A stretch of 64,000 bases of DNA, taken from assembly GCA_046563655.1 (NCBI GenBank), contig CM102285.1, positions 7,626,001 through 7,690,000 of the forward strand, written 5' to 3'. The translations under genes were made by a program, and so were the position numbers. The DNA is from Yuukianura sp. NJ FZ-2021. Its lineage: Eukaryota. This document shows positions 1 through 64,000 of the stretch, piece by piece. Below the pieces are notes generated by a model that was not told the origin of the DNA, did not search any database, and worked only from the letters and a program-made list of their open reading frames with translations. Numbering within the stretch: the first letter of the stretch is position 1; each line of letters begins with the position of its first letter.

Positions 1-300
1 CATTGACATTCAGAATTGGCCAGTTGTATTTTTCCATACTATGATTTGGAAGGCCTGGAAAGTAGAATTACTTTTGCCAAAAACTGAAAAGAAACTGTCG
101 TGTTTCGTTTACTGGCATGACTAAAGGTCAATTAAACTTTTTGATCTGCGCAATACGTAGTGCAAAGAAACAGAAACTGCCCAGGAAGATGAGCCCAATT
201 CCGTGATTCGAAGAATTATTTACAAGTCATAATCTTGCTCCACTTTTACTTTCACTGGGAACGACCAAAAGGAAAGTGTGAATTTAATGTCAGTAATCAA

Positions 301-895
301 TAGAATGGGCAACGTTTCGTGTCTGGACACGAAACGAAACTCGGGTCCCTTGTCGTTCCATGTCTGTTTCCTCATATTTTGGACAGGATAAGAAACGTTT
401 CGTGTCGTATCGTTTCTGTGTCTATATGGAGACACGACACGGAATTAAACGAGGCACGATAAGAGTTCACATGGTAAAAGGGCAAAATTAAATCCCACAT
501 TTTGATTCCTCAATTTTAACAAATCACTAAGTCTGTCCCAAAAAGTAAAACGGAGTTAGTTTTCGGTAATTGGTGAACCCCAAAACGCATATGAATGAAG
601 CCAAAGAAAAATTCAGAGTGTGTTTCGTTGAAAAGCTGGCATTCAGTTAAATTATGTAAAGTTGTTACATTTTGCAACGCTGTAATGGATAAGGCACAAG
701 GTCTCACGGGCAATTGATTTGAATCAGCATTAAATCAAAATCCGAATTTCGTGTTCTGTGTCGGTACGTTTGGTGTCTGTATCGTGTCCGTGTTCATACA
801 AAAAAGACCGTGTCGTATTGTGTCTAAACGTCTCCGTTTCATGTCGTCTCCGCATCTTGGAAGACACGAAACGAAACGACACATTGCCCAGTCTA
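301..895. mobile_element. Probable hAT-like MITE with degenerate TIRs
   Basis: Left end TAGAATGGGCAACGTTTCG; right end reverse-complements to TAGACTGGGCAATGTGTCG. Many subterminal GACACGAAAC/GTTTCGTGTC motifs. No clean TSD. Confidence 0.5.
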
Positions 896-2804
896 GATGA
901 ATTCCAATAAAAATGCTTTTCTCCACGTTACAATCCTCATAAAATGTTGAAGCCAAAGAAAAATGGACCATAAAATTCTTACTGCCGCCTACTAAAGTGA
1001 AAGCGAATGTTTACTATACAAATCTTATTTACCTAAAAAATCAAAATCCAACTGCTCCAAATGGTTTGAGATCTAACTCTTATGTTTAATATGTTTAGCT
1101 CAAAAATTAGAATTCAGCTTTTGAATTCTAACAGACTGGGACAACGAGATTGAGTTAGCTATGTTAGCTTTTAAAGATTTTGGGTTATAAATTCTAAAGA
1201 TGTGATTTGAAAATAGTCATTAGGTTAGACTTTTAGATGGTGAAATAATAAAAGTTTATTTTTATATGAGGTTGACAATGCTATTCTCACAATCACTGTT
1301 ATGTTTATTACCACGTCAGCGTACGAAAAACTCACAATCCAAATCACAGTTATTTGACGCTTTAGTAAAACCCTCCACTTTCTCCGCGTTCAAATGTTCG
1401 CTCTGTTCCATTTCATTCGATTTCACAGAGTGTGTTCAAAATAAATAGTTATTGGCCAAGACGAAAACAGCAATTCTTCCAACTCAATAGTAAAAAAAAA
1501 GATTCCGTGGACTTACCAAAAAAAAACTACAAAAGATGTTTGTATTTTTTAAGACTTTTTTTTCGTTCAGCCGTTTGCAGGAAGAATCTACAAAATTGAT
1601 TTCAAACGTGTGGACCTTGTACTTTTGCTTCATTTTAAGGTTTCAAAAATGCTAGAAAAATTAGCCAACTGCTCAGTTTAAAACCGCTTCACACCCAAGT
1701 TGAGTAAGCAAGGAAAACCTTCCTAAATTTTTGTTCTTATGTTTTGTTGCAGCCTAATCTACAGCATGGTCTACTATATGTTAAATATTTGAAGGATATC
1801 GTAAAAGGGTATATTGGAGAATTTGTTTACTACAGCATTACGGTACTTTTAGTGTAATTTTTTAGAATCCATTTTTCAAGTTTTGTCTGCTTATACCTAC
1901 TGATCCAGGTAGATACAAATGGTGCGTTTTTATTTATTTCTTCCACTTTTAAAGAAAGATTGCCTTTAATATCAGTTGCTCATTTGGATTGTCGAGTATC
2001 CGGTTCTGCGGTGTCGGTTAGTTCTGAATAAAACGACCAATTTGTCAGAAAAAGCAAAATCGTTCCGATTCACTGGGAACCTGCACTGCAGTCGCCAGCC
2101 AACTCCAAGCTGAATCTGGGCAACCTGCAGATACCTTTGGAGAAAGTGGAATTTGTGTGTTAGCAAGTACCGTGTCGTGGTATTAATTGAGTCGTTTCTC
2201 TTCTGTCGACTAGAACTAAGGTCCCCGGCGAGGTAGAGGCGAGAAAGCTCAGGTGAAAGCATTAGGACCACTTGGGGAATTCTAAATTCAATTACACTTT
2301 CACATTTTTCACAACCCAAAGACATTAACGACTCCTGGGTTGCCTGATTTCTCGACTCTGCTCCATTGCCCTCTGACCTCTAATCAGCCATCAGCCCTAA
2401 ACCGAAGGCCACCTTACACAACCCTAATCCTTCTACAACTTTATCTTCAAATAACTTGTTCCACAAGCTCAAGTTAAAGTAATGATCAATTCCTTTCTTG
2501 ACCACAAATATTCACTTCACCCAGGAGCAATATATAATTTACTCCTCGTTTTGCAGTTTTTTAAATGTTCTTTGACGTGAACGGAATCTAAACATTTCTC
2601 TCCACATAAACATTACGCTTAATATAACTGTGTAATCTCTTTACTGTTTTAAGTTTCAATTTTTATTCTACTCGTTGGATTTTAACCCTTTTTCGTTGAT
2701 TTGGAGATTTCAAACGGAAAAGAAGTTTTGTTTTTGAGAAAGGAAATTATTCCACAGGCACGACCACTTTCTGCCTCTTCTTCCTCTTCTTTGGTTGTGT
2801 CAAG

Positions 2805-3215
2805 TAGTGCTTCAAGTTCGGGCCCGAAATGAAAAGTTCGAACTTCGAACCGACGTTCGAACTTTCTGATGAGCAAGTTCGAACTTTCGAACCTTTTTTC
2901 TACATGTAAAAAGCAAGGGGCGGTGAAAAAAATGGTTAGGTAATAAATTTCGAAATTCACATCCGAAGTACATTTCCCCCTGTATTTGAATTCTTTTTCA
3001 AAAACTAACTGAAAACAATAGGTTTAAAGTGAACTACAACTACTTTCTGTGGCAATATGCCTCGGTTTTTGTTGAAATCCATGCGTAGTTGGATATTTGC
3101 CAATATTGGCGTGTAAGTTCGAACTCTTTTCGCTGAGGTTCGAACTTCGAACCTAGAAAAACAGCCAGGTTCGAGTTCGGAAGTTCGAACTCTAAAGTTC
3201 GAACTTGAAGCACTA
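2805..3215. mobile_element. hAT-superfamily MITE, complete
   Basis: 16-bp TIR TAGTGCTTCAAGTTCG / CGAACTTGAAGCACTA; perfect 8-bp TSD GTGTCAAG (2797-2804, 3216-3223); subterminal GTTCGAAC palindromes. Confidence 0.92.
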
Positions 3216-4689
3216 GTGTCAAGTAACATGTGGATTTTTGTGAAAAATCCGATTCAGTGAAATGGTGTAAAAGAGACAAAGACAAAGAAGATGCCAGATC
3301 GTATTTGCCAGTTCAAGTAGTTTCTCCTTCAACGAGAAGATTTATGTCCCTCTGTCCTCCTGTACTGAGATATGTACTTTGGTCTCTGGAACTTCTTCAA
3401 GGAACCATATGAGGAGACCTCTGGATATGTTCTGGACAAAGGAAGTGTGATAGAACGTTCACAAAGCGAAAGTGGCTCAAAGACCAGTTCCACTTTCACT
3501 TCTCCCAGAAAAAGAGGGATAAGGATATCCGTCTATGAAATTTCTTACCGGGAAAGCTCAAATTCTAAATCCAATTCCATCCATTGAGAAAGTAAATCCA
3601 CTTCAACGGCTCCCTTTCCCCCAGTCTATCTTTCTCCCAAATCTCATTCTTCTTTTTCTGTTCTTCAGACGAAAAGGGACATCCTTCACTTTCTGCTCTA
3701 AGTGCCCATCTCAAGGGGTCGTGCCTTTTTTAGGACTTGTACATAGGGAGAATAGACGGGAAACATATGCGATTTTTCTTTTTTTTTTAAAAAAATGATT
3801 TGGTTCCTTAGCCTGACGAACCTGACTAAAAGTTTTGCGCAATCCTTCGAAAGGAACAAACGCTTTGAAGTTTTAGAGCGAAAAGTTTTTTTTATGTCTA
3901 TTTTTCCTACAAATGATACGAACTTTTTGATTTATGATCTCCTTGACTTTTTGATCTTTTTGACACACTTATTTAATAAAGGGTACAAAACCTTTGCTTT
4001 TGTCAAGTCTTTTAGACAATTTATGTTTCTGAAAAAGAAGAAGAAATGGCAACCGAACCCTTCCTTGGAAGAAAATAGCGTTGTATAAGAAAACTGAATG
4101 TCTTTACAAAGCCTCACTTGTCTTATCCACACGGTATTCTTTACACATTCTTCTAGAATTACAAGCGTTGTTTATCCGTAGTCTGGATGATTCCCTGACA
4201 TACCTTCGTAATTACTTCAATTTGAATATTCTTCATCACATGGACTTTTATGTTAACTTGAAATCATGAATTCTTTGGAAGTGAGGATGAAAGGGAGTTG
4301 TGAATTAACTAATTCAGTGAAATTACCGTAAGTGGTAACGATACTTCAAAAGACACTTGAGGGATATAATAATTTCAAGTCAAACGAGACAACCTTGAAC
4401 ATCCATTTGTCATTTGCTTTAATAAATGAATCAAACCAATTTAGTACTGTTTTTTGAAATGACCTTTTACATATTGACCGATTGCATTTGTGCTAGCACT
4501 TCTGAAGCCTCAATTTTTATGAATAGATCAGGGGTAACGAAAAATTGCAAAAACTAACGCTTTCAAAAAGTGAAGCATATTGGGTTTTGAATGTGATTTT
4601 TGGTGCCATAGGTAAGCTAGGGACTGAATGTGAAGAATTAGGAAAGTGATTGTGTGGTCACTGTTCACACGTAGAAATAAACCGTTGTA

Positions 4690-4983
4690 GGTGTCAAAGG
4701 TCAAGGTGACTTCCAGAAAAGTTGTTCACCTCAATGAGATGAACAACTTTTGCAGGAGTAATTTTCCTCTTTTCCGACAAAAATACATTTGATCTTGACC
4801 TTTGACCCTTAAGGGGTCTACTTCCGGTCAAACGGGTCACTGATTGTTCACCCTCAGACCATATCAAGTCCATCTGTGAAGACTGACAATCTGTCCAGCG
4901 GTTCCAGAGCTAGCTTGACCAGCAGACAGACAGACAGACAGACTCGGGGAAAAAACATAAAGTAGCTCATACTTTCGCTACTT
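4690..4983 (-). mobile_element. Partial Helentron/DINE-1-like element (HINE)
   Basis: Terminal hairpin AAGTAGC...GCTACTT, (GACA)n microsatellite, GACCTTTGACC motif and AAAAGTTGTTCA...TGAACAACTTTT inverted repeat, all shared with the other copies. Confidence 0.6.
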
Positions 4984-6875
4984 AACAAATGTATATATTG
5001 CTCTTTTGTGAAACAGAAAAAAGATACTAAGCGAAACGTTACACAAGGAATATTGAACATTGGCCTACACACGTAGTTCTGTCCCCACTTCCACATCTCT
5101 CTCGCTCTGTTTCAATTTCCTTTAAGTTTCCAAAGTTAGGTCAATAACTTTCTCCACGGAAATCCATAACTCAATTTCCAACCACAAGAGTTAGAACCCC
5201 ATCCTAGGTTATATGTACTTTAGTCAGAATTTCAGTTTGGGTAACTCAAAGCCACCGTGACCTAAATTTTACAACGTGAGCACAGATGACGTGACCTCTC
5301 CCTGAAATGTTTCTCCGTTTTCACAGTTCTCCTTCACTCAAGCCTTCATCGTGCTCTTGTGTTTCCGTTTTAGGTCAAGACGAAACTACACTATCAATTC
5401 CCACTTGCTTTCGTTCAGCTAAAGTGAAAGGTTTATAAACAACTCGTCGCTTCAAATTTTGCAGAGAAATTAAGTTATGTCAAGTTAGGTTATGTACTAC
5501 AAATGAGCCGTACTTCGTTATGCTTGGCTTTAGGATGAAAATAGTAAGCTGTGTTCGCATAAGCTCTTCGAGGTTGTTAGGAGTAGAATTTATACTGAAT
5601 CCTCAAATGTCGGAAGGTCTAGTTTGAAACAATGCTGTTATCAACACAAACCTTTCGCGGGTTGAGCCTTTCAAACTTCAAAAAATTCGAAATCTCTTCA
5701 AATCTTGAAGCCGCATCAAATTGAATTGAAGTCCAAGGATGCTAGAAATTTTAGTTTGAAATCTTAATAATCCTAGCTCAATTTCTTTTATAGAAGAACG
5801 TTGTAGCTCTAAGCCTCAACTACTGCAGAGGACTGGAAACTAATTAATTAGAAAACAAACGCGGGAAGACTCTAAGCGTCTAGCATCTAAGAACTCTTTT
5901 CAAAGGAGAAGACAGGCAACAGATTGGTAGCCAAAGGAAACGTAACTTTGGGTTCAAATAGCCAAAACTAAGACAAGCGAAGAAGAGAAACTCAAGTGTG
6001 GCAAATTAATTTTCCTTTGAGACAGAGACACTCTATAGATGGACACTTTCGTTTTCTGGAAAAAGATTAACCATAGGACGGTTTTCTCAAACGAGGTTTC
6101 GAAAACCGGCTTACCGCGCCGAACTTGGTTCTGAACTGACGTCAGAGGAGCAAACTTGGACCAACAAACAATTTGTCTATCGCTGAGCGAAATGGCATTG
6201 AACTTTTTGGAAAATTCTCAAGACTAGTTTTTTGAGAAAACATTTCAAAAAATGGGAAAGTATTATTTGCATAGAAGAAAGTAATATGTCAGGAGATTGG
6301 TAAGAGGTTGGCGTTAATCAAACACTTATCCTCTCTACGCGTGTCAAATAGATCTAGAGGATGTTCCTCTGCCTAACGCCAAGTTGTGCATGACAATGTC
6401 TCATTTTCAATATTTGACTAAGGTGGATCCTGGAACCTCCTGGAGGAGCCAAGGGTTGTTCCTGTTCCTGCAGGGCCTCATAACTCCATTGTTTGTCATT
6501 CATTAGAGAGACTGACAGGAGTGATTAAAGTCAGGAATTGCTAGGCAAACACCAGGATTAATTTTCAGTAGCAGGAAGTAAGGACTTTTAGAGAGAGGCT
6601 GGGGTGTACCGGAGGCCATGAGATTAAAGGCACACGCGAGAGAAGGTCATCCTTCACTTTTCTGATTTCATAATTCAAAATTCCAGGAAGGTTGAAGTAA
6701 ACACAGAAGACTCTTCAAACTCGCTGATCTTTTCATTACCATAAAGTAAATGAGCAGCGCATCAAAAAATACATAAAAACATGCAGTAATGATGGTTTTG
6801 TTGAAAGCATAAGCTTGAAATGGTTACACAGTTACTTTGGTCAACTAAATCAAATCAAATACTCTTTTTGGAAAT

Positions 6876-7856
6876 GGATAAGTTGTTATTTCAGTGAAAG
6901 TTACTTTTACTTGTACTTTGACTTTGTTATAGACGAAAGTCATAGTCAAAGTAAACTTCTGTTGTTACTTCTCATCAGTTTTACTTTGACTTCAATGAAA
7001 AAATGGTTGAAGTAAACTTTGACTCCTCGTTTAATTCACCCGTTTAATTGTATTGTACAGCATGAAAATTGATAACTGCAGATTTTAGTTCTCGCTGAGC
7101 ACGAATTCGAGCTCAAAAACGTGTAATACGTAATCCTGGTTAACTAATTGCCATCTGTAATTAACTTCAGTTAGTACAATTAGCATACCAGACCATACAT
7201 TTAGGGTGATTTTGGGTCGCCGAGCACTAAAATGACTTCATAAACGTTGAAGTACCTGAACTTAATTAACCAATTAAAGTTAATTATTAATCGCAATTAG
7301 TTAAGCAGATTTAGCTTTTCAACGTTTTTGAAGTCATTTTCTTGGTCAGCGACACGAAATCACCCTAAATATATGTATCTGTTATGTTAATCGTGCTAAT
7401 TAAACGTAATTATTTTTAAAAAGTAAAAAAAAAGAATTGCAATTAGTTAATTAGGATTACAATCTTCAAAGTTTTTAAGGTTAAATTTGTATTCAGGGAC
7501 AATTGAATGAAACGCGTAATTAACAACTTTTGGCACTATGACCTCGGATGAGTGGTCGCAATCCTGAAGAATTTTAATTTTAATTAAAGTTTTTTACGTC
7601 TCGAAAATTGAAAATGAGCATTGAAAGTTTCCGACGATGATGGGGGATGTAAACACATCAGTGGAGTCAAAGTTTACTTCAACCACACACAAAGTGTAAG
7701 TTCTGAAGTTTGACTGAAAAACTCAATTCTCAGTCAAACTTCCACTCGAACTTATACTTTGACTTACCAGTTTGACTTTACAAAATTGAGGATATCCTCA
7801 TTTTCCTAAGTCAAAGTACAAGTAAAAGTTACTTTGACTGGAATAACAACTTATCC
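6876..7856. mobile_element. Non-autonomous TIR element (PIF/Harbinger-like or foldback)
   Basis: About 48-bp imperfect TIRs (GGATAAGTTGTTATT... / ...AATAACAACTTATCC); 3-bp AAT on both flanks; second internal inverted pair GGTTGAAGTAAACTTTGACTCC (~7005) / GGAGTCAAAGTTTACTTCAACC (~7663). Confidence 0.75.
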
Positions 7857-10800
7857 AATGTCACGAAGTCACGATTCATATTGGCCTTTTTTTCAATATG
7901 AAAATCCCATTAAACCCATCCCGGGATTAATCCGGAATCCAGATTTCGTCAAAAGGGGGACGGATTCCCACCCCTACCTGAAATACAAATATTCTAGCTT
8001 TTTTTTTTGAATACATACTTCAAATCTAGAAGAGCACCCATTCCAGCTTGGATCATATTTTCCATAAGTAACGAATTCTTTTCCAAACAATTCTTGACTT
8101 GAGTTCTTGCAAAGGAACTTCCTTAACCTTTAATAAAATAAGAAATAATTACACCAACAAACGACTTAATTAAATTGTTGGAGCTAAACTCTGGTTTCTT
8201 TGAATTGAAAAAAATCGTTTGTATAATTCGTTTATTAAATCGCAAGCCGAAACTTATTACCCTGTGCTTGTGTAAACAGTATGAGTCCGGAAATACTTTT
8301 ATCATAACAGCTTCGCTATTAAAATAACGACATTGATCCCTGTTTCAGTCTAGGTGTACGACCTGAATCTTGAAGTTTAAGAGTCAGTGGTGAATGACCT
8401 TTTGATTTTGAAAAGCAATCGGGAGAGCCAGGATTTGATTCCCATGGGACTAATTTACTTTGCTCATTTCGGCGAGTCGTTAGGCAAAGAATCTCCGTTG
8501 AGATCCTTCGTCGCATAGCCTGACGCATCTCTGAGTCATCCTCATTTCGAAAATTACTTTCTCCAACAAATTCTGGGTTGAAGCAGGGGAAGAATAGGCG
8601 CCTTGTAACGTTGACTAATCCTATAAGATAAGGATATAACGGCCGGATAACAATTACGTCATGGCCGTGGTGTGGGTGTTCGGTATAGTGGTAAATTTCG
8701 CTGATGTAAAACTAGTTTTGGGTCCGCCGATCATACAACAACCAACTTTGTCATTACGTGGATGCACTGTGTGGATTGGTTACAAATTCTTAGAATTTCT
8801 TTACTCCAACACTACTTTCTCTTCAGATCCAGACTTTCTTATCTTGCTGAATATAAAAACGGGCTTGAAGGGACAAAATCCCTCACTTTGCCTAAAGTCC
8901 TTCACTGCTTTACTTTATCTTAATTCACCTTAATGATCTTAAGTCACTCGTAGCGTTCGAAAAAGGATCCGAAAAAGATGAAGCAGGATAGGAAGCTTTC
9001 ACCTTCAATATTTCTTTACTGATGATAAACCACCTTCTGAAGTTTCATTTTTATGCAGGTTTGAGACAGAAGGAAATATTCTAAAGAATGAGCGTCAGTA
9101 CAGTTCAATTTTTATAGGCACGGATTTTGTTGTTGACTATTCAACGTATCGCCGAATTTAGGCTTCTCCGGCTCTCCGCACTCAAGAGTTTATTGGCTCT
9201 TATTTTGTATTGAAACTTAAGGTCAGAGCAATCGGTATTCTAAAAGCTCGATTCTTAAAAGACAAAATCTGAAACTTTCTTAATTTGAATATCATGTAGA
9301 GCTTGGGAGTAAGCACTTAATCAAAGTCTTTGTTTCTCAGTTTCAATTGTTCCTTTGGCCCATTCCTCTCACTTTCACGTTACACAAAAGCACGCTGTGG
9401 ACCTCCTACGGAGTCGAAGAAAGGGAAGGAAAGTGCCTGACTTGGCACAATGAAAGTATCAAGCATAATAGAGATTTCCTCTCTGGAATCTCAATGGACC
9501 CCATTATATTTCATCAGGGCGATGACTTTGTGAATTAACTTAGTCACAGCATAAACTGTACTAAATTTAAACCCAGCATAACTAACAAAATGTAGAAGGT
9601 TTCGCCGTACATTAGCCTAGAAGTTGTGGCTGTGATGCTCTAGATTGTTTGGGTTCGCATCAGAGTTAAGCGTTAGTCGGTAGCATTTTGTTGCCAAAAT
9701 AGTTACATTGCGTAGGTTAGGCTTGTACATATTCGGTACGTTGAAACTTCGGTATTGGAAAGCTGTAATAGCTCAGCGAAACTTTTCTTGTTTGCCATTC
9801 GCTGAGTAGAATCAATTTTCAGGATTTCTTTGTGTACAACTCGACCAGATTTCCATTTGATTTGAACTTCGTTTTCCTCAGAAAATTTTTTCCATAAAAA
9901 TTTAAAAGTAAAAGCGGTATAGAATTGCGAAAACAGAAGTTTCGCTTTTTCTTAAAAAACTTTAACTCCTTTTCCTCTACCTTCGTTGTCTGAAGCTCAA
10001 TTTGTTTAACTTCACTCCGATACACAATGCGTCCCTTTCCCTTACTTGCATTTCGAATTTTGCATATTAGGCAACTCCACGTTGTATCTCTAATAAAGTC
10101 TGTTTCTTGTTCAAAAAGTAAGGAAGAAAACAGAGATGCGTGTTTTATTAAAGAAGAAGGGAACGTAGGTTTCCATTGCTTTGAAGAATGTAAAGAATGG
10201 TGCACCGGAGGTGATCTGGAGATCGTGCCGGAAGAAGCCTTGGATCGCAGACATGTGCGTGTACCTTTAGATTAGACTTTCAATAAGTCAGGGCTGAAAG
10301 CCTTTGCCTTCTTCCTGGAATCAGCGACGGAAGTGAGAAAAGCAGCGGAGAAGGCAGTGAAAGCAAGAGGAAGAAACAAAATTCCCGCCTGTCAAGAATT
10401 TACAGTAAATTGAGAAGCTTTGGAACAGAAGACACTCATTAGACTTAGCAGCAGAAATGCTTTCACTTCCTCCCTAGTTTACTTGTCTTATTTTTTCATA
10501 GTAAAGATGGGGAGTTCTTTAGTATTTTCTGTATTTGTGCTCACATGCCCATCTAAACTATCAATTTGAACTTAAAAGAAAGTAAAAGAAAAACAACAAA
10601 CAATTCTCGTTCTCATTTGAAGTCGGAGTTTTCTTCGTTTTCCTGAGAAAAAAAACGGCCTGCTACGTGAGTGCGTCTTTTCAAAATTGGCAACAGCGGA
10701 AAGCAATCAATCTCCATTCTAACTTTGGTATTTTGTAAGCACAACGCCTACTTTCTTCTTGAAGTTTAGGTTGTAAAAGTAATAATCCTTAAATTCACCT

Positions 10801-11185
10801 ACTACATGTCTTTGAAACTGCTGGGAAAGAAAATGTTTTTAGGGCAATAGTGGAAAGTAAAAAAAAATATGAAAGGCCCATGGATCTGAAATGGAACGTT
10901 TGACATTTGCAGTGTCTTTGATATTAGTTTTCTCGAACTAAAGATTTACAACGACGTTTCGGATTATACTTTTCTGAATTAAAGAAAAAAATAAATATTT
11001 GCTTCTTCGCACTTGAGTTGTCAATGGTATTAGGCAAAACGAAACAAGAAAGTTCGAAACGGAACTTGAACATTTTTTACTTTAACAATTTTCGGAATCA
11101 TTTTCTTGGACCCGATTGATGAACGCTGTTTAGTCATTGATCAAGTTGCGCTCAAGAGTCATCGAAGCGAGGGGAATCAAAGGGA

Positions 11186-12002
11186 ATAAACCGGTTGTAA
11201 ACCGCGCATAACGAAATAGCTCAAGACAAAAGACAGTTTTCCCCCGTGTGGGGGATGTGTGGAGGGGGTGGGGTTGGTCACCCACGCTTTTCTCCGTATT
11301 CCTCAGCTTCTCCCCCCATGGGGGAGTGGTGGATGTGTGTTCCCCCCGCCTTTTTGCTCCGCACCCCAGGGAGCGGACTTTTCCGCCCCCCCCCCCCGGG
11401 GAGTCGGGGTGGGTTCCCCCCACTTTCTGGCCCCCCCCCCCCGGGGAGAGTGGGGGTGGGCTCCCCCCACTTTTCCGCCCCCCCCCCCGGGGGAGTGTGG
11501 GTGGGTTTCTCCCACTTTTCGGCCCCCCCCGGGGAGAGTGGGGGTGGGTTTCCCCCACTTTTCCGCCCCCCCCCCCGGGGAGACTGGGGGTGGGCTCCCC
11601 CCCACTCCCCCCCCCCCCACCCGGTGGAGTAGAGTGGGTTCCCCCCACTTCCCCCACCTGGGATGCCTGCCTTATGAGAGAATGGGCAAGGTAGCAGGCT
11701 TGCCTTGCCCATTTACACTGTATGTTAATATGTTGACCTTTGATCCCGGTTTTGACCCCCTTGGAGGGGTCAGAGACCCATGGTTCATATACCAAAGTTG
11801 TTCCCCTCAATGAGAGGAACAACTTTTGTTAGGGTCATTTTCCCGGTTTTATATTCAAAAGGTCAATGACCTTGACCTTTGACCCGGTAAAAGGTCACCT
11901 ATCCGGATGATATGATAAAATTGAACTGGTATACACCATGACATATCAATCGATGAAAACCCGGATGAAATTGGTCCAGTAGTTTCTGAGTTATTGAGGC
12001 TC

Positions 12003-12057
<55 letters not shown>

Positions 12058-12090
12058 TGAATCAGATTATTAAATAGCTTTCGCTATTTA
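11186..12090 (-). mobile_element. Helentron/DINE-1-like non-autonomous element (HINE)
   Basis: On the minus strand: 5' subTIR hairpin AAATAGCGAAAGCTATTT, (GTCT)n, GC-rich tandem repeats, 3' subTIR GCTATTT, 3' stem-loop CGGTT-TAC-AACCG, T-rich ends, no TSD. Confidence 0.8.
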
Positions 12091-14310
12091 ATAATTTGGG
12101 CTGTGGCTCAAAGTCAGATTGAGTGAATTTCAGACTTGAAGTTGCCTAGTCTTCTTCGCTGCCTAAATTTTTGACCATAGCTAGAATTACTACACTCAGA
12201 ATACATGGAAATTAGCAGTTCAATTACTCAACGTCGGATGACATCATTTGTTTGGATTTGGCTTGGAATTATTTTCCAGTTTTCTTTGAAATCACTGGAT
12301 TATATTACCATTCTGCCGAATCACTTTGGTCATACCCTTTCTCCCATTGCATTGCGTGCCGCAGTAAGAATGCTGGGAATTGCACAACATTACATCTTAC
12401 AAACATATTATAAAGATATATGACTATTATTATATACGTTGAGTTTGAAAGGTTTTCAAACTTTGTTTTAATGTATTTGAAAGTTATATTTTGTATTTTT
12501 GAATTAAAGTGTCCCTCTGCGATTCTTGAGGACTTGTAACTGGTGAAATTACCTATACTGATCGAAAAATGGAAAAGTAATTAACGCCTGGTTGTTTTGA
12601 ATTAACTTTTCAATGATCCGAGATGTTTATGTTTTTAACTCTATGATGATGATGGACTACCCGACAACTTCATTAGCGACAATGCTTGACGAATCAACGG
12701 CTTTTGTAATCAAAATGACAGGGAGTGCAATCTCGTATCAATAGTCTTCTTCAGCATGTCGTGGACATGCGTCTCCAGAAAATTAAAAATTCAAAAGAAA
12801 AAGCCAAAAGTCCAGAAGTTAACCTTTTTCTTTGAAAATTATAAATAAAGACTTTGTTCAGAGAAGTTTATGTAACAAAAGAAATGTATTTTCCTGACTA
12901 GTAGCTTGAGGTGCACAACAGGTTAATGTAAAAAGAAGGTGCGGGGTGAGATGGGGGTACAAGATTACTTTTCACTTCGCTTGTCACGATGTTTATAGCG
13001 CAGGGTGTCACGTTGTCATTGAATAAGATGAAATGGTTTTATGAGTATGACAAACGCGGAGTGAAAAATCGACACTAAAATTCCTCTTAAGTTTTCCTCA
13101 AGAGCCTGACAATCTGTCATCGATGACATGCAGCGCCCGTCAACAATTTTATTCTGTCTTGTCGCTTCTTAACTTAATTCCACTAATGGACTCGTGTAAT
13201 ATTTTTTCCGGTACAACTGTATATGTGGAGAGTTTCAGAAAAAAAATGAGAACACGTAAAACATTTGCGTCTTTAAGGAAAGGAAAAATATTATAAACTT
13301 TTCCCAAATCTTTCACTTTAATCGACTATTTATGTAATTTCATTTCCAAATACGGAAAAAAAATCACATCGTATTATCTACTTAATTATTGCAAGCTGAT
13401 AGTTTGAAATTGAAAAGTGCAGTGACGTTAGACAAAATTGTATATTTTTTGTATTTTTTAGCAATAAGACTGTCATTAATTTTCTGCTATCTCTCTTCCT
13501 CTTTCTACAAATTCTGCTTTTTGCTGTCATATTTTTCGATAATTTTAATTTTTTTGTATGCTTGGCGGTGAATACCAGATAACTTTTGAGGGGCATTTTT
13601 CGCGGTTAAAACGTAGCGCCAAAAACTCCACTGCCAATTGCGTAACGGCGGTATTTATGATGCTATATGCCAAAGTTAGATAATTTCATCGTAAGGATGA
13701 CCTAATTTTTCTACAAAGTCCAATTTCTATAAATTTTCTACTAAGTCCAATCAAAGACGTACGCTGACAAAAATATTCTGAAACTTGATTTGAAAAGAAA
13801 CTATTTTTCATATGTAAAAGTGATTCCAAAAAGAATCAGTAGGAAATTTTGATGGTGCGAACGTTAGTGTCTTCCAACAGATACTTAATTTCCAAAATGT
13901 GAGGTTAGAAAAGTGAAGGTGGTGATGACCTCAAGACACAATCATCAGTCACTCTGATGATTAATCAGACTTTATACAAAACAAAGTCGCTTTAATAATC
14001 TGCGTGACAAAATTCATTTTCAAAGTGGAAATGGTGTAATTTGTGTATTTTCTTTGCATAAGTCAATAAAAATGAAAACGTTTGCCAAACAATTATTTCC
14101 ACACCCTGGGATACTTAATCTCTCATGCTTTCTCCGCGGGCGTGAATTACTTTTGCTTCTAAATTAATTTCATGTGTACAGTTCAACACCAGTAAATCAT
14201 GCAGCAGAGGCGTGACTTCTATTTTGCTCCTACGTTGTGTAGTATTTCTTGTGACGTTCAGGGGTCACATGGCTTGAGAGACAAAGAACGAGAGTGTAGA
14301 AAAAATAAGT

Positions 14311-14381
14311 GACCGAGTGGGATTCGAAACCACGTCTTTCTCCAATCCGGGGAGACTGCACTGCCCTTATGCTACCAGGCC
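14311..14381 (-). ncRNA. tRNA-like cassette in the 3' LTR of the TRIM (B-box G>T change)
   Basis: Second copy of the cassette, with GGTTTCGAATCC instead of GGGTTCGAATCC. Confidence 0.7.
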
Positions 14382-14609
14382 ACATTCTACAAACCTCTCG
14401 AAGGATGGAGCAATTGGAAGGCAGCTATCCCAGCTATCTCTTCCATGCAATCCTCATCCAGTGGCGAGTGGGAATGGGTTTCTTCCCAAACGCCACACCA
14501 CCCGCCCCTCAAGCCCCCTATTGCCGTATCCCGGCGTTGGGCGCCATATGTGACGTTCAGGGGTCACATGGCTTGAGAGACAAAGAACGAGAGTGTAGAA
14601 AAAATAAGT

Positions 14610-14679
14610 GACCGAGTGGGATTCGAACCCACGTCTTTCTCCAATCCGGGAGACTGCACTGCCCTTATGCTACCAGGCC
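14610..14679 (-). ncRNA. tRNA-like Pol III cassette in the 5' LTR of the TRIM
   Basis: GGCCTGGTAGCATAAGGGCAGTGC...GTGGGTTCGAATCCCACTCGGTC: A-box, intact B-box/T-arm, anticodon stem TCTCC/GGAGA, followed by a T6 run. Confidence 0.75.
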
Positions 14680-17373
14680 ACATTCTACAAACCTCTCGAA
14701 GGATGGAGCAATTGGAAGGCAGCTATCCCAGCTATCTCTTCCATGCAATCCTCATCCAGTGGCGAGTGGGAATGGGTTTCTTCCCAAACGCCACATTCTT
14801 CTCGTGCCAAACGGGACTTTGGTTGTTAATTTTTCAGTATTTGTTGGATCTCATGCAGGGATGGAAGCACAAACAGAACGTTGCTTTGTTGAGGCGTGAA
14901 TTTTAGTAATTTATCAAGAAATAATTTCACTTTAACCACTTAGCATCAATAGCAGAAATTAGAATTGGATTGTTCATCAACCCTTTCTTCATATTATTTT
15001 GTGCAAATCAGTTAGGACGTTAAAAATAATCAAAGGGGTGTTTTCAAATACCCAAGCAAAAAAGTCTCGCTGGAAATTTGAAAAGTGCTAAGTACATATA
15101 AACGAGAACAATTGGAAAGCGAAGATAGAAAAAGTAAGTTATCCTGTATCCTGTATGAAACCAATCAATAAATTTAATTTGCACTGAAAGGGTCGAATTT
15201 GAAAAAAGAAAAACTGACATTTTTTAGTCTAAATTAATTGAACGTTGCTTTTGTGTATATCTTGTTAAAAGTTAAAAACGATTTAAAATATCGAGTTATT
15301 TTGGAGGAGAAAAAGGAAAACAAAATTCGAAACCCGATTTTTGAAAAACGGAAGAAAGGTTGGAAATGTTTGAAAAAATGAAATTCTATCTTTGATGACA
15401 CTCAATGGCTTTTAGACTGAAGAAAGCGATTTCTAGAAGGATTTTTTTTATTTGAATGGAAATGGGGCCAGTGAAGACAGAGAAAGTGGAAAGTGAAATG
15501 TTTTTTATTAGACAAGAACAGCAGCCTTATTGTCCTCCATGACAGGAAACGAAATCATCTTCAAACTCAATTGCTTACTCCATTAAAACATCACTCACAC
15601 TTCACTTTTCTTTTTCAATTTACGTTAAGATTACTTTGTACTATTATATTAACTGCGACGTACTATTATATTAACTGCGACAATCCAAATCGTAGGAGCA
15701 AAAAATTCAAGGTCATTCGAATCAGTGTTTCACAACATCCGTCGAAATTCCGGAATCAAAATAATAGGCTGACAAACGCTGTTTTCAGATACGCTTCGAT
15801 ACAATAGTTTAACGGCCTTTGCATCCAAACTTCATTTCCCATTTTTCTAATTTTTCACAGCTTATCGCACATGCGTTGAGATCGGGTGGAAGTTTTTGGC
15901 GAATCTCCGGAAGCAATCCTTTTTCCACTTCCACCGTATCGCTGAGGTTGGGAGAACCTAAACTGAGTACACAGATTTTGCAGCACAGATTCTTTAAATA
16001 TTAGTCGTTAATTTGTCAAACATAGATATATTGTTAAGTTTGCGCTACCAAATAATTCAAAAAGTTTAGAGAAGATTGCCCCCGATCTTTGTTGGTAATC
16101 AAAACTATTTTAATTCGTTCGGGTCTACTATGCTGCAGCGAAGAATTGCCCAGAACGAACGAACCCAGAAACAAATTAATAAAAGGTTAAGTGAAAATTT
16201 GAGCAAAAAAAGACGAAACTTTTCATATTGAAAAGCAATCTCAACGTTGAAGCGGAAGTGTTAACTTTTCTTCCGTGAAGGCGACAGACAAAAAAATCCA
16301 ATTGAAATAAAAGTTGCTGGTTATGCATAGGGTCTCACTATCCGTGGTCTTGTTCCCTAAAGGCCCGCAAGCAATTGCTATTCAATTTTAATTAGAATTA
16401 CTTACTATATTTATTATTAGAAATCCTCTCATAAAGCCTAAACTTAATTTGTAATATCGCGAAAGTCATGGCATCACGAGCAAAATGTTTATGCTTATAT
16501 TTTAACTTAAATTACTGTAACTTACTTCTATCGCTTTCTATATGCTTTCTATCGTATTAGTAGACGTGTTTGTGTTAATTATAAATAAATTTTATTACTT
16601 CATTTTATTTTAAATTAGAGCGTGCAGAAGTCGCTTCTTCTTTGACGTCATTTAGTTGGGCACTTGAGTTCCTTTTTAAAGCTAAAAGTCTCATTCTTTG
16701 TCGGCTTAATTTTCTTTCCTTAACTTTCTTGTCTTCCAAAGATGTTTTGGACTTTCTCTCAAAGACTTTTTTCCTTCAGGTTATCCTAACGTTATGTTAA
16801 GGTTAGGGTAGGCTCTACTTTCTTGCGTGTCTCATTCCATTCCTTATTTCTTTTTGGAGGATTAGATCTTATGTGTTTTTTTTTCTAGTTTACAGGAATG
16901 AACTTGCATTGTGCCTTTGTTAGGTTTGGTTCACAATGAAATAAAACCAAAAAGGAATTTAGTGTGCCTCATCCCATCCAAGCTCAGAGATGGAAGTGGG
17001 ATTTAGTCGAAGGTTTAATACCCTCTGACCCTGCAATTACCTCCGTCTACCTCGACGTACGGAATTTATTTTCAGTAAAAGAACTGGAGTAGCAGCCATA
17101 TTGTTTTTTTTTTCAAAGAAACTAATTCTTTTTTGTTCAGTGTTGACGAAATCCGGAAAAGTTACTTCGGGTTCGGGTTTGTATATTATACTGCTAGGCT
17201 ACTCATGTTTCAAAAACAGAATTTAACAGCACGGAAAAGTGAAAGTTGCAAATGAACCAGGTTTTCCCCTCAACGTAGTTCCACCATCAACTTGACGAAG
17301 GTTTGAATTTTCCATTTTTTATTATATCCAGCGTGAAGTGATTTTTTTCAAAACTTTTAATTGTAAATTGCAG

Positions 17374-18201
17374 AGATACTTGTACTGGCTCTTCGCCTAA
17401 GACGAAGTAGTGGTTCCCTTAACAGGTATAATTGGGCAGTTTTTGAACCTACGTTGTGACTTTGATATTGAAGCTGACCAACTGCTTTCCGTCAAGTGCT
17501 ACAAAAATGACTACGAGTTCTTCAGCTACTCCCTACTCCCGTACAGAGCACTCACTAGCCAACCCTTCCAAGTCCCGGGAGTATTCGTCTAGGTAGAACT
17601 AATTTAACATGACTCCATGATCATTCATCTGTGATTTTAGGTTGACCTGACGTTGTTTTCCAGAGCAACGCCACAATGCATAAATTAACACATATGCTTA
17701 ACCCAACACTAAACTAAATCTAATTTGTAAATTAAAAAATAAATTGAAGTTGTATTTCCGAAACTTTATTTTGTTCTAGCTTGAAGGTCAGGAAGTGGTT
17801 ATCTACGATCCAGTAGTACGTGAGGTGAGGGTTAAGCATGTTCAACAAATTGACCTCTACACTTCAACGCTCGGTTCAAGGTATACCTTGAGCAATGTAT
17901 ATTTTCGACAATGGGTCAGCAAAGTCAACTGTTCTGCCAAAGTCGGAAACTTGATAAAACCGTATTCCGTAGAAGTCATCATTAAACACAAATTAAACTC
18001 TGCGGACACTGTGACTAGAATTGGATATAGAAACACTAATTCAGGCCGTATGCAATTGGAACGGAAAAGTCGTCGATGCTGACAATATCTCGATAATTCT
18101 TTATGTTGACTATTTTATTTCAGCTAAAACGTTTGTGCAATCGGTATACCTAACCTAATCATACTGTACTTTGTGTATTTTTGGATGGATCTTTTGGTTT
18201 G
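17374..18201 (+). pseudogene. Beaten path (Beat) family Ig-domain gene, disrupted
   Basis: Exon 17374-17592 encodes LRL/DEVVVP...LRCDFDIEADQLLSVKCYKNDYEFFSY...PGVFV (Beat Ig1 pattern) with a frameshift near 17400 and TAG before the GT donor. Exon from 17780 encodes LYTSTLG...VNCSAKVG (end of Beat Ig2). The middle exons appear to be missing. Confidence 0.7.
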
Positions 18202-21200
18202 AAGTATTGAAATGTATTTTTGTTTAACTGCGTACAAGTAAAAGACGTTGTCAGTTGCAAGAACATTTCACAGAAATAACAACGAACTAATTCATTGGTT
18301 GAAGTACTATTACAATGAGAAACTAAACAAAACGGTAACGTTTTCCTAACATTTCCTTGGATCTGCTTCTATATAAGGTCCTGAGGTTTCCCAAAATCCC
18401 AAATATATAAGTTTCCCAAAATAAGGTACTACCTTAGGTACAGGTACTACAGGTACTACCTTACGTAAGGTAAGCCTTAACCGTACTTTATATGCTTAAA
18501 CTCGAATACTTTTTAGTTGGAAATTCCAATTTTGGAAGTATACAACAACAAAAAGTTGATTAGGTTTAGTTATTTTGTCATTGTCTCAATTTTTCAAGAA
18601 AAAAAAACTGTAGTTCTGGACAGAAATATATCTCCGTTTTATAATTTATAGTACGAAGAAGACAGGAGACCGCTATGCGTTTTGAACCGTGGAGAAAGGA
18701 AGGACTTCTTCTTCGTTTTCAAATCCAAGAATTTTTGTTTTGAATCAAAATTTTGAATAAAAATAGTGCCCCGCAAGTTCTTCCACTTCCTCCAAAGAAA
18801 GTGCAAATCTCAGGATTTACCAAGTATTGAGTCCATGTCCTTTTGTCCGAAGGGGAAGCCGAGATTTGAAGAAAGAAGAAAAATGAGGCCATAAATCATG
18901 GTGACCGTGTCGACATGAATATTAACCTCAGCACGACGAACCATTTACCATGTCGCCATTGCTGCCATGTTCCAAATGCTGCCGGGAGACACCAATCGGA
19001 GAATTAAAAGAATTCACAACATTTGGCCAAAGACCAAAAATCAGTTCGAACATGCATCTCCTATTTTTTCTTCCGCAAGCAAAATTGCCCACTTTTGAAT
19101 TCCCCCAATTTTGGATTTAGCTTTTAAACTGTCTGTTTTTAAACATAAACGTTCTCCTGTCGGACCTAACCAAATTCAAAAATACAAGTAAATATCATGC
19201 AAGATTTATGAATTATTCAGTGCTTTGACTATTGTAAAAACTTGATTATAAAGTGAAAAAACAAGGCTATATCGTATTTTAGTTTTCGTTAAACATGAAA
19301 ACCCATACAGTTGCAACCTGAAAACGCCACCACAATTAAGAATGCAGATTTCTGGAATTGAAATTGCAAACATCAGTCGTGAGACAAATTCCACTTTGCT
19401 CTCTAATTCCCTACTCGTGCTTTGTGAACATGGGAATTGTTTCCTCAATTAGGTAGGGCTTACCTAATGTAGCTAATGTACCAAGCTTTGCCCAAAACTA
19501 CCCCGGGTTGGTATATTCTATTTGTATTTGTATTTGTATTTATTTCACTTCAAGTACCCTGCATGCAGGCCATTACACTTGAGTTTAAGTTAAAAAAAAA
19601 GATGTGTACATTAGTTAATTAGTAGGTCAATGAGGACAAATATATCTATAAGAAAATTTATTTGGATTGGTGAAAGGACACTAGTGAAAGCTAGACTTAG
19701 CTACGTGTTAGGACTGTAAGCGGAAGGCGGCACGGTTTGTCTGATGAGATGATTTGATTTACGATCTCGCTTCCGCACTTTCACTTAAACCAGCGCACCA
19801 ATGGTGAAAAGACTTCGGCTACCCACGGTCAAGGATGCTCCGCCACGGAAGGTAATAAAGTAGACGGAGGAGTTAGAAAGTGCTATTTTCCCCGTTGGAT
19901 TCCGTTGGCTCTGTGTACTTTCCAAGCAAACACACAGTTATCCATCTTCCCAAATGTAACCTAACCTAACCTAAATAATAAAAGGCACTTGAACCCTTCA
20001 TTTTTAGATGCTGAAGAAAGAGATTGAATCATAAATGAACAAACTGCCGTTTCATCTTCAAACTTTTTATTAATGTAAATAAATTATAACCGTCTTAATT
20101 CCTATTTTTCCTAAACTTCGTTAACCCAAAGTTAACTAAATCACATTTAAAAAATGAGACTACTGACTAAGAAAAGTTCGCCGGCTTTTTAAACGTATCT
20201 CCACTCCACGTTTTTTTTTGCTAACTGAACTGGGTATTATTTTTATTATTATTGTGTTATAGCAATACTATTATTATTTTATTAATATTATCATTATATT
20301 GTTATTATTTTCTTATTATAGACTACATAGCAGTATGCCGGTCCCTACAGGCTCGAAGTCCATGAACTTGAACTGGGTAGACAATTCGAAATATGAAATA
20401 TTGCAATACAATATTTCTGTTGAGAGACTTTTTTCGGCGTCAAGGCCTTTTCTTTTCGAAGAAAGCAATTCAAAAACGAGAAAGTATAGTTTAAAACGGT
20501 ATTTTTTTCAAAGATGACGATGTAAAAAAGTTAAAATTTTGTCATTCCTGTTTCGTTTCTTTATAACAGAAAGGAATATTCTTTAAAAGTGAAAGGAGAT
20601 CCAAAATATCCAAAAATTTTGGTTTCTGCTGGCGGGCCTATGGAAACTCTCCACGTTTTATTTTTCATAACTTTGGGGTTTTTATGACGAGCTTACACTA
20701 AAACAGCAGCGAGGCGAGAAGAAATAGGTGTTGTGCAAACACTGAGCGGAGAGTGTGATGATGATGAGACTTAAACACTCTCCGGGGATCACGAAGGCAT
20801 TTTGGCATGCTGAACATGAGAGCTTTTAAGAGCGGTTTCCAGGTGGGAATGGCCTTTGGGAAAACTTTTACCTATATCAACACGTCTTCTCATCTTTGGA
20901 ATTTCAAAAATATAAACATTTCCATTTTTTTTATTCCAAACCGTACAATGCTTATTTAATCAATGGGCATCTCAAACGCAAGTTGCCAACTATTAAGTCG
21001 ATATTATTTCTACTTCAGCGTGTTGCAAATATTATTGCTATTTTTAATACGATTTCTATTTAGAAAAATAAATATGTGTATTTACTGCGAAATTTCTAGA
21101 ACCAAAGAATTTGAGCATATTTTCCGCATATGTATTCATGAAGTATGGCCCATTTTTTGTTTTTTAAAGGCTTTCGTTTCTACTACTAAATGAAGGAAAA

Positions 21201-21837
21201 GGAGACGACACGCACGATATCATTCTCCATTTAGTAAAAGACAGAGCATCTTCTCCCGAAGGAACGTTTGCTTTCTCCAGTAGAGGAAACTGAAAATATT
21301 CCTATAATTCTGAAATTAAAAGTTTCGAGATTGAGATGACTTAACGATTTAACGATGAAAGAAGGAAGAGACGGCAAAAGTTTTGCAACATTGTACATTT
21401 AACTAAACAGACAAAATTCGTAGTAACCAGAGAGGTTATAAAATGGTAATGTTGGTGTTGTATCCACATACCTCCGTTACTCTGTGTTAGAGCAAAACAA
21501 GAAATATACGGTTGAGGAAAATCGATTATAATAGTGGATCTATAACTTTTGAGTTAAGTGAATTGTTCTAAGTAGTTTGACATTTTTCTGCTTGTCATGG
21601 ATGAGGCATGTACATCAAAGAATACAGATACCTATAGTAGAAGCGTCAAGCCCATGTACCACCGCGTAATGAGTTTTTATAAGTAGGTTTAGATATGGAA
21701 CCAATCAGGCTGCCAGAATTCGCCTCCAACAGCCAATCGAAGCGTCAGAATTCGCCTCCGTACATCACCCTATATCCTCCAAATCGCACCGCCTTCCACC
21801 CTGCCCTGCTGCTGTTGCAGAGGAGTTCCTTTATCTC

Positions 21838-22031
21838 CAGAGATCCCAGAAATATTTAGTCCCTATGCCCGTAATATTAACAAAATCAATATTTCGTTTT
21901 TTTTTTGTAAATATTTATTGATTTTGCCATGCCCTTAATGTTAAAAATGTAAATATTTCAACGTATTTCAATAAATAATTTAAATATTTAAATATTTCGG
22001 CTGTTTTTAGAAAATATTTCTGGGACCTCTG
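21838..22031. mobile_element. hAT MITE (194 bp)
   Basis: TIR CAGAGATCCCAGAAATATTT / AAATATTTCTGGGACCTCTG; perfect 8-bp TSD TTTATCTC. Confidence 0.9.
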
Positions 22032-23317
22032 TTTATCTCACAAGTTTCTTTGTGAAACGGGTGAGATTTGCAGCGAGTGGCAGACAAAGTTTTCATTACC
22101 GATTTTTTCCACCCTTTGGCGCTTCAATGGGGATGCTTTTTTCAATGCATGTACATACATTAAAAGGAAAAATTCAAGACTATTGTCACTATAACAAAGA
22201 GAGATATCGTCACATCAGCGATGAATAAAAGACGTTTTAGTGCTTTGGCTTGAGTTTGTTGTGCTGAACTACCTAGGATTAGCCACAAGCAAGTTAAATC
22301 TGCTTCCGTTGATAGAAACAGTTACAGTAGAGTTTTCCGCTTAGTCATTTGCCAAATACAAAACAAACTACTTTGAGAAGTACAAAACTCGCACCCGTAC
22401 ATTGGCGTTGAACTGGCAAAACAAGAAATGGCAAGTGGGGGAATTGCCAATGACAGTTTGACCTCAGATTCATGTAGTTTTCTAACCCCAGTGGTGTTCA
22501 ATTGCAATTGGTTTTGTATTTGGCAAATGGAATAAGTGGGAAACTCTACTGTATTCCCCAATTACTTTAAAATGAAGCGTATCGTCTTATTAGCGCAATG
22601 TATTCTTCTTTTGAGCTGCGTTTTACTAGTAATTTTAACAGGTACTAACGCCTATAATACATTAAATTAAACAAAGGAGAACTTTTTTTAACGAACAAAA
22701 TTTCGACTTATTTTGAACTTGACAAACTTGGAGGAAAGTCACCTGATCCATTTGAGAGGACTTTGCATGTAGTATGTCAAAAATGTCACCTGCTCCAAGT
22801 CAAGGTTGCTATAGCGGCCATTTATACAAATGCTTTAAGAGGTTTTGTCATAACTCCCATTTTTTTTAAAAACGAAAACAACAACTTTTAATCCAATTTT
22901 GTACCAATTTTGTTGAATAGCACACTAATTTTTTGAAATTTTATAATTTTCACGTTGCCGAGTCATAGTTCTGAATTTGTATTGCTAACGCAACGGAGCT
23001 GTATCAGATGTGTTGTTCAAAAAGTTTGAAATTTTAAAAGAAGCAGTTTTGACATAACCTTTTAAGCAAAAATAAACAAAATGAAAAGTATAATAGATTT
23101 AATTTTTACCTTTGAGCCACTTGATCAAATATGCATCAGACTGCATATAGTGGGCTGTCAGTTTAGAACCTACGGCATCCCTCAGCTAAGTAGGTGCAGA
23201 AAAAACAAAACGTTTTTTTAAGTAACTTCAATAGATGTAAACGAACATGTATCAAATTAGAATTTAAAAAGTAATTCAAAATCTGTAAGCAAAAAAACCT
23301 TGTCGATGACTGCCACC

Positions 23318-23701
23318 TAGTGCTTCAAGTTCGAGCCCGAAATGAAAAGTTCGAACTTCGAACCTAAGTTCAAACTTTCTGAAGAGCAAGTTCGAACTTT
23401 CGAGCCTTTTTTTACATGCAACAAGCAAGGGGCGGTGAAAAAAAAATGACGAGGGTGATAAATTTCGCACTTCACATCCGAAATGCATTTCACCCTGTAC
23501 GTAAATTCTTGTTCAAAAACTAACTTAAAACAATAGGCTTAAAGTGAACTAAACCTACTTTCTGTGGCAATATGCCTCGGTCTTTGTTGAAATCCATACA
23601 TTGTTGAATATTTGCCAATATTTGACGTGTAAGTTCGAACTCTTTTGGCTGAGGTTCGAACTTCGAACCCAGCAAAACAACCAGGTTCGAGTTCCGAAGT
23701 T
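23318..23701. mobile_element. Second copy of the 2805-3215 hAT MITE, right TIR missing
   Basis: Colinear and highly similar to 2805-3186; lacks the last ~30 bp; TGCCACC present on both flanks. Confidence 0.85.
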
Positions 23702-24120
23702 GTGCCACCTCTTTTTCTGTAAACACTGGAACGTTGGATTCACCCAGAATTGCATAAAGCTCAAGGAAAAACAAAAATACTAAGAAACTCGAGGTGTATG
23801 GTCCTTTTTTGTGGATTTTAACAGAATATTATCAAGTTAGAAAATTTAATTACAAAAAATTCAATCAAATTCGTAATTTAATAAAAAAAATCCTTCATTT
23901 TTGACGTAAACACGAAAAAAAAATTCAATCTCTATAGCTGCAGCTTCACAGAAGTGAACAGTGTGTCTATTGCTTGAATTTTAAGAACCAGATGACAATG
24001 ACAGTGCAGTGACTTAACTAGTTTTCAGGAGGGACAACTGCAGTACTGTTGACGAAAAACCCGATAGTACCACCTATGCGCAACCAAGGTATGTAAACCA
24101 GCAGAATGTTGACTTGTATA

Positions 24121-24325
24121 ACAGCAGGTTGTTCAATAACTCACCGTCGTTTTTTAATTTGTTAAATAATTTGCAAAATGTGCTTCGCCACGCCATTCTA
24201 TGGGAATGAAAATGATTTGTATGTAATGTAACGGAATTTGTCTACGGAAAACAACGGAAAGTTGTTTTGCTTTTCACTAAGTTTTTTTTTCATAAAACTC
24301 GGAGGTTAAATGAACAACCTGTTGT
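24121..24325. mobile_element. Possible small MITE
   Basis: Imperfect ~25-bp inverted repeat ACAGCAGGTTGTTCAATAAC / GTTAAATGAACAACCTGTTGT. Confidence 0.4.
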
Positions 24326-26133
24326 AGGAAATTCAAGTTTTTGGTTGTGCAAAACCAACAAAGGTTAACGTGTCATTGAACAGGTTTCTGATTGAAATTA
24401 TACGAAATTCAATGTTTTTATGCCATTCAAATTCAAGGCTTCTCTAGAACTTTTTTTAATGTTGTTCATTGTTGGAAGACTAATTTCGATTTTGCACAGT
24501 ATACATAAACGAAAAAGGGGGGGGCGGCGGTAAAGTACGACCCCTATAAGGATATATTACGTTAGTGGCATTTTTATCAAAAATCGTGTCATTTTTGCCT
24601 GTGAATTTTGGCGCCAACAATAACAGCCCTCTGGCGAGCTAAAAAAAACTGTGGTAGAGAAACTATAACGGGTTTTCGTATCCTGATGCATAGCGCTAGT
24701 TTTTTTAGGCTACAAGGGTTCTGCTGACCTTTGACCCTTGAATTCATTAATTTGTCCTGATGACGCTGAAGCCCAAATGCTTCTTTGATCACATTCTAAG
24801 ATTGTTCAAATGCATTTCAATTCTTAACTACCCCACTCAAGCTCAATCAATCAAAAGTCTCCCAGTAGTGCAGACAGATGCAAAAGTTTTGAATATGAAA
24901 AAAAAAAATCCGAAATGTAGCTCAACACCTTCAGGTTAAAATCTCTCTGTTCTTCGTAAATTTTGAAACGGTCGTCAGACGTGCTCCGCTGCCCTCTTTG
25001 ACTTCTAAAGCACGTTGTCATTTATTCCGAGCTCATAAAAATCTTGTTCTGTCGAGAGGGACTTGAAGGGTTCTATTATAGAAATTGAATCAATCTCTAA
25101 CTCAATTCGACACGCCTCTAAGTGTGTCAACAGGCCACTGCGGAGTTGCTTTTCAAATGACAGTGATGGGTCGCCAGACGTTAGAATCATTGTCACGGAC
25201 TTTTGTCAACCATAGGCTAGGTTAGGATTAGCTCATCGTTCAAAAGTCATCAATTGATCGCTCATCGATTAGCTATTTGGGAACGAAGTTGTCCCGACAT
25301 TATTGGGTAACCAAAATCAAGTCAATACATACTGGGTGAGCACTCATTGCATTTCCATAATCATAAGAAACATGCAATTGACATTAATCGTCTTTTACTA
25401 CGTAGCAAATGCAACTCCACCCAATGGATCCGAAAGTTAGTCGGGATATCGCTGGATAAAACTGGCTGTAGAGTCAGATTTGGTGTAAAACTGTAAAAAT
25501 TCGTAACATTCGGACTTGAATCATTCTAGTTGTTTCAACTAATTTTTTTACAGTGTTAATTGTGACAACTCTAAAGGATGAACTGTTGTAAAATTCGTAT
25601 GTATTTCTCAGAAATAATAACATTATTTATAGTTGGTTTTATGAAAATTCGGAAATAAATGGAAAGTGTCGTCACGCTTTTATATTGTCAATAGTATATG
25701 TGTAGCACCAAATGTAAGCAATCAGCCGATCCATTAAACTAAAAGTTTAATCATGATTAATCAGTAAATAGGTTATCCAACTAACAACATGGAAGTGCCA
25801 GTTTTCAACTTCATAGTATCTGGAACTGCTGGAAATTTATTATTGACTCATCAAATTCGAGCAGTGGAATTGCTCGCTACTTGGCAGCTGGAAGTGCGCA
25901 ATGAACTAAGGTTTGTTCGTTTAAAACTTCCGCAATTTACAAAAACCAACGCTTCCGATTTTCTCACCTAATTTATTTAATCCAAAATGCCAAATAGTAA
26001 AGCAATTCTCATTTTGCTTCTTCTTCTTCTTTTTTTTTTTTTTTTGCAAATTCGTGATCCCTTCAACTTCCAATAAAACTTAAAACCACAGAGGGAAAGG
26101 TTGACGGCCGAGTACTCCCAAGTCCCGAAATTT

Positions 26134-27374
26134 AGTCAATGTGTTGGGAGGCCAAAGCCCCCCCCCCCCTACGCCGCTTTTCTTTTGCACAATACGTTTT
26201 TCTTTTTGCACTTTTGTGCAAACTTTTTATATTTGGTTTTGGCCCATGCTCACTGTAGGTTCAAGAGTTTAATTAGTTTTCAAAAATAATTTTAAATAAT
26301 ATTTTGCGGTTTTGAGGTTTGAGTCCAAGTACCCACCTGAAAAATCCTCTCTTCTTTGCACTTTTATGCAATTTTTTAGTTTTTTTTGTAGCTTGGGCTC
26401 ATTTTAAACTTGGCATTTAATTTGGTTCTTAATTTTTTTGTGTTTCAAAATACTACTTTCCCGGAAGCTATCTTTCTCGGAAACTTTTTAAATAGTAAAT
26501 TCTCAAAAATGTTTCTTTGTAAACATCAGGTTCCTCTCTAAATATCTTTCGAAAATATTTTGAGATGACACAAGACCTAACATACGGTTCGTCTTGCACG
26601 TTTGCGGTTTTTTAATTGCCAATTACTTCCGTGTCACGATCGCTAATTAGAATGCACGAAAAAAACTTACGACAAGTTCAAGCAATGAAAACTTTTGACC
26701 TTGTGAGTTGATTGACTCGTGTACAAAAAGCAAACTTATTTGCAATACAAACCTAATTTGCAAGCACAAGGGCATTGGTGGGAGGCCTGATGTCTAGCTT
26801 TTCGCCGAGTGAATAACGTTTCACTCACCGCAAAAGCATTGCGTCACCATTTCAATGCCGCAATTTGACTAGTCGGCGTTTCCATCTAGTTGTTTATGAT
26901 GCGTGGAGTGTTGGTACGCAAGTTTATACGATACCCAGTACTCATTTTGGTATTGGTTTTTTCAAAATCACAAATCTCACCGACTAATTTCTGCCGCTAG
27001 TCGTCAACCTCGTTTACTATTGGTCCGCTGCTCCTTCTAAACTACACATACTAGTCGTTTTGAATGGGCAGGGAAATAGCTTTATCGCAAGTCAATTGCC
27101 CAAGGACGTTCAAATCCCTCGAGTTTGACGACAAAGCGCGTCAACCTAGCTTCTGATTGGTCGACGTTCGTTCCCAGTGGGCGTGGCCAGTACATTGCCG
27201 CAATTTGATTGGTCAAAGTCCCAAACCTTTTACCAATTTTCAGCCAATGGGCGTGCAGCTCGCTTCTGATTGGTCGACATGTCGTTCAAAAATGGCCTAG
27301 TCCCACCAATGGGAGTGGCTGGTCGCAAAATGTTTCAAAATCCTCTGCAAATTTTTTCTAGAAAGTGCAATAAA
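26134..27374. repeat. Left TIR of the Maverick-derived element
   Basis: Reverse complement of 29540-31017 except for the number of internal CCAAT repeat units. Confidence 0.9.
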
Positions 27375-27667
27375 CTGGTGTAATCATAAAAAAAATGAGA
27401 TGCAAACCACAGCCGGTCCACAAAAACCAAACATAATGTGGTTCAGAAATACTTGCCGCCTCAACGATTCGCTTAAAAACTAGTTTTAAATAAATCCAAA
27501 GTTAGACACAGTATTGGTTAGTATTGGTTTATTTCGCTTTAATGATGCTGGTTTTTATTTCAAGCTCATACCATACATTACACAAGATTATGAATTGTAT
27601 AAAGTACTGTGTTTGGAATACATATGAAGGAACGCTTTGAAATTTTAAGTTGCAAAAATTACTTAGT

Positions 27668-28887
27668 CTAAAAATTACTCGTAGATGCGAAACGCGTTAG
27701 TCCGCCTTCCCCAATTTCCAGTGTAACGTCTTCCACGACAATGGTGATAACCATTAGCTCTTCCTTTGTCTTTTCGTCAAAACTAAGGCCCAAGCAAATT
27801 GTCCAATTTTTCCAGGGTTGAACGTGTCTGATCGCAAGTTTTGAGTGTCAAACACAAAAATCGCATTGTCCTTTACAAATTGCTCATATGTAATGTCGTT
27901 TCCGTCGGTTCCATGTGAAATTAACTTGCACATGTTGTTGTAGGCCAGCATGTAATTTTTGTTTTCAAAGTTCATTTCCTCAAAAACAACTCCCTTTCCT
28001 TCGAATTTGAGCTTCATGTTTTTGATTCCATGTGGTTTGAAATTAAACGGTGACTTTTCGAGTTTGCCATTGACGACTTCGCTTGTCGTAATTGCAATGC
28101 AGAGAAGCTTTGGCCGAATTGCCGTAGGCATAATTTTTGGAATTTCAAATTCGGTGACCCCAACGGGTACATACGTAGAGAACTTGACGGCGTTGTCAAA
28201 ACAATACAATGCCATTTTCTTTTTTGCAAATGCGGTGCGAAGTTGAGTAGTCAACTTTTCATTTAGACGATATTGGCGAACGTAAAAGTCTGCACACTCC
28301 ACTTCAACCTTGTATTCAGTTGTAGAGGATGGTCCGCACAAGCAAAACTCTGGGTTGGTCCGTTGAATTTGAAAATTGAACCGTGTTCCTGGCGGGAAAA
28401 GTCTCGGCGAAGTGAAAATTCCAAGCATCGGGCGTCCAATCATCTCAAATTGATTACTTTTCTTTGCCAGCTCAAGTCGAGCTTTGAAACTTGGATTTGT
28501 GTCGTCAAAGTTATCCATAACATTGCCGGGAAAATAAATTTCCCTGGACAATGTACTGCTTTTCGAACCAACCCCTTGCTGAAGTTGAGTAAATATCCAA
28601 GCCTCGTACGGGAATGCCCTTGGCCCCTGGGCCACGACTTGCGTGTTGTTGACAACGACTTTAAAATCTTCGATAAATGTGTGAAAGAACAGATTTTCCG
28701 GAGCAACCTTGTCTGTGTCACCGAGTGCCGAACCATCTTTTTTTCGAATGGAAACTACAAATCTGAAAAACGAATCCGACAAATCCAGGTAGGCCATTTG
28801 CCAAAACAAAAAATGAATCGGATTTTCATTTCCTTTTGTGGCATAGTACGACTCTACTTTGAGATAATTGTCCAGCAAGCAAGACAC
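27668..28887 (-). pseudogene. Polinton/Maverick double-jelly-roll major capsid protein (PY/hexon), frameshifted near the C-terminus
   Basis: Motifs YLDLSDS, VAPENLFFHT, FPYEAWI, NGKLEKSPFNFKPH, AYNNM, FVFD match the Maverick MCP pattern. After a frameshift near 27795 the protein continues LGLSFDEKTKEELMVITIVVEDVTLEIG...* to 27668. Confidence 0.85.
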
Positions 28888-29360
28888 TTCTTTTTCGTTG
28901 AATCTGTATCAGATTCTGCTCCACTATAGCGTGGGGATTCGATTCTCTCCTTGTTTCTTCCCCATTTTTTTCGTTTTCGCGTCAATTTCATAGACTTTGA
29001 CTCTTTGCCGCGTGATTTTTTCGATGTTTTGCGTGTTTCTGTGTCACTTGGCGACATCCGGTGTGGGATATGCTGTTCAAATGGCGACGTTTTTCCATGT
29101 TGCAGCGACGTTTCTTGCAACTTGCGAGGTAACTTGGACCGTCCGTCGGCATCGTCATCCTCAACTCTTGCGTTTCTTCGATTAGCCGATTCCAGAACTT
29201 GCAATTCTTCATTTGAGAGGAACCCCATTACCTGATTTGCATCCTCGTTTTTTGTTTTCTTGCTATACTTTGGCGTAACTTGTGCCGAATCCATTGTACC
29301 AGTGTCGCTCTCAGTCAAAAACACCCTTGTGGTCACTTTGACTTCCTGCTTTGCCAGCAC
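28854..29360 (-). CDS. Small basic, low-complexity protein upstream of and overlapping the MCP
   Basis: 168-aa ORF with a Lys/Arg-rich C-half (KKSRGKESKSMKLTRKRKK); function unknown. Confidence 0.45.
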   Translation of the reverse strand: MLAKQEVKVTTRVFLTESDTGTMDSAQVTPKYSKKTKNEDANQVMGFLSNEELQVLESANRRNARVEDDDADGRSKLPRKLQETSLQHGKTSPFEQHIPHRMSPSDTETRKTSKKSRGKESKSMKLTRKRKKWGRNKERIESPRYSGAESDTDSTKKKCLACWTIISK

Positions 29361-29539
29361 GTCCTTTCCGGTTGCTCGTCAAACTACAAATGAGTATGGT
29401 TTGGTAAAGCAGTGAAGATTAAATGTTTTCCAAACTGGCCAGTTTATAATGTTCTGGCGCACACAGCATGCTGTATATACGCCAGGGTTCAGCAATAAAT
29501 GACGTCTCGAGACCACTTTTTATAATTTCACGAGTTTAT

Positions 29540-31017
29540 TTTATTGCACTTTCTAGAAAAAATTTGCAGAGGATTTTGAAACATTTTGCGACCAGCCACT
29601 CCCATTGGTGGGACTAGGCCATTTTTGAACGACATGCCGACCAATCAGAAGCGAGCTGCACGCCCATTGGCTGAAAATTGGTAAAAGGTTTGGGACTTTG
29701 ACTAATCAAATTGCAGCAATGTACTGGAGACGCCCACTGATGCAACGACTCGTCGACCAATCAGAAGCGAGATGGACGCCAAATGGCTGAAATTGGTTTA
29801 CAGGTTGGGATTTTTACCAAGCAAATTTCAGTATTTTACTGGCAAAGCCCTCTGGGGCAACAACAAGTCGACCAATCAAAAGCGAGCTGTACGCCAATTG
29901 GCTGAAATTGATACATGGGCTGGGATTTTGACCAATCAAATTTCAGTATCGTACTAGCCACGCCCTCTGGGAACGAACGTCGACCAATCAGAAGCCAGGT
30001 TGACGCGCTTTGTCGTCAAACTCGAGGGATTTGAACGTCCTTGGGCAATTGACTTGCGATAAAGCTATTTCTCTGCCCATTCAAAACGACTAGTATGTGT
30101 AGTTTAGAAGGAGCAGCGGACCAATAGTAAACGAGGTTGACGACTAGCGGCAGAAATTAGTCGGTGAGATTTGTGATTTTGAAAAAACCAATACCAAAAT
30201 GAGTACTGGGTATCGTATAAACTTGCGTACCAACACTCCACGCATCATAAACAACTAGATGGAAACGCCGACTAGTCAAATTGCGGCATTGAAATGGTTA
30301 CGCAATGCTTTTGCGGTGAGTGAAACGTTATTCACTCGGCGAAAAGCTAGACGGCAGACCTCACACCAATGCCCTTGTGCTTGCAAATTAGGTTTGTATT
30401 GCAAATAAGTTTGTATTTTGTACACGAGTCAATCAACTCACAAGGTCAAAAGTTTTCATTGCTTGAACTTGTCGTAAGTTTTTTTTCGTGCATTCTAATT
30501 AGCGATCGCGACACGGAAGTAATTGGCAATTAAAAAACCGCAAACGTGCAAGACGAACCGTAGGTTAGGTCTTGTGTCATCTCAAAATATTTTCGAAAGA
30601 TGTTTAGAAAGGAACCTGATGTTTAGAAAGAAATATTTTTGAGAATTTATTATTTAAAAGGGTTTCCGAGAAAAATAGTTTCCGGGAAAGTAGTATTTTC
30701 AAACACAAAGAAAAATTAAAAACCAAATTAAATACCAAGTTTAAAATAAGCCCAAGCTATAAAAAAAAACTAAAAAGTTGCATAAAAGTGCAAAGAAGAG
30801 AGGATTTTTTGGGTAGGTGCTTGGACTCAAACCACAAATCCGCAAAATATTTTTTTAAAATTAGTTTTAAAAACTAATTAAACTCTTAAACCTACAGTGA
30901 GCATGGGCAAAAAACCAAATATAAAAAGTTGCACAGAAGTGCAAAAAGAAAAGCATTTTGTGCAAAAGAAAAAAGGGGAAGGGGGGGGGGGGGAATTGGC
31001 CTCCCAACACATTGACT
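29540..31017. repeat. Right TIR with expanded ~115-bp CCAAT-rich tandem units
   Basis: CGACCAATC recurs at about 29638, 29754, 29869 and 29981; the left TIR has only one full unit. Confidence 0.9.
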
Positions 31018-32854
31018 GATGTGTACTTTTGTGTTGTCATTTGTTTTAGTACCAAGGCCGTTCACATTGAACCGGTAACAGGCCTCGACACTGAGACTTT
31101 CATTGGCACTTTGAAGCGGTTCGTAGCACGACGAGGATTACCGACTGCAATCTACTCTGACTGTGGAAGTAACTTCGTCGGAGAAAAAGAAAAACGAAAT
31201 GTCTGAATGGGTTAGTCTATTGGAAAAGTCTAATGATGAAATTAGCGATTTTTTAGGCAACCAAGGGATAGAGTGGAAGCTGAACCCACCAAACGCTCCA
31301 CACATGGGTGGACTCTGGGAAGCTTGTGTCAAATCCACCAAGTTTCATCTTAAACGTACCGTGGGAACTCAATGTCTGACACTGGAAGAGTTCTACACCA
31401 TCCTAGCCATGATCGAATCAGTTCTCAACTCCAGACCACTCTATGCCATGTCAGATGATCCGGATGGTTTTCAAGTACTCACTCCTGGTCATTTCCTAAT
31501 CGGTAGTCCTCTCACTGCCATACCGGAACCAAGTCTACTCCACCTCAAGGAGAATCGTTTGTCTCGGTGGCAGCATGTCCAGTTCATCTTGGAACACTTT
31601 TGGAAGAAATGGAGTACTGAGTACGTTCATACTCTTCAAGAACGGAGGAAGTGGAACTCAACTGAAAGCAATGTCAAAATCGGAGAATTAGTGCTGCTGA
31701 AAGATGACAATCATCCACCACTCCAATGGAAGATGGCCAGAGTCACTGGAATCTTCCCAGGAAACGATGATCTTGTCCGCACTGTTGAAGTGAAGTACAC
31801 TACATTCGATGACAAGACCAAGAAGCCAAAACTACACATTCAAACGACCAATTGTCAAAATCTGTCCACTTCTATCTCCAGATCCGTAACTGCAATAATT
31901 TTATTCATTTTAGCATATTCTTAATTTTAACTTTTCAATTTACCACTTAAAGTAGCGTAATTGTAGAGTTTAGATTAATGGGTATTTTAGGTTAAGGTGC
32001 AACACCAGAACAAGGCCACTTTCGAGTAATTTCAATTCTATTTTTGATACAATTTCAGATCTGAACCTCAATTTCTAAATCTTTCAATCCTGGAGAGGCA
32101 TTTGGTGTAGGGTCTAGCAAAGACCAATAATCCAGTTCCGCTTGGCTGGAAAGGAGACCTAGTCCACCTCCTAGGTCACCAAATCACCAAACTGCTTATC
32201 CCCTTCTCAATCCACTTTCAACTCCTTCAGATTTGAACTTGTAACTTTTTCAATTCTATTTTATTTTGATTTGGACCCTAGTGTCCAAATGGGGGCCGGT
32301 GTTCTGGCGTTAGCGTCAGAATTATTTTCTCTTTAATTTCACCTAAACTTTAGAACTAGAATTAGAATTAAATCTAGAGTGACTGAGATGAGATGAGACT
32401 CACTCAGCACTAGAAGAGAGTAACAGTACACCCAAAGTGGGAAAGTATAGGGTTAAGTAAAATAGGCCCACTCTCACTTTCAATTCAATGCTCCTCTCAA
32501 ATCAACACTCTTCCTATAGCTCTTAAGTTTAGTATTAAGAAGTGGAAAGAGCAGGAGCTCAGTCATGCGTATTACTTGCTCCGCCTATACCTCCACGTCA
32601 GCTCCACGTCTTCAACCATAGTACATAGCATAGAATACATACACAATTCAATAAGTCTTAGAATTCTCTACCAATTCAATTCGATCTTTTCAATTCAACT
32701 TTCAATTAATTGTTTTCTTTTCATTTTAAGTATTAAATTAAAGTAATTGGTTTATTTGACATTACTGGATTGGTCTCATCATCATTCACATCATTTCAAA
32801 TCCATTCTCACTGGCATTCTGCACATCTTATGGCCGCGATCAACTACATAAACA
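31018..32854 (+). mobile_element. 5'-truncated BEL/Pao LTR retrotransposon (integrase, PPT, 3' LTR)
   Basis: Integrase motifs CFSTKAVHIE, SDCGSNFVG, APHMGGLWE, LNSRPL, LTPGHFLIG with a frameshift near 31190; PPT GGGGGCCGG then LTR TGTT...AACA at about 32300-32854. Confidence 0.88.
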
Positions 32855-34552
32855 GCTCCCATCTAATCAATTAATTCATAAATTCCTACCAACCACATAC
32901 TTAATTATTCACTGGTCAATCAAACCCCCCCCCATCACACACCACCTAATTAATTAATTAATTAATTAATTTATTTATTTATTAATTAGCCTTTCTAATT
33001 ACCCTACCCTAACTCATGGCCTATACAAAACCCCTACCTGTCAATCATATTTTGATTGACATTTTCCGGCTATTTGCAGACATTGTACCTACTCATGTCA
33101 GCCAGTAGCAAAGTGTAGAAATTTTCAGTAGCATTAAACGACATTTGAGTCGCTGTTTGTTGCATAATCCATGCGAGGGCTCAAGTTTTCGTTATGACTC
33201 GGTCAAAAGGTCAAAACACGGTGTAGTTAGGAACGCTGGATTAAAAGGTTAAACAATGATTGAAACCTGTAAAAAGATTGGCTTTTGGCACGGTTTCAGC
33301 AGAGATTACTGTTAGGCTATTTGAAAGCTATTTTGAAGTTTTTCAAGTGAGGGATTTTGGCATTTGTGGTTAAATGCCAAGTCCATAAAATCCTCAAGAG
33401 CTTTTACTGAAAGAGGCTACGAAAGAACCAGTCAGCGGACTCGCCCAGAAGCCCAGAAGCAAGCAGAAACCATGTGAGAAACACTCTTGCTTTGCTCTAT
33501 TTATGCTGTTTGCCATCACTTTCACTTATGTGTAGAAAGTCTCTCCCGGGTTCCCCCTGATTTCTTTTCATATCCTCTCACCAGTTGGAAAATAAAATTT
33601 GGGAAGGATGGTGGAATTAGTCCCAGTCCTCTCATAACACCTTTCTCTGGTTTTTTGAGTAAGGCCAAAAATTATTGCGACCTATAAAGCTACACCATGT
33701 CCTTTCCTCCAGCTCTCTTACTTTTACGAAAAAAATTTTAAACACTCTCTTCGCAAAACGCAAGGAGAGACAGGACATCAATAAGAATAACGCCAAGGAA
33801 CGTTTCGTATATATGGTAGCGACTGAGAATTTAGAACTCGCACACTACGTAATCCTATCGTAACTGACAACTGAGACGAGAGAATGAATGAAAGAACAAA
33901 GAACAAAACTGACTTCTTTGTGTAATCAAATATTGTGACCATTCCTACTAGATTCTCAAGTCGCCCCAAACTCAGAGTCTCTGAACAGTAAGCTGTAAAA
34001 ATGGAAATCATGAACTCTGACCCAACTTTTTGCTGCACGTCCTGAGTGATTGGTACGACGGTCAGAAAACTACAACCACTTTTTTTTGCATTACCATGCG
34101 CTGCTAACTAACACAGCGGGCAGCTATTTTACAGGTATCTATACCCTTTGCCGCAGAACGCGGCGTTTTAGGCAAAAATCAGATGATTTCTGAAACATCG
34201 TCCAGATATCCATTGATTGTTGGAGGAAAGGCAAGTTTTCGTGTAAAAGCTGCCCGTTGCGATATTTAGCAGCCTCTGCTAATGCGAAAGGAGTGGCTGT
34301 AGTTTTCTGAGCGTTGTAAACACCATTCAGGACTTGATGGACCTGATGGAAAATCCGCACGTCGACGACTTTGTCCAACCGTCATTAAGCTATATTTGTC
34401 CAACCCTCATCGTTTTATATTTTTTATCTATTTCCCAATTTTTGACAATTTATTCAAAATATTTGTACACAAAATGTTTGTCAAGTTCAAAAATATCTGG
34501 ATACAAGCATGAATTCTGGAATTTCAAAAACCAAATACAGAGGAAGGGTTAG

Positions 34553-37500
34553 TGTTGAGAGTGCCGTCAAAACTACCCGTTTCGAGAACACTGCTCGAAT
34601 ACCAGTTGTCCTTTGTGGAAAAATGATTCGTAGTGATACTAAGGGTTGAAGTGTTTTTTAGTAGTTGTTTAATTAACGATTATCTTCTTACTACTAACAA
34701 TGTTCTCTTTTTTCTTAAATTGTATATATATGCACGCACACTTCCTTTTTTTTTTTTTGCAATATTTTCATCTAACATAACGAGGAAAAAAGGTGCCAAA
34801 CTCGGCAAGAGATGGCGTTATAACTCTAAACGAATCTTAGAATAAACACTAAATTAAAGTTACGTAGCCACTTTCTACATCCTCCCACCTTCTTTTGGGA
34901 ATACATATGAACCAAAAGAAATTATTCATAATTCCATTGTCCATACCGGCGTGGCAAAACGATCTTGCGTCCACTTCTTGTCTTGACCTCCCTGTCCTGT
35001 GAATCTTCTGGTTCACCCGACATTTCTTTTCGCTTGTCCGCCTCATCCGCCAGGTGTATTCCTTCCACTGGTACCTCCTCGGGTCGCGGAATCTCCAACG
35101 GGTAGAGTCTCTGCAGTGGCCTCACGATGATTCTGGTGTGGTACTTCATCTTGTTCTTGGATTTTGTTCCCAGGAGTACCTTCACTTTTGCAGTCCGAAT
35201 GTGTGAATCCTTTCCCGGTACCAAAGCCACAATTCGACCCATTGGCCACTGAAAACGTTTCTTGTCGTCTGATCCAACTAAAACGACGTCTCCTACCACG
35301 GGTAGCTTGATTTTCTTCTCTTGAGCCTTCTGGACGAGCAAGCTGAGGTATTCCTTGCGGAAACGGGCCTGTAGTGATTTCTTGAGTTCCTGGACCTTTT
35401 TGAATCTTTGTTGCAGTGTCTTGGAGTTTATCCTTTCTCCTTCTGGAAACTGGGCTTGTGAGAGACCACGAACAAACATCATGGGAGTCAAAGGTCTAAG
35501 ATCGTCAGTGTCCTCGGTGACAGTGGTGAGGGGTCGACTGTTGATTGTGGCTTCCACGGATGACAGACAGGTTCTGAGCTCGTCGTAATTCAGCTTCGCT
35601 TGTCCAAGCATCTTGCGAAGTAGATCCTTTGTTGATCGTACGAGCCTCTCCCACCATCCTCCCCACCATGCTGCGGTTGGCGGATTGAAGATCCAGCGAA
35701 TGCTCTTAACTTCACACTCTGTTTCAATTTTCTTCCAGTTGAGTAATTTGAACAAACTTGCTGCTCCCACGAAGTTTGTGCCATTGTCGCTGTGGAGCAC
35801 GTTAGGTCTGCCGTGTGTGTTGATGAAACGTTCCAAGGATCCAATAAACGCTTCTGTGCTGAGTGATACTACTTGGTCAAAATGGACTGCTCGGTAGACA
35901 GCGCAAGTGTACAGAACGATCCAGACTTTCGTGCCGTCATCTAAGGATAGTGGACCCGCTAAGTCAACTCCCACGTTTTGAAATGCCTCTGCAGCTTCAA
36001 CACGATGTACTGGTAGGGCTACGGGTTCCACAGCAAAGTTCTGAGTTGCATACCTCTTGCAAGTGACACAATTGCGGATGACCTTTGCCACCGCCCTTCT
36101 TCCCTGAAGAATCCAGAACTTCTCTCTAAGCGATCCCAACACCACTTGAATTCCGGCATGACAATTTGCAACGTGAATATGCCGTATCAATTGAGTGACG
36201 ATCGGATGGTCCTTTGGCAGTATGATGGGGCTTCTGAACTCAATCTTGTCAGTCCGAAACATGACCTTTGACCGGACCTTAAGAAGTCCATCTTCTAGCT
36301 TGACCTTAATCCCTTGAATATCATCGGCTCCACGAGGGAAGGCTTCGTCTTGGACGATTTTCATGAGTTGGTTCTGAGCGTCTCTCATTTTCTTGATTGT
36401 GTGGTACTGCGACAAGTCCCGTTTTTCTTTTGGCAGTCTAATATTCCTGACGAATCTGATAACCCACGCCATGACCTTCACATTTTTCGTGTAGACTGAA
36501 AATGGAAGTTGAAACGGTGCTGATTCGGAGATTACTGTCATCGTTCGAGTGGTCTTCTTCCTCTCAGCTATCACTTCCTGTTCGTTTACTACACACGTAT
36601 CAAAAGTGGGCCAATTTTCTTTTCGGTCGTAAAGCCATTTCGGTCCTGAGCTCCAGTCTGAAACCAGCAACTGAGCAGCTGTGCATCCACGGGAAGGCAA
36701 ATCAGCGGGGTTCATCTTGCCGGGAACGTGACGCCAGTCTTCAGACTTCGTGAGCGACAGAATCTCTTTGACTCGGTTACCAACGAAAGTACCCCAATCG
36801 TCGTTACGTTGGATCCAAGAAATAACCGTAGTCGAGTCACTCCAGAAATATTCTGTCACACCCTCCAAGCCCAGCGATTCCTTTGTAGTTTGCAGCAATC
36901 TGGCTCCGATTGTAGCTCCCATTAGCTCAAGGCGCGGAATACTTAATTTCTTTTCTGTACTGGTACCATCCTTGCCCCTTGCTTTCTTCAATGGTGCTAC
37001 GCGTGCTTTGGCTTGGACGAATCTCACGCTGACATCGTCTCCGTGTTCGGCCCTCAAGTAGATAACGGTAGCATAGGCATCTTTGCTTGCGTCGCAGAAA
37101 ACATGGACAGACAAACTTGTCGGTTCCACTCGGTATGGATTCAAATCCCTGGGAACTGTTGTGTCTCGCAATGCCGATGCTTCTTGTAGCCAAGAACGAA
37201 AACGAGCTGCCATGTCATCCTCAAGTTCTTCATCCCAAGTCACATCCTTGGCCCAGGTCTCTTGCAGAATGAGTTTCGGCGGAATGAGCGCAGGAGTGAC
37301 GAATCCCAGAGGATCAAAAACCTTGTGAACCGCAGACAAAATAGTTCTCTTGGTGATGACAGTGGGAAGTGGGGACTGCGTCAAGTCAATTTTTAGTTCA
37401 TCTCTTCTTTTGTCCCACTTGATCCCAAGAACTGATGTAACTTCTTTTCCAGATTCATCTTGTAGTTCGGCATCGATACTTCCGTACTCCCAGCATCTCA

Positions 37501-40500
37501 ATTCCATTTTCGCTTGTGCCATTAGAGATGTCGAATCGTTCCGGAACTTCTTGTACTCCTCGTTGCTGTTCAGTGACGTCACACAATTATCAACATAAAG
37601 TGATCTCCAGAGTTTGTCTGCTACTTCTTTGTCCTCCGGAGCGACGTTCTTCAAGTGGAGTTCGAGTACTGCTGCTAACAAGAAGGGGCTACAGTTGACA
37701 CCAAAAACGACTCGCTTGTGTCTGAATTCTTGCAGTGTCATCCCGTCAGGCTCCTCCCACCACAGAAACTTCAAAAAGTTTCTGTCTTCTTCTTCCACTT
37801 CGATCATCTGGAACGCTTTCCGGATGTCGCTGATTACTCCGATCTTGTTTTCCCGAAACCTCAGAAGAACAGTTGGAATTAATTCCATTAGGTTCGGGCC
37901 TTTGTGCAGGCAATCGTTTAGTGATGGTGCTCTTCTCGTCTTGCAGGAGGCATCAAACACCGGCCTGACAGGAGTCGTTAGACTTTCTGGCTTAAAAACT
38001 GGATGGTGAGGGAGATAGTGACCTTCTAGAGCTGTACCGGTGACCTTTTCAACAAATCCCTCCTGCAGCCATGTCTGAAAGATTTCATGGTACGCCTTCA
38101 GTTGACCCTTGTCTTGTAACTTTTTAGTAGCATTCAAGAGTCTCCGTTCGGCAATCACTCTGTTGCTGGGAATGTCAGGAGCTTCGTCGATCCACGGCAG
38201 TTTCACCTTGTACCGGCCATCATCGCTCCGAGTGACAGACTGGAGGAAGTGTTGTTTAGTTTCTAGTTCAACTTCCATCTTCGACTTGTGCTCTGCAGGA
38301 TCTTTGATACCAATTGTGTCCAAGTCCCAGAAACCAGTGACTGTCACGTCTTCAGCCAAGATGTGCATAGAGATGGCGGATCTTGCGGTACTTTCTGCGG
38401 AATTATTTACTTGTCCGGAAAGAGTCCAGCCAAACGTCGTTTCAATTGCTAGAAGTCCGTTTTGTAATTGATGACTTCTCCCAGTAAACATCTTTGTGTA
38501 GTAGTCAGAACCGATCAGGATCTCGACTTCTGGTGATCCACTGCCGACATCTGAGAGCCAAATATTTTTCTTCTTAAGCTCCTTCATCCAGGATCCTTTC
38601 AGCATACGTGGAACCGCTTCACAGATTTTGCTCTGGTCGAGTACTTGAATAGTTCCAGTCTCGCCCTTACTCCTTCCATGAGGCTGAAGATGAACTTCGT
38701 ACTTGTTGTGTTCTTGTGTGTAATTTCTTCCGCTGAAAAGAGTGTGTCTGAGTATGACTTGTCCACTTGGCAAGAGTTCGAGGTCTCGGGCAGTCGACTG
38801 TAGGATGTAAGAATGCTGCGCTCCAGGATCACAAAGTACTCGTAACGTCTTCTTCTTCCCATTGTTTACTGCAGTGACCAGTAAGGTCTGGAGTAGCACT
38901 TCAGTAGTACAACTAAGATTATTCTGCGTAGTTACTACTGTGTCATCCTTCTTAGGCTCATGTTTGTTGTGCTCATTCTTTTTCTTGACCTCGGGACACA
39001 TTACAGTTTGATGTTTCTTGTGACAGAGGAGACAGCTTACAAAAGACCTACATTTCTTAGAGTTGTGACCCACTTTTAGACAGAGAAAACAGGCATTCTT
39101 GTTTCTGATTTTGCTGTTCATTTCTTCAATCGTCATCTTCTGGGTTTTTCCACAATCCTTGCTCTCGTGTGCCTTGTCACAAAAGATACAGTTTGACGCA
39201 TTTCCAGAGAAGAGACCAGCAGCAGTAGGAACGTCGCTCTTTTCTCTTTGATTCTTCATTCTTGACGTTTCAGAAGCATTCGGGTTCCTTTTTTGATTTT
39301 TCTGGGTAAGACTCATGCTCTGGAAACCCTCCTGTGCCAACTGGATCCTCTGCTCATTCTTCACTTCAGATTTCAAAAACTCCATGAGCCGGTCCAAATT
39401 GGTTTTGTTGTCTCCACTCGTCCCTTGGCCAGTCGAAAGTGTACTTCGCTGCCAGGCTCTCAGTGTATCTTCTGGAAGGCTGGATTCGACCAAAGGAAAA
39501 AGCCACGTTGACGGATCTGCAGAAGCCAACTTGAGTGAATCCAGTGCACGGAGATGTGATTCAATCTGTAAGTACATCTTAGACACTGGAATTTTCTCCT
39601 TCTGAGTCACATTGTGGATGGCGAGTTTCAGCAGCTCCCGAACATAAACTTGAATCAGCAGTGACTCACTTCCAAAACGCTCTTTTAGAGCTTCGACTGC
39701 TTTGGGATAGTTCTCAGCTGTCTGTGGGAAACTGGTTACGAGCTCTCTCGGTTCAGTGCCTTTGTCGAGTGCTTGAATGAGGTACTGGAACTTGTCAGTT
39801 GCATGTAGAGTCTCGTCCTCGTCAATATTTTGAAATTGTGACCAGAAACTCAACCACTCCTTGAGATCTCCGTTAAACGTCCGGAGTTCAGTTTTCGGCA
39901 GTTTGAAGCTCCTTTTGTGTTCTTGGTTCGTTGTACGAGATGTAGCAGATTGACTTTCGTGTGGTGAGTTAGAGCGAACTGGATCAGGACGGAAGAGTAC
40001 TCCTTCGACCTTCAATTTTGCAGTGACGTACTTGTCGCTGTACTCTTCCACCACCTTCGTCTCCTCGTCTTGTTCTTCATCAGTGCAATCTGCGTTCAGC
40101 ATCGCGTCCATGATCGATTGGTCGATACCGCTAAGGTCAGTCATCGCCTTCTCCAACTTGAACAAGTGTACACGCAACAGCTGGAAGTCAGGCTCCTCCT
40201 TCGCAAGTTCGTCGTCGATCTGGTTTGTAGTTCTAGTCAGTTGTGCTCTTAATGGTCGTCTCAGTCGCCTTTCCCGTTCCATTGTCTCTGCTAGGGGGGT
40301 AACTCAGACCAAAAAAGACAGGTATTAGTACAACGTTCGTTCTAAGGTCCTTTATGGTACGGTATCGACCTTATCTATCCCCGAATGCTCGGGGCGGGGC
40401 CCACAAAGTGGCAAGTCAATTAACGTTCAATTGATTGTCTGGCGTATCCTCACGAGGTCAGCAATGCGTCCCTCGGTTGCTTGGATCTGCTATCGTATAT

Positions 40501-40999
40501 CCTCAGAAGTTCGACAGTGTCTTCCTTCGTACTTGGATTTAGTTATGAAATAAATGGAAATATATCACCTGTATTGCCCCCGAATGCTCAGGGTGGGGCC
40601 CACAAAGTGGCAAGGCGTATATCCAATTATCAATCGATGTCCACAAAAGATGGTCCGGCCAGGGTCACCATAAATGTTGAGAGTGCCGTCAAAACTACCC
40701 GTTTCGAGAACACTGCTCGAATACCAGTTGTCCTTTGTGGAAAAATGATTCGTAGTGATACTAAGGGTTGAAGTGTTTTTTAGTAGTTGTTTAATTAACG
40801 ATTATCTTCTTACTACTAACAATGTTCTCTTCTTCTTAAAATTGTATATCTATGCACGCACACTTCCTTTTTTCTATAGCAATATTTTCATCTAACATAA
40901 CGAGGAAAAAAGGTGCCAAACTCTTCAAGAGATGGAGTTATATCTCTGAATAAACCTTAGAACAAATATTAAATTAAAGTTACGTAGCCACTTTCTACA
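34553..40999 (-). mobile_element. Full-length BEL/Pao LTR retrotransposon
   Basis: LTRs 34553-34879 and 40675-40999 (TG...CA); 5-bp TSD GTTAG; PBS TGGTGACCCTGG; PPT AGAAGGTGGGAGGA; single long ORF. Confidence 0.97.
34922..40282 (-). CDS. BEL/Pao Gag-Pol polyprotein (Gag, zinc knuckles, protease, RT, RNase H, integrase)
   Basis: Uninterrupted 1786-aa ORF: triple Cys/His knuckle, CDPGAQ protease site, RPVFDAS and YVDN RT motifs, FCDAS RNase H, HHCC plus DLAG/SDNG/GGWWE integrase. Confidence 0.96.
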   Translation of the reverse strand: MERERRLRRPLRAQLTRTTNQIDDELAKEEPDFQLLRVHLFKLEKAMTDLSGIDQSIMDAMLNADCTDEEQDEETKVVEEYSDKYVTAKLKVEGVLFRPDPVRSNSPHESQSATSRTTNQEHKRSFKLPKTELRTFNGDLKEWLSFWSQFQNIDEDETLHATDKFQYLIQALDKGTEPRELVTSFPQTAENYPKAVEALKERFGSESLLIQVYVRELLKLAIHNVTQKEKIPVSKMYLQIESHLRALDSLKLASADPSTWLFPLVESSLPEDTLRAWQRSTLSTGQGTSGDNKTNLDRLMEFLKSEVKNEQRIQLAQEGFQSMSLTQKNQKRNPNASETSRMKNQREKSDVPTAAGLFSGNASNCIFCDKAHESKDCGKTQKMTIEEMNSKIRNKNACFLCLKVGHNSKKCRSFVSCLLCHKKHQTVMCPEVKKKNEHNKHEPKKDDTVVTTQNNLSCTTEVLLQTLLVTAVNNGKKKTLRVLCDPGAQHSYILQSTARDLELLPSGQVILRHTLFSGRNYTQEHNKYEVHLQPHGRSKGETGTIQVLDQSKICEAVPRMLKGSWMKELKKKNIWLSDVGSGSPEVEILIGSDYYTKMFTGRSHQLQNGLLAIETTFGWTLSGQVNNSAESTARSAISMHILAEDVTVTGFWDLDTIGIKDPAEHKSKMEVELETKQHFLQSVTRSDDGRYKVKLPWIDEAPDIPSNRVIAERRLLNATKKLQDKGQLKAYHEIFQTWLQEGFVEKVTGTALEGHYLPHHPVFKPESLTTPVRPVFDASCKTRRAPSLNDCLHKGPNLMELIPTVLLRFRENKIGVISDIRKAFQMIEVEEEDRNFLKFLWWEEPDGMTLQEFRHKRVVFGVNCSPFLLAAVLELHLKNVAPEDKEVADKLWRSLYVDNCVTSLNSNEEYKKFRNDSTSLMAQAKMELRCWEYGSIDAELQDESGKEVTSVLGIKWDKRRDELKIDLTQSPLPTVITKRTILSAVHKVFDPLGFVTPALIPPKLILQETWAKDVTWDEELEDDMAARFRSWLQEASALRDTTVPRDLNPYRVEPTSLSVHVFCDASKDAYATVIYLRAEHGDDVSVRFVQAKARVAPLKKARGKDGTSTEKKLSIPRLELMGATIGARLLQTTKESLGLEGVTEYFWSDSTTVISWIQRNDDWGTFVGNRVKEILSLTKSEDWRHVPGKMNPADLPSRGCTAAQLLVSDWSSGPKWLYDRKENWPTFDTCVVNEQEVIAERKKTTRTMTVISESAPFQLPFSVYTKNVKVMAWVIRFVRNIRLPKEKRDLSQYHTIKKMRDAQNQLMKIVQDEAFPRGADDIQGIKVKLEDGLLKVRSKVMFRTDKIEFRSPIILPKDHPIVTQLIRHIHVANCHAGIQVVLGSLREKFWILQGRRAVAKVIRNCVTCKRYATQNFAVEPVALPVHRVEAAEAFQNVGVDLAGPLSLDDGTKVWIVLYTCAVYRAVHFDQVVSLSTEAFIGSLERFINTHGRPNVLHSDNGTNFVGAASLFKLLNWKKIETECEVKSIRWIFNPPTAAWWGGWWERLVRSTKDLLRKMLGQAKLNYDELRTCLSSVEATINSRPLTTVTEDTDDLRPLTPMMFVRGLSQAQFPEGERINSKTLQQRFKKVQELKKSLQARFRKEYLSLLVQKAQEKKIKLPVVGDVVLVGSDDKKRFQWPMGRIVALVPGKDSHIRTAKVKVLLGTKSKNKMKYHTRIIVRPLQRLYPLEIPRPEEVPVEGIHLADEADKRKEMSGEPEDSQDREVKTRSGRKIVLPRRYGQWNYE

Positions 41000-41073
41000 G
41001 TTAGAGAACGTCCAAACCTTTTGATTTCCTTTTCTTGAAATTTGGTAAGGTTTGGAGTGAAAATGATACTAAT

Positions 41074-41320
41074 GCCCAGTTCGTCCATTGCAGGTTAAGT
41101 TTTAACGGAGTTTAAATATTTAACCGGAGATTAAAAAATTTAACTGGAGAAAATCGGCCGGTTAAATTTAACCGGACTTTTAACCGGCGGAGGAATACAA
41201 GAATTTTGATACCTTGCATGTCAAAATTAATTGACGCATAATTAAGTTAATTGAGTTTAAAGGTGGAACTAGTTTGCACTAAACTCCGTTTAACTTTAAC
41301 CTGCAATGGTAGAACTGGCC
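41074..41320. mobile_element. PIF/Harbinger (ISL2EU-like) MITE
   Basis: About 40-bp imperfect TIRs GCCCAGTTCGTCCATTGCAGGTTAA / TTAACCTGCAATGGTAGAACTGGCC; AT on both flanks; internal TTTAACCGG repeats. Confidence 0.7.
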
Positions 41321-41360
41321 ATAAAAGATATAGAATATCTTTCCATTTCCAGAGATTCTT

Positions 41361-41725
41361 TGTTGGCGTCTGCTACTCCGAGGATTAGGTTATGCCAGTT
41401 AGGCATTTCTGAGATGCGGCGGAGGAGTCGCGGGAGATTCGAGATACGGTGTGGTAGGGAGAGAGAGAGAGGAGATTCAGTTTAGTAGTTAGTCTTGGAT
41501 TGGCTTTTGTGTGAGTTGGAGGATCAGTAGTTATGATCATTTATTATTCAGTCGTTCTTTGAGTTTATTTTATCGATTCAATAAATATATATCATATATT
41601 TATTCATCGATGTGTGTGTTTCGGCAGTGGTGATTTCTGGAGTTTATTTGGATCTGGAGCCTGTAGGCTCAGAGAGTAGTCTGGTGGTGGTGTTTTTCAG
41701 TTGTTTAGCGTCGTAGGGCGTTACA
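41361..41725 (+). mobile_element. Solo LTR (Gypsy-type)
   Basis: TGT...ACA ends with imperfect inverted termini, internal AATAAA (~41580), 4-bp TSD TCTT. Confidence 0.75.
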
Positions 41726-41759
41726 TCTTTGGTAGTCGGAAGAGATTGTAAGAGATTTT

Positions 41760-43863
41760 GGCTGAGTTGCAGTTTTGTTCTGAAGCCTCCGTGGCGGCTG
41801 TCGGCTGGCGGCTGTCGGCTGTCGGCGGCGGCTGGTGGCTAAATTTTCAAAATTTTGAAATTTTGAAAGAATTTTGAAATTTTGAAATTTTTTTGAAATT
41901 TTGAATTTTTTTTTGAAATTTTGAAATTTTTTTGAAATTTTTTTGAAATTTTAAAATTTTTTTGAAATTTTCAATTTTTAGTCTTCTGGAGACGCACGTC
42001 TACGACGTGCTGAAGAAGACTATTGATACGACTTTGTCTGTCCGTCTGTCTGTCACCTTTTTTAGGATCCTTTCCATTGAAACATAAGCCCCATCGCAGT
42101 CGGGGGGTTATCTACGGCTCAAGTGTTTTTAGTAGGTCTACATTGCACTCAAAGTCTTACATTAACAACGTCAAAATATGCGGCAGCTTCGCGTTGCAGT
42201 TTCTTAAGTCCTCAAAATTTTTGTATTAGGTCTGCATTGTACTCAAAATATTTTTAAACAACGAAGTTTTGATCTTCTCATTTTCTGACTTTATGTTTAG
42301 TTACGTTGTTAAATTAAGACTGATTAGAGGGTAGAAAATCCGGCTTAAATGATTACTATGTGAATTGTGAATGACAAGGGTCAAATTTGCATTTACTAGA
42401 CATTTCTATAATTTCGATTTTAAACAATCGATATTCGATACCTGCACCTCAACGCTCAATTTTGTGCATGATGCACACTTATGACTACCAGAGATATATA
42501 AACGTTGAATTGTGCATTTTGATTTTGATTGTGAACCAATTTTGATCTAAAAGAAACAATATTTGACACCTGTCCTTCAACGTTCAATTTTGTGCATGCT
42601 ACACGCTTATTGCACTTGAATGTAAAATTGTGCAGATATTTTGACGCTGGGTAATGGACGTTGTTACGTCATAGGTGCTCAATTATTGTGCACCAAATAA
42701 TTTTGAAGAGAGTGAAAACTGTGCAGAGTTTAATTTTTACAACATTTTCATGCAAACGGTTTTTTAACATTTTGGTGCAATTGTGCACAAAAGGGCACAC
42801 ATCTGCACTGAAAATTACGAGCGTTGTTTTGTTTCATAAATCTAGTAAAAACGGTTTCTTAACGTTTCTCTTCGACAGACTTACGAACAGCCGGTCTAAA
42901 AGCCTTATCAATTGTCAACTCCCTCCAGAAGACCTATGCTCAACCCTTGAGCATCGCCCTACCTTGTTTTTTGAAATTTTGAAATTTTTTTGAAATTTTG
43001 AAATTTTTTTGAAATTTTGAAATTTTTTTGAAATTTTGAATTTTTTTTTGAAATTTCGAAATTTTTTTGAAATTTTGAATTTTTTTTGAAATTTCGAAAT
43101 TTTTTTGAAATTTTGAAATTTTTTTGAAATTTCGAATTTTTTTTGAAATTTTGAATTTTTTTTTTAATTTAGAATTTTTTGGAGCCTCCGTGGCGGCTGT
43201 CGGCTGGCGGCTGTCGGCTGTCGGCGGCGGCTGTCGGCTGTCGGCTGTCGGCTGCGGCTGTCGGCTGTCGGCTGGATATATAGTCTTTAGGTTAGGTTAG
43301 TTAACCTTAGGTTAGTTAACTAACTGGTAAAAGTGCAGAGTAATTGGTAAGTTCCGATTTGCATGAAAAATTTTTTTTAGACTAATTTGAAGGTGCTGAA
43401 CACGAATATGATCAAAAAAATTTTTACCAACCACTTTTTCAAATTTTTTGAAAATTTTTTTAAAAAATTTTTTGAATGGCTTTTCGCCTCCGATGTGCGT
43501 AAAAAGTATTACAAACTCAGTAACCTAGACTAAACCTACCAATGGAATCACTATTGTCAACTTAACCAAACCTAACACCGCGCCTTCGGCGCGGGAAATT
43601 GAAAGTCATTTCGTTATTTGAGGAGTCAGCCTAAATTTGATTCCAGATTCGAGTTCAGCAACCCGAAATTAGTCTGGGAAATAAATTTCATGCAAATCGG
43701 AACTTACCAATTACTCTGCACTTTTACCAGTTAACTAACCTAACCTAAAAAGTATATATTCAGCCGACAGCCGAAAGCCGCCGCCGACAGCCGACAGCCG
43801 ACAGCCGCCAGCCGACAGCCGACAGCCGCCACGGAGGCTTCAGAACAAAACTGCAACACAGCC
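41760..43863. mobile_element. Non-autonomous MULE/Merlin-like foldback element
   Basis: TIRs GGCTGAGTTGCAGTTTTGTTCTGAAGCCTCCGTGG / CCACGGAGGCTTCAGAACAAAACTGCAACACAGCC; 8-bp TSD GAGATTTT; (GGCTGTC)n subterminal repeats; (TTTTGAAAT)n minisatellite. Confidence 0.85.
41980..42966 (+). mobile_element. Second HINE/DINE-1-like family, nested in the MULE-like element
   Basis: subTIRs GTCTTCTGGAG (41981) / CTCCAGAAGAC (42923); GTCT/GTCC microsatellite; 3' stem-loop ATGCTCAA-CCC-TTGAGCAT; inserted in a T run. Confidence 0.8.
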
Positions 43864-44518
43864 GAGATTTTTCCCCCTCTCAATTGATTCTGAGGATGAA
43901 TTCCAAGTCAATGGAGGCAATTGACTCACTTTCTCTTTCCCGCTTTCCTCATCCTCATGCATTTGCCATCTAGTCCCTCCCAATATTGCTCCTTTCTCAT
44001 AATCGTAAAGCAGTCGCTGTGCCCACTTGGTCTGATTTCTTCTATTATGACCTCTTCACCGGCAAAGATGTCTACTTGCTGTTAGACCTAACGATACGAC
44101 TTATATTGGGCTTCACGTAATCAGCAATTCGCAGACGTTATTGATGTTATTGCCAATATTTCCAGAAGATGTTTCCCGAGGAAGCTGAATTGTCAAAGCT
44201 GTCCTTCAACATTTCCTTCAACCTTATCGAGCACACTAACGGCTCGCCAATGATCATTGACTGCAGTTTAGTCACGTCAAAATGGTATAAAGAAATACAC
44301 TATTTTACATGTAAAATTGAGTTTTGAAAAGTTAATCACAACCGTTTCTTATAAGGATTTGAAAATTTTGGTGTCCGTTTCTAAGAAAAGATAAGGATGC
44401 GAATTTTAGCCTGCGGAAATTTGAGGTTAGGCGGAGGCGAGGAATACAAGAGGCGAAGGAAACTCCTGCCCGTAAATGCAAAGAGAAAACCAAAATCAGA
44501 ATGTCTCTTCCGTTATGA

Positions 44519-45608
44519 ATAAACCGGTTGTAAACCGCCCATACTGATAATAGCGAAGCAATAGGCCCCCCGAAGGGGGTTTGTTCCCCCCACTTTCCTG
44601 CCTCCCCCCCCCGGGGGAAGTGGGGGTGTGTTTTCCTCACTTTCCCGCCCCCCCCCCGGGGAGTAGGGGTGTGTTTTCCCGCTTTTTTGCTCCGCACCCC
44701 AGGAAGCGTAGGGTGTGTTCCCCCACTTTCCAGCCCCCCCGGGGTAGTGGGGGTGTGTTCCCCCACTTTCCCGCCCCCCCAGGGGGTTTTGACAGGTGAG
44801 ACGTGACAGCTGAGGCGTGACAGGTGACACCCGGCAAGTGACACTTGAGGGTGACAGGTGACACGCGGCACGTGGCAGGTGACACCCGGCAAGTGACAAG
44901 TGACAGGTGACACCCGGCACGTGACAGGTGAGAGGTGACACCCGGAAAGTGACAGGTGACAGCTGACACCCGGCAAGTGACAAGTGACACCCGGAAAGTG
45001 ACAGGTGAGAGGTGACACCCGGCAAGTGACAGGTGACAGCTGACACCCGGCAAGTGACAGGTGACACCCGGAAAGTCACAGGTGAGAGGTGACACCCGGA
45101 AAGTGACAGGTGACAGCTGACACCCGGCAAGTGACAGCCGTGACAGCCGTGACAGGTGACACCCGGCGCGTGACAGGTGAAGTGACAGATGAAGTGTGAC
45201 AGGTGACAGTTGAGTGTGTTAGTCAACTGCGTAATGGATTTTTTGCTAAGCAGAAAACCAACTACCATGCCAATTGCCTTTCCAGTCTCACAAGCAGAGT
45301 CTTTGTTACATACACTTGCATTACAAATGACCTTTAAAATCCATTTTGACCCGGAAACAGGTGACCTAGGGTCACACATTCCACACAAAAGTTGTTAGTC
45401 TCAATGAGATGAACAACTTTTGTAGAGGTCATTTTCCATGTTACCGGGGATGAAACCGGTTGACCTTGACCTTTGACCCGGAAGGAGTTGACACCCGGGG
45501 GTCATATTCAATAGTGACCAAGCCCGGGTCATGACATGGTCACTGGTGAAAACCGGAATCAAATCGGGCCAGTAGTTTCTGAGATAATTAATCTGGACAG
45601 ACAGACAG

Positions 45609-45639
<31 letters not shown>

Positions 45640-45670
45640 AACCACTTTTATCATAATAGCTTCGCTATTA
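44519..45670 (-). mobile_element. HINE copy with (GTGACAG/GACACCCGG)n internal array
   Basis: Same termini and modules as 11186-12090; subTIR ATAATAGCGAAGC at both ends. Confidence 0.85.
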
Positions 45671-47070
45671 TAATAATTGCTCACTTTGGAGAAAGTTAAG
45701 ACTCTGTGATGCTCCCAGGGAAATTAAGAAGAAAGGAGAAATAGAACTTCATGGTTTCGAAGGGGGAACACTTACTTCCTCTGGATTTTACATAATTTGA
45801 ATTATGTTTCTCGCGAGTGAGCAGCAGCAAAGAAAACATAACGAACAGCTTTATCGTAGTTAGGTTAGAAAGAACTTGTGAGAAACAAGGTCCAACGGCT
45901 TTCGCCTGCTTACTGAATCATCCAAATGTAATACAGACCCAAAATACTCAACGCAGCAGACAGCACAATATAATGCAAATTTACAAAAAAATAAAAATAA
46001 AAAACAATACCCTTTGTATGGTTACAAAAGTATTTCATTAGGGGCGTTCAATCAAAAAGTGACTAAAAAAGTAGTCACTTCTTCAGAAATAAAAAACTCG
46101 GCGCGAAATGAGCGCCCCACTTCTTTATCTCACTTCTTCTCTCGACTTGACTAGCTTTAGTCATCTGTTTTTTGTTTACGTTAAAACTAATTGGTTAAAT
46201 TATGCCCGTCGCCAGTGATAAACAAAAGTTAAAAGACCTAGCCTTATTAGTTAAAGCTGCTGGTGTTGTTTGGCCAGAATTTGAGTTGTTAGAAGACGAG
46301 GAACTGACACACTTTGTAATTCTTATTGAGCTAAGGCGCTACATCAAGCCTCGCATACACGGGGTACCGAAAAGTAGTCACTGGCTACATTTTATTTATT
46401 ATTAGAACTCGAGTTTTTTTATTTCTACATCGTTAGCCGAAACCATTTTCTCTTGCGTAACCTTTACAACGGCAACCATGGGGTTTTTTGGCATTTCATC
46501 TTCTGGTTTTCGGTTCACGCCTAAGCCAGAGAACGATTGACGGATCACTTTTGTAAGTTCTGGAGTCTTTTTTGTCTAAACAAAACGTTCCAAATTATTC
46601 ATTTTTTAGGTTAGGCCTGCATTTATATTTTACTGTAGTAACTGTTACCTTCTTTGATCGATTTATCTTTTTCTGGGTCAATGCCAAACCCTGTTGAATC
46701 CAATTTATCTTTAGCTAGTTTGTACTTGCGAAGTAGTGCGTCGAAACCATTGATTAGCTCCTTTTCTGTACAATTGAAGCCAAGTTGTTCCTTCATTTTG
46801 CGCAAGAACAACGTCTTCCTTGATCCGTTAGAGCCGATCGTCTGTAAAATGGTAAAGTTCGGTTTCAATAGTCTGATTTAATGCCAGTTGTCGTCAGTAG
46901 TTAGCTAAGTAAGTAGCAATAGACTTACTCGATAAGATATAACGTTTTCTTGAAGAAAACAACGCCATTTCATACTTCTGTTCGTCCGTCCACTTCAAAT
47001 AAGGGATTCCCTTCTTAGTTGTCTTTTTAGCAGTGAGGATGTTTGAAGACTCCATTGCAATGGTAGTGTA

Positions 47071-47652
47071 AATAAACCGGTTGTAAACCGCGCATACTGA
47101 TAATAGCTCAGGAATGAGGGGCTTCCCCCAAGGGGGTGTTCCCCCCACTTTCCCGCCCTCCCCCCGGGGGGGAGTGGGGGTCATCCCCCCACTCTCACGC
47201 CCCCCCCCCGGGGGGAGTGGGAGTCTTCCCCCCACTTTCCCGCCCGCCCCCCCGGGGATAGTGGGGAGTGTTCCCCCGCTTTTTTGCTCCGCACCTAAGG
47301 ATGTGACGGTGGGTCACGCGGGGGTGTGAGGGTCGGTCACCCAGGGGTGACGGTGGGTTACCCGGTGCTGTGGGGTGGGTTCCTACCAGCTTCCCAGGTA
47401 GTAGGACGTTAATAGGTTAGGTTAGGTTGGGGATAAAACCGGTTGACCTTGACCTTTGACCCGGAAGGAGTTGACACACGGGGGTCATATTCAATAGTGA
47501 CCAAGCCCGGGTCATGACATGGTCACTGGGGAAAACCGGAATCAAATCGGACCCGTAGTTTCCGAGGTACATGATCCGGACGGACGGACGGACGGACGGA
47601 CGGACAGAGGGACGGACAGACAAACCTCTTTTATCATAATAGCTTCGCTATT
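47071..47652 (-). mobile_element. HINE copy
   Basis: AATAAACCGGTTGTAAACCGC ... (GGAC)n ... AATAGCTTCGCTATT termini. Confidence 0.85.
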
Positions 47653-47654
47653 AT

Positions 47655-48214
47655 AATAAACCGGTTGTAAACCGCATGTAATCAAGATAGCTCAGCGATA
47701 AGGTGTTGGAGGTGGGTTCCCCCGGGGTGTGGCGGTGGGTTCCCCCCGGAGGTTAGGAGTAGGTTCCCCCGGGTGTGTGGTGCTGGGTTCCCCGGGGTGT
47801 AGGGGTGGGTCCCCCGGTGGTGTGGGGGTGGGTTCTCATGGCTTTGTGGGCGTGTGTTCCCCCCACTTCCCCGCTAACAGGACGCTAAAATGGAAAAAAG
47901 TTGACCTTTGACCCAGAAGGAGGTCACTTGGGGTCATGTGATGTACACAAGAGTTGTTCGTCTCGACGAGATTAACAACTTTTGTAGAGGTCATTTTGCA
48001 GGTTACCGGGGATAAAACCGGTTGACCTTGACCTTTGACCCGGATGGAGTTGAGCCACCGGGATTATATTCAATAGTGATCATGTCCGGTTCATGAGATG
48101 TTGATTGGTGAAAACCGGAATGAAATCTGTCCAGTAGTTTCCGAGATAAATGGGTTACCCAGACAGACAGACAGACAGACATCAATCCGAACATAAAGAC
48201 AGCTTCGCTATCTT
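47655..48214 (-). mobile_element. HINE copy (different subfamily), head-to-tail with the previous one
   Basis: Same 3' stem-loop; subTIR variant AAGATAGC; (GACA)n. Confidence 0.85.
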
Positions 48215-48457
48215 AATAACTAGTGGTTTGTTAATTAGAACTAGTTTAAATGTAAGTTAAAAGTATTTAAAAGTAAACACAGAACAGTCGAAGAGAGCGA
48301 GAGAAGAAAGAAAAAAAAAGTAGTGACTTTTTGAAAAAGAAGGATGTTTTTCGATCCTTCTTTTTTGTAATCACTTCTTTCGAAAAGGTTAGGTTGGAAG
48401 AAACCTTGGGAGAATCGCATGCGCAGTACAGAGTCACTACTTTTTTTAAGTCTTATT

Positions 48458-49444
48458 AAGTAGCTTTCGCTACTTTATAAAAGCGTTTTTGTCCGTCATC
48501 GCGTTTTCCGTCCTAGACCCGTAAGGAAAGCCTGTCCGTCATCGCGTTTTCCGTCCTAGCATAGGGCTCACCATTGAAGAAGTAGTGAAAATGTGAGGGA
48601 AATTATCTCGGAAACTACTGGATCGATTTTGCGCCAGTTTTTTCTAGTGACTATCTCATGACACGGACATGGTCACTATTGAATAATATCCCGGTGTGTC
48701 AACTCCTTCCGGGTCAAAATCGATTTCAAAGGTCACGTGAATTTATGCATTGAAGAAGTGTGGGTAAAAAAAACGCTGCTTGTGAGACTGGAAAGGCATT
48801 TGGCATGGGAGTTGGTTCTCTGCTTAGCAAAAAATCTATTACGCAGTTGACATATACACTTTACACACTTATGCACTGTGTCCACCGTGTGTCACCTGTT
48901 GATTGCCGGGTGTCACCTGTCACCTGCCGGGTGTCACCTGTCACCTGCCGGGTGTCACCTGTTACCTGTTAATTGCCGGGTGTCACCTGTTACATACCGG
49001 GTGTCACCTGTCACTTGCCGGGTGTCACCTGTCACCTGTCACTTGCCGGGTGTCACCTGTCACCTGTCACTTGCCGGGTGTCACCTGTCACGTGCCACGT
49101 ATCACCTGGCACCCTCAAGTGTCACTTGCCGGGTGTCACCTGTCACGCCTCAGCTGTTACGTCTCACCTGTCAAAACCCCCTGGGGGCGGGAAAGTGGGG
49201 GGAACACACCCCCACTCCTCCGGGGGGGGCGGGAAAGTGGGGGGAAACACACCCCCACGCCTCCTGGGGTGCGGAGCAAAAAAGCGGGAAAACACACCCC
49301 TACTCCCCGGGGGGGCGGGAAAGTGGGGAAAACACACCCCCACTCCCCCCGGGGGGGGAGGCGGGAAAGTGGGGGGAACAAACCCCCTTCGGGGGGCCTA
49401 TTGCTTCGCTATTATCAGTATGGGCGGTTTACAACCGGTTTATT
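48458..49444 (+). mobile_element. Chimeric HINE copy
   Basis: 5' hairpin AAGTAGCTTTCGCTACTT and GTCCGTCATCGCGTTTTCCGTC repeats as in the 50965 copy; 3' half as in the 44519 copy. Confidence 0.8.
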
Positions 49445-49446
49445 AT

Positions 49447-50355
49447 AATAGCGAAGCTATTATTATAGAAGACGTCTGTCTGTCCGTCTGTCCGTCTGTC
49501 TGTCTGTCTGTCCGGATTAATTATCTCAGAAACTACTGGTTCGATTTGATTCCGGTTTTCACCAGTGACCATGTCATGACCCGGGCTTGGTCACTATTGA
49601 ATATGACCCCCGTGTGCCAACTCCTTCCGGGTGAAAGGTCAAGGTCAACCGGTTTTATCCCTGGTAACCGGGAAAATGACCTCTACAAAAGTTGTTCACC
49701 TCATCGAGGGGAACACCTTTTGTGTTTAATGTGTGACCATAGGTCACCTACTTCCGGGTCAAAATCGATTTCAAAGGTCATTTGTAATGCAAGTGTGGGT
49801 ACAAAAAACTCTGCTTGTGAGACTGGAAAGGCAATTGGCATGGGACTTGGTTCTCTGCTTAGCAAAAAATCTATTACGCAGTTGACATATACACTTTACA
49901 CACTCATGCACTGTGTTCACCGTCTGTCAGCTGTCACTTGCCGGGTGTCACCTGTCACTTACCGGGTGTCAACTGTCACTTGCCGGGTGTCACCTGTCAC
50001 CTGTCACTTGCCGGGTGTCACCTGTCACCTGTTAATCGCCGGGTGTCACCATTCACATACCGGGTGTCACCTGTCACTTGCCGGGTGTCACCTGTCACGT
50101 GCCTCGTGTCATCTGTCACTCACCCTCAAGTGTCACTTGCCGGGTGTCACCTGTCACGTCTCACCTGTCAACACCTCCTGGGGGGCGGGAAAATGGGGGG
50201 AACACACCCCCACTACCCGGGGGGGGGGCGGGAAAGTGGGGGGAACACACCCCTACTCCCCGGGGGGGAGGCGGGAAAGTGGGGGGAACAAACCCCCTTC
50301 GGGAGGCCCTATTGCTTCGTTATTATCAGTATGGGCGGTTTACAACCGGTTTATT
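49447..50355 (+). mobile_element. HINE copy, head-to-tail with the previous one
   Basis: AATAGCGAAGCTATT 5' hairpin, (GTCT)n, GTCACCT array, CGGTTTACAACCG 3' stem-loop. Confidence 0.85.
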
Positions 50356-50485
50356 AATACTCGAATACTTAACCTAACTTACCATGAAGAAACTAGAGTG
50401 AGAATTAAAATTATTAAAAGTGCCTCTATAATGTTTTTTTAATCCCGAAGCACAAAATTACTAACCAAAAGTAAAATAATTCAAT

Positions 50486-50664
50486 ATCCACTTTTGTCGC
50501 AATCCTCTTTTGTAAGGGTCCACTTTTGTAGGAATCCTCTTCTGTAAGGATCCACTTTTGTAAGTATCCTCTTTTGTAGGGTACGGATTTGTAAAGTAGG
50601 ATTTGTAAAATATCCACTTTTGTAAGAATCCACTTTTGTCTATCCACTTCTGCCGGCGGACCCC
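50486..50664. repeat. ~15-bp tandem repeat (ATCCACTTTTGTAAG), probably a DNA transposon end
   Basis: About 11 degenerate units ending in CCACTTCTGCCGGCGGACCCC. Confidence 0.65.
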
Positions 50665-50964
50665 TCAATCCAAAACTCGTTTTTACAGTTTACGAAGAAT
50701 TGCAACAAGATTTTTTTTCGAAACTAACGTTTTAAGGAATGGCTAGAAATATTTAAATCACACAAATTTTTCATGGTTCAGTACATATTAATATTATTCG
50801 TAATATATCCTAAATCGTTCCTTCATAAATATATTCGTAATAATATTTTTTTTGGAATAAAAAAAAGTTAAAATTTTGTCGTATGTGGCAAATAACTGGA
50901 GTTAATTTTTTTCTTTTTTGTCAGTTTGATAAGTACAATCTTATCCAGGACAGTGCCATTTACG

Positions 50965-51674
50965 AATAAACCGGTTGTAAACCGCACATAAAAAAGTAGC
51001 TTTAGCGTTTAAGTGTTTTTTTAAAAACAAACAGGACTAAACTACCCCCAGGGGGAGTGGGGCCGGGTTCCCCCACTTTCTCACCCCCCCCCCCCCCCCC
51101 CAGTGGAAATGGGGGTGAGGTCAAACAAAGATGTGAAGAGGTAGAATCCGGATAAACCAACAACGGAAGGAATGGGCACAGGACAGTGCATGAGTGTGTT
51201 GGTCAATTGCTGCGTAGTTGATTTTTTGCTAAGCACAGAACCAACTCCCATGCCATTTACCTTTCCAGTCTCACAAGCAGAGTTTTTTCTACACACACTT
51301 CCTCCATCTGCAATTCACTTGACCTTTGAAATTGATTTTGACCCGGAAGGAGGTCACTAACTGGAATGATTTTGCAAACTTGATCTCATCCGGGTCATGA
51401 GCTGTTCATTGGTGAAAACCGGAACGAAATTGGACCAGTGGTTTGCTAGATAACTGTTCTAATGTTTTCACCATTTTACAATGGCGAGCCCTATGCCAAG
51501 ACGGAAAACGCGATGACGGACAGGCTTTTCTTATGTGGCAAGACGGAAAACGCGATGACAGTGCTTCCGCCCATGCCAAGACGGAAAACGCGATGACGGA
51601 CCGGCTTTCCTTATGGGGACAAGACGGAAAACGTGATGACGGACAAAAACACTTTTATAAAGTAGCTAAAGCTA
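50965..51674 (-). mobile_element. HINE copy whose 5' hairpin is interrupted by the CRE element (remainder at 55338-55351)
   Basis: 3' subTIR AAGTAGCTTTAGC (~50994) matches the reconstructed 5' hairpin AAGTAGCTAAAGCTACTT. Confidence 0.8.
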
Positions 51675-54600
51675 ACTTTATTTAACACAACAGAACTGAA
51701 AAAACTTACACCTGCCAGAGGCAGGTTGAGATATTTAAAGAGGTATTGGAAAAATGTTTAAATCATGTAGATTTCGTAGAGTTCTTTTCCTGACGGTAGG
51801 GTTCCCAATATAGAAGTGGCATTTCCTCTTTGGATGGCAAGGCTAATTCGCTGAAAGAGGAAGGATGTTGCTCGATTGTCACCGGTGGCTTCTGAGAGGC
51901 GATGTCCAATGGAATTGAGTAGACGTCGGCCTTCTTCCCCGAAGACTCCAGTTGTCTCAACTGCAATGATGGAAACAATAAATCGATGGTCAAGGTCACG
52001 GTAGAGGTCATGCTTATGGATTTCGGCAATGGCAGCAGGATGACCAAGAACGGAAGATGATGTTGCAAGGTAGGACGCAGCGAAGGTGTCACGGCAGGTA
52101 AAGTCCCAGGCAAGGGAGCGACCGGATTTCCAAGGGATGAGAGTAATTCCATCAGGTCGTTTCCCATCAGTTCTGGAACAGCCGGAAGGTTCTTTCATGC
52201 AAGGTATCCCTGCTGTCCGAAGTGATCTTGCGATGATGTCGTTTACAGAACCATGTCTTGATTGTCTTCCGGCGCTTCTAGTACAGCTTAGGCCATGTAG
52301 TCCATCACTCAGAACTGAAGTTCCACAGGGGCAACGATGGGGTTGGCAGATTTCTGTTCCTAACCGAACTGAACAGGAGATTCGGAATTGTTCATCGGTT
52401 AGGAGAGTGCCCAGAGGAGAAGATGGAATAGCATTCAACCAGTCACCAGAGTGAGGGGCGCAACCAGCGAGCAAACGGGCTTTGTCGGTTTGAGTAGATG
52501 AGTTTTCGAGTAGAGAGGAGTAAATTTGTTTGAAAATCTGCTGTTCCCATTGCTTTTGGACTTTCCCGTCTTCAGGTGTCTCAAAACCCATTTCGGACCA
52601 ATTGAGAGAAGCGATGTCCACTGAGGTGTCAAATGGCGATAGATGACTTGGAAGAAAGGCAGAGATGAGCTCGGCACAACTATGAACTGAAGCCAAAAAC
52701 GAGAGAGTAGCACAGTTCGAAGCATGACGAACACCTAAGCCTCCTTGATTCACCGGCAATGAAGATTGACACCATGCCTCTTCAGTCAAACTTGAGTTGA
52801 GGATGGATTCCAGTACGGTGCGTAGAGCTGAATCATACTCTAAAAGAAGGTCCGTTTCCAGAAATGATGGAGAACATCTGAGGAAGTACAACAGTCTTGG
52901 GGTTGATATTGAGGCCCGAAGTAAGAAAAATGCTACATGGGCAGGCAGGGAGGAGAGTTTTGAAGATAGTGTTTTGAAGTCTTCAGTCTTCAACTTGAGA
53001 ATGCGTCTTGAAGAATCTTTGAAGAGAGGGGCTCCCAAGAGTTCCGCTTGGTCTTTCTCAGGAAAAACAAGTTCAGGAGAAAGTGCTTTGAAGGCGCTGG
53101 AAATCAATTTTCTTTCATCGTTGTCAGCAGATAGAATAATTATTTCACACTTCTTCATGTTGAGGTGTAGTCCAAATGATGGGGCATTTGATTGGATCGT
53201 TTTGAGATTCTCGAGAATTACATCTGGAGAGTCAGCCAGAGTGGCGTCATCCAAGTACCAACAATTGAATTCGGTGGTTAAAGATGAGGCCAGTGGATGA
53301 ATGGTTAAGGCAAAGAGTGCAGGTCCTAGGGGATCCCCCTGCTGGATGCCTAACTTTGATTTGATGCAGTTCTCATTGTAGAATAGGTCAGTTTCGATGG
53401 AGTAAGCTTGAGACACAAAATTGAAGAAATCCGGGAGATGGAGTTTCACGGTGTTCAGCATCTCGTCTCTTCGGAGGAGATTGAAGGCATTAGTAAAGTC
53501 TAGTTTCACGAGAACTTTTGGCGATGAGTGATTGGCGTTGCAGTATATCCGGGCAGCATGGGCGACGGCTTCGGCTCCGTTCTTGACGCCGACCCCTACT
53601 TGAATTGGGCTCAAGACGGACGTGATAATGTTCATCGAGCGAGACAGGATCAGTTTCGATGCAAGGCGTCTCCACGTCAGGCCGATGGCGATTGGCCGGA
53701 TTCCACCCTTTTTCTTTTGTATCGCAATTAGAGAAGCGCCAAAGAAGATTGGTCGTATGTCGTCAGGCAGAGATCCATTGGTGATGAGGTTGCACAGCTT
53801 AGAGATGGAAGAGAGAAGTGTTAAACCTGCATCGCCAGAAGATTTTGATGTTAGCTCCTTTAGAATTTGCGGACGAAGGGAGTCAAGGCCACCGGAGGAA
53901 CCGTTTGGAAATGAAGAAATGGATTTCAGGATGTCACAGTCTTCGAAGATGTTGTCTTTTTGAGGTGGTGGGTTCGGTAAGTTGATAGGCATTGGGTGAG
54001 TCGGGTGTAGTTGGTTGAGAGCATCAATAGTAGAAGAGTCATCCGGGGCAGAACAGTCGTCAGAACATAGAACTCGGATGGATCCACGGATGTCACCGTC
54101 GGCGAGTTTAGATTGGACGAGTTTAGAACAGTTCCACTGTGTTGATGTTTGTACTTGACGCGTCAGGTTGTAATTAGATGTTAAGTTGAATGTAGATGGC
54201 GGAGAGATGGTGTTGAAGCGGTCGACATTTGACTTTACCCATTTGGTGAGGTTCGGTATCTGTTTGTCTTCTTTCTTCGGGAGATGAAGTACGGTATAAG
54301 GAAAGAGGAAAAGTTTTTCCCAGGCTTCAGAAGAGTTCTGGACAACGACTTCATCTATGACGGCGGAGAGTTTGGATGCCACAGCTTGTCGAGCTCCCTT
54401 GGGAATGTGTTTGAGAGTTTGAATCGATTTTTTTAAAACTGCGAGGCGGGAGCCAATGGAAAGAACCGGAGATGATTCAGCAGAGAGGTTGGACCATGCG
54501 ATCCCAAGATACGACTGCTCAATGTGCTTTCGTCCGCTTGCTCTTGTTTTGATGACGTTAGGAAATATTTTCTTGAGTTTTGAACCCATGGTAGTGTCCG

Positions 54601-55337
54601 ATAGTGGTTTGATATGAACTGATGCGCAGAAGAGGTGATATTTTTCTTTAAATTCTTGCTTTTTCATCAAACCACCGGAGACTAGGCGGATATTGTTGGA
54701 GATCCAGTCGTCACTTAGTTTAGAAATTACAGATTTGCTTCGAGTCTCGGTAGTAGAAGTACGATTGGAGAATGTCTGATGTCTGGCTGAATCGTCAACT
54801 CCCAATCCGCAGTCATCTAATGATGACCCGATTCCGGGAATCTCCACGATTGTAGTGTCACAGATCGATGTTTCAGGTTCAGTTTGAAGTACATTGGAAT
54901 TGGAAGAACAGTCTGAATTAAAGATGTTTTGAAAGTTTTCTTGAAAGTTCGGATTTATGTTTGAATTGAAGCTTTCCATTTTCCAAGTTGTAGTTGTCAA
55001 GCCGATGTGTTTCACAGTTCTCAATCCAGAAATTATCGAAGAAGAGACGGAACAAGATAATATTGTCCTGGAGATGAGCAATTGAAGTTTTGTTTGTTTG
55101 AGTTATGAAATGTTTGAGAGCGTATTTTGACGTCAAATTTTCAGCCCTTTGGACGGCGATAGTGGGCCAGTTGACAGGAGTCCGGATGTTGAATGGATGA
55201 AAAAGTATGTCAAAAGATGCGCGACAATGAGATGAACACTTTGATGTAAAGAAGATGGAATTTTGCGCTCTAAATCACTCTCAAAAAATCAAAAACTCGG
55301 GAGCAGCATTTTGCGTGTTGCTTGTTTTGTGTGGAAA
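51675..55337 (-). mobile_element. Full-length CRE-clade (RLE-type) non-LTR retrotransposon
   Basis: 11-bp TSD AGCTAAAGCTA (51664-51674, 55338-55348); single ORF; short 3' UTR with hairpin ACCTGCC-TCT-GGCAGGT ending at AATAAA. Confidence 0.9.
51758..54979 (-). CDS. RFX-like winged helix + reverse transcriptase + CCHC + restriction-like endonuclease polyprotein
   Basis: IRPIAIG, QVGVG, LDFTNAFN, QQGDPLGP, WYLDD (CRE-type RT); CPCG...HGLSC, RH, RPDG...WDFTC (RLE). First ATG at 54979; the frame is open to 55081. Confidence 0.93.
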   Translation of the reverse strand: MESFNSNINPNFQENFQNIFNSDCSSNSNVLQTEPETSICDTTIVEIPGIGSSLDDCGLGVDDSARHQTFSNRTSTTETRSKSVISKLSDDWISNNIRLVSGGLMKKQEFKEKYHLFCASVHIKPLSDTTMGSKLKKIFPNVIKTRASGRKHIEQSYLGIAWSNLSAESSPVLSIGSRLAVLKKSIQTLKHIPKGARQAVASKLSAVIDEVVVQNSSEAWEKLFLFPYTVLHLPKKEDKQIPNLTKWVKSNVDRFNTISPPSTFNLTSNYNLTRQVQTSTQWNCSKLVQSKLADGDIRGSIRVLCSDDCSAPDDSSTIDALNQLHPTHPMPINLPNPPPQKDNIFEDCDILKSISSFPNGSSGGLDSLRPQILKELTSKSSGDAGLTLLSSISKLCNLITNGSLPDDIRPIFFGASLIAIQKKKGGIRPIAIGLTWRRLASKLILSRSMNIITSVLSPIQVGVGVKNGAEAVAHAARIYCNANHSSPKVLVKLDFTNAFNLLRRDEMLNTVKLHLPDFFNFVSQAYSIETDLFYNENCIKSKLGIQQGDPLGPALFALTIHPLASSLTTEFNCWYLDDATLADSPDVILENLKTIQSNAPSFGLHLNMKKCEIIILSADNDERKLISSAFKALSPELVFPEKDQAELLGAPLFKDSSRRILKLKTEDFKTLSSKLSSLPAHVAFFLLRASISTPRLLYFLRCSPSFLETDLLLEYDSALRTVLESILNSSLTEEAWCQSSLPVNQGGLGVRHASNCATLSFLASVHSCAELISAFLPSHLSPFDTSVDIASLNWSEMGFETPEDGKVQKQWEQQIFKQIYSSLLENSSTQTDKARLLAGCAPHSGDWLNAIPSSPLGTLLTDEQFRISCSVRLGTEICQPHRCPCGTSVLSDGLHGLSCTRSAGRQSRHGSVNDIIARSLRTAGIPCMKEPSGCSRTDGKRPDGITLIPWKSGRSLAWDFTCRDTFAASYLATSSSVLGHPAAIAEIHKHDLYRDLDHRFIVSIIAVETTGVFGEEGRRLLNSIGHRLSEATGDNRATSFLFQRISLAIQRGNATSILGTLPSGKELYEIYMI

Positions 55338-55351
55338 AGCTAAAGCTACTT

Positions 55352-56595
55352 AATAAACCGGTTGTAAACCGCCCATACTGATAATTGCGAAGCAATAGGC
55401 CCCCCGAAGGGGGTTTATTCCCCTCACTTTCCTGCCTCCCCCCCCCCGGGGGAGTGGGGGCGTGTTTTCCCCACGTTCCCGCCCCCCCCCGGGAGTAGGG
55501 GTGTGTTTTCCCGCTTTTTTGCTCCGCACCCCAGGAGGCGTGGGGGTGTGTTTCCCCCACTTTCCCGCCCAACCCCCGGGGTAGTGGGGGTGTGTTCCCT
55601 GCACTTTCCCCCCCCCCCCAGGGGGTTTGACAGGTGAGACGTGACAGCTGAGGCGTGACAGGTGACACCCGGCAAGTGACAGTTGCGGGTGACAGGTGAC
55701 ACGCGGCATGTGACATGTGACAGGTGACACCCGGTATATGACAGGTGACACCCGGCATGTGACAGATGATACCCGGCACGTGACAGGTGACAGATGACAC
55801 CCGGAAAGTAACAGGTGACAGCTGACACCCGGCAAGTGACAGGCGACACCCGGAAAGTGACAGGTGACACCCGGAAAGTGACAGGTGACACCCGGAAAGT
55901 GACAGGTAAGAGGTGACACCCGGAAAGTGACAGGTGGCAGCTGACACGCAGCACGTGACAGCTGACACCCGACACGTGAGTGAAAGTTGACAACTCTCAC
56001 CCGGCAAGTGACACGTGACACCCGGCACGTGAGTGACAGGTGACAACTGACACCCTGCAAGTGACAGCCGTGACAGGTGACACGCGGCACGTGACAGGTG
56101 ACAGGTGACACCCGGTATGACAGGTGACATCCGGCGCGTGACAGGTGACACCTGGCACGTGACAGATGAAGTGACAGATGAAGTGTGACAGTTGACAGTT
56201 GAGTGTGTTAGTCAACTGCGTAGTGGATTTTTTGCTAAGCATAGAACCAAGGCCCATGCCAATTGCCTTTCCAGTCTCACAAGCAGAGTTTTTGTTACAC
56301 ACACTTGCATTACAAATGACCTTTGAAATTCATTTTGACCCGGAAGCAGGTGTCCTATGGTCACACATTACACACATGTTACCGGGGATAAAACAGGTTA
56401 ACCTTGACCTTTGACCCGGAAGGAGTTGACACCCGGGGGTCATATTCAATAGTGACCAAGCCCGGGTCATGACATGGTCACTGGTGAAAACCGGAATGAA
56501 ATCGGACCAGTAGTTTCCGAGGTACGTGATCCGGACGGACGGACAGAGGGACGGACGGGCAGACAAACCTCTTTTATCATAATAGCTTCGCTATT
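55352..56595 (-). mobile_element. HINE copy with a long GTGACAG array
   Basis: Same termini and modules as 44519-45670. Confidence 0.85.
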
Positions 56596-57194
56596 ATAAC
56601 AATTTAACTGCAGTTGAAAATGTTAGTTTGAGTCCAGTTTAAAATTTCAGAGTTTGTTCAGTGGCCCCAAATAAAAGTTGTTGATTTGTTCAAATTTTTG
56701 CGCAGTGTTACTTTAGTCTTTGCGTAATTAGCACAAAGGTCATTGATTCGCGGGGTTAATCAGGAATAAGTTCCCCAAAGATCACGTGACCTCCTGTTTT
56801 GGACTTTTGCAACTCTGCGACATATCCATTTCTAAACATTCATATGCATAGGAAAGCAAATATATATTAAGTGAAATTCCTTCAAAAAAGTGCTGTTTTG
56901 TTGTTGAGAACAACAAAACTTTTCAAAAATTGAAACTGCAAAATCAATATCTTGTCAAGTGGAAAAACTTTTTGAAATGAATAGACAAGGTTTGACTACT
57001 AGCACCTCGAAAACTTTGTTTAGACTAAAAGTGAACAAAGTATTTTTAAACAAAATAAAATTTGTAATTACCATTGTGCAATTTTGTGAAAAGTTGTCAG
57101 GCAGGAGTTTCAAAAACTCCCAAATCCACGGAGCAACAAGTGGTTAAGGCCAATCTAACTTAGGTCAAAGGTCAACGGTGTAGATTTATCAAGT

Positions 57195-57422
57195 ATGGCG
57201 AGTTCATGGACGAAAATTGACAGTTCGTGGCCGCAGGATCAGTGGGACGCTGTATTGGATTTTTTTGGCCATGACAAGTTCAGTATCTTCGTAAAGGGAA
57301 GTTTCGGTGTGTTCTTTGGTCTCTTTTGATTAGTTGGATCACTATTTACAATTGTTGACCTCACTGGCAAGCCAAAGTTCATGGCCCGGTATAAAATTCA
57401 GGAGAACGTCAAGACATATCCC
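57195..57422 (+). pseudogene. FAXDC2: First exon of a fatty acid hydroxylase domain-containing protein 2-like gene with a premature stop
   Basis: MASSW...QDQWDAVLDFFG...GLF*LVGSLFTIVDLTGKPKFMARYKIQ, then GTAAGT donor; TGA at 57327 replaces the expected Trp. Confidence 0.7.
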
Positions 57423-57490
57423 GTAAGTCTCACCTAATTGTTGGAAGGTGGCGAGAAATTTTGAATTTGAAAACTTAAGAACAGGTTAGG

Positions 57491-57925
57491 TTAGGTTGGA
57501 TCGGCCATTGAACTTGACTCGCCTTCAGGAATTTTATTTGCCTCTGATTCACTTTTAACCCTATCTCTCCGAGAAAGAATACTAGTTATGCTTTCTAAGG
57601 ATACGTCAGCCTCCTGATCAGATCCTCCTGATTCTATGGATCGAAAAGTTTCGTCTGTGCCTGACGGTACTTCCTCAATGTCAGAAGCGAGTTGTGAAAT
57701 ACTAACTTCAATAATCCCTGAATCGCTTGGTCTGGAAGTCTGAGGTAATGTACCTACCTCCGGTACCGCAACACCTGTAGACGAGCCTGGGGGTTGATCA
57801 CCTTGATTTGGTGACTTCGACTTCCCTCGGGCTTGTTTCAAAACAATGGACAAATCGTGAACTCCAAACTCTGGTTCTTGTTGTTGTTTTCTAGTTCGCG
57901 GTGGACTTGAACCTCCTTCGCTCAT
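57491..57925 (-). CDS. Probable Gag N-terminus, truncated at the element breakpoint
   Basis: Ser/Glu-rich disordered 144 aa downstream of PBS and MMP on the same strand; ends abruptly at a TAACC repeat. No diagnostic Gag motif, so the call is positional. Confidence 0.45.
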   Translation of the reverse strand: MSEGGSSPPRTRKQQQEPEFGVHDLSIVLKQARGKSKSPNQGDQPPGSSTGVAVPEVGTLPQTSRPSDSGIIEVSISQLASDIEEVPSGTDETFRSIESGGSDQEADVSLESITSILSRRDRVKSESEANKIPEGESSSMADPT

Positions 57926-58058
57926 TCCACGTTAACTTTAGAATAAAACAAACCATATAAACTCCACCCGACTTGTTATTTGCGTACTAGTTTATTTTCC
58001 GAATGAGTCAATCAATAAATAGGATAATTAAATAGATGTACGAACCTACTGGATACCC

Positions 58059-59441
58059 TTAGGTGCAAAACCAGCAAACTAATACCACAACTATGACTAC
58101 AACAGTAGTACTACCTAAAGCTATTCCTGTTAATGGTAGGCCACCGATAGGTTCCGACACTACCAAAGCCTCAGCGGAATTGCATGGCAACTCCAAATAG
58201 TCCATTAAAGGCTTCACGGAATGTAGGACCAAATTGGTGTCAAAATCTAAAATATGGCTACCATTATACGTGGTGTAGCCTTCCGGATGGATATCAATTA
58301 CGTTAAACGCCTGGGTGAGATTAGTAAGTTGGGGTAGCATGCCTCGTGAGTAGGTCCATTCTTGCAGGAATCTTTGATGTATATAGTACTGTTTCCAGCC
58401 GTTCTCTAACTGTAAATACAGTCGTTTTGGGGATGACAATACACCGATAACTCTAGTTTCATTGATTCCTAGTTCTGTCATTGGTTTGGGATACCCGGGT
58501 GATAATGTTGCTGCGAACCCAAACTCCCAGAGTTGATCATCACCAATGAGAAATGTTTTCTCATAAAATCGGAAAATTAACTCAATTCCCATGTTCGGAG
58601 GGTAATGTTGAAAATAGTTGGCATTGAAAACTTTATACGGAAAAGAGACTTTTCCCTTGGAAAGGCGATAATGGTAGTTGTCATTAAAAATGAAGAACTC
58701 ATTTCCCCACTTTAAAACATGTTCGAAATTCTCCTTACACATACTTTGTATCAAGTTATCCAAGGTAGGGGATGCGTCCCTCCTACCATGCGATAGATTT
58801 CGACTAAATCTATAAAGATCACGCAAGGCATTTCTATCCCTTTTTCCAATAGACATGTTTTTGTCAATGAGATGATACATCGGATGCATCACTGATCCTG
58901 GTACTTCAGAGTGTGATAAGCCTAGTGCATGCCCTATCTCGTGAACCATAACTGAAAATACATCTACTCCTTTTCTACCAGGCGTGGTAGTCCAATTTTC
59001 GGCTGCATCAAAATGAATGTCTCCGCCTAACCCAACATTCGGGTAGTAGGCATGTGCTAAGATCCCTCTTACACCGTCAAAAACCATGACGTCGCCATGA
59101 TAGCCTTTTGCAAATTGAATTGAAATGTCTACAGTTTCATTGACTCTACGACTAAACGTAAAATTCGAAATCTCTTCCCATTTTTGAAAAGCAAACTCAA
59201 AGTTCTCTATGAGATCTTGAAAATCCATCGTAGTGGGAATGTCTTCTTTGACGTCCCAAGTCAAATTTGAAGTTTTCCACTTCCGGTCCAAAATTTGTCT
59301 TTTTCTTCTCATAGGGTACTCCTTCCCCTCATGACAGCGGATGGTATCCTCGTTCTCGTAACTGAGAACGGTAGCCATTGTAGTTGTTGTACAGATCAAG
59401 GTCATCACCCAAATCGAAATAAATCCTATCATCCTCGTCAT
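58059..59441 (-). CDS. Intronless membrane-anchored matrix metalloproteinase (M10A)
   Basis: Signal peptide, RC remnant of the cysteine switch, furin site RRKR, HGD..FDG..G.LAHA, D.HFD..E.W, HEIGHALGLSHS zinc motif, Met-turn SVMHP, hemopexin-like region, hydrophobic C-terminus. Confidence 0.95.
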   Translation of the reverse strand: MTRMIGFISIWVMTLICTTTTMATVLSYENEDTIRCHEGKEYPMRRKRQILDRKWKTSNLTWDVKEDIPTTMDFQDLIENFEFAFQKWEEISNFTFSRRVNETVDISIQFAKGYHGDVMVFDGVRGILAHAYYPNVGLGGDIHFDAAENWTTTPGRKGVDVFSVMVHEIGHALGLSHSEVPGSVMHPMYHLIDKNMSIGKRDRNALRDLYRFSRNLSHGRRDASPTLDNLIQSMCKENFEHVLKWGNEFFIFNDNYHYRLSKGKVSFPYKVFNANYFQHYPPNMGIELIFRFYEKTFLIGDDQLWEFGFAATLSPGYPKPMTELGINETRVIGVLSSPKRLYLQLENGWKQYYIHQRFLQEWTYSRGMLPQLTNLTQAFNVIDIHPEGYTTYNGSHILDFDTNLVLHSVKPLMDYLELPCNSAEALVVSEPIGGLPLTGIALGSTTVVVIVVVLVCWFCT

Positions 59442-60493
59442 TCTAGGAAGATAAATAAAAGGAATTTCAACAATTCCAGTTTCCTAACCTTAACGTCCAA
59501 GTTGTATAAGGTAGGTGACCCATCAATCTTCGGGTCAATCACCCCTCTGATGTGGCTTTAGTTCAGGGTCAGACCAGTTCCTCTCACAATCCCAAAATTT
59601 TTAAAATCTCTAATGCCCTCTTCCGGAGGCAGGGGGTATACTTCAAAACAAAATTGACAACGAGCCTTAGGCTACTGGCCCGGTCAGATGGCATGGATTG
59701 TGAATTTCTGTCGAGCATTCATAGCTCTATAAGCTTCCACAGCTTTTACAAAAATGTAAACGAAACGCCTTAACATTCTTCGGTAGTCCATTGGGCCCTC
59801 TACTACCTTAGCCATCTTACTAAAGGAACATCCCTAACACCTACATCAACACCCTAACTATGATGGACCGCCCAGTTAAGGCGGGTCCACGCCCCTTCGG
59901 ATCCATCGTGATATCTCTAAGTGACCACTCCCCAATCTTGTTCCTACATACTAACTTGTCTCTCGGGAGGTCATGACTCCACCCTCACCAAGTTTTCTGA
60001 TTGTCACCCGACGAAAGAGCAGCTATAGGGCAAAGCCACAGCTATAGCCCGGTCATGATTCCACCGTTTGCTAAGGTCAACTCATTGACCCGACTGGTCC
60101 TTTTCACAAGGAATAATACAATCCAATCCTTTCCGGACACGGAACTCAAGTTCTGTGTTTCACTTAGAGTCTTTACTCCATTGGCCTATCCTAGCCACTG
60201 GAGGGTCAATTGTCTAGTAACTAAAATCCGTAAAATTAGTTGACCTACCTAGAAGAAATCTAACCTAACTTATCGTTCCCTAAAGAAAATAACCTAGACA
60301 GAAAGGAAATTACTAGCCTACTACAACATCTCCTATTGTCCAACAAAACAGTCCTCTAGTCCGGTACCTTTCTCCCACCATACCTTCTACTACATGAATA
60401 GAGGTGCCCATGACCCCTTCTACTTTCTACTTGACTAAATCCCTATTGTTCCAAAAACAAATTCTGAAGACAATAGCGGCTTCCATGACAACC

Positions 60494-60512
60494 AATCCTG
60501 TCACGGTCGCCA
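60494..60512 (-). promoter_or_regulatory. Primer-binding site complementary to tRNA-Arg
   Basis: Minus strand CA-ac-TGGCGACCGTGACAGGATT, matching the 3' end of insect tRNA-Arg(TCG) as recalled. Confidence 0.85.
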
Positions 60513-60514
60513 GT

Positions 60515-61930
60515 TGAAACCTCCCCCAAAATCATCTACATAGAAATCACCTAAACTGAGCAGGATCTCTCTATATCTTCTAGATCTGTATCATATAGAC
60601 TCAATCCGAATCTCCTTGATAATAAAAGCTAAATTCTCCTTTCTCACCTTTGGACTTGAATCTAACTTGCTGGTCTAGCACCAGCTTCCGGGGTTTCATT
60701 TAGTTCTTAGATTGGTTGGTGAAAGTCGTTAGAGAGAAGTGAAAGCGTTTTGATCATTTGTGGGCAGAGCCCAGCAGGAGGACCTGAGCACTTACTTAGG
60801 TGTAATATGTTTCGAACATACCTGAGGTCTGGCCTTGCCTTGGCGCTGCCTCTAATTCAGATGTCCGCTGGGTTGACCTCTTGACCTCTGGGTTGACCTG
60901 TGGGCTCCGGTTGGTGGTGGCTCGGAAGGAAGATGCTCGTCAGAAGTTAGAAGTTGAAAGAAAGTGAAAGTTGAAAGTAGACGCGAATGAAGTGACTATG
61001 TTTTTAATTCTGAGATTTGAAAGTGAAAGGGCCAAGATTGGCCAAGTGCCTACTGCTATTTACTTAAGAGCTTAGCGAGCTACTGGACAACTGACCAAGA
61101 GGTCGGACTACCGATCCTCTATTTATCCCTAAAGATTAGAAGATCTGGACATGCAAGAACATGATCTTCGAACTCATTAACTAATAAACATGTCTAACTA
61201 ATCTACACTTTGTAACTACAAAGTTTCAAAATCATCAAGTTTCTAGTCTTTTTCTAATCTATGTTCTTACCAAAAAGACATAAACTTTGTCTTAAAATTT
61301 GAATTAGTAATGCTAACTAAGTGAAACTTAAGTCACGTCAGATTACTCATGACTTGACTTTTACTGTTGATTGCGAAAAGTCATAAACTTTTCGCAGCTG
61401 ATAAGGGTGATCAGTCAGCACCCTGGGGTCGTCTCCCTCCTGATTAGAGAACACGCGAAAAAGGAATGAACTAATTCATTCCCTTCTCCCGTGCTCCAGT
61501 GAGAAATCTGCCAATCAATACTTTAAAATTGATTGACAGCTTTCTCCACTGTTACACTGGTCAGTGACCACTAACTGGTCATGACCACTAACTGGTCAGG
61601 GCCACTAACTGGCCTCAAGAGGACGTAGAGCGTCCATTTGACCTTACGGTGACCCTTGGCTGGCAGAAGAAGATGAAGAGGACAGGCACGGCGTGGCAGG
61701 AGGATCTGCTGCTGCTGCTGACTGCATGAGAGCTGGAATCCGAGTGAGTGCTCGTGCAGCTCGTGCTTCTGCTTCTGCTCTTCTTCTTTTTTGAATTCGG
61801 GGAAGCGGGAAGCGGGGAAACACTTATGGGCATTGCCCTAACTTATATTTTTAACTCTTTTTAACTATTTTATGTTTTTAACTTAGCTTATATTTTTAAT
61901 TAGTTGTTAATTGAGGATCATATCCTCACA
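60515..61930 (-). mobile_element. LTR region between an upstream PPT and a downstream PBS (probably one 1416-bp LTR)
   Basis: TG at 61930 directly after PPT AGCGGGGAGGGGGTGA; CA at 60515 directly before the PBS; TATA-like ATAAATA (61126-61120), Inr TCAGTT (~61092), ATTAAA (~61005); TGACCACTAACTGGTCA repeats near 61560-61615. Confidence 0.65.
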
Positions 61931-62180
61931 TCACCCCCTCCCCGCTTTGTAGCTTTGCTACAAAGAGAGGAAGACAAGGGAAGACAAAAATTTTGGAATG
62001 AAAACAAATAAACAATGAAAATGAAACTTTGACAAAAATTTTGAAAACTAATTACTAGGAAATGGTGACAAGTGTCAAAAAATGAATTTAACTGAAAACT
62101 ACGGTGCTGAAGGCACTTAATACGGGACTCTAGTCCCATCTAATCTATCACTAGACAAACTGAGCACACAAATCGTCGCT

Positions 62181-62831
62181 TTAGGTTGTTTTGGCGTAAC
62201 GAGGGTTACTTTTCTGGTTCGTTTTGAATTGGTTTCTGCGCGGGGCTTTGCAAGTCGACGCATAGTGACCGGGCTGACAGCAACGTAGGCAATGTAGCTC
62301 CTTTTTAAGCGGAACTGGAGCGAATCTACGCGGAAACTGGCTCGTTTTGGATGGTTTCGCCGGAGGAGGAGGAGGAGGAGGTGGCAGATTTTGAATTGGC
62401 GGTGGAGGAGGAGGCGGCGGAGGCAAATTCTGAGGAACCATTGGAGGTGGGGGAGGCGGCGGAGGAGCCGGTTGACACTGGACCGTGACTGTAATGTCCG
62501 GGAGCCTTTCCTCTGGAGATTTAGGAGACGGAGACCTTGGTCGGCTCCAAAAATAAATGGAAGGCGGGAACTTCTCGCGCAGGACAGAATCGAGGTACAT
62601 GAGTTTGGAAGTCGTGAGGCCTCTGCCAGTTTTATGCCAGGAGGTAGGAATGGCTTCAATAATCGCAGGATTCAAGTTACGCTTGGCATAATAAACGATT
62701 TCAGAGTCTGTAGGCTTTCGCTGGAGAGCAGATTCTATTTTAGGGATCAAACGCTTCAGGAAATCAGTGACGATCTCTCCGTCCCACTGAGGAAAATCAA
62801 GTTTAGGTCTGGCTGATCGCTGAGAAGACAT
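62181..62831 (-). CDS. Accessory mini-Gag-like protein (capsid-CTD-like, polyproline, CCHC knuckle)
   Basis: 216 aa between pol and the PPT; QWDGEIVTDFLKRL (MHR-like), three polyproline runs, CLRCCQPGHYASTC. Confidence 0.75.
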   Translation of the reverse strand: MSSQRSARPKLDFPQWDGEIVTDFLKRLIPKIESALQRKPTDSEIVYYAKRNLNPAIIEAIPTSWHKTGRGLTTSKLMYLDSVLREKFPPSIYFWSRPRSPSPKSPEERLPDITVTVQCQPAPPPPPPPPMVPQNLPPPPPPPPPIQNLPPPPPPPPAKPSKTSQFPRRFAPVPLKKELHCLRCCQPGHYASTCKAPRRNQFKTNQKSNPRYAKTT

Positions 62832-62861
62832 GCTAAACCAACAAAAGAACAGAACGAAAAA

Positions 62862-64000
62862 TTAAATGCCTGCTGTACGATTACGTAACTGGTAACTACT
62901 TTGTACAGGTACTGGCTTGGTCTTAACGACTTTTGCATAGGTCATAGGCTCAGGTAATGGTTCTGAAGGGCGGGAAAAATATCTTTTCAAATTGACTATG
63001 TTATGTCTGCCTGCACTTTCCTCAGAACCAAACAACTTTAGGCCGTAAACTAATGGCGTAACCTTCTCCGAAATGACATAAGGGCCTTCCCACTTAAATG
63101 CAAACTTTTTCATGATTCCTTTAGCCTTGTCTGACTGTATGTGAGTGCGCAGAAGGACTAAATCACCAACCTCAAAGCTGTCTGACCTACGTTTTTGATT
63201 GTAGTACTTGGCCTGGGAAGCTTGCGACTTTTCTAAGTGTTCCCTGGCTAATCGATAGACTTTAGAGAGACGCTCTATCAGGGTCAATTGGTAGTCTGTC
63301 CACTCGGCAAATTCGTCGCTCTGAGAGTCGTCTAAGGCCAAATCAAAGGGAGTGGAAAGCTCACGACCGAAATTTAACATAGAGGGGCCAAAACCTGTCG
63401 AATCGCTGATCGCAGTACGCAAAGCCATGGCAACTTCTGGGAGATTCTCATCCCATTTGGAATGTTTACGTGCTACGTAGGCTCTAAGAATGGCAATGAC
63501 GTTCCGATTGACACGCTCGGTAATGTTCGCCTGAGGATGATAGGTCGAAATGAATTTTAGCTTAACCTGCCAAGTTTTGCAAAGTTTCTTAAACAACTCA
63601 GAAGTAAATTGAGAACCATTGTCACTAAGTAACGCTCTAGGCCTACCGAAACGACAAAATACTTCCTGCTCGAGCTTTTGAATAATCTGAGGAGTCGTAG
63701 CCTCTCTGAGGGGAAAAATCTCAACCCATTTCGTAAAATGATCTGTCACGACTAGCAAAAACGTATTTTGACGTTGAGTTTTCGTAAGGGGGCCTATCAA
63801 ATCAAGGGCTAACATATCCCATGGACCTCTAGTCTGGACACTTTGGAGCTCACCTACTGGTTTCGTAGTGGGATTTTTAGTCTTTTGACAAATGTCGCAG
63901 GACGTAACGAATTTGTAAATGTCCTCGTGCATACCAAACCAGAAGACTCGACGTAGTAATCGGTAAAGGGTCTTTCGGAAGCCCATGTGACCTGACTCGG
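62862..64000 (-). CDS. Gypsy/Ty3 integrase (3' end of pol, continues beyond the window)
   Basis: H..C..C zinc motif, LDLIGP, SDNGSQF, YHPQANITERVNR, GPY; resembles Osvaldo/Ulysses-type integrases. Confidence 0.95.
   Translation of the reverse strand, partial: ESGHMGFRKTLYRLLRRVFWFGMHEDIYKFVTSCDICQKTKNPTTKPVGELQSVQTRGPWDMLALDLIGPLTKTQRQNTFLLVVTDHFTKWVEIFPLREATTPQIIQKLEQEVFCRFGRPRALLSDNGSQFTSELFKKLCKTWQVKLKFISTYHPQANITERVNRNVIAILRAYVARKHSKWDENLPEVAMALRTAISDSTGFGPSMLNFGRELSTPFDLALDDSQSDEFAEWTDYQLTLIERLSKVYRLAREHLEKSQASQAKYYNQKRRSDSFEVGDLVLLRTHIQSDKAKGIMKKFAFKWEGPYVISEKVTPLVYGLKLFGSEESAGRHNIVNLKRYFSRPSEPLPEPMTYAKVVKTKPVPVQSSYQLRNRTAGI

Follow-up and report, generated by a model that had tools for sequence, protein, structure and literature searches.

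A genuine RFX-type winged helix lies upstream of the reverse transcriptase (RT) in a non-LTR retrotransposon of the restriction-like endonuclease (RLE; R2-like) type that is full length and autonomous and has a single ORF. The element lies on the minus strand of the window, the 64-kb stretch of DNA analyzed here. We regard it as probable, at roughly 60%, that an R2-like element captured this RFX module, has inherited it since, and uses it to help pick the insertion site. A full-text literature search found no published description of a non-LTR element with an RFX domain; the original prediction, which had been made from the sequence, likewise knew of no described example.

Structure of the element

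The retrotransposon occupies 3,663 bp (51675 to 55337; all coordinates are window positions, and all features of the element are on the minus strand). Its ends were set by an 11-bp target site duplication (TSD), an empty-site paralogue, and empty-site contigs. Comparison of the sequences at both ends places the 5' copy of the TSD, TAGCTTTAGCT on the element strand, at 55338 to 55348 and the 3' copy, also 11 bp long, at 51664 to 51674. The empty site was seen in an uninterrupted paralogous repeat unit and in contigs of public runs, which have loose ends at 51674 and 55338, confirming the TSD. The element has neither LTRs nor a poly(A) tail, its 3' end reading ...AATAAAGT, and only one copy exists in the 64-kb window.

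A frame of 1,107 codons is open from 55081 to 51758. Translation from its first ATG, codon 35, yields a protein of 1,073 amino acids (51758 to 54979 by ORF analysis, stop codon included). The 5' UTR comprises 358 nt up to this ATG (54980 to 55337, with the frame open from 55081), and the 3' UTR comprises 83 nt (51675 to 51757) with an AATAAA near its end. The intact ORF and perfect duplication that had been claimed were both verified, together with the empty site.

The protein consists of a disordered N terminus, the RFX winged helix, an N-terminal extension conserved throughout the clade, the RT, a CCHC knuckle, and the RLE, in this order. Residues 35 to 113 (54743 to 54979) form a Ser/Thr/Asn-rich stretch that is predicted to be disordered in the full-length AF2 model (pLDDT below 50 for residues 1 to 113); no PHD or C2H2 pattern occurs in residues 35 to 113, and Pfam finds nothing there. 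The extension (residues 205 to 345; 54047 to 54469), delimited by alignments, contains the motifs LKxIPKGAR, NLTxWVK, and KLADGDxRGAIRLL. The RT (residues 454 to 683; 53033 to 53722; Pfam RVT_1, E value of 4.2e-18) has its catalytic YLDD at residues 609 to 612 (53246 to 53257), and D611 and D612 are invariant in an alignment of 84 sequences. The CCHC zinc knuckle CPCGTSVLSDGLHGLSC (residues 917 to 933; 52283 to 52333), identified by motif and alignment, lies between the RT/linker and the endonuclease; in the same 84 sequences, C933 never varies and C917, C919, and H929 hardly ever do. The endonuclease core (residues 964 to 1027; 52001 to 52192) was defined by alignment and by structural match to R2. 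Its residues E964-P965, R975-P976-D977-G978, W992-D993, and K1023 are invariant or nearly invariant among the 84 sequences, and we take them to be the PD-(D/E)xK site, as in R2-type endonucleases. Pfam detects no AP-endonuclease family in the protein.

The element thus combines a YxDD RT, a CCHC knuckle with a C-terminal PD-(D/E)xK-type endonuclease, an R2-like architecture, and a TSD without terminal repeats. Its assignment to the RLE type in the original prediction is corroborated by the RT, CCHC, and RPD..D..K motifs and by the full-length model, whose best structural matches are R2 proteins (the top seven in Foldseek; E values of 8e-22 to 9e-19). VIA-align superimposes 695 to 759 residues on R2 chains (Z scores of 19.9 to 23.4), starting at model residues 241 to 314 and ending at 1099 to 1106, whereas L1 ORF2p gives similar or higher Z scores (up to 27.5) over fewer aligned residues (507 to 676). 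Because the alignment with R2 starts only at residues 241 to 314, the RFX domain is N terminal to the shared core.

Sequences of the element are already present in public databases. Contigs of four runs from two studies are about 99% identical to it, and they diverge from the window sequence 8 to 12 bp inside both element ends, with other letters following, which suggests that further copies exist. Among the ORF differences listed between copies in public reads, 25 of 33 are synonymous, compared with an expected 24%. Judged from these sequence comparisons, the family looks young and under selection, and the element may be active at present.

Identity of the RFX-type winged helix

Residues 123 to 197 (54491 to 54715) are an RFX-type winged helix, exactly where the domain had been predicted, and Pfam, profile comparison, AF2, and Foldseek agree on this. 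Pfam RFX_DNA_binding (PF02257) matches residues 125 to 195 with 28.6 bits against a curated cutoff of 27 (E value of 2.3e-6), covering positions 6 to 76 of the 79-position profile. The score of this copy is just 1.6 bits over the cutoff. A domain profile built from the same stretch of six related retrotransposon proteins matches the solved RFX5 (8zjr_M; E value of 9.4e-12) and RFX1 (1dp7_P; E value of 4.2e-9) structures over the whole domain (positions 6 to 80 of 83).

The AF2 model of the domain (pLDDT of 89.0) has the topology H-E-H-H-E(wing)E, that is, the three helices, beta hairpin, and single wing of the RFX-type winged-helix fold. It retrieves only two PDB matches at E values of 0.001 or less, RFX5 (TM score of 0.84) and RFX1 (TM scores of 0.79/0.86), and the next match has an E value of 1.3. 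The domain is also confident inside the full-length model, in which the blocks covering residues 121 to 180 have pLDDT values of 84 to 96. Nine residues of the RFX1 DNA-binding domain (DBD) contact DNA (PMC2533330, in part); our alignment with RFX structures shows partial retention of the basic wing (R..G.R) and of the Y.GI segment. The DBD stands alone, as Pfam finds no RFX5_N, BCD, or dimerization domain of RFX factors in the protein. Likewise, no zinc finger or Myb family appears before the RT in Pfam, even when E values up to 10 are allowed.

Distribution and history of the domain

A search for further RFX-plus-RT proteins yielded seven RT-bearing relatives with an RFX domain, two of them from a springtail. 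In the RT-RLE tree, all seven belong to a single clade of 12 rows (local support of 99; FastTree only). PF02257 matches at the same place in P0004 (38.8 bits), P0005 (32.4 bits), P0007 (44.7 bits), and P0108 (43.2 bits), and in P0003 at 18.9 bits, under the cutoff. P0006 matches our own domain profile, a circular result because that profile includes P0006. Loci L004 and L079 likewise carry an RFX domain. The springtail relative P0007 bears the automatic name "RFX-like transcription factor daf-19" in a public database, a mislabel because the protein also has RVT_1.

The element domains are far more diverged than their cellular counterparts (PF02257 scores of 19 to 51 bits versus at least 90 bits for cellular RFX domains), and the element proteins share 42 to 51% identity overall versus 22 to 33% in the RFX domain. 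Despite this divergence, W126, K141, F173-P174, G193-I194, and W196 are kept across the element domains. In the RFX-domain tree, the element domains form a group of their own, separate from cellular domains of the RFX5, RFX1-3, and multi-RFX types (SH-aLRT of 86, for a tree whose support is below the star level).

The RFX domain is inherited within the element lineage, since (i) it is inside a TSD-bounded element, (ii) it sits at the same place in relatives, and (iii) these relatives belong to one RT clade; a chimera is excluded as its origin. The RT-RLE core works without it, as seen from relatives that have only a PHD finger, C2H2 fingers, or no recognizable N-terminal domain; the last applies to all 42 long metagenome ORFs. 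The sister lineages of the RFX clade (for example, P0002 of Diaphorina citri, P0014, P0017, and P0020; P0008 and P0010) have the same RT-CCHC-RLE core, 36 to 41% identical from residue 204 to the end, but differ in the N-terminal module, which is a PHD finger only or C2H2-like fingers. P0002 aligns with P0001 from residue 204 onward only.

PHD finger and RFX domain occur together in P0005, P0108, and locus L079, and two of the seven RT-bearing relatives have retained the finger upstream of the RFX domain. Because a sister lineage has the PHD finger only, it is most likely that the RFX domain was added behind a PHD finger and that this copy later lost the latter. Such a history would have an ancestor that already possessed a PHD finger taking the RFX module once from a cellular RFX-like gene, with the domain passed on ever since and the PHD finger dropped here. 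The prediction that the RFX domain stands in place of zinc fingers therefore holds in part: the domain is genuine and Pfam finds no finger before the RT of this copy, but the relatives with both modules and the sister lineage with PHD alone indicate a different history from a simple replacement.

Comparison with known systems

R2 inserts into 28S rDNA and carries a Myb domain along with C2H2 fingers. The R2 proteins (for example, R2Bm and R2Tg; structures 8gh6, 9nl2, 9nl3, and 9dou) likewise have a single ORF with N-terminal DNA-binding modules, RT, CCHC linker, and C-terminal RLE, and these modules are N terminal to the core (PMC7650587, in part). The RFX domain would occupy the place where R2 has its zinc finger and Myb target-binding modules. 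The element differs from R2 in having an RFX winged helix, no finger or Myb domain in Pfam, and no Rfam RNA gene in its flanks, and its sequence similarity to R2 is weak (27 bits; E value of 7e-6). We rejected membership in R2 on the basis of the flanks without rRNA, the absence of a zinc finger or Myb family in Pfam, and the 27-bit score.

The original prediction placed the element in the CRE clade, which is a candidate assignment; homologue searches returned proteins that are unnamed or carry generic names. Classical CRE members typically insert into spliced-leader RNA genes. No such gene was found at the target here, which is a minisatellite repeat unit with no Rfam family or tRNA between 47000 and 58000. 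Compared by description, CRE (CRE1, CRE2, SLACS, and CZAR), NeSL/Utopia, R4, and HERO share the domain order and target-primed reverse transcription with the element. The N termini of RLE clades vary, with one to three zinc fingers, an Ulp1 protease in NeSL, and an RNase H in oomycete Utopia, and neither RFX nor PHD is mentioned for these clades in excerpts of the source (PMC4640811).

Cellular RFX factors (RFX1-7 and DAF-19; DBDs 1dp7 and 8zjr) share the domain family and fold, and the target palindrome described below has the two-half-site layout of their X-box. They differ from the element in that the latter is mobile, lacks RFX5_N, BCD, and dimerization domains, and has a much more diverged domain. 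A host RFX transcription factor was rejected as an identity, given the lone DBD, the RT/RLE remainder, and the TSD bounding the whole insertion. An L1-RFX5 fusion isoform of catfish also joins RFX and LINE protein parts in one polypeptide; it runs the opposite way, as there the host RFX5 gained an exon derived from L1 ORF1p, whereas in the present case the RFX domain was acquired by a mobile element (PMC12129022, in part).

Target site and possible roles of the domain

The rebuilt empty site reads AAGTAGCT-AA-AGCTACTT on the plus strand and contains a perfect 18-bp palindrome (8+2+8) that is centered on the TSD to within half a base. The left part of the target palindrome lies at 51660 to 51674 and its last three bases (CTT) at 55349 to 55351, past the other TSD copy. 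The rebuilt site has no other perfect palindrome with arms of 8 bp; the 64-kb window has 37 such centers, and 0.24% of its positions lie within 2 bp of one. The target agrees with the X-box consensus GTNRCC(0-3N)RGYAAC (PMC5752003) at 9 of the 11 specified positions in both orientations, and an equally good match occurs within 2 bp of 1.9% of the positions in the window. Dimers of RFX factors bind to X-boxes and insert wing W1 into the major groove (PMC2533330, in part).

From these observations, we infer DNA binding by the RFX domain, a role in target choice, and any dimeric binding mode. The domain would bind double-stranded target DNA and help to choose the insertion site, and insertion would proceed by target-primed reverse transcription, with two nicks 11 bp apart, almost symmetric about the dyad of the X-box-like palindrome, producing the 11-bp duplication. 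In a stronger form, which we consider possible but doubtful, an R2-like lineage was naturally retargeted by capture of a transcription factor DBD, and two RFX domains read both X-box-like half-sites and thereby place the nicks symmetrically 11 bp apart. The target evidence comes from one insertion site only, and RFX-guided targeting is for this reason put forward as a hypothesis.

Minisatellites make up the locus itself, a repeat unit about 1 kb long. Contigs leaving the element near its 3' end (at 51687) run into letters unlike this target; therefore, there is no sign of strict site specificity. It could also be the endonuclease or DNA structure, instead of the RFX domain, that favors the palindrome.

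Somewhat unlikely, in our estimate, is that the RFX domain binds DNA without positioning the endonuclease, either by tethering the protein or the RNP to chromatin regions that abound in X-box-like sites or by acting on the element's own expression, while the RLE and linker pick the cleavage site. Relatives have a PHD finger at the same end of the protein, and since PHD fingers are usually chromatin readers and not sequence readers, the N terminus of the clade may serve tethering generally. The unlike flanks of the other contigs point in the same direction, as does the fact that HERO-type RLE elements mostly lack site specificity (PMC4640811, in part). However, a TSD whose center lies half a base or less from that of a perfect X-box-like palindrome is not what tethering at a distance would predict.

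It is distinctly improbable that the winged helix was reused to bind RNA of the element itself, or a host protein, instead of double-stranded DNA. The N-terminal regions of R2 also contact template RNA, and a switch to another ligand would fit the strong divergence of the element domains in both identity and Pfam score. Binding of single-stranded nucleic acid is known for some winged helices (PMC8998557, in part). Nevertheless, the elements retain the basic wing segment and the G-I/W core, and a palindromic target fits DNA binding. An artifact, be it a chance Pfam match or a chimeric frame created by a retrotransposon landing in or beside a host RFX exon, might be suspected from a score barely over the cutoff and from the transcription factor name of one relative, but is highly improbable given a domain that lies within a TSD-bounded element, recurs at the same position in 42 to 51% identical relatives of other organisms, has profile and fold matches specific to RFX, and lacks the BCD and dimerization domains of RFX factors in Pfam.

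Implications

Hosts are well known to domesticate transposon domains. The element described here would be a clear case of the reverse, in which a mobile element took a DNA-binding domain from a host transcription factor family. It also exposes an annotation problem, as public databases label retrotransposon ORFs of this kind RFX transcription factors.

On one conserved RT-RLE core, the N-terminal module has been exchanged among PHD, PHD plus RFX, RFX, and C2H2, so that target choice may evolve through domain capture; this suggests that RLE elements change their insertion site by swapping DNA-binding modules. RLE-type LINEs such as R2 are the model of site-specific retrotransposition and are under development for gene insertion, where retargeting is the central problem (PMC13580325 and PMC13586686, each in part). 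The compact winged helix, for which recognition of two half-sites is an established mode, is a candidate targeting part, and as a small module of defined structure and known recognition code, it could redirect R2-type gene insertion tools. If RFX-guided targeting is true, the element would represent a natural case of programmable target choice through the exchange of modules (PHD, C2H2, and RFX) in RLE LINEs.

Identity of the N-terminal domain

The single ORF of the retrotransposon at 51675-55337 (minus strand) is open for 1107 codons (55081..51758, minus strand), and its first ATG is codon 35, giving a protein of 1073 aa. A Pfam scan of the 1107-codon frame that listed families up to an E value of 10 reported two of them, the reverse transcriptase (RT) family RVT_1 at residues 454-683 (E 4.2e-18) and RFX_DNA_binding at residues 125-195 (71 of 79 profile positions; 28.6 bits, curated cut-off 27). 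Zinc-finger and Myb families were absent from that scan, in agreement with the original prediction that no finger precedes the RT. The residues in which an RFX-type winged helix had been proposed, 123-197, read as they had been quoted and map exactly to 54491-54715.

Because the Pfam score of 28.6 bits is marginal alone, the RFX identity was tested in three further ways. A profile made from an alignment of six retrotransposon RFX domains (A2) matched the solved DNA-binding domains of RFX5 (8zjr_M, E 9.4e-12) and RFX1 (1dp7_P, E 4.2e-9), both end to end; the next match was the RFX-like domain of ARID2 (E 0.11), and the remainder was noise (E > 0.2). AlphaFold2 run on A2 gave a confident model (pLDDT 89.0, pTM 0.76) with the order helix, strand, two helices, and beta hairpin. 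When this model was compared with the PDB by Foldseek, 2 of 443 matches had E values of 0.001 or less, and these were RFX5 (TM 0.84/0.85) and RFX1 (TM 0.79/0.86); other winged helices appeared from E 1.3 upward. The domain was again confident in a model of the full-length protein, in which residues 1-113 are disordered. Such matches to RFX5 and RFX1 only, together with the confident fold, identify residues 123-197 as a domain specifically of the RFX type, beyond a generic winged helix. Profile comparison and structure prediction thus both bear out the original prediction.

Catalytic core and likeness to R2

The protein has a YLDD motif at residues 609-612, a CCHC knuckle at 917-933, and conserved residues in the endonuclease region (E964-P965, R975-P976-D977-G978, W992-D993, and K1023). 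Judged by these hallmark motifs, the ORF is that of a non-LTR retrotransposon with a restriction-like endonuclease (RLE). A full-length AlphaFold2 model was obtained from an 84-sequence alignment of the clade (A6) with a pLDDT of 86.9 and a pTM of 0.82. In a Foldseek comparison of this model, R2 proteins took the first seven places (E 8e-22 to 9e-19), and LINE-1 ORF2p, Prp8, and group II intron RTs came next. VIA-align superposed 695 to 759 residues on the R2 chains (Z 19.9-23.4), from model residues 241-314 to residues 1099-1106, whereas L1 ORF2p gave similar or higher Z scores (up to 27.5) over fewer aligned residues. By sequence, R2 is distant (27 bits). Since the model is R2-like, the sequence is distant, and the flanks contain no rRNA, the element is R2-like in architecture but is not an R2. 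R2 is described as binding its target DNA with N-terminal zinc fingers and a Myb domain (PMC7650587), whereas the element has the RFX domain at the corresponding position, on the N-terminal side of its R2-alignable region.

The original prediction had placed the element in the CRE clade, which is one candidate placement beside NeSL, R4, and HERO. None of the proteins from homologue searches or the cluster look-up carries a LINE-clade name, and the automatic names “type-2 R2DM” and “type-1 R1” on springtail proteins were not accepted as clade evidence. In the ESM Atlas, the best score for the whole protein was 0.89, under the 0.9 level, and residues 36-345 had no match.

Distribution and history of the RFX domain

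A whole-protein search yielded 58 proteins, of which 52 were scanned with Pfam (P0051, P0053-P0056, and P0060 were left out for size). RFX domains were found in P0004 (JGI, 38.8 bits) and in two proteins of Folsomia candida, P0007 (44.7 bits) and P0005, where the domain (32.4 bits) is accompanied by a PHD finger (31.2 bits). P0003 (JGI) scored under the cut-off (18.9 bits), and in P0006 (Logan) the domain was recognized by eye, its match to our own profile being circular because P0006 is included in that profile. An exhaustive profile search added P0108 (JGI), with a PHD-like cysteine pattern and an RFX domain of 43.2 bits, and the short PHD-RFX fragments P0085, P0086, and P0090. Two of the 80 metagenome loci have the domain: L079 (43.8 bits, with a weak PHD finger of 20.6 bits) and L004 (50.7 bits). 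A PHD finger alone is present in P0002 (Diaphorina citri), P0014, P0017, P0020, and others; P0002 is 39% identical to the window's protein in an alignment that covers residue 204 onward only. P0008 and P0010 have C2H2-like fingers at the N terminus. In the first 330 residues of all 42 long metagenome ORFs, Pfam recognized no family above its cut-off.

Other ORFs combining an RFX domain with an RT therefore exist, and they are related. A FastTree phylogeny of the columns from RT to RLE, with the four most distant matches as the root, unites all seven RFX proteins that have an RT in a single 12-row clade (support 99). This clade also takes in the two C2H2 proteins and three proteins with truncated N termini, and it is sister to a group of P0002, which bears a PHD finger, and P0012. 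In a tree of the RFX domains, a short alignment of weak resolution, the element-type domains form one group of 22 rows (SH-aLRT 86), separate from the RFX5-type, RFX1-3-type, and five-domain cellular proteins. On the simplest reading, a PHD-bearing ancestor gained the RFX domain once, several descendants, including the element, lost the PHD finger, and one branch changed to C2H2 fingers. We only infer the order of these PHD, RFX, and C2H2 events, because it depends on outgroup rooting and a fast tree method.

The surrounding clade is large. A first metagenome scan with the single protein gave no matches; the metagenome contigs contain 515 relatives among 599 candidate stretches, and 1165 proteins matched a profile at E values of 0.001 or less. 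The 3' tails of four closer metagenome loci, L001, L067, L072, and L060, provided no usable junctions; one of them has a poly(A) end and may be a transcript.

Several relatives are of interest in their own right. P0007 carries RVT_1 and shares 42% identity with the window's protein over 94% of the length; its database name, “RFX-like transcription factor daf-19,” mislabels a mobile-element ORF. P0018 (1508 aa), of the same clade, has a complete UCH domain (199.7 bits) after the endonuclease and a weak N-terminal PHD finger, which represents either a further accessory-domain capture or a fused gene call. In the N-terminal columns of A6, most of the 84 clade members share the pattern G.C..C(10)G..H.HGPR...C.GS, which Pfam does not recognize and which may be an undescribed zinc-binding module of the clade. 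When the element's RFX profile was used for the exhaustive search, P0061-P0067 ranked first. These are cellular-looking proteins of 867 to 1089 aa (RFX_DNA_binding, 280-293 bits) that have five RFX domains in tandem and lack RT motifs, and they were rejected as retrotransposons. To our knowledge, no such five-RFX-domain family has been described.

Insertion site and target repeat

The body of the element (55337-51675, 3663 bp) lies between two direct copies of an 11-bp sequence, TAGCTTTAGCT on the element strand, at 55348-55338 and 51674-51664. A tblastn search of the 64-kb window with the ORF matched this copy alone. The empty form of the site occurs in contigs from public runs, which pass from the 3' copy of this target-site duplication (TSD) to the letters following the 5' copy, and the reverse (places 51674 and 55338). 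An intact ORF within a perfect TSD, as originally proposed, is thus what we found.

The element sits in a repeat unit of about 1 kb, its target repeat, which is present at ~48600-50440 (plus strand) and at 51000-51663 and 55349-56500 (minus strand). The unit combines a 21/28-bp TGTCACC-type minisatellite of 7-bp phasing, G+C-rich repeats of 43-45 bp, and a unique part. On the opposite strand, an uninterrupted paralogue of the unit (~49400-49540) has a single, diverged version of the TSD sequence. The unit occurs in tandem and inverted copies, with inverted arms of up to 340 nt that are 78-94% complementary, and has a very high read depth in public runs; it may be a satellite or another mobile element. 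Genes for rRNA, snRNA, and tRNA were looked for in the flanks and none were found, so the idea that the repeat is a multicopy RNA gene was rejected.

On the plus strand, the rebuilt empty site reads AAGTAGCT-AA-AGCTACTT, a perfect palindrome with 8-bp arms, and the TSD centre is no more than half a base from the dyad of this palindrome. The window contains 37 centres of 8-bp-arm palindromes, compared with about 5 in composition-matched shuffles, and 0.24% of window positions are within 2 bp of one. Cellular RFX domains are described as binding the X-box, 5'-GTNRCC(0-3N)RGYAAC-3' (PMC5752003), in dimeric form, the wing lying in the major groove (PMC2533330). In either orientation, the core GTAGCT-NN-AGCTAC fits 9 of the 11 positions that the X-box specifies; 1.9% of window positions are within 2 bp of a match as good (9/11). 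The palindromic empty site, a single site, fits a model in which RFX domains would read the two half-sites of the palindrome and the two nicks would be symmetric. The domain would bind DNA, recognize it as a dimer, and influence target choice, all three being putative properties. Contigs depart from the element close to its 3' end into letters unlike the target, so strict site specificity is not indicated.

Further copies and activity

Four runs from two studies contain the element at about 99% identity; the five public runs listed include none recorded as RNA and have no bearing on expression. Many differences from the window's copy are common to all runs, and the contigs therefore represent the family and not the window locus. 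Among 33 in-ORF differences drawn from the best-supported rows listed (100 more rows lie beyond), 25 are synonymous, compared with 24% expected for random changes; two fall in the RFX domain, one synonymous and the other H156Y. The contigs diverge from the element 8-11 bp short of its 5' terminus and 12 bp short of its 3' terminus and then run into other letters, as expected for further copies elsewhere. The synonymous excess among the listed differences and the divergence at the ends, with the intact ORF and perfect TSD, point to probable recent activity.

Contigs of three runs match only 54701-54845 (145 bp, upstream of and into the RFX domain), with other letters on both sides. On the RFX side they encode KNNIQEASGA, compared with SNNIRLVSGG in the window's copy, and contigs also show a joint from 54728 to 54802 that skips 73 bases. 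These observations suggest that the same genome also contains a diverged second subfamily with the RFX domain.

Other ORFs in the window

All three further ORFs are on the minus strand. The ORF at 34922-40282 is intact, encodes 1786 aa, and belongs to a BEL/Pao-type LTR retrotransposon, with DUF1759, RVT_1, Peptidase_A17, Integrase_H2C2, and DUF5641 domains. A 374-aa ORF near the window end (62862-63986) appears to be part of a Ty3-like LTR element; it has an rve integrase core, Integrase_H2C2, and an SH3 domain like that of Tf2-1. An uninterrupted 460-aa matrix metalloproteinase ORF (58059-59441; Peptidase_M10, E 1.5e-47), 2.7 kb from the element, has a weak hemopexin repeat and a hydrophobic C-terminal stretch.

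Relation to known systems

The variable accessory domains described for RLE elements are one to three zinc fingers, an Ulp1 protease, and RNase H (PMC4640811), and PHD fingers are described in ORF1 of Jockey-type LINEs (PMC4120745). No report of an RFX domain in a non-LTR element was found in the freely accessible full-text literature; a family consensus may already be deposited in Repbase or Dfam without mention of the domain. Judged by title and abstract, the listed publications that mention both RFX and non-LTR elements treat RFX as a host factor. The nearest reported item, catfish L1-RFX5, is the reverse case, a host RFX5 with an exon derived from L1 ORF1p (PMC12129022). The element works like an R2-type LINE and is a member of a very large, mostly unnamed clade, and it is of clear interest for research on target choice by LINEs and for the engineering of R2-type insertion tools.

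Follow-up and report, generated by a model that had tools for sequence, protein, structure and literature searches.

In the genome of Yuukianura sp. NJ FZ-2021, we found an intact matrix metalloproteinase (MMP) gene directly behind the primer-binding site (PBS) and leader of a Ty3/Gypsy LTR retrotransposon, in a 64,000-nt stretch of DNA analysed as a whole (hereafter, the window). The anatomy of the locus, the intact enzyme, its multicopy status and a synonymous bias among its copies were all observed. We lean, with limited confidence, towards the view that the MMP is cargo specific to one Ty3/Gypsy subfamily, its mRNA probably being spliced and driven by the LTR, a reading supported by the PBS/LTR junction, the copies, the selection among them, the intactness of the enzyme, a precedent in related elements for an ORF before gag (ORF0), the splice signals and the sequence distance of the protein. 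In such a subfamily, a compact intronless animal MMP would sit behind the PBS and ahead of the next ORF, and would presumably move with the element as a unit, be spliced from its RNA and benefit it. The window retains the 3' part of one copy, with integrase, ORF3, purine tract and LTR, and a 5' fragment of another (PBS, 1.05-kb leader, MMP and the opening 144 codons of the ORF behind it, cut at 57495), with one LTR shared between them.

The LTR (60515..61933, minus strand, as are all features below unless stated otherwise) is ~1.4 kb long, starts with TG and ends with CA, and is bounded by a purine run and the PBS. Its end reads GGTTTCA, and the terminal CA, mentioned in the earlier note, lies at 60516-60515. 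Two nucleotides (AC) separate this CA from the 19-nt PBS TGGCGACCGTGACAGGATT (60494..60512), which matched once in the window and was matched with three or fewer mismatches in none of 100 shuffles. The PBS can be parsed as complementary to the 3' end of a tRNA, comprising the CCA, the discriminator, the 7-nt acceptor strand and the 5-nt T-stem strand, and this tRNA may be tRNA-Arg. No tRNA-Arg gene was present in the window (two tRNA calls, both Ser-like or undetermined), no tRNA gene was found in the 60 loci scanned of 80 related metagenome loci, and a literature search for the PBS string returned nothing relevant. At the opposite boundary, the purine run AAAGCGGGGAGGGGG (61934..61948), followed by TGATGTGAGG, lies just before the LTR start and is read from its sequence as a putative polypurine tract, so that the same single LTR is bordered by both PBS and purine run. 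Comparison of positions 56605-64000 revealed neither a second LTR copy in the window nor a target-site duplication. Between the PBS and the MMP start codon, the leader extends for ~1.05 kb and contains no ORF above 84 codons, stop to stop, on either strand, in agreement with the ~1-kb leader described before.

Upstream of the LTR, the C-terminal part of a Ty3/Gypsy pol ORF (62862..63998) runs past the window end and matched the Pfam families rve (E 2e-14), Integrase_H2C2 (E 9e-14) and SH3_Tf2-1. This integrase was 63-72% identical to pol of soil-metagenome contigs, 53% to that of Orchesella dallaii and 49% to a Ty3 Gag-Pol of Folsomia candida. These relatives, at 49-72% identity, encode PR-RT-RH-IN plus a separate gag; the window shows integrase only, upstream of the LTR. 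Starting 30 nt past the pol stop, ORF3 (62181..62831; 216 aa) is proline-rich with a C-terminal CCHC knuckle and aligned with the post-pol ORFs of seven related loci at a probability of 97.3% (hhalign, E 2.4e-11), which themselves gave weak Arc C-lobe and zf-CCHC matches. ORF3 was missing from some copies, where 62143 is joined to 62892. Because integrase, ORF3 and purine tract precede the LTR, and PBS, leader and MMP follow it, the window contains two Ty3/Gypsy copies with a common LTR, which serves as the 3' LTR of the upstream copy and as the 5' LTR of the MMP-bearing fragment. The earlier placement of the MMP inside an LTR element therefore stood in one respect, as the gene adjoins an LTR end and PBS and that LTR is preceded by integrase, ORF3 and purine tract, while the LTR pair or complete copy that would enclose it was not found.

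The MMP ORF (58059..59441) is unbroken and intronless over 460 aa, as first described, and was identified by profile, alignment and structural model. Its layout consists of a signal peptide, a short propeptide, a catalytic domain, a linker, a hemopexin domain and a C-terminal hydrophobic anchor. Peptidase_M10 (Pfam PF00413; MEROPS M10A, the matrixin class) matched residues 54-210 with 161.9 bits (cut-off 24, E 1.5e-47), spanning positions 1-158 of the 159 in the profile. The reported integrity of the catalytic and zinc motifs was confirmed: the zinc motif HEIGHALGLSH and the Met-turn SVMHPMY were both present, and the protein conserves every one of the 15 columns that are invariant in an alignment of 46 MMP sequences, with H167, E168, H171, H177, M185, H115, D117, H130 and H143 in invariant or near-invariant columns. 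The PG_binding_1 prodomain was not found by Pfam in this protein, in which only about 25 residues separate the signal helix from RRKR, in contrast to the ~80-aa prodomain with a PRCGxPD cysteine switch in typical matrixins. This short propeptide holds R35-C36, at the alignment position of the cysteine switch, and the furin site RRKR (residues 45-48), and its residues 26-47 are disordered in the AlphaFold model. The prodomain of a membrane-anchored enzyme may thus have been reduced to a cysteine-switch remnant and a furin site. A full prodomain is likewise absent from some accepted MMPs, so its loss is no bar to matrixin membership.

The Pfam score for Hemopexin fell just below the cut-off (21.1 versus 21.3 bits), and the model (pLDDT 79.4) showed four beta-sheet blades at residues 241-411, with Cys235 and Cys420, both in near-invariant columns, placed as the hemopexin disulfide. 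The model resembled full-length MMP-13, MMP-1 and MMP-12 over 376-388 columns (E 4e-27 to 7e-24), with a catalytic-domain rmsd of 1.1-1.3 Å. A hydrophobic helix at residues 441-459, ending one residue short of the C-terminus, fits a transmembrane or GPI anchor in the model, and nine N-glycosylation sequons were present; GC3 (0.41 in the MMP versus 0.44 in the integrase) was uninformative. These results indicated that the ORF is a complete matrixin, predicted from its sequence and modelled fold to be an intact enzyme.

The best full-length matches were membrane-type MMPs, at 29-32% identity over ~61% of the query. The window protein shares the RRKR furin site, the catalytic and hemopexin domains and the C-terminal anchor with MMP-14/15/24, MMP-17/25 and insect Mmp2, but unlike the animal membrane-type enzymes it has no PG_binding_1 prodomain, no cytoplasmic tail and no close orthologue (≤47% identity). 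A search of 1.84 billion representatives, unrestricted in length, gave a top identity of 47%, and a near-length search of 5.8 billion clusters returned 223 matches, the best of which was 40% identical across 30% of the query. PG_binding_1 was present in most of the top matches, and the top 12 representatives examined were tandem-domain or long multidomain matrixins without transposon domains; four pattern matches in IMG/VR yielded no confirmed relative. In a quick tree of 45 catalytic domains, with 6 of 42 inner branches well supported, the window MMP formed a long branch (0.97) with no supported sister. Identity of at most 47% together with this branch length fits a fast-evolving, non-host-like lineage.

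Viral and prokaryotic origins were considered and set aside. A parasite-borne matrixin, a metalloproteinase, is known from Epinotia aporema granulovirus, and the proposed role of granulovirus MMPs is breaching the basal lamina. The E. aporema granulovirus enzyme was 31% identical to the window MMP over 48% of the query and has no Pfam hemopexin match; the window protein, unlike the granulovirus enzyme, follows the animal plan of catalytic domain, hemopexin domain and anchor. Closest kinship to baculovirus or entomopoxvirus matrixins was discarded, as the granulovirus match (E 5e-16) was far weaker than those to animal MMPs (E 1e-36 to 1e-44) and the granulovirus MMP was not the sister sequence in the poorly supported quick tree; descent from a granulovirus or other DNA virus was discarded too. 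As for a prokaryotic origin, bacterial matrixins occurred among the matches, but without hemopexin.

Copies were evaluated in short-read contigs from three runs of one sample, possibly the sample behind the assembly of the window, and the details below come from 24 of 1188 contig pieces and from the 41 of 950 differences listed. Contigs of all three runs (479, 468 and 196) covered the whole 7.4-kb stretch, and in run X1 the classes 99+, 95-99, 90-95 and <90% alike held 176, 152, 77 and 74 contigs, respectively. Among the pieces listed, those of the MMP were ~99%, 95.7%, 84% and 81% alike to the window. Contigs 81-99% alike, all from this one sample, carried the LTR end, PBS, leader, MMP and 144-aa ORF in the same order; a copy ~88% alike spans the MMP start to 60002, and pieces ~80-90% alike span 60199-60521, across the PBS. 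The window's letters at 58226 and 58647 occurred in no contig, which indicates several near-identical copies, the window copy among them. The earlier note had asked whether the MMP is multicopy between the same flanks. Its stretch is indeed repeated, and diverged copies keep the order of PBS, leader and MMP; as for flanking gag-pol, the window has no gag- or pol-like sequence behind the MMP, and none of the copies seen was complete.

Nested repeats form a mosaic across the region, and the unit is broken at 57495, as might be expected if a unique MMP gene merely stood beside a retroelement end by chance or through an assembly chimera. The PBS-leader and leader-MMP joins recurred, however, in independent short-read contigs, diverged copies included, and the stretch is not single-copy; we therefore regard this explanation as very improbable.

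Comparison among the copies, which the earlier note had also called for, showed that differences in the MMP were mostly synonymous (12 of the 17 coding differences among those listed, versus 21% expected; binomial P 1.6e-5), with 6, 0 and 11 of these 17 at codon positions 1, 2 and 3. This bias points to purifying selection on the MMP at the protein level.

Contig depth peaked at 61051-62038, and the depth of integrase and U3 was several-fold that of the MMP; depth is not equal to copy number, and the difference suggests that most family members are probably without MMP. The leader, PBS and 144-aa ORF were at about the depth of the MMP, and a contig of higher depth retained LTR blocks, rejoining at 60494-60528. 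The usual plan of the clade is LTR-PBS-gag-pol-ORF3-PPT-LTR, and none of the 80 related metagenome loci contained an MMP (tblastn, E ≤ 0.01). This absence and the lower MMP depth make the MMP at best a subfamily-specific cargo, and they bear on the refutation foreseen at the outset, a single-copy MMP in conserved host synteny that other copies of the LTR/PBS family lack: the gene is not single-copy, but it is missing from all 80 relatives of the element. The region before gag was visible in six relatives (L003, L005, L008, L009, L012 and L020). A conserved ORF of ~119 aa (ORF0) precedes gag in two of the six (L008 and L012, 49% identical), in L012 behind a PBS-like TGGCGC motif. Only 75-180 nt lie between the PBS-like motif and gag in L003, L009 and L020, and L002, L003 and L005 carry Macro-like ORFs ahead of pol or behind it.

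Behind the MMP, its stop codon is separated by 133 nt (58058-57926) from the next ATG, exactly the gap given before, which opens a Ser/Glu/Pro-rich ORF of 144 aa (57491..57925). No Pfam family, relative among longer proteins or Atlas match was found for this ORF, nor any match in the 80 related metagenome loci (tblastn) or likeness to the gag of a relative (BLASTP, best E 0.099). Its description as gag-like could not be upheld, and of the proposed position between PBS and gag only the first half was retained: the MMP directly follows PBS and leader, and no gag signature was found in the ORF behind it. Both listed contigs reaching the end of the 144-aa ORF diverge from the window at 57495, with 363 and 35 letters beyond, and its stop codon (57493-57491) falls past this break. 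As other copies continue for at least 363 letters, the ORF is probably longer and coding, and the 144 codons are probably the N-terminal part of it, cut in the window copy, which leaves no gag-pol behind the MMP here. The rest of the element is replaced by an unrelated repeat (56609..57476, no strand assigned), recognised by a contig match ~93% alike on a 35.8-kb contig without the MMP side, and AACCTAACCTAACCT stands at the junction (57483-57497).

Translation of gag behind a first ORF of 1.4 kb is hard to explain, which counts against the cargo reading. This difficulty would disappear if the MMP had replaced gag-pol in a non-autonomous derivative (LTR-PBS-leader-MMP-short ORF-...-LTR) copied in trans by the autonomous family, for which acutely transforming retroviruses and gene-carrying plant LTR elements are known analogues. 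Such a derivative is a sub-case of an MMP inside an LTR element but contradicts a position between PBS and gag, and it would accord with the non-gag-like 144-aa ORF and with an MMP-region depth below that of the integrase. Yet the ORF behind the MMP continues in other copies and is probably coding, the gag N-termini of the relatives are equally unalignable with each other, and the ORF0 of L008 and L012 indicates that an ORF ahead of gag is tolerated in autonomous relatives. On balance, we judge a derivative of this kind rather unlikely.

If the MMP is instead carried by the element as cargo, its expression may be explained by a predicted intron (59444..60821) that contains the PBS and the ATG-rich leader, with the donor CAG/GTATGT at 60821 and an acceptor ending in TTCCTAG, the first exon base being 59443. 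From the LTR start to the 144-aa ORF, only two donor-like sites (≥8/9) were found and only two acceptor-like sites passed the filter, one of them 1 nt before the MMP ATG; the acceptor ahead of the 144-aa ORF was weak. The LTR contains a TATA-like ATAAAT at 61126 and an Inr-like TCAGTT at 61094. The 271 nt between Inr and donor contain no ATG (3.4 expected), versus 20 in the leader. Transcription would start in the LTR near 61094, and a fraction of the RNA would be spliced from 60821 to 59443; with this predicted splice, the PBS and each of the 20 upstream ATGs would be lost and the MMP ATG would become the first AUG. The spliced message would be comparable to retroviral env messages, and the unspliced RNA would serve as genomic RNA. 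An AATAAA at 57991..57996, 63 nt past the MMP stop, may be the poly(A) signal of the MMP mRNA; the stretch from the LTR start to the 144-aa ORF contains three AATAAA/ATTAAA sites, this one included. The protein would then enter the secretory pathway, be cleaved by furin at RRKR and act as a zinc protease on the cell surface.

The same donor and acceptor are also what an LTR-driven chimeric host transcript needs, and the AATAAA right behind the MMP stop would suit a host gene equally. A retrogene-like host MMP may have gained its promoter and 5' exon from the LTR, PBS and a portion of the leader of a truncated element, and multiplied by segmental or tandem duplication with no retroelement mobilisation. 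Collinear copies and purifying selection on an intact protein are equally expected for segmental duplicates of a host gene, and the lack of gag-pol behind the MMP, the MMP-free relatives of the element and the excess of integrase and U3 depth over MMP depth fit as well. This account, however, requires a tandem element plus a fusion, since the LTR doubles as the 3' LTR of the upstream copy. It also has to accommodate that the 144-aa ORF, leader and PBS are co-amplified with the MMP at similar depth, that several near-identical copies beside older ones form a typical transposon profile, that no annotated animal protein, springtails included, exceeds 47% identity, and that the relict prodomain is closer to streamlined genes of viruses and mobile elements than to host MMPs, most top matches having PG_binding_1 and 44 of the 45 aligned homologues having been selected for full domains. 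We consider a host family with a co-opted LTR possible but doubtful; if it is correct, the locus would represent ordinary LTR exaptation and retrogene expansion.

The cargo reading has partial parallels in known elements. The LTR retrotransposons Vesta, Juno and TelKA of bdelloid rotifers are similarly Gypsy-like and carry captured, family-specific ORFs, enzymatic or membrane-related, in which catalytic residues are intact; their ORF3 encodes a GDSL esterase, a DEDDy exonuclease or an env-like protein, said to be expressed from spliced messages (PMC5408684). Their extra ORFs follow pol, whereas the window MMP lies at the 5' end, before the next ORF, and the main text of that paper does not mention a metalloprotease (PMC5408684). 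Plant Tat/Ogre Ty3/Gypsy elements carry extra ORFs at non-canonical sites, some upstream of gag, and Ogre-type elements combine a tRNA-Arg PBS with regulated splicing (PMC4408406). An orchid Gypsy element with a 2-ODD/AlkB ORF is described as having retained an acquired enzyme ORF through subfamily diversification (PMC9289625). The plant lineages are nevertheless unrelated to the arthropod clade, and their eORFs have PMD/Tr28 or demethylase domains and no secreted protease (PMC4408406, PMC9289625). Errantiviruses and other env-carrying Ty3/Gypsy elements are likewise Gypsy-type and encode a membrane-anchored glycoprotein with signal peptide and furin site, presumably from a spliced subgenomic RNA; their env is a fusogen after pol, whereas the gene here is an enzyme without fusion-protein features, before the next ORF (PMC13524379). 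An errantivirus-type env element was itself rejected, because the post-pol ORF3 is capsid C-lobe/CCHC-like and no fusion glycoprotein lies there. No description of an MMP-carrying LTR element was found in searches of the open full-text literature, in keeping with the earlier note, which knew of none.

As to function, it is an improbable idea that a Gypsy element of a basal hexapod replaced or complemented its envelope function with a furin-activated surface MMP made from a spliced LTR transcript. Such an MMP would open the basal lamina or another extracellular matrix, or shed host surface proteins, and aid the cell-to-cell passage of capsids or of vesicles bearing them, for example from somatic gonad to germline, and the retroelement would spread by a protease-based rather than a fusogen-based route. 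Besides envelope genes, LTR elements are known to have gained a few enzymes, namely dUTPase, GDSL esterase, DEDDy exonuclease and an AlkB-type demethylase, and a complete MMP under purifying selection through subfamily divergence would constitute a new cargo class. The expression model suggested by its place at the 5' end, behind a predicted env-like intron, can be tested directly. If the MMP is cargo, tissue barriers, besides membranes, would seem to limit the spread of retroelements in animals, and insect DNA viruses, which acquired matrixins independently, would offer a parallel.

The 460-aa matrix metalloproteinase (MMP) ORF on the minus strand (59441-58059) is a complete matrixin. It matched Pfam Peptidase_M10 at E 1.5e-47 (161.9 bits; cut-off 24), and an alignment of 46 MMP sequences showed that it keeps 15 of 15 invariant columns, with the Met-turn methionine and all three zinc histidines among them; H143, the fourth structural-site ligand, likewise lies in an invariant column, and the catalytic glutamate, H115, D117 and H130 in nearly invariant ones. 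The AlphaFold model (mean pLDDT 79.4) matched full-length MMP-13, MMP-1 and MMP-12 over 376-388 columns (E 4e-27 to 7e-24) and isolated catalytic domains with an rmsd of 1.1-1.3 Å. Model and sequence together revealed a hemopexin domain with four beta-strand blades at 241-411 plus Cys235 and Cys420, the Pfam hemopexin repeat falling slightly under its cut-off. The protein has a hydrophobic helix at the N-terminus, RRKR at 45-48, nine N-glycosylation sequons and a C-terminal helix at 441-459 without a tail; the usual 80-residue prodomain was not found in it, and the cysteine-switch alignment was limited to R35-C36. The earlier description of an intact membrane-type MMP therefore holds, with a putative C-terminal anchor that would be either a transmembrane helix or a GPI signal.

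Among 5.8 billion clusters, the best MMP matches at near lengths were 29-40% identical, no representative of 1.84 billion clusters exceeded 47% identity, and a search of IMG/VR found no relative. The 12 top representatives examined were matrixins with tandem domains or a long multidomain build, and none had a transposon domain. A tree built quickly from 45 catalytic domains gave the window MMP a long branch (0.97); it had no sister with support, and the granulovirus enzyme was not placed beside it. The protein has the domain plan of animal MMPs rather than that of viral ones.

The integrase end of a pol ORF (63998-62862, minus strand, continuing past the window edge) carries rve, Integrase_H2C2 and SH3_Tf2-1 domains and is Ty3/Gypsy. 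Its closest relatives were pol proteins of soil-metagenome contigs (63-72%), with annotated springtail relatives in Orchesella dallaii (53%) and Folsomia candida (49%), then tick proteins at about 42%; this transposon kinship, as sole basis, suggests that the host is probably a springtail or similar soil arthropod. Among 80 related loci fetched, those with enough sequence had the order gag, pol (1054-1108 aa), then an ORF of 150-190 aa. A 216-aa window ORF with a CCHC knuckle (ORF3, 62831-62181, minus), starting 30 nt after pol, is homologous to this third ORF (hhalign 97.3%, E 2.4e-11), which in the relatives gave weak Arc C-lobe and zinc-knuckle matches. From this homology and gene order, integrase, ORF3 and the purine run AAAGCGGGGAGGGGG (61948-61934, minus) constitute the normal 3' end of the clade, and the unit of about 1.4 kb that follows on the minus strand (about 61933-60515, starting with TG and ending with CA) is therefore the clade's LTR. 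The conserved third ORF, placed right after pol, looks like a mini-gag, and occurs also in L002 (3896-4459), L008 (3907-4422), L009 (4822-5292), L012 (5614-6132), L016 (4094-4630), L019 (3845-4291) and L024 (2437-3000); it is missing from some of the sample's copies (joint 62143 to 62892).

Two bases past the CA of the LTR lies a primer-binding site (PBS), TGGCGACCGTGACAGGATT (60512-60494, minus), which thus directly follows an LTR that also ends the upstream integrase/ORF3/purine-run copy. A PBS after an LTR marks a 5' LTR, and the simplest reading is two element copies with one LTR in common, a frequent product of unequal recombination. The window contains no second copy of the stretch 56605-64000. 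On the same strand, a 1.05-kb leader without coding capacity separates PBS and MMP, and a 133-nt gap separates MMP from a 144-aa ORF (57925-57491), beyond which lie a repeat unrelated to the element (57476-56609) and a satellite-bearing repeat (56604-55270). Arrays of one 7-bp-periodic repeat family (44300-45400, 48800-50450 and 55270-56600) give rise, in several frames, to long spurious ORFs such as 55270-56151. Beyond the satellite-bearing repeat, a minus-strand 1107-aa NeSL/R2-like non-LTR retrotransposon ORF (51758-55081) matched RVT_1 and an RFX DNA-binding domain (E 2e-6), and its C-terminus presumably holds a CCHC plus a restriction-like endonuclease-type motif. An apparently intact BEL/Pao element (34553-41000, minus; 1786-aa ORF with DUF1759, RVT_1, Peptidase_A17, integrase and DUF5641) is flanked by direct repeats (34553-34879 and 40675-40999, 89-97% alike), and a tRNA-Ser gene lies with a near-copy, to which ARAGORN gave no assignment, within a 299-bp tandem duplication (14250-14795; units 99-100% identical).

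Contigs from three runs of one sample were aligned to the stretch at a likeness of at least 80%; the respective runs contributed 479, 468 and 196 contigs, which covered the whole 7.4 kb. Many of these contigs were diverged, with 176, 152, 77 and 74 contigs of short-read run X1 in the classes 99+, 95-99, 90-95 and <90% likeness. MMP pieces among those listed were about 99%, 95.7%, 84% (across the start codon) and 81% alike. One copy, with a likeness of about 88%, extended from the MMP start into the leader as far as 60002, a segment of 226 nt being replaced, and pieces about 80-90% alike spanned leader, PBS and LTR end (60199-60521). A high-depth contig with LTR blocks in common with the window rejoined it at 60494-60528, indicating that a larger family shares the LTR end and the PBS. 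The earlier note's observations hold apart from the gag-like label of the next ORF, and its interpretation of the MMP as lying inside an LTR element is partly supported, in that PBS, leader and MMP recur in diverged contigs; a chance juxtaposition or chimera is very improbable.

At 58226 and 58647 the window's letter occurred in no contig, which is what a window copy with several near-identical sister copies would show. Contigs about 99% alike to the MMP had depths of 337-523 in runs X1 and X2, several-fold those of seemingly single-copy contigs in these runs (45-78), and integrase and U3 contigs reached 1500-5300, depth not being copy number; since integrase and U3 are deeper than MMP, many family members probably lack it. 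Among the listed differences, which are the best-supported 41 of 950 and a sample selected other than by codon position, 12 of 17 in the MMP CDS were synonymous (21% expected, P 1.6e-5), with 11 at third and none at second codon positions. The rival reading, a family of host MMP genes that co-opted an LTR, seems less likely than retroelement cargo.

Within the reading of the MMP as cargo of the element, the 144-aa ORF bears on the architecture. This Ser/Glu/Pro-rich ORF, previously called gag-like, had no match in Pfam, longer proteins, Atlas, tblastn of the 80 loci or BLASTP against a relative's gag; gag N-termini of relatives are likewise unalignable with one another, so the lack of matches says little in either direction. 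Both contigs reaching the ORF end, among those listed, stopped matching exactly at 57495 with 363 and 35 letters left (read by the usual minus-strand convention), next to the stop codon at 57493-57491, and a 35.8-kb contig contained the following repeat (56609-57476) and lacked the MMP side. We therefore conclude that the window copy is cut at 57495 and that other copies have a longer version of the ORF. An arthropod telomere-type repeat, AACCTAACCTAACCT, is present as two and a half units at 57483-57497, exactly where the MMP-bearing copy breaks. A position between PBS and gag is putative; the exact architecture proposed earlier, with an autonomous element, is a tentative possibility, and a non-autonomous derivative, likewise a form of cargo, is unlikely.

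The LTR contains ATAAAT at 61126 and TCAGTT at 61094, which we take to be arthropod initiator-like. From the LTR start to the 144-aa ORF, the only donor-like sites matching at least 8 of 9 positions were CAG/GTATGT (60821) and AAG/GTGAGA (60647), and only two strong acceptor-like sites were found, one of which, TTCCTTTTATTTATCTTCCTAG/A, ends one base before the MMP ATG. No ATG occurs in the 271 nt between initiator and first donor, where 3.4 are expected, against 6 from first donor to PBS and 20 in the leader. With the predicted splice from 60821 to 59443, the PBS and all upstream ATGs would be lost and the MMP start codon would become the first AUG, as in retroviral env mRNAs. AATAAA follows 63 nt downstream of the MMP stop, and the acceptor-like site of the 144-aa ORF is weak.

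In tblastn (E<=0.01), the 80 related loci yielded neither an MMP nor any relative of the 144-aa ORF, and a full-text literature search found no description of an MMP-carrying LTR element. Accessory ORFs are described for bdelloid LTR retrotransposons (captured GDSL esterase, DEDDy exonuclease and env-like ORFs; PMC5408684), plant Tat/Ogre elements (extra ORFs upstream of gag; PMC4408406), orchid Gypsy (an AlkB-type ORF; PMC9289625), planarian Burro (many accessory domains; PMC6431247) and errantiviruses (env; PMC13524379), and the metalloprotease term is absent from the searched texts of the bdelloid, errantivirus and Burro papers. A PBS-like TGGCGC motif lies 75-180 nt upstream of gag in L003, L009 and L020, and in L012 it precedes a conserved ORF of about 119 aa located before gag (L012 589-945, L008 5115-5460; 49% identity), which had no Pfam family and a CARD match at only E 0.14. 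A macro-like ORF (L003 5020-5493, L005 4574-4891, L002 1-444; 43% identity; sub-threshold Pfam Macro match, E 0.008) stands after pol in two of these loci and directly before pol in one. We lean towards the MMP being retroelement cargo, and the accessory ORFs of the related loci show that this Gypsy clade takes up extra ORFs, including in the slot occupied by the MMP.
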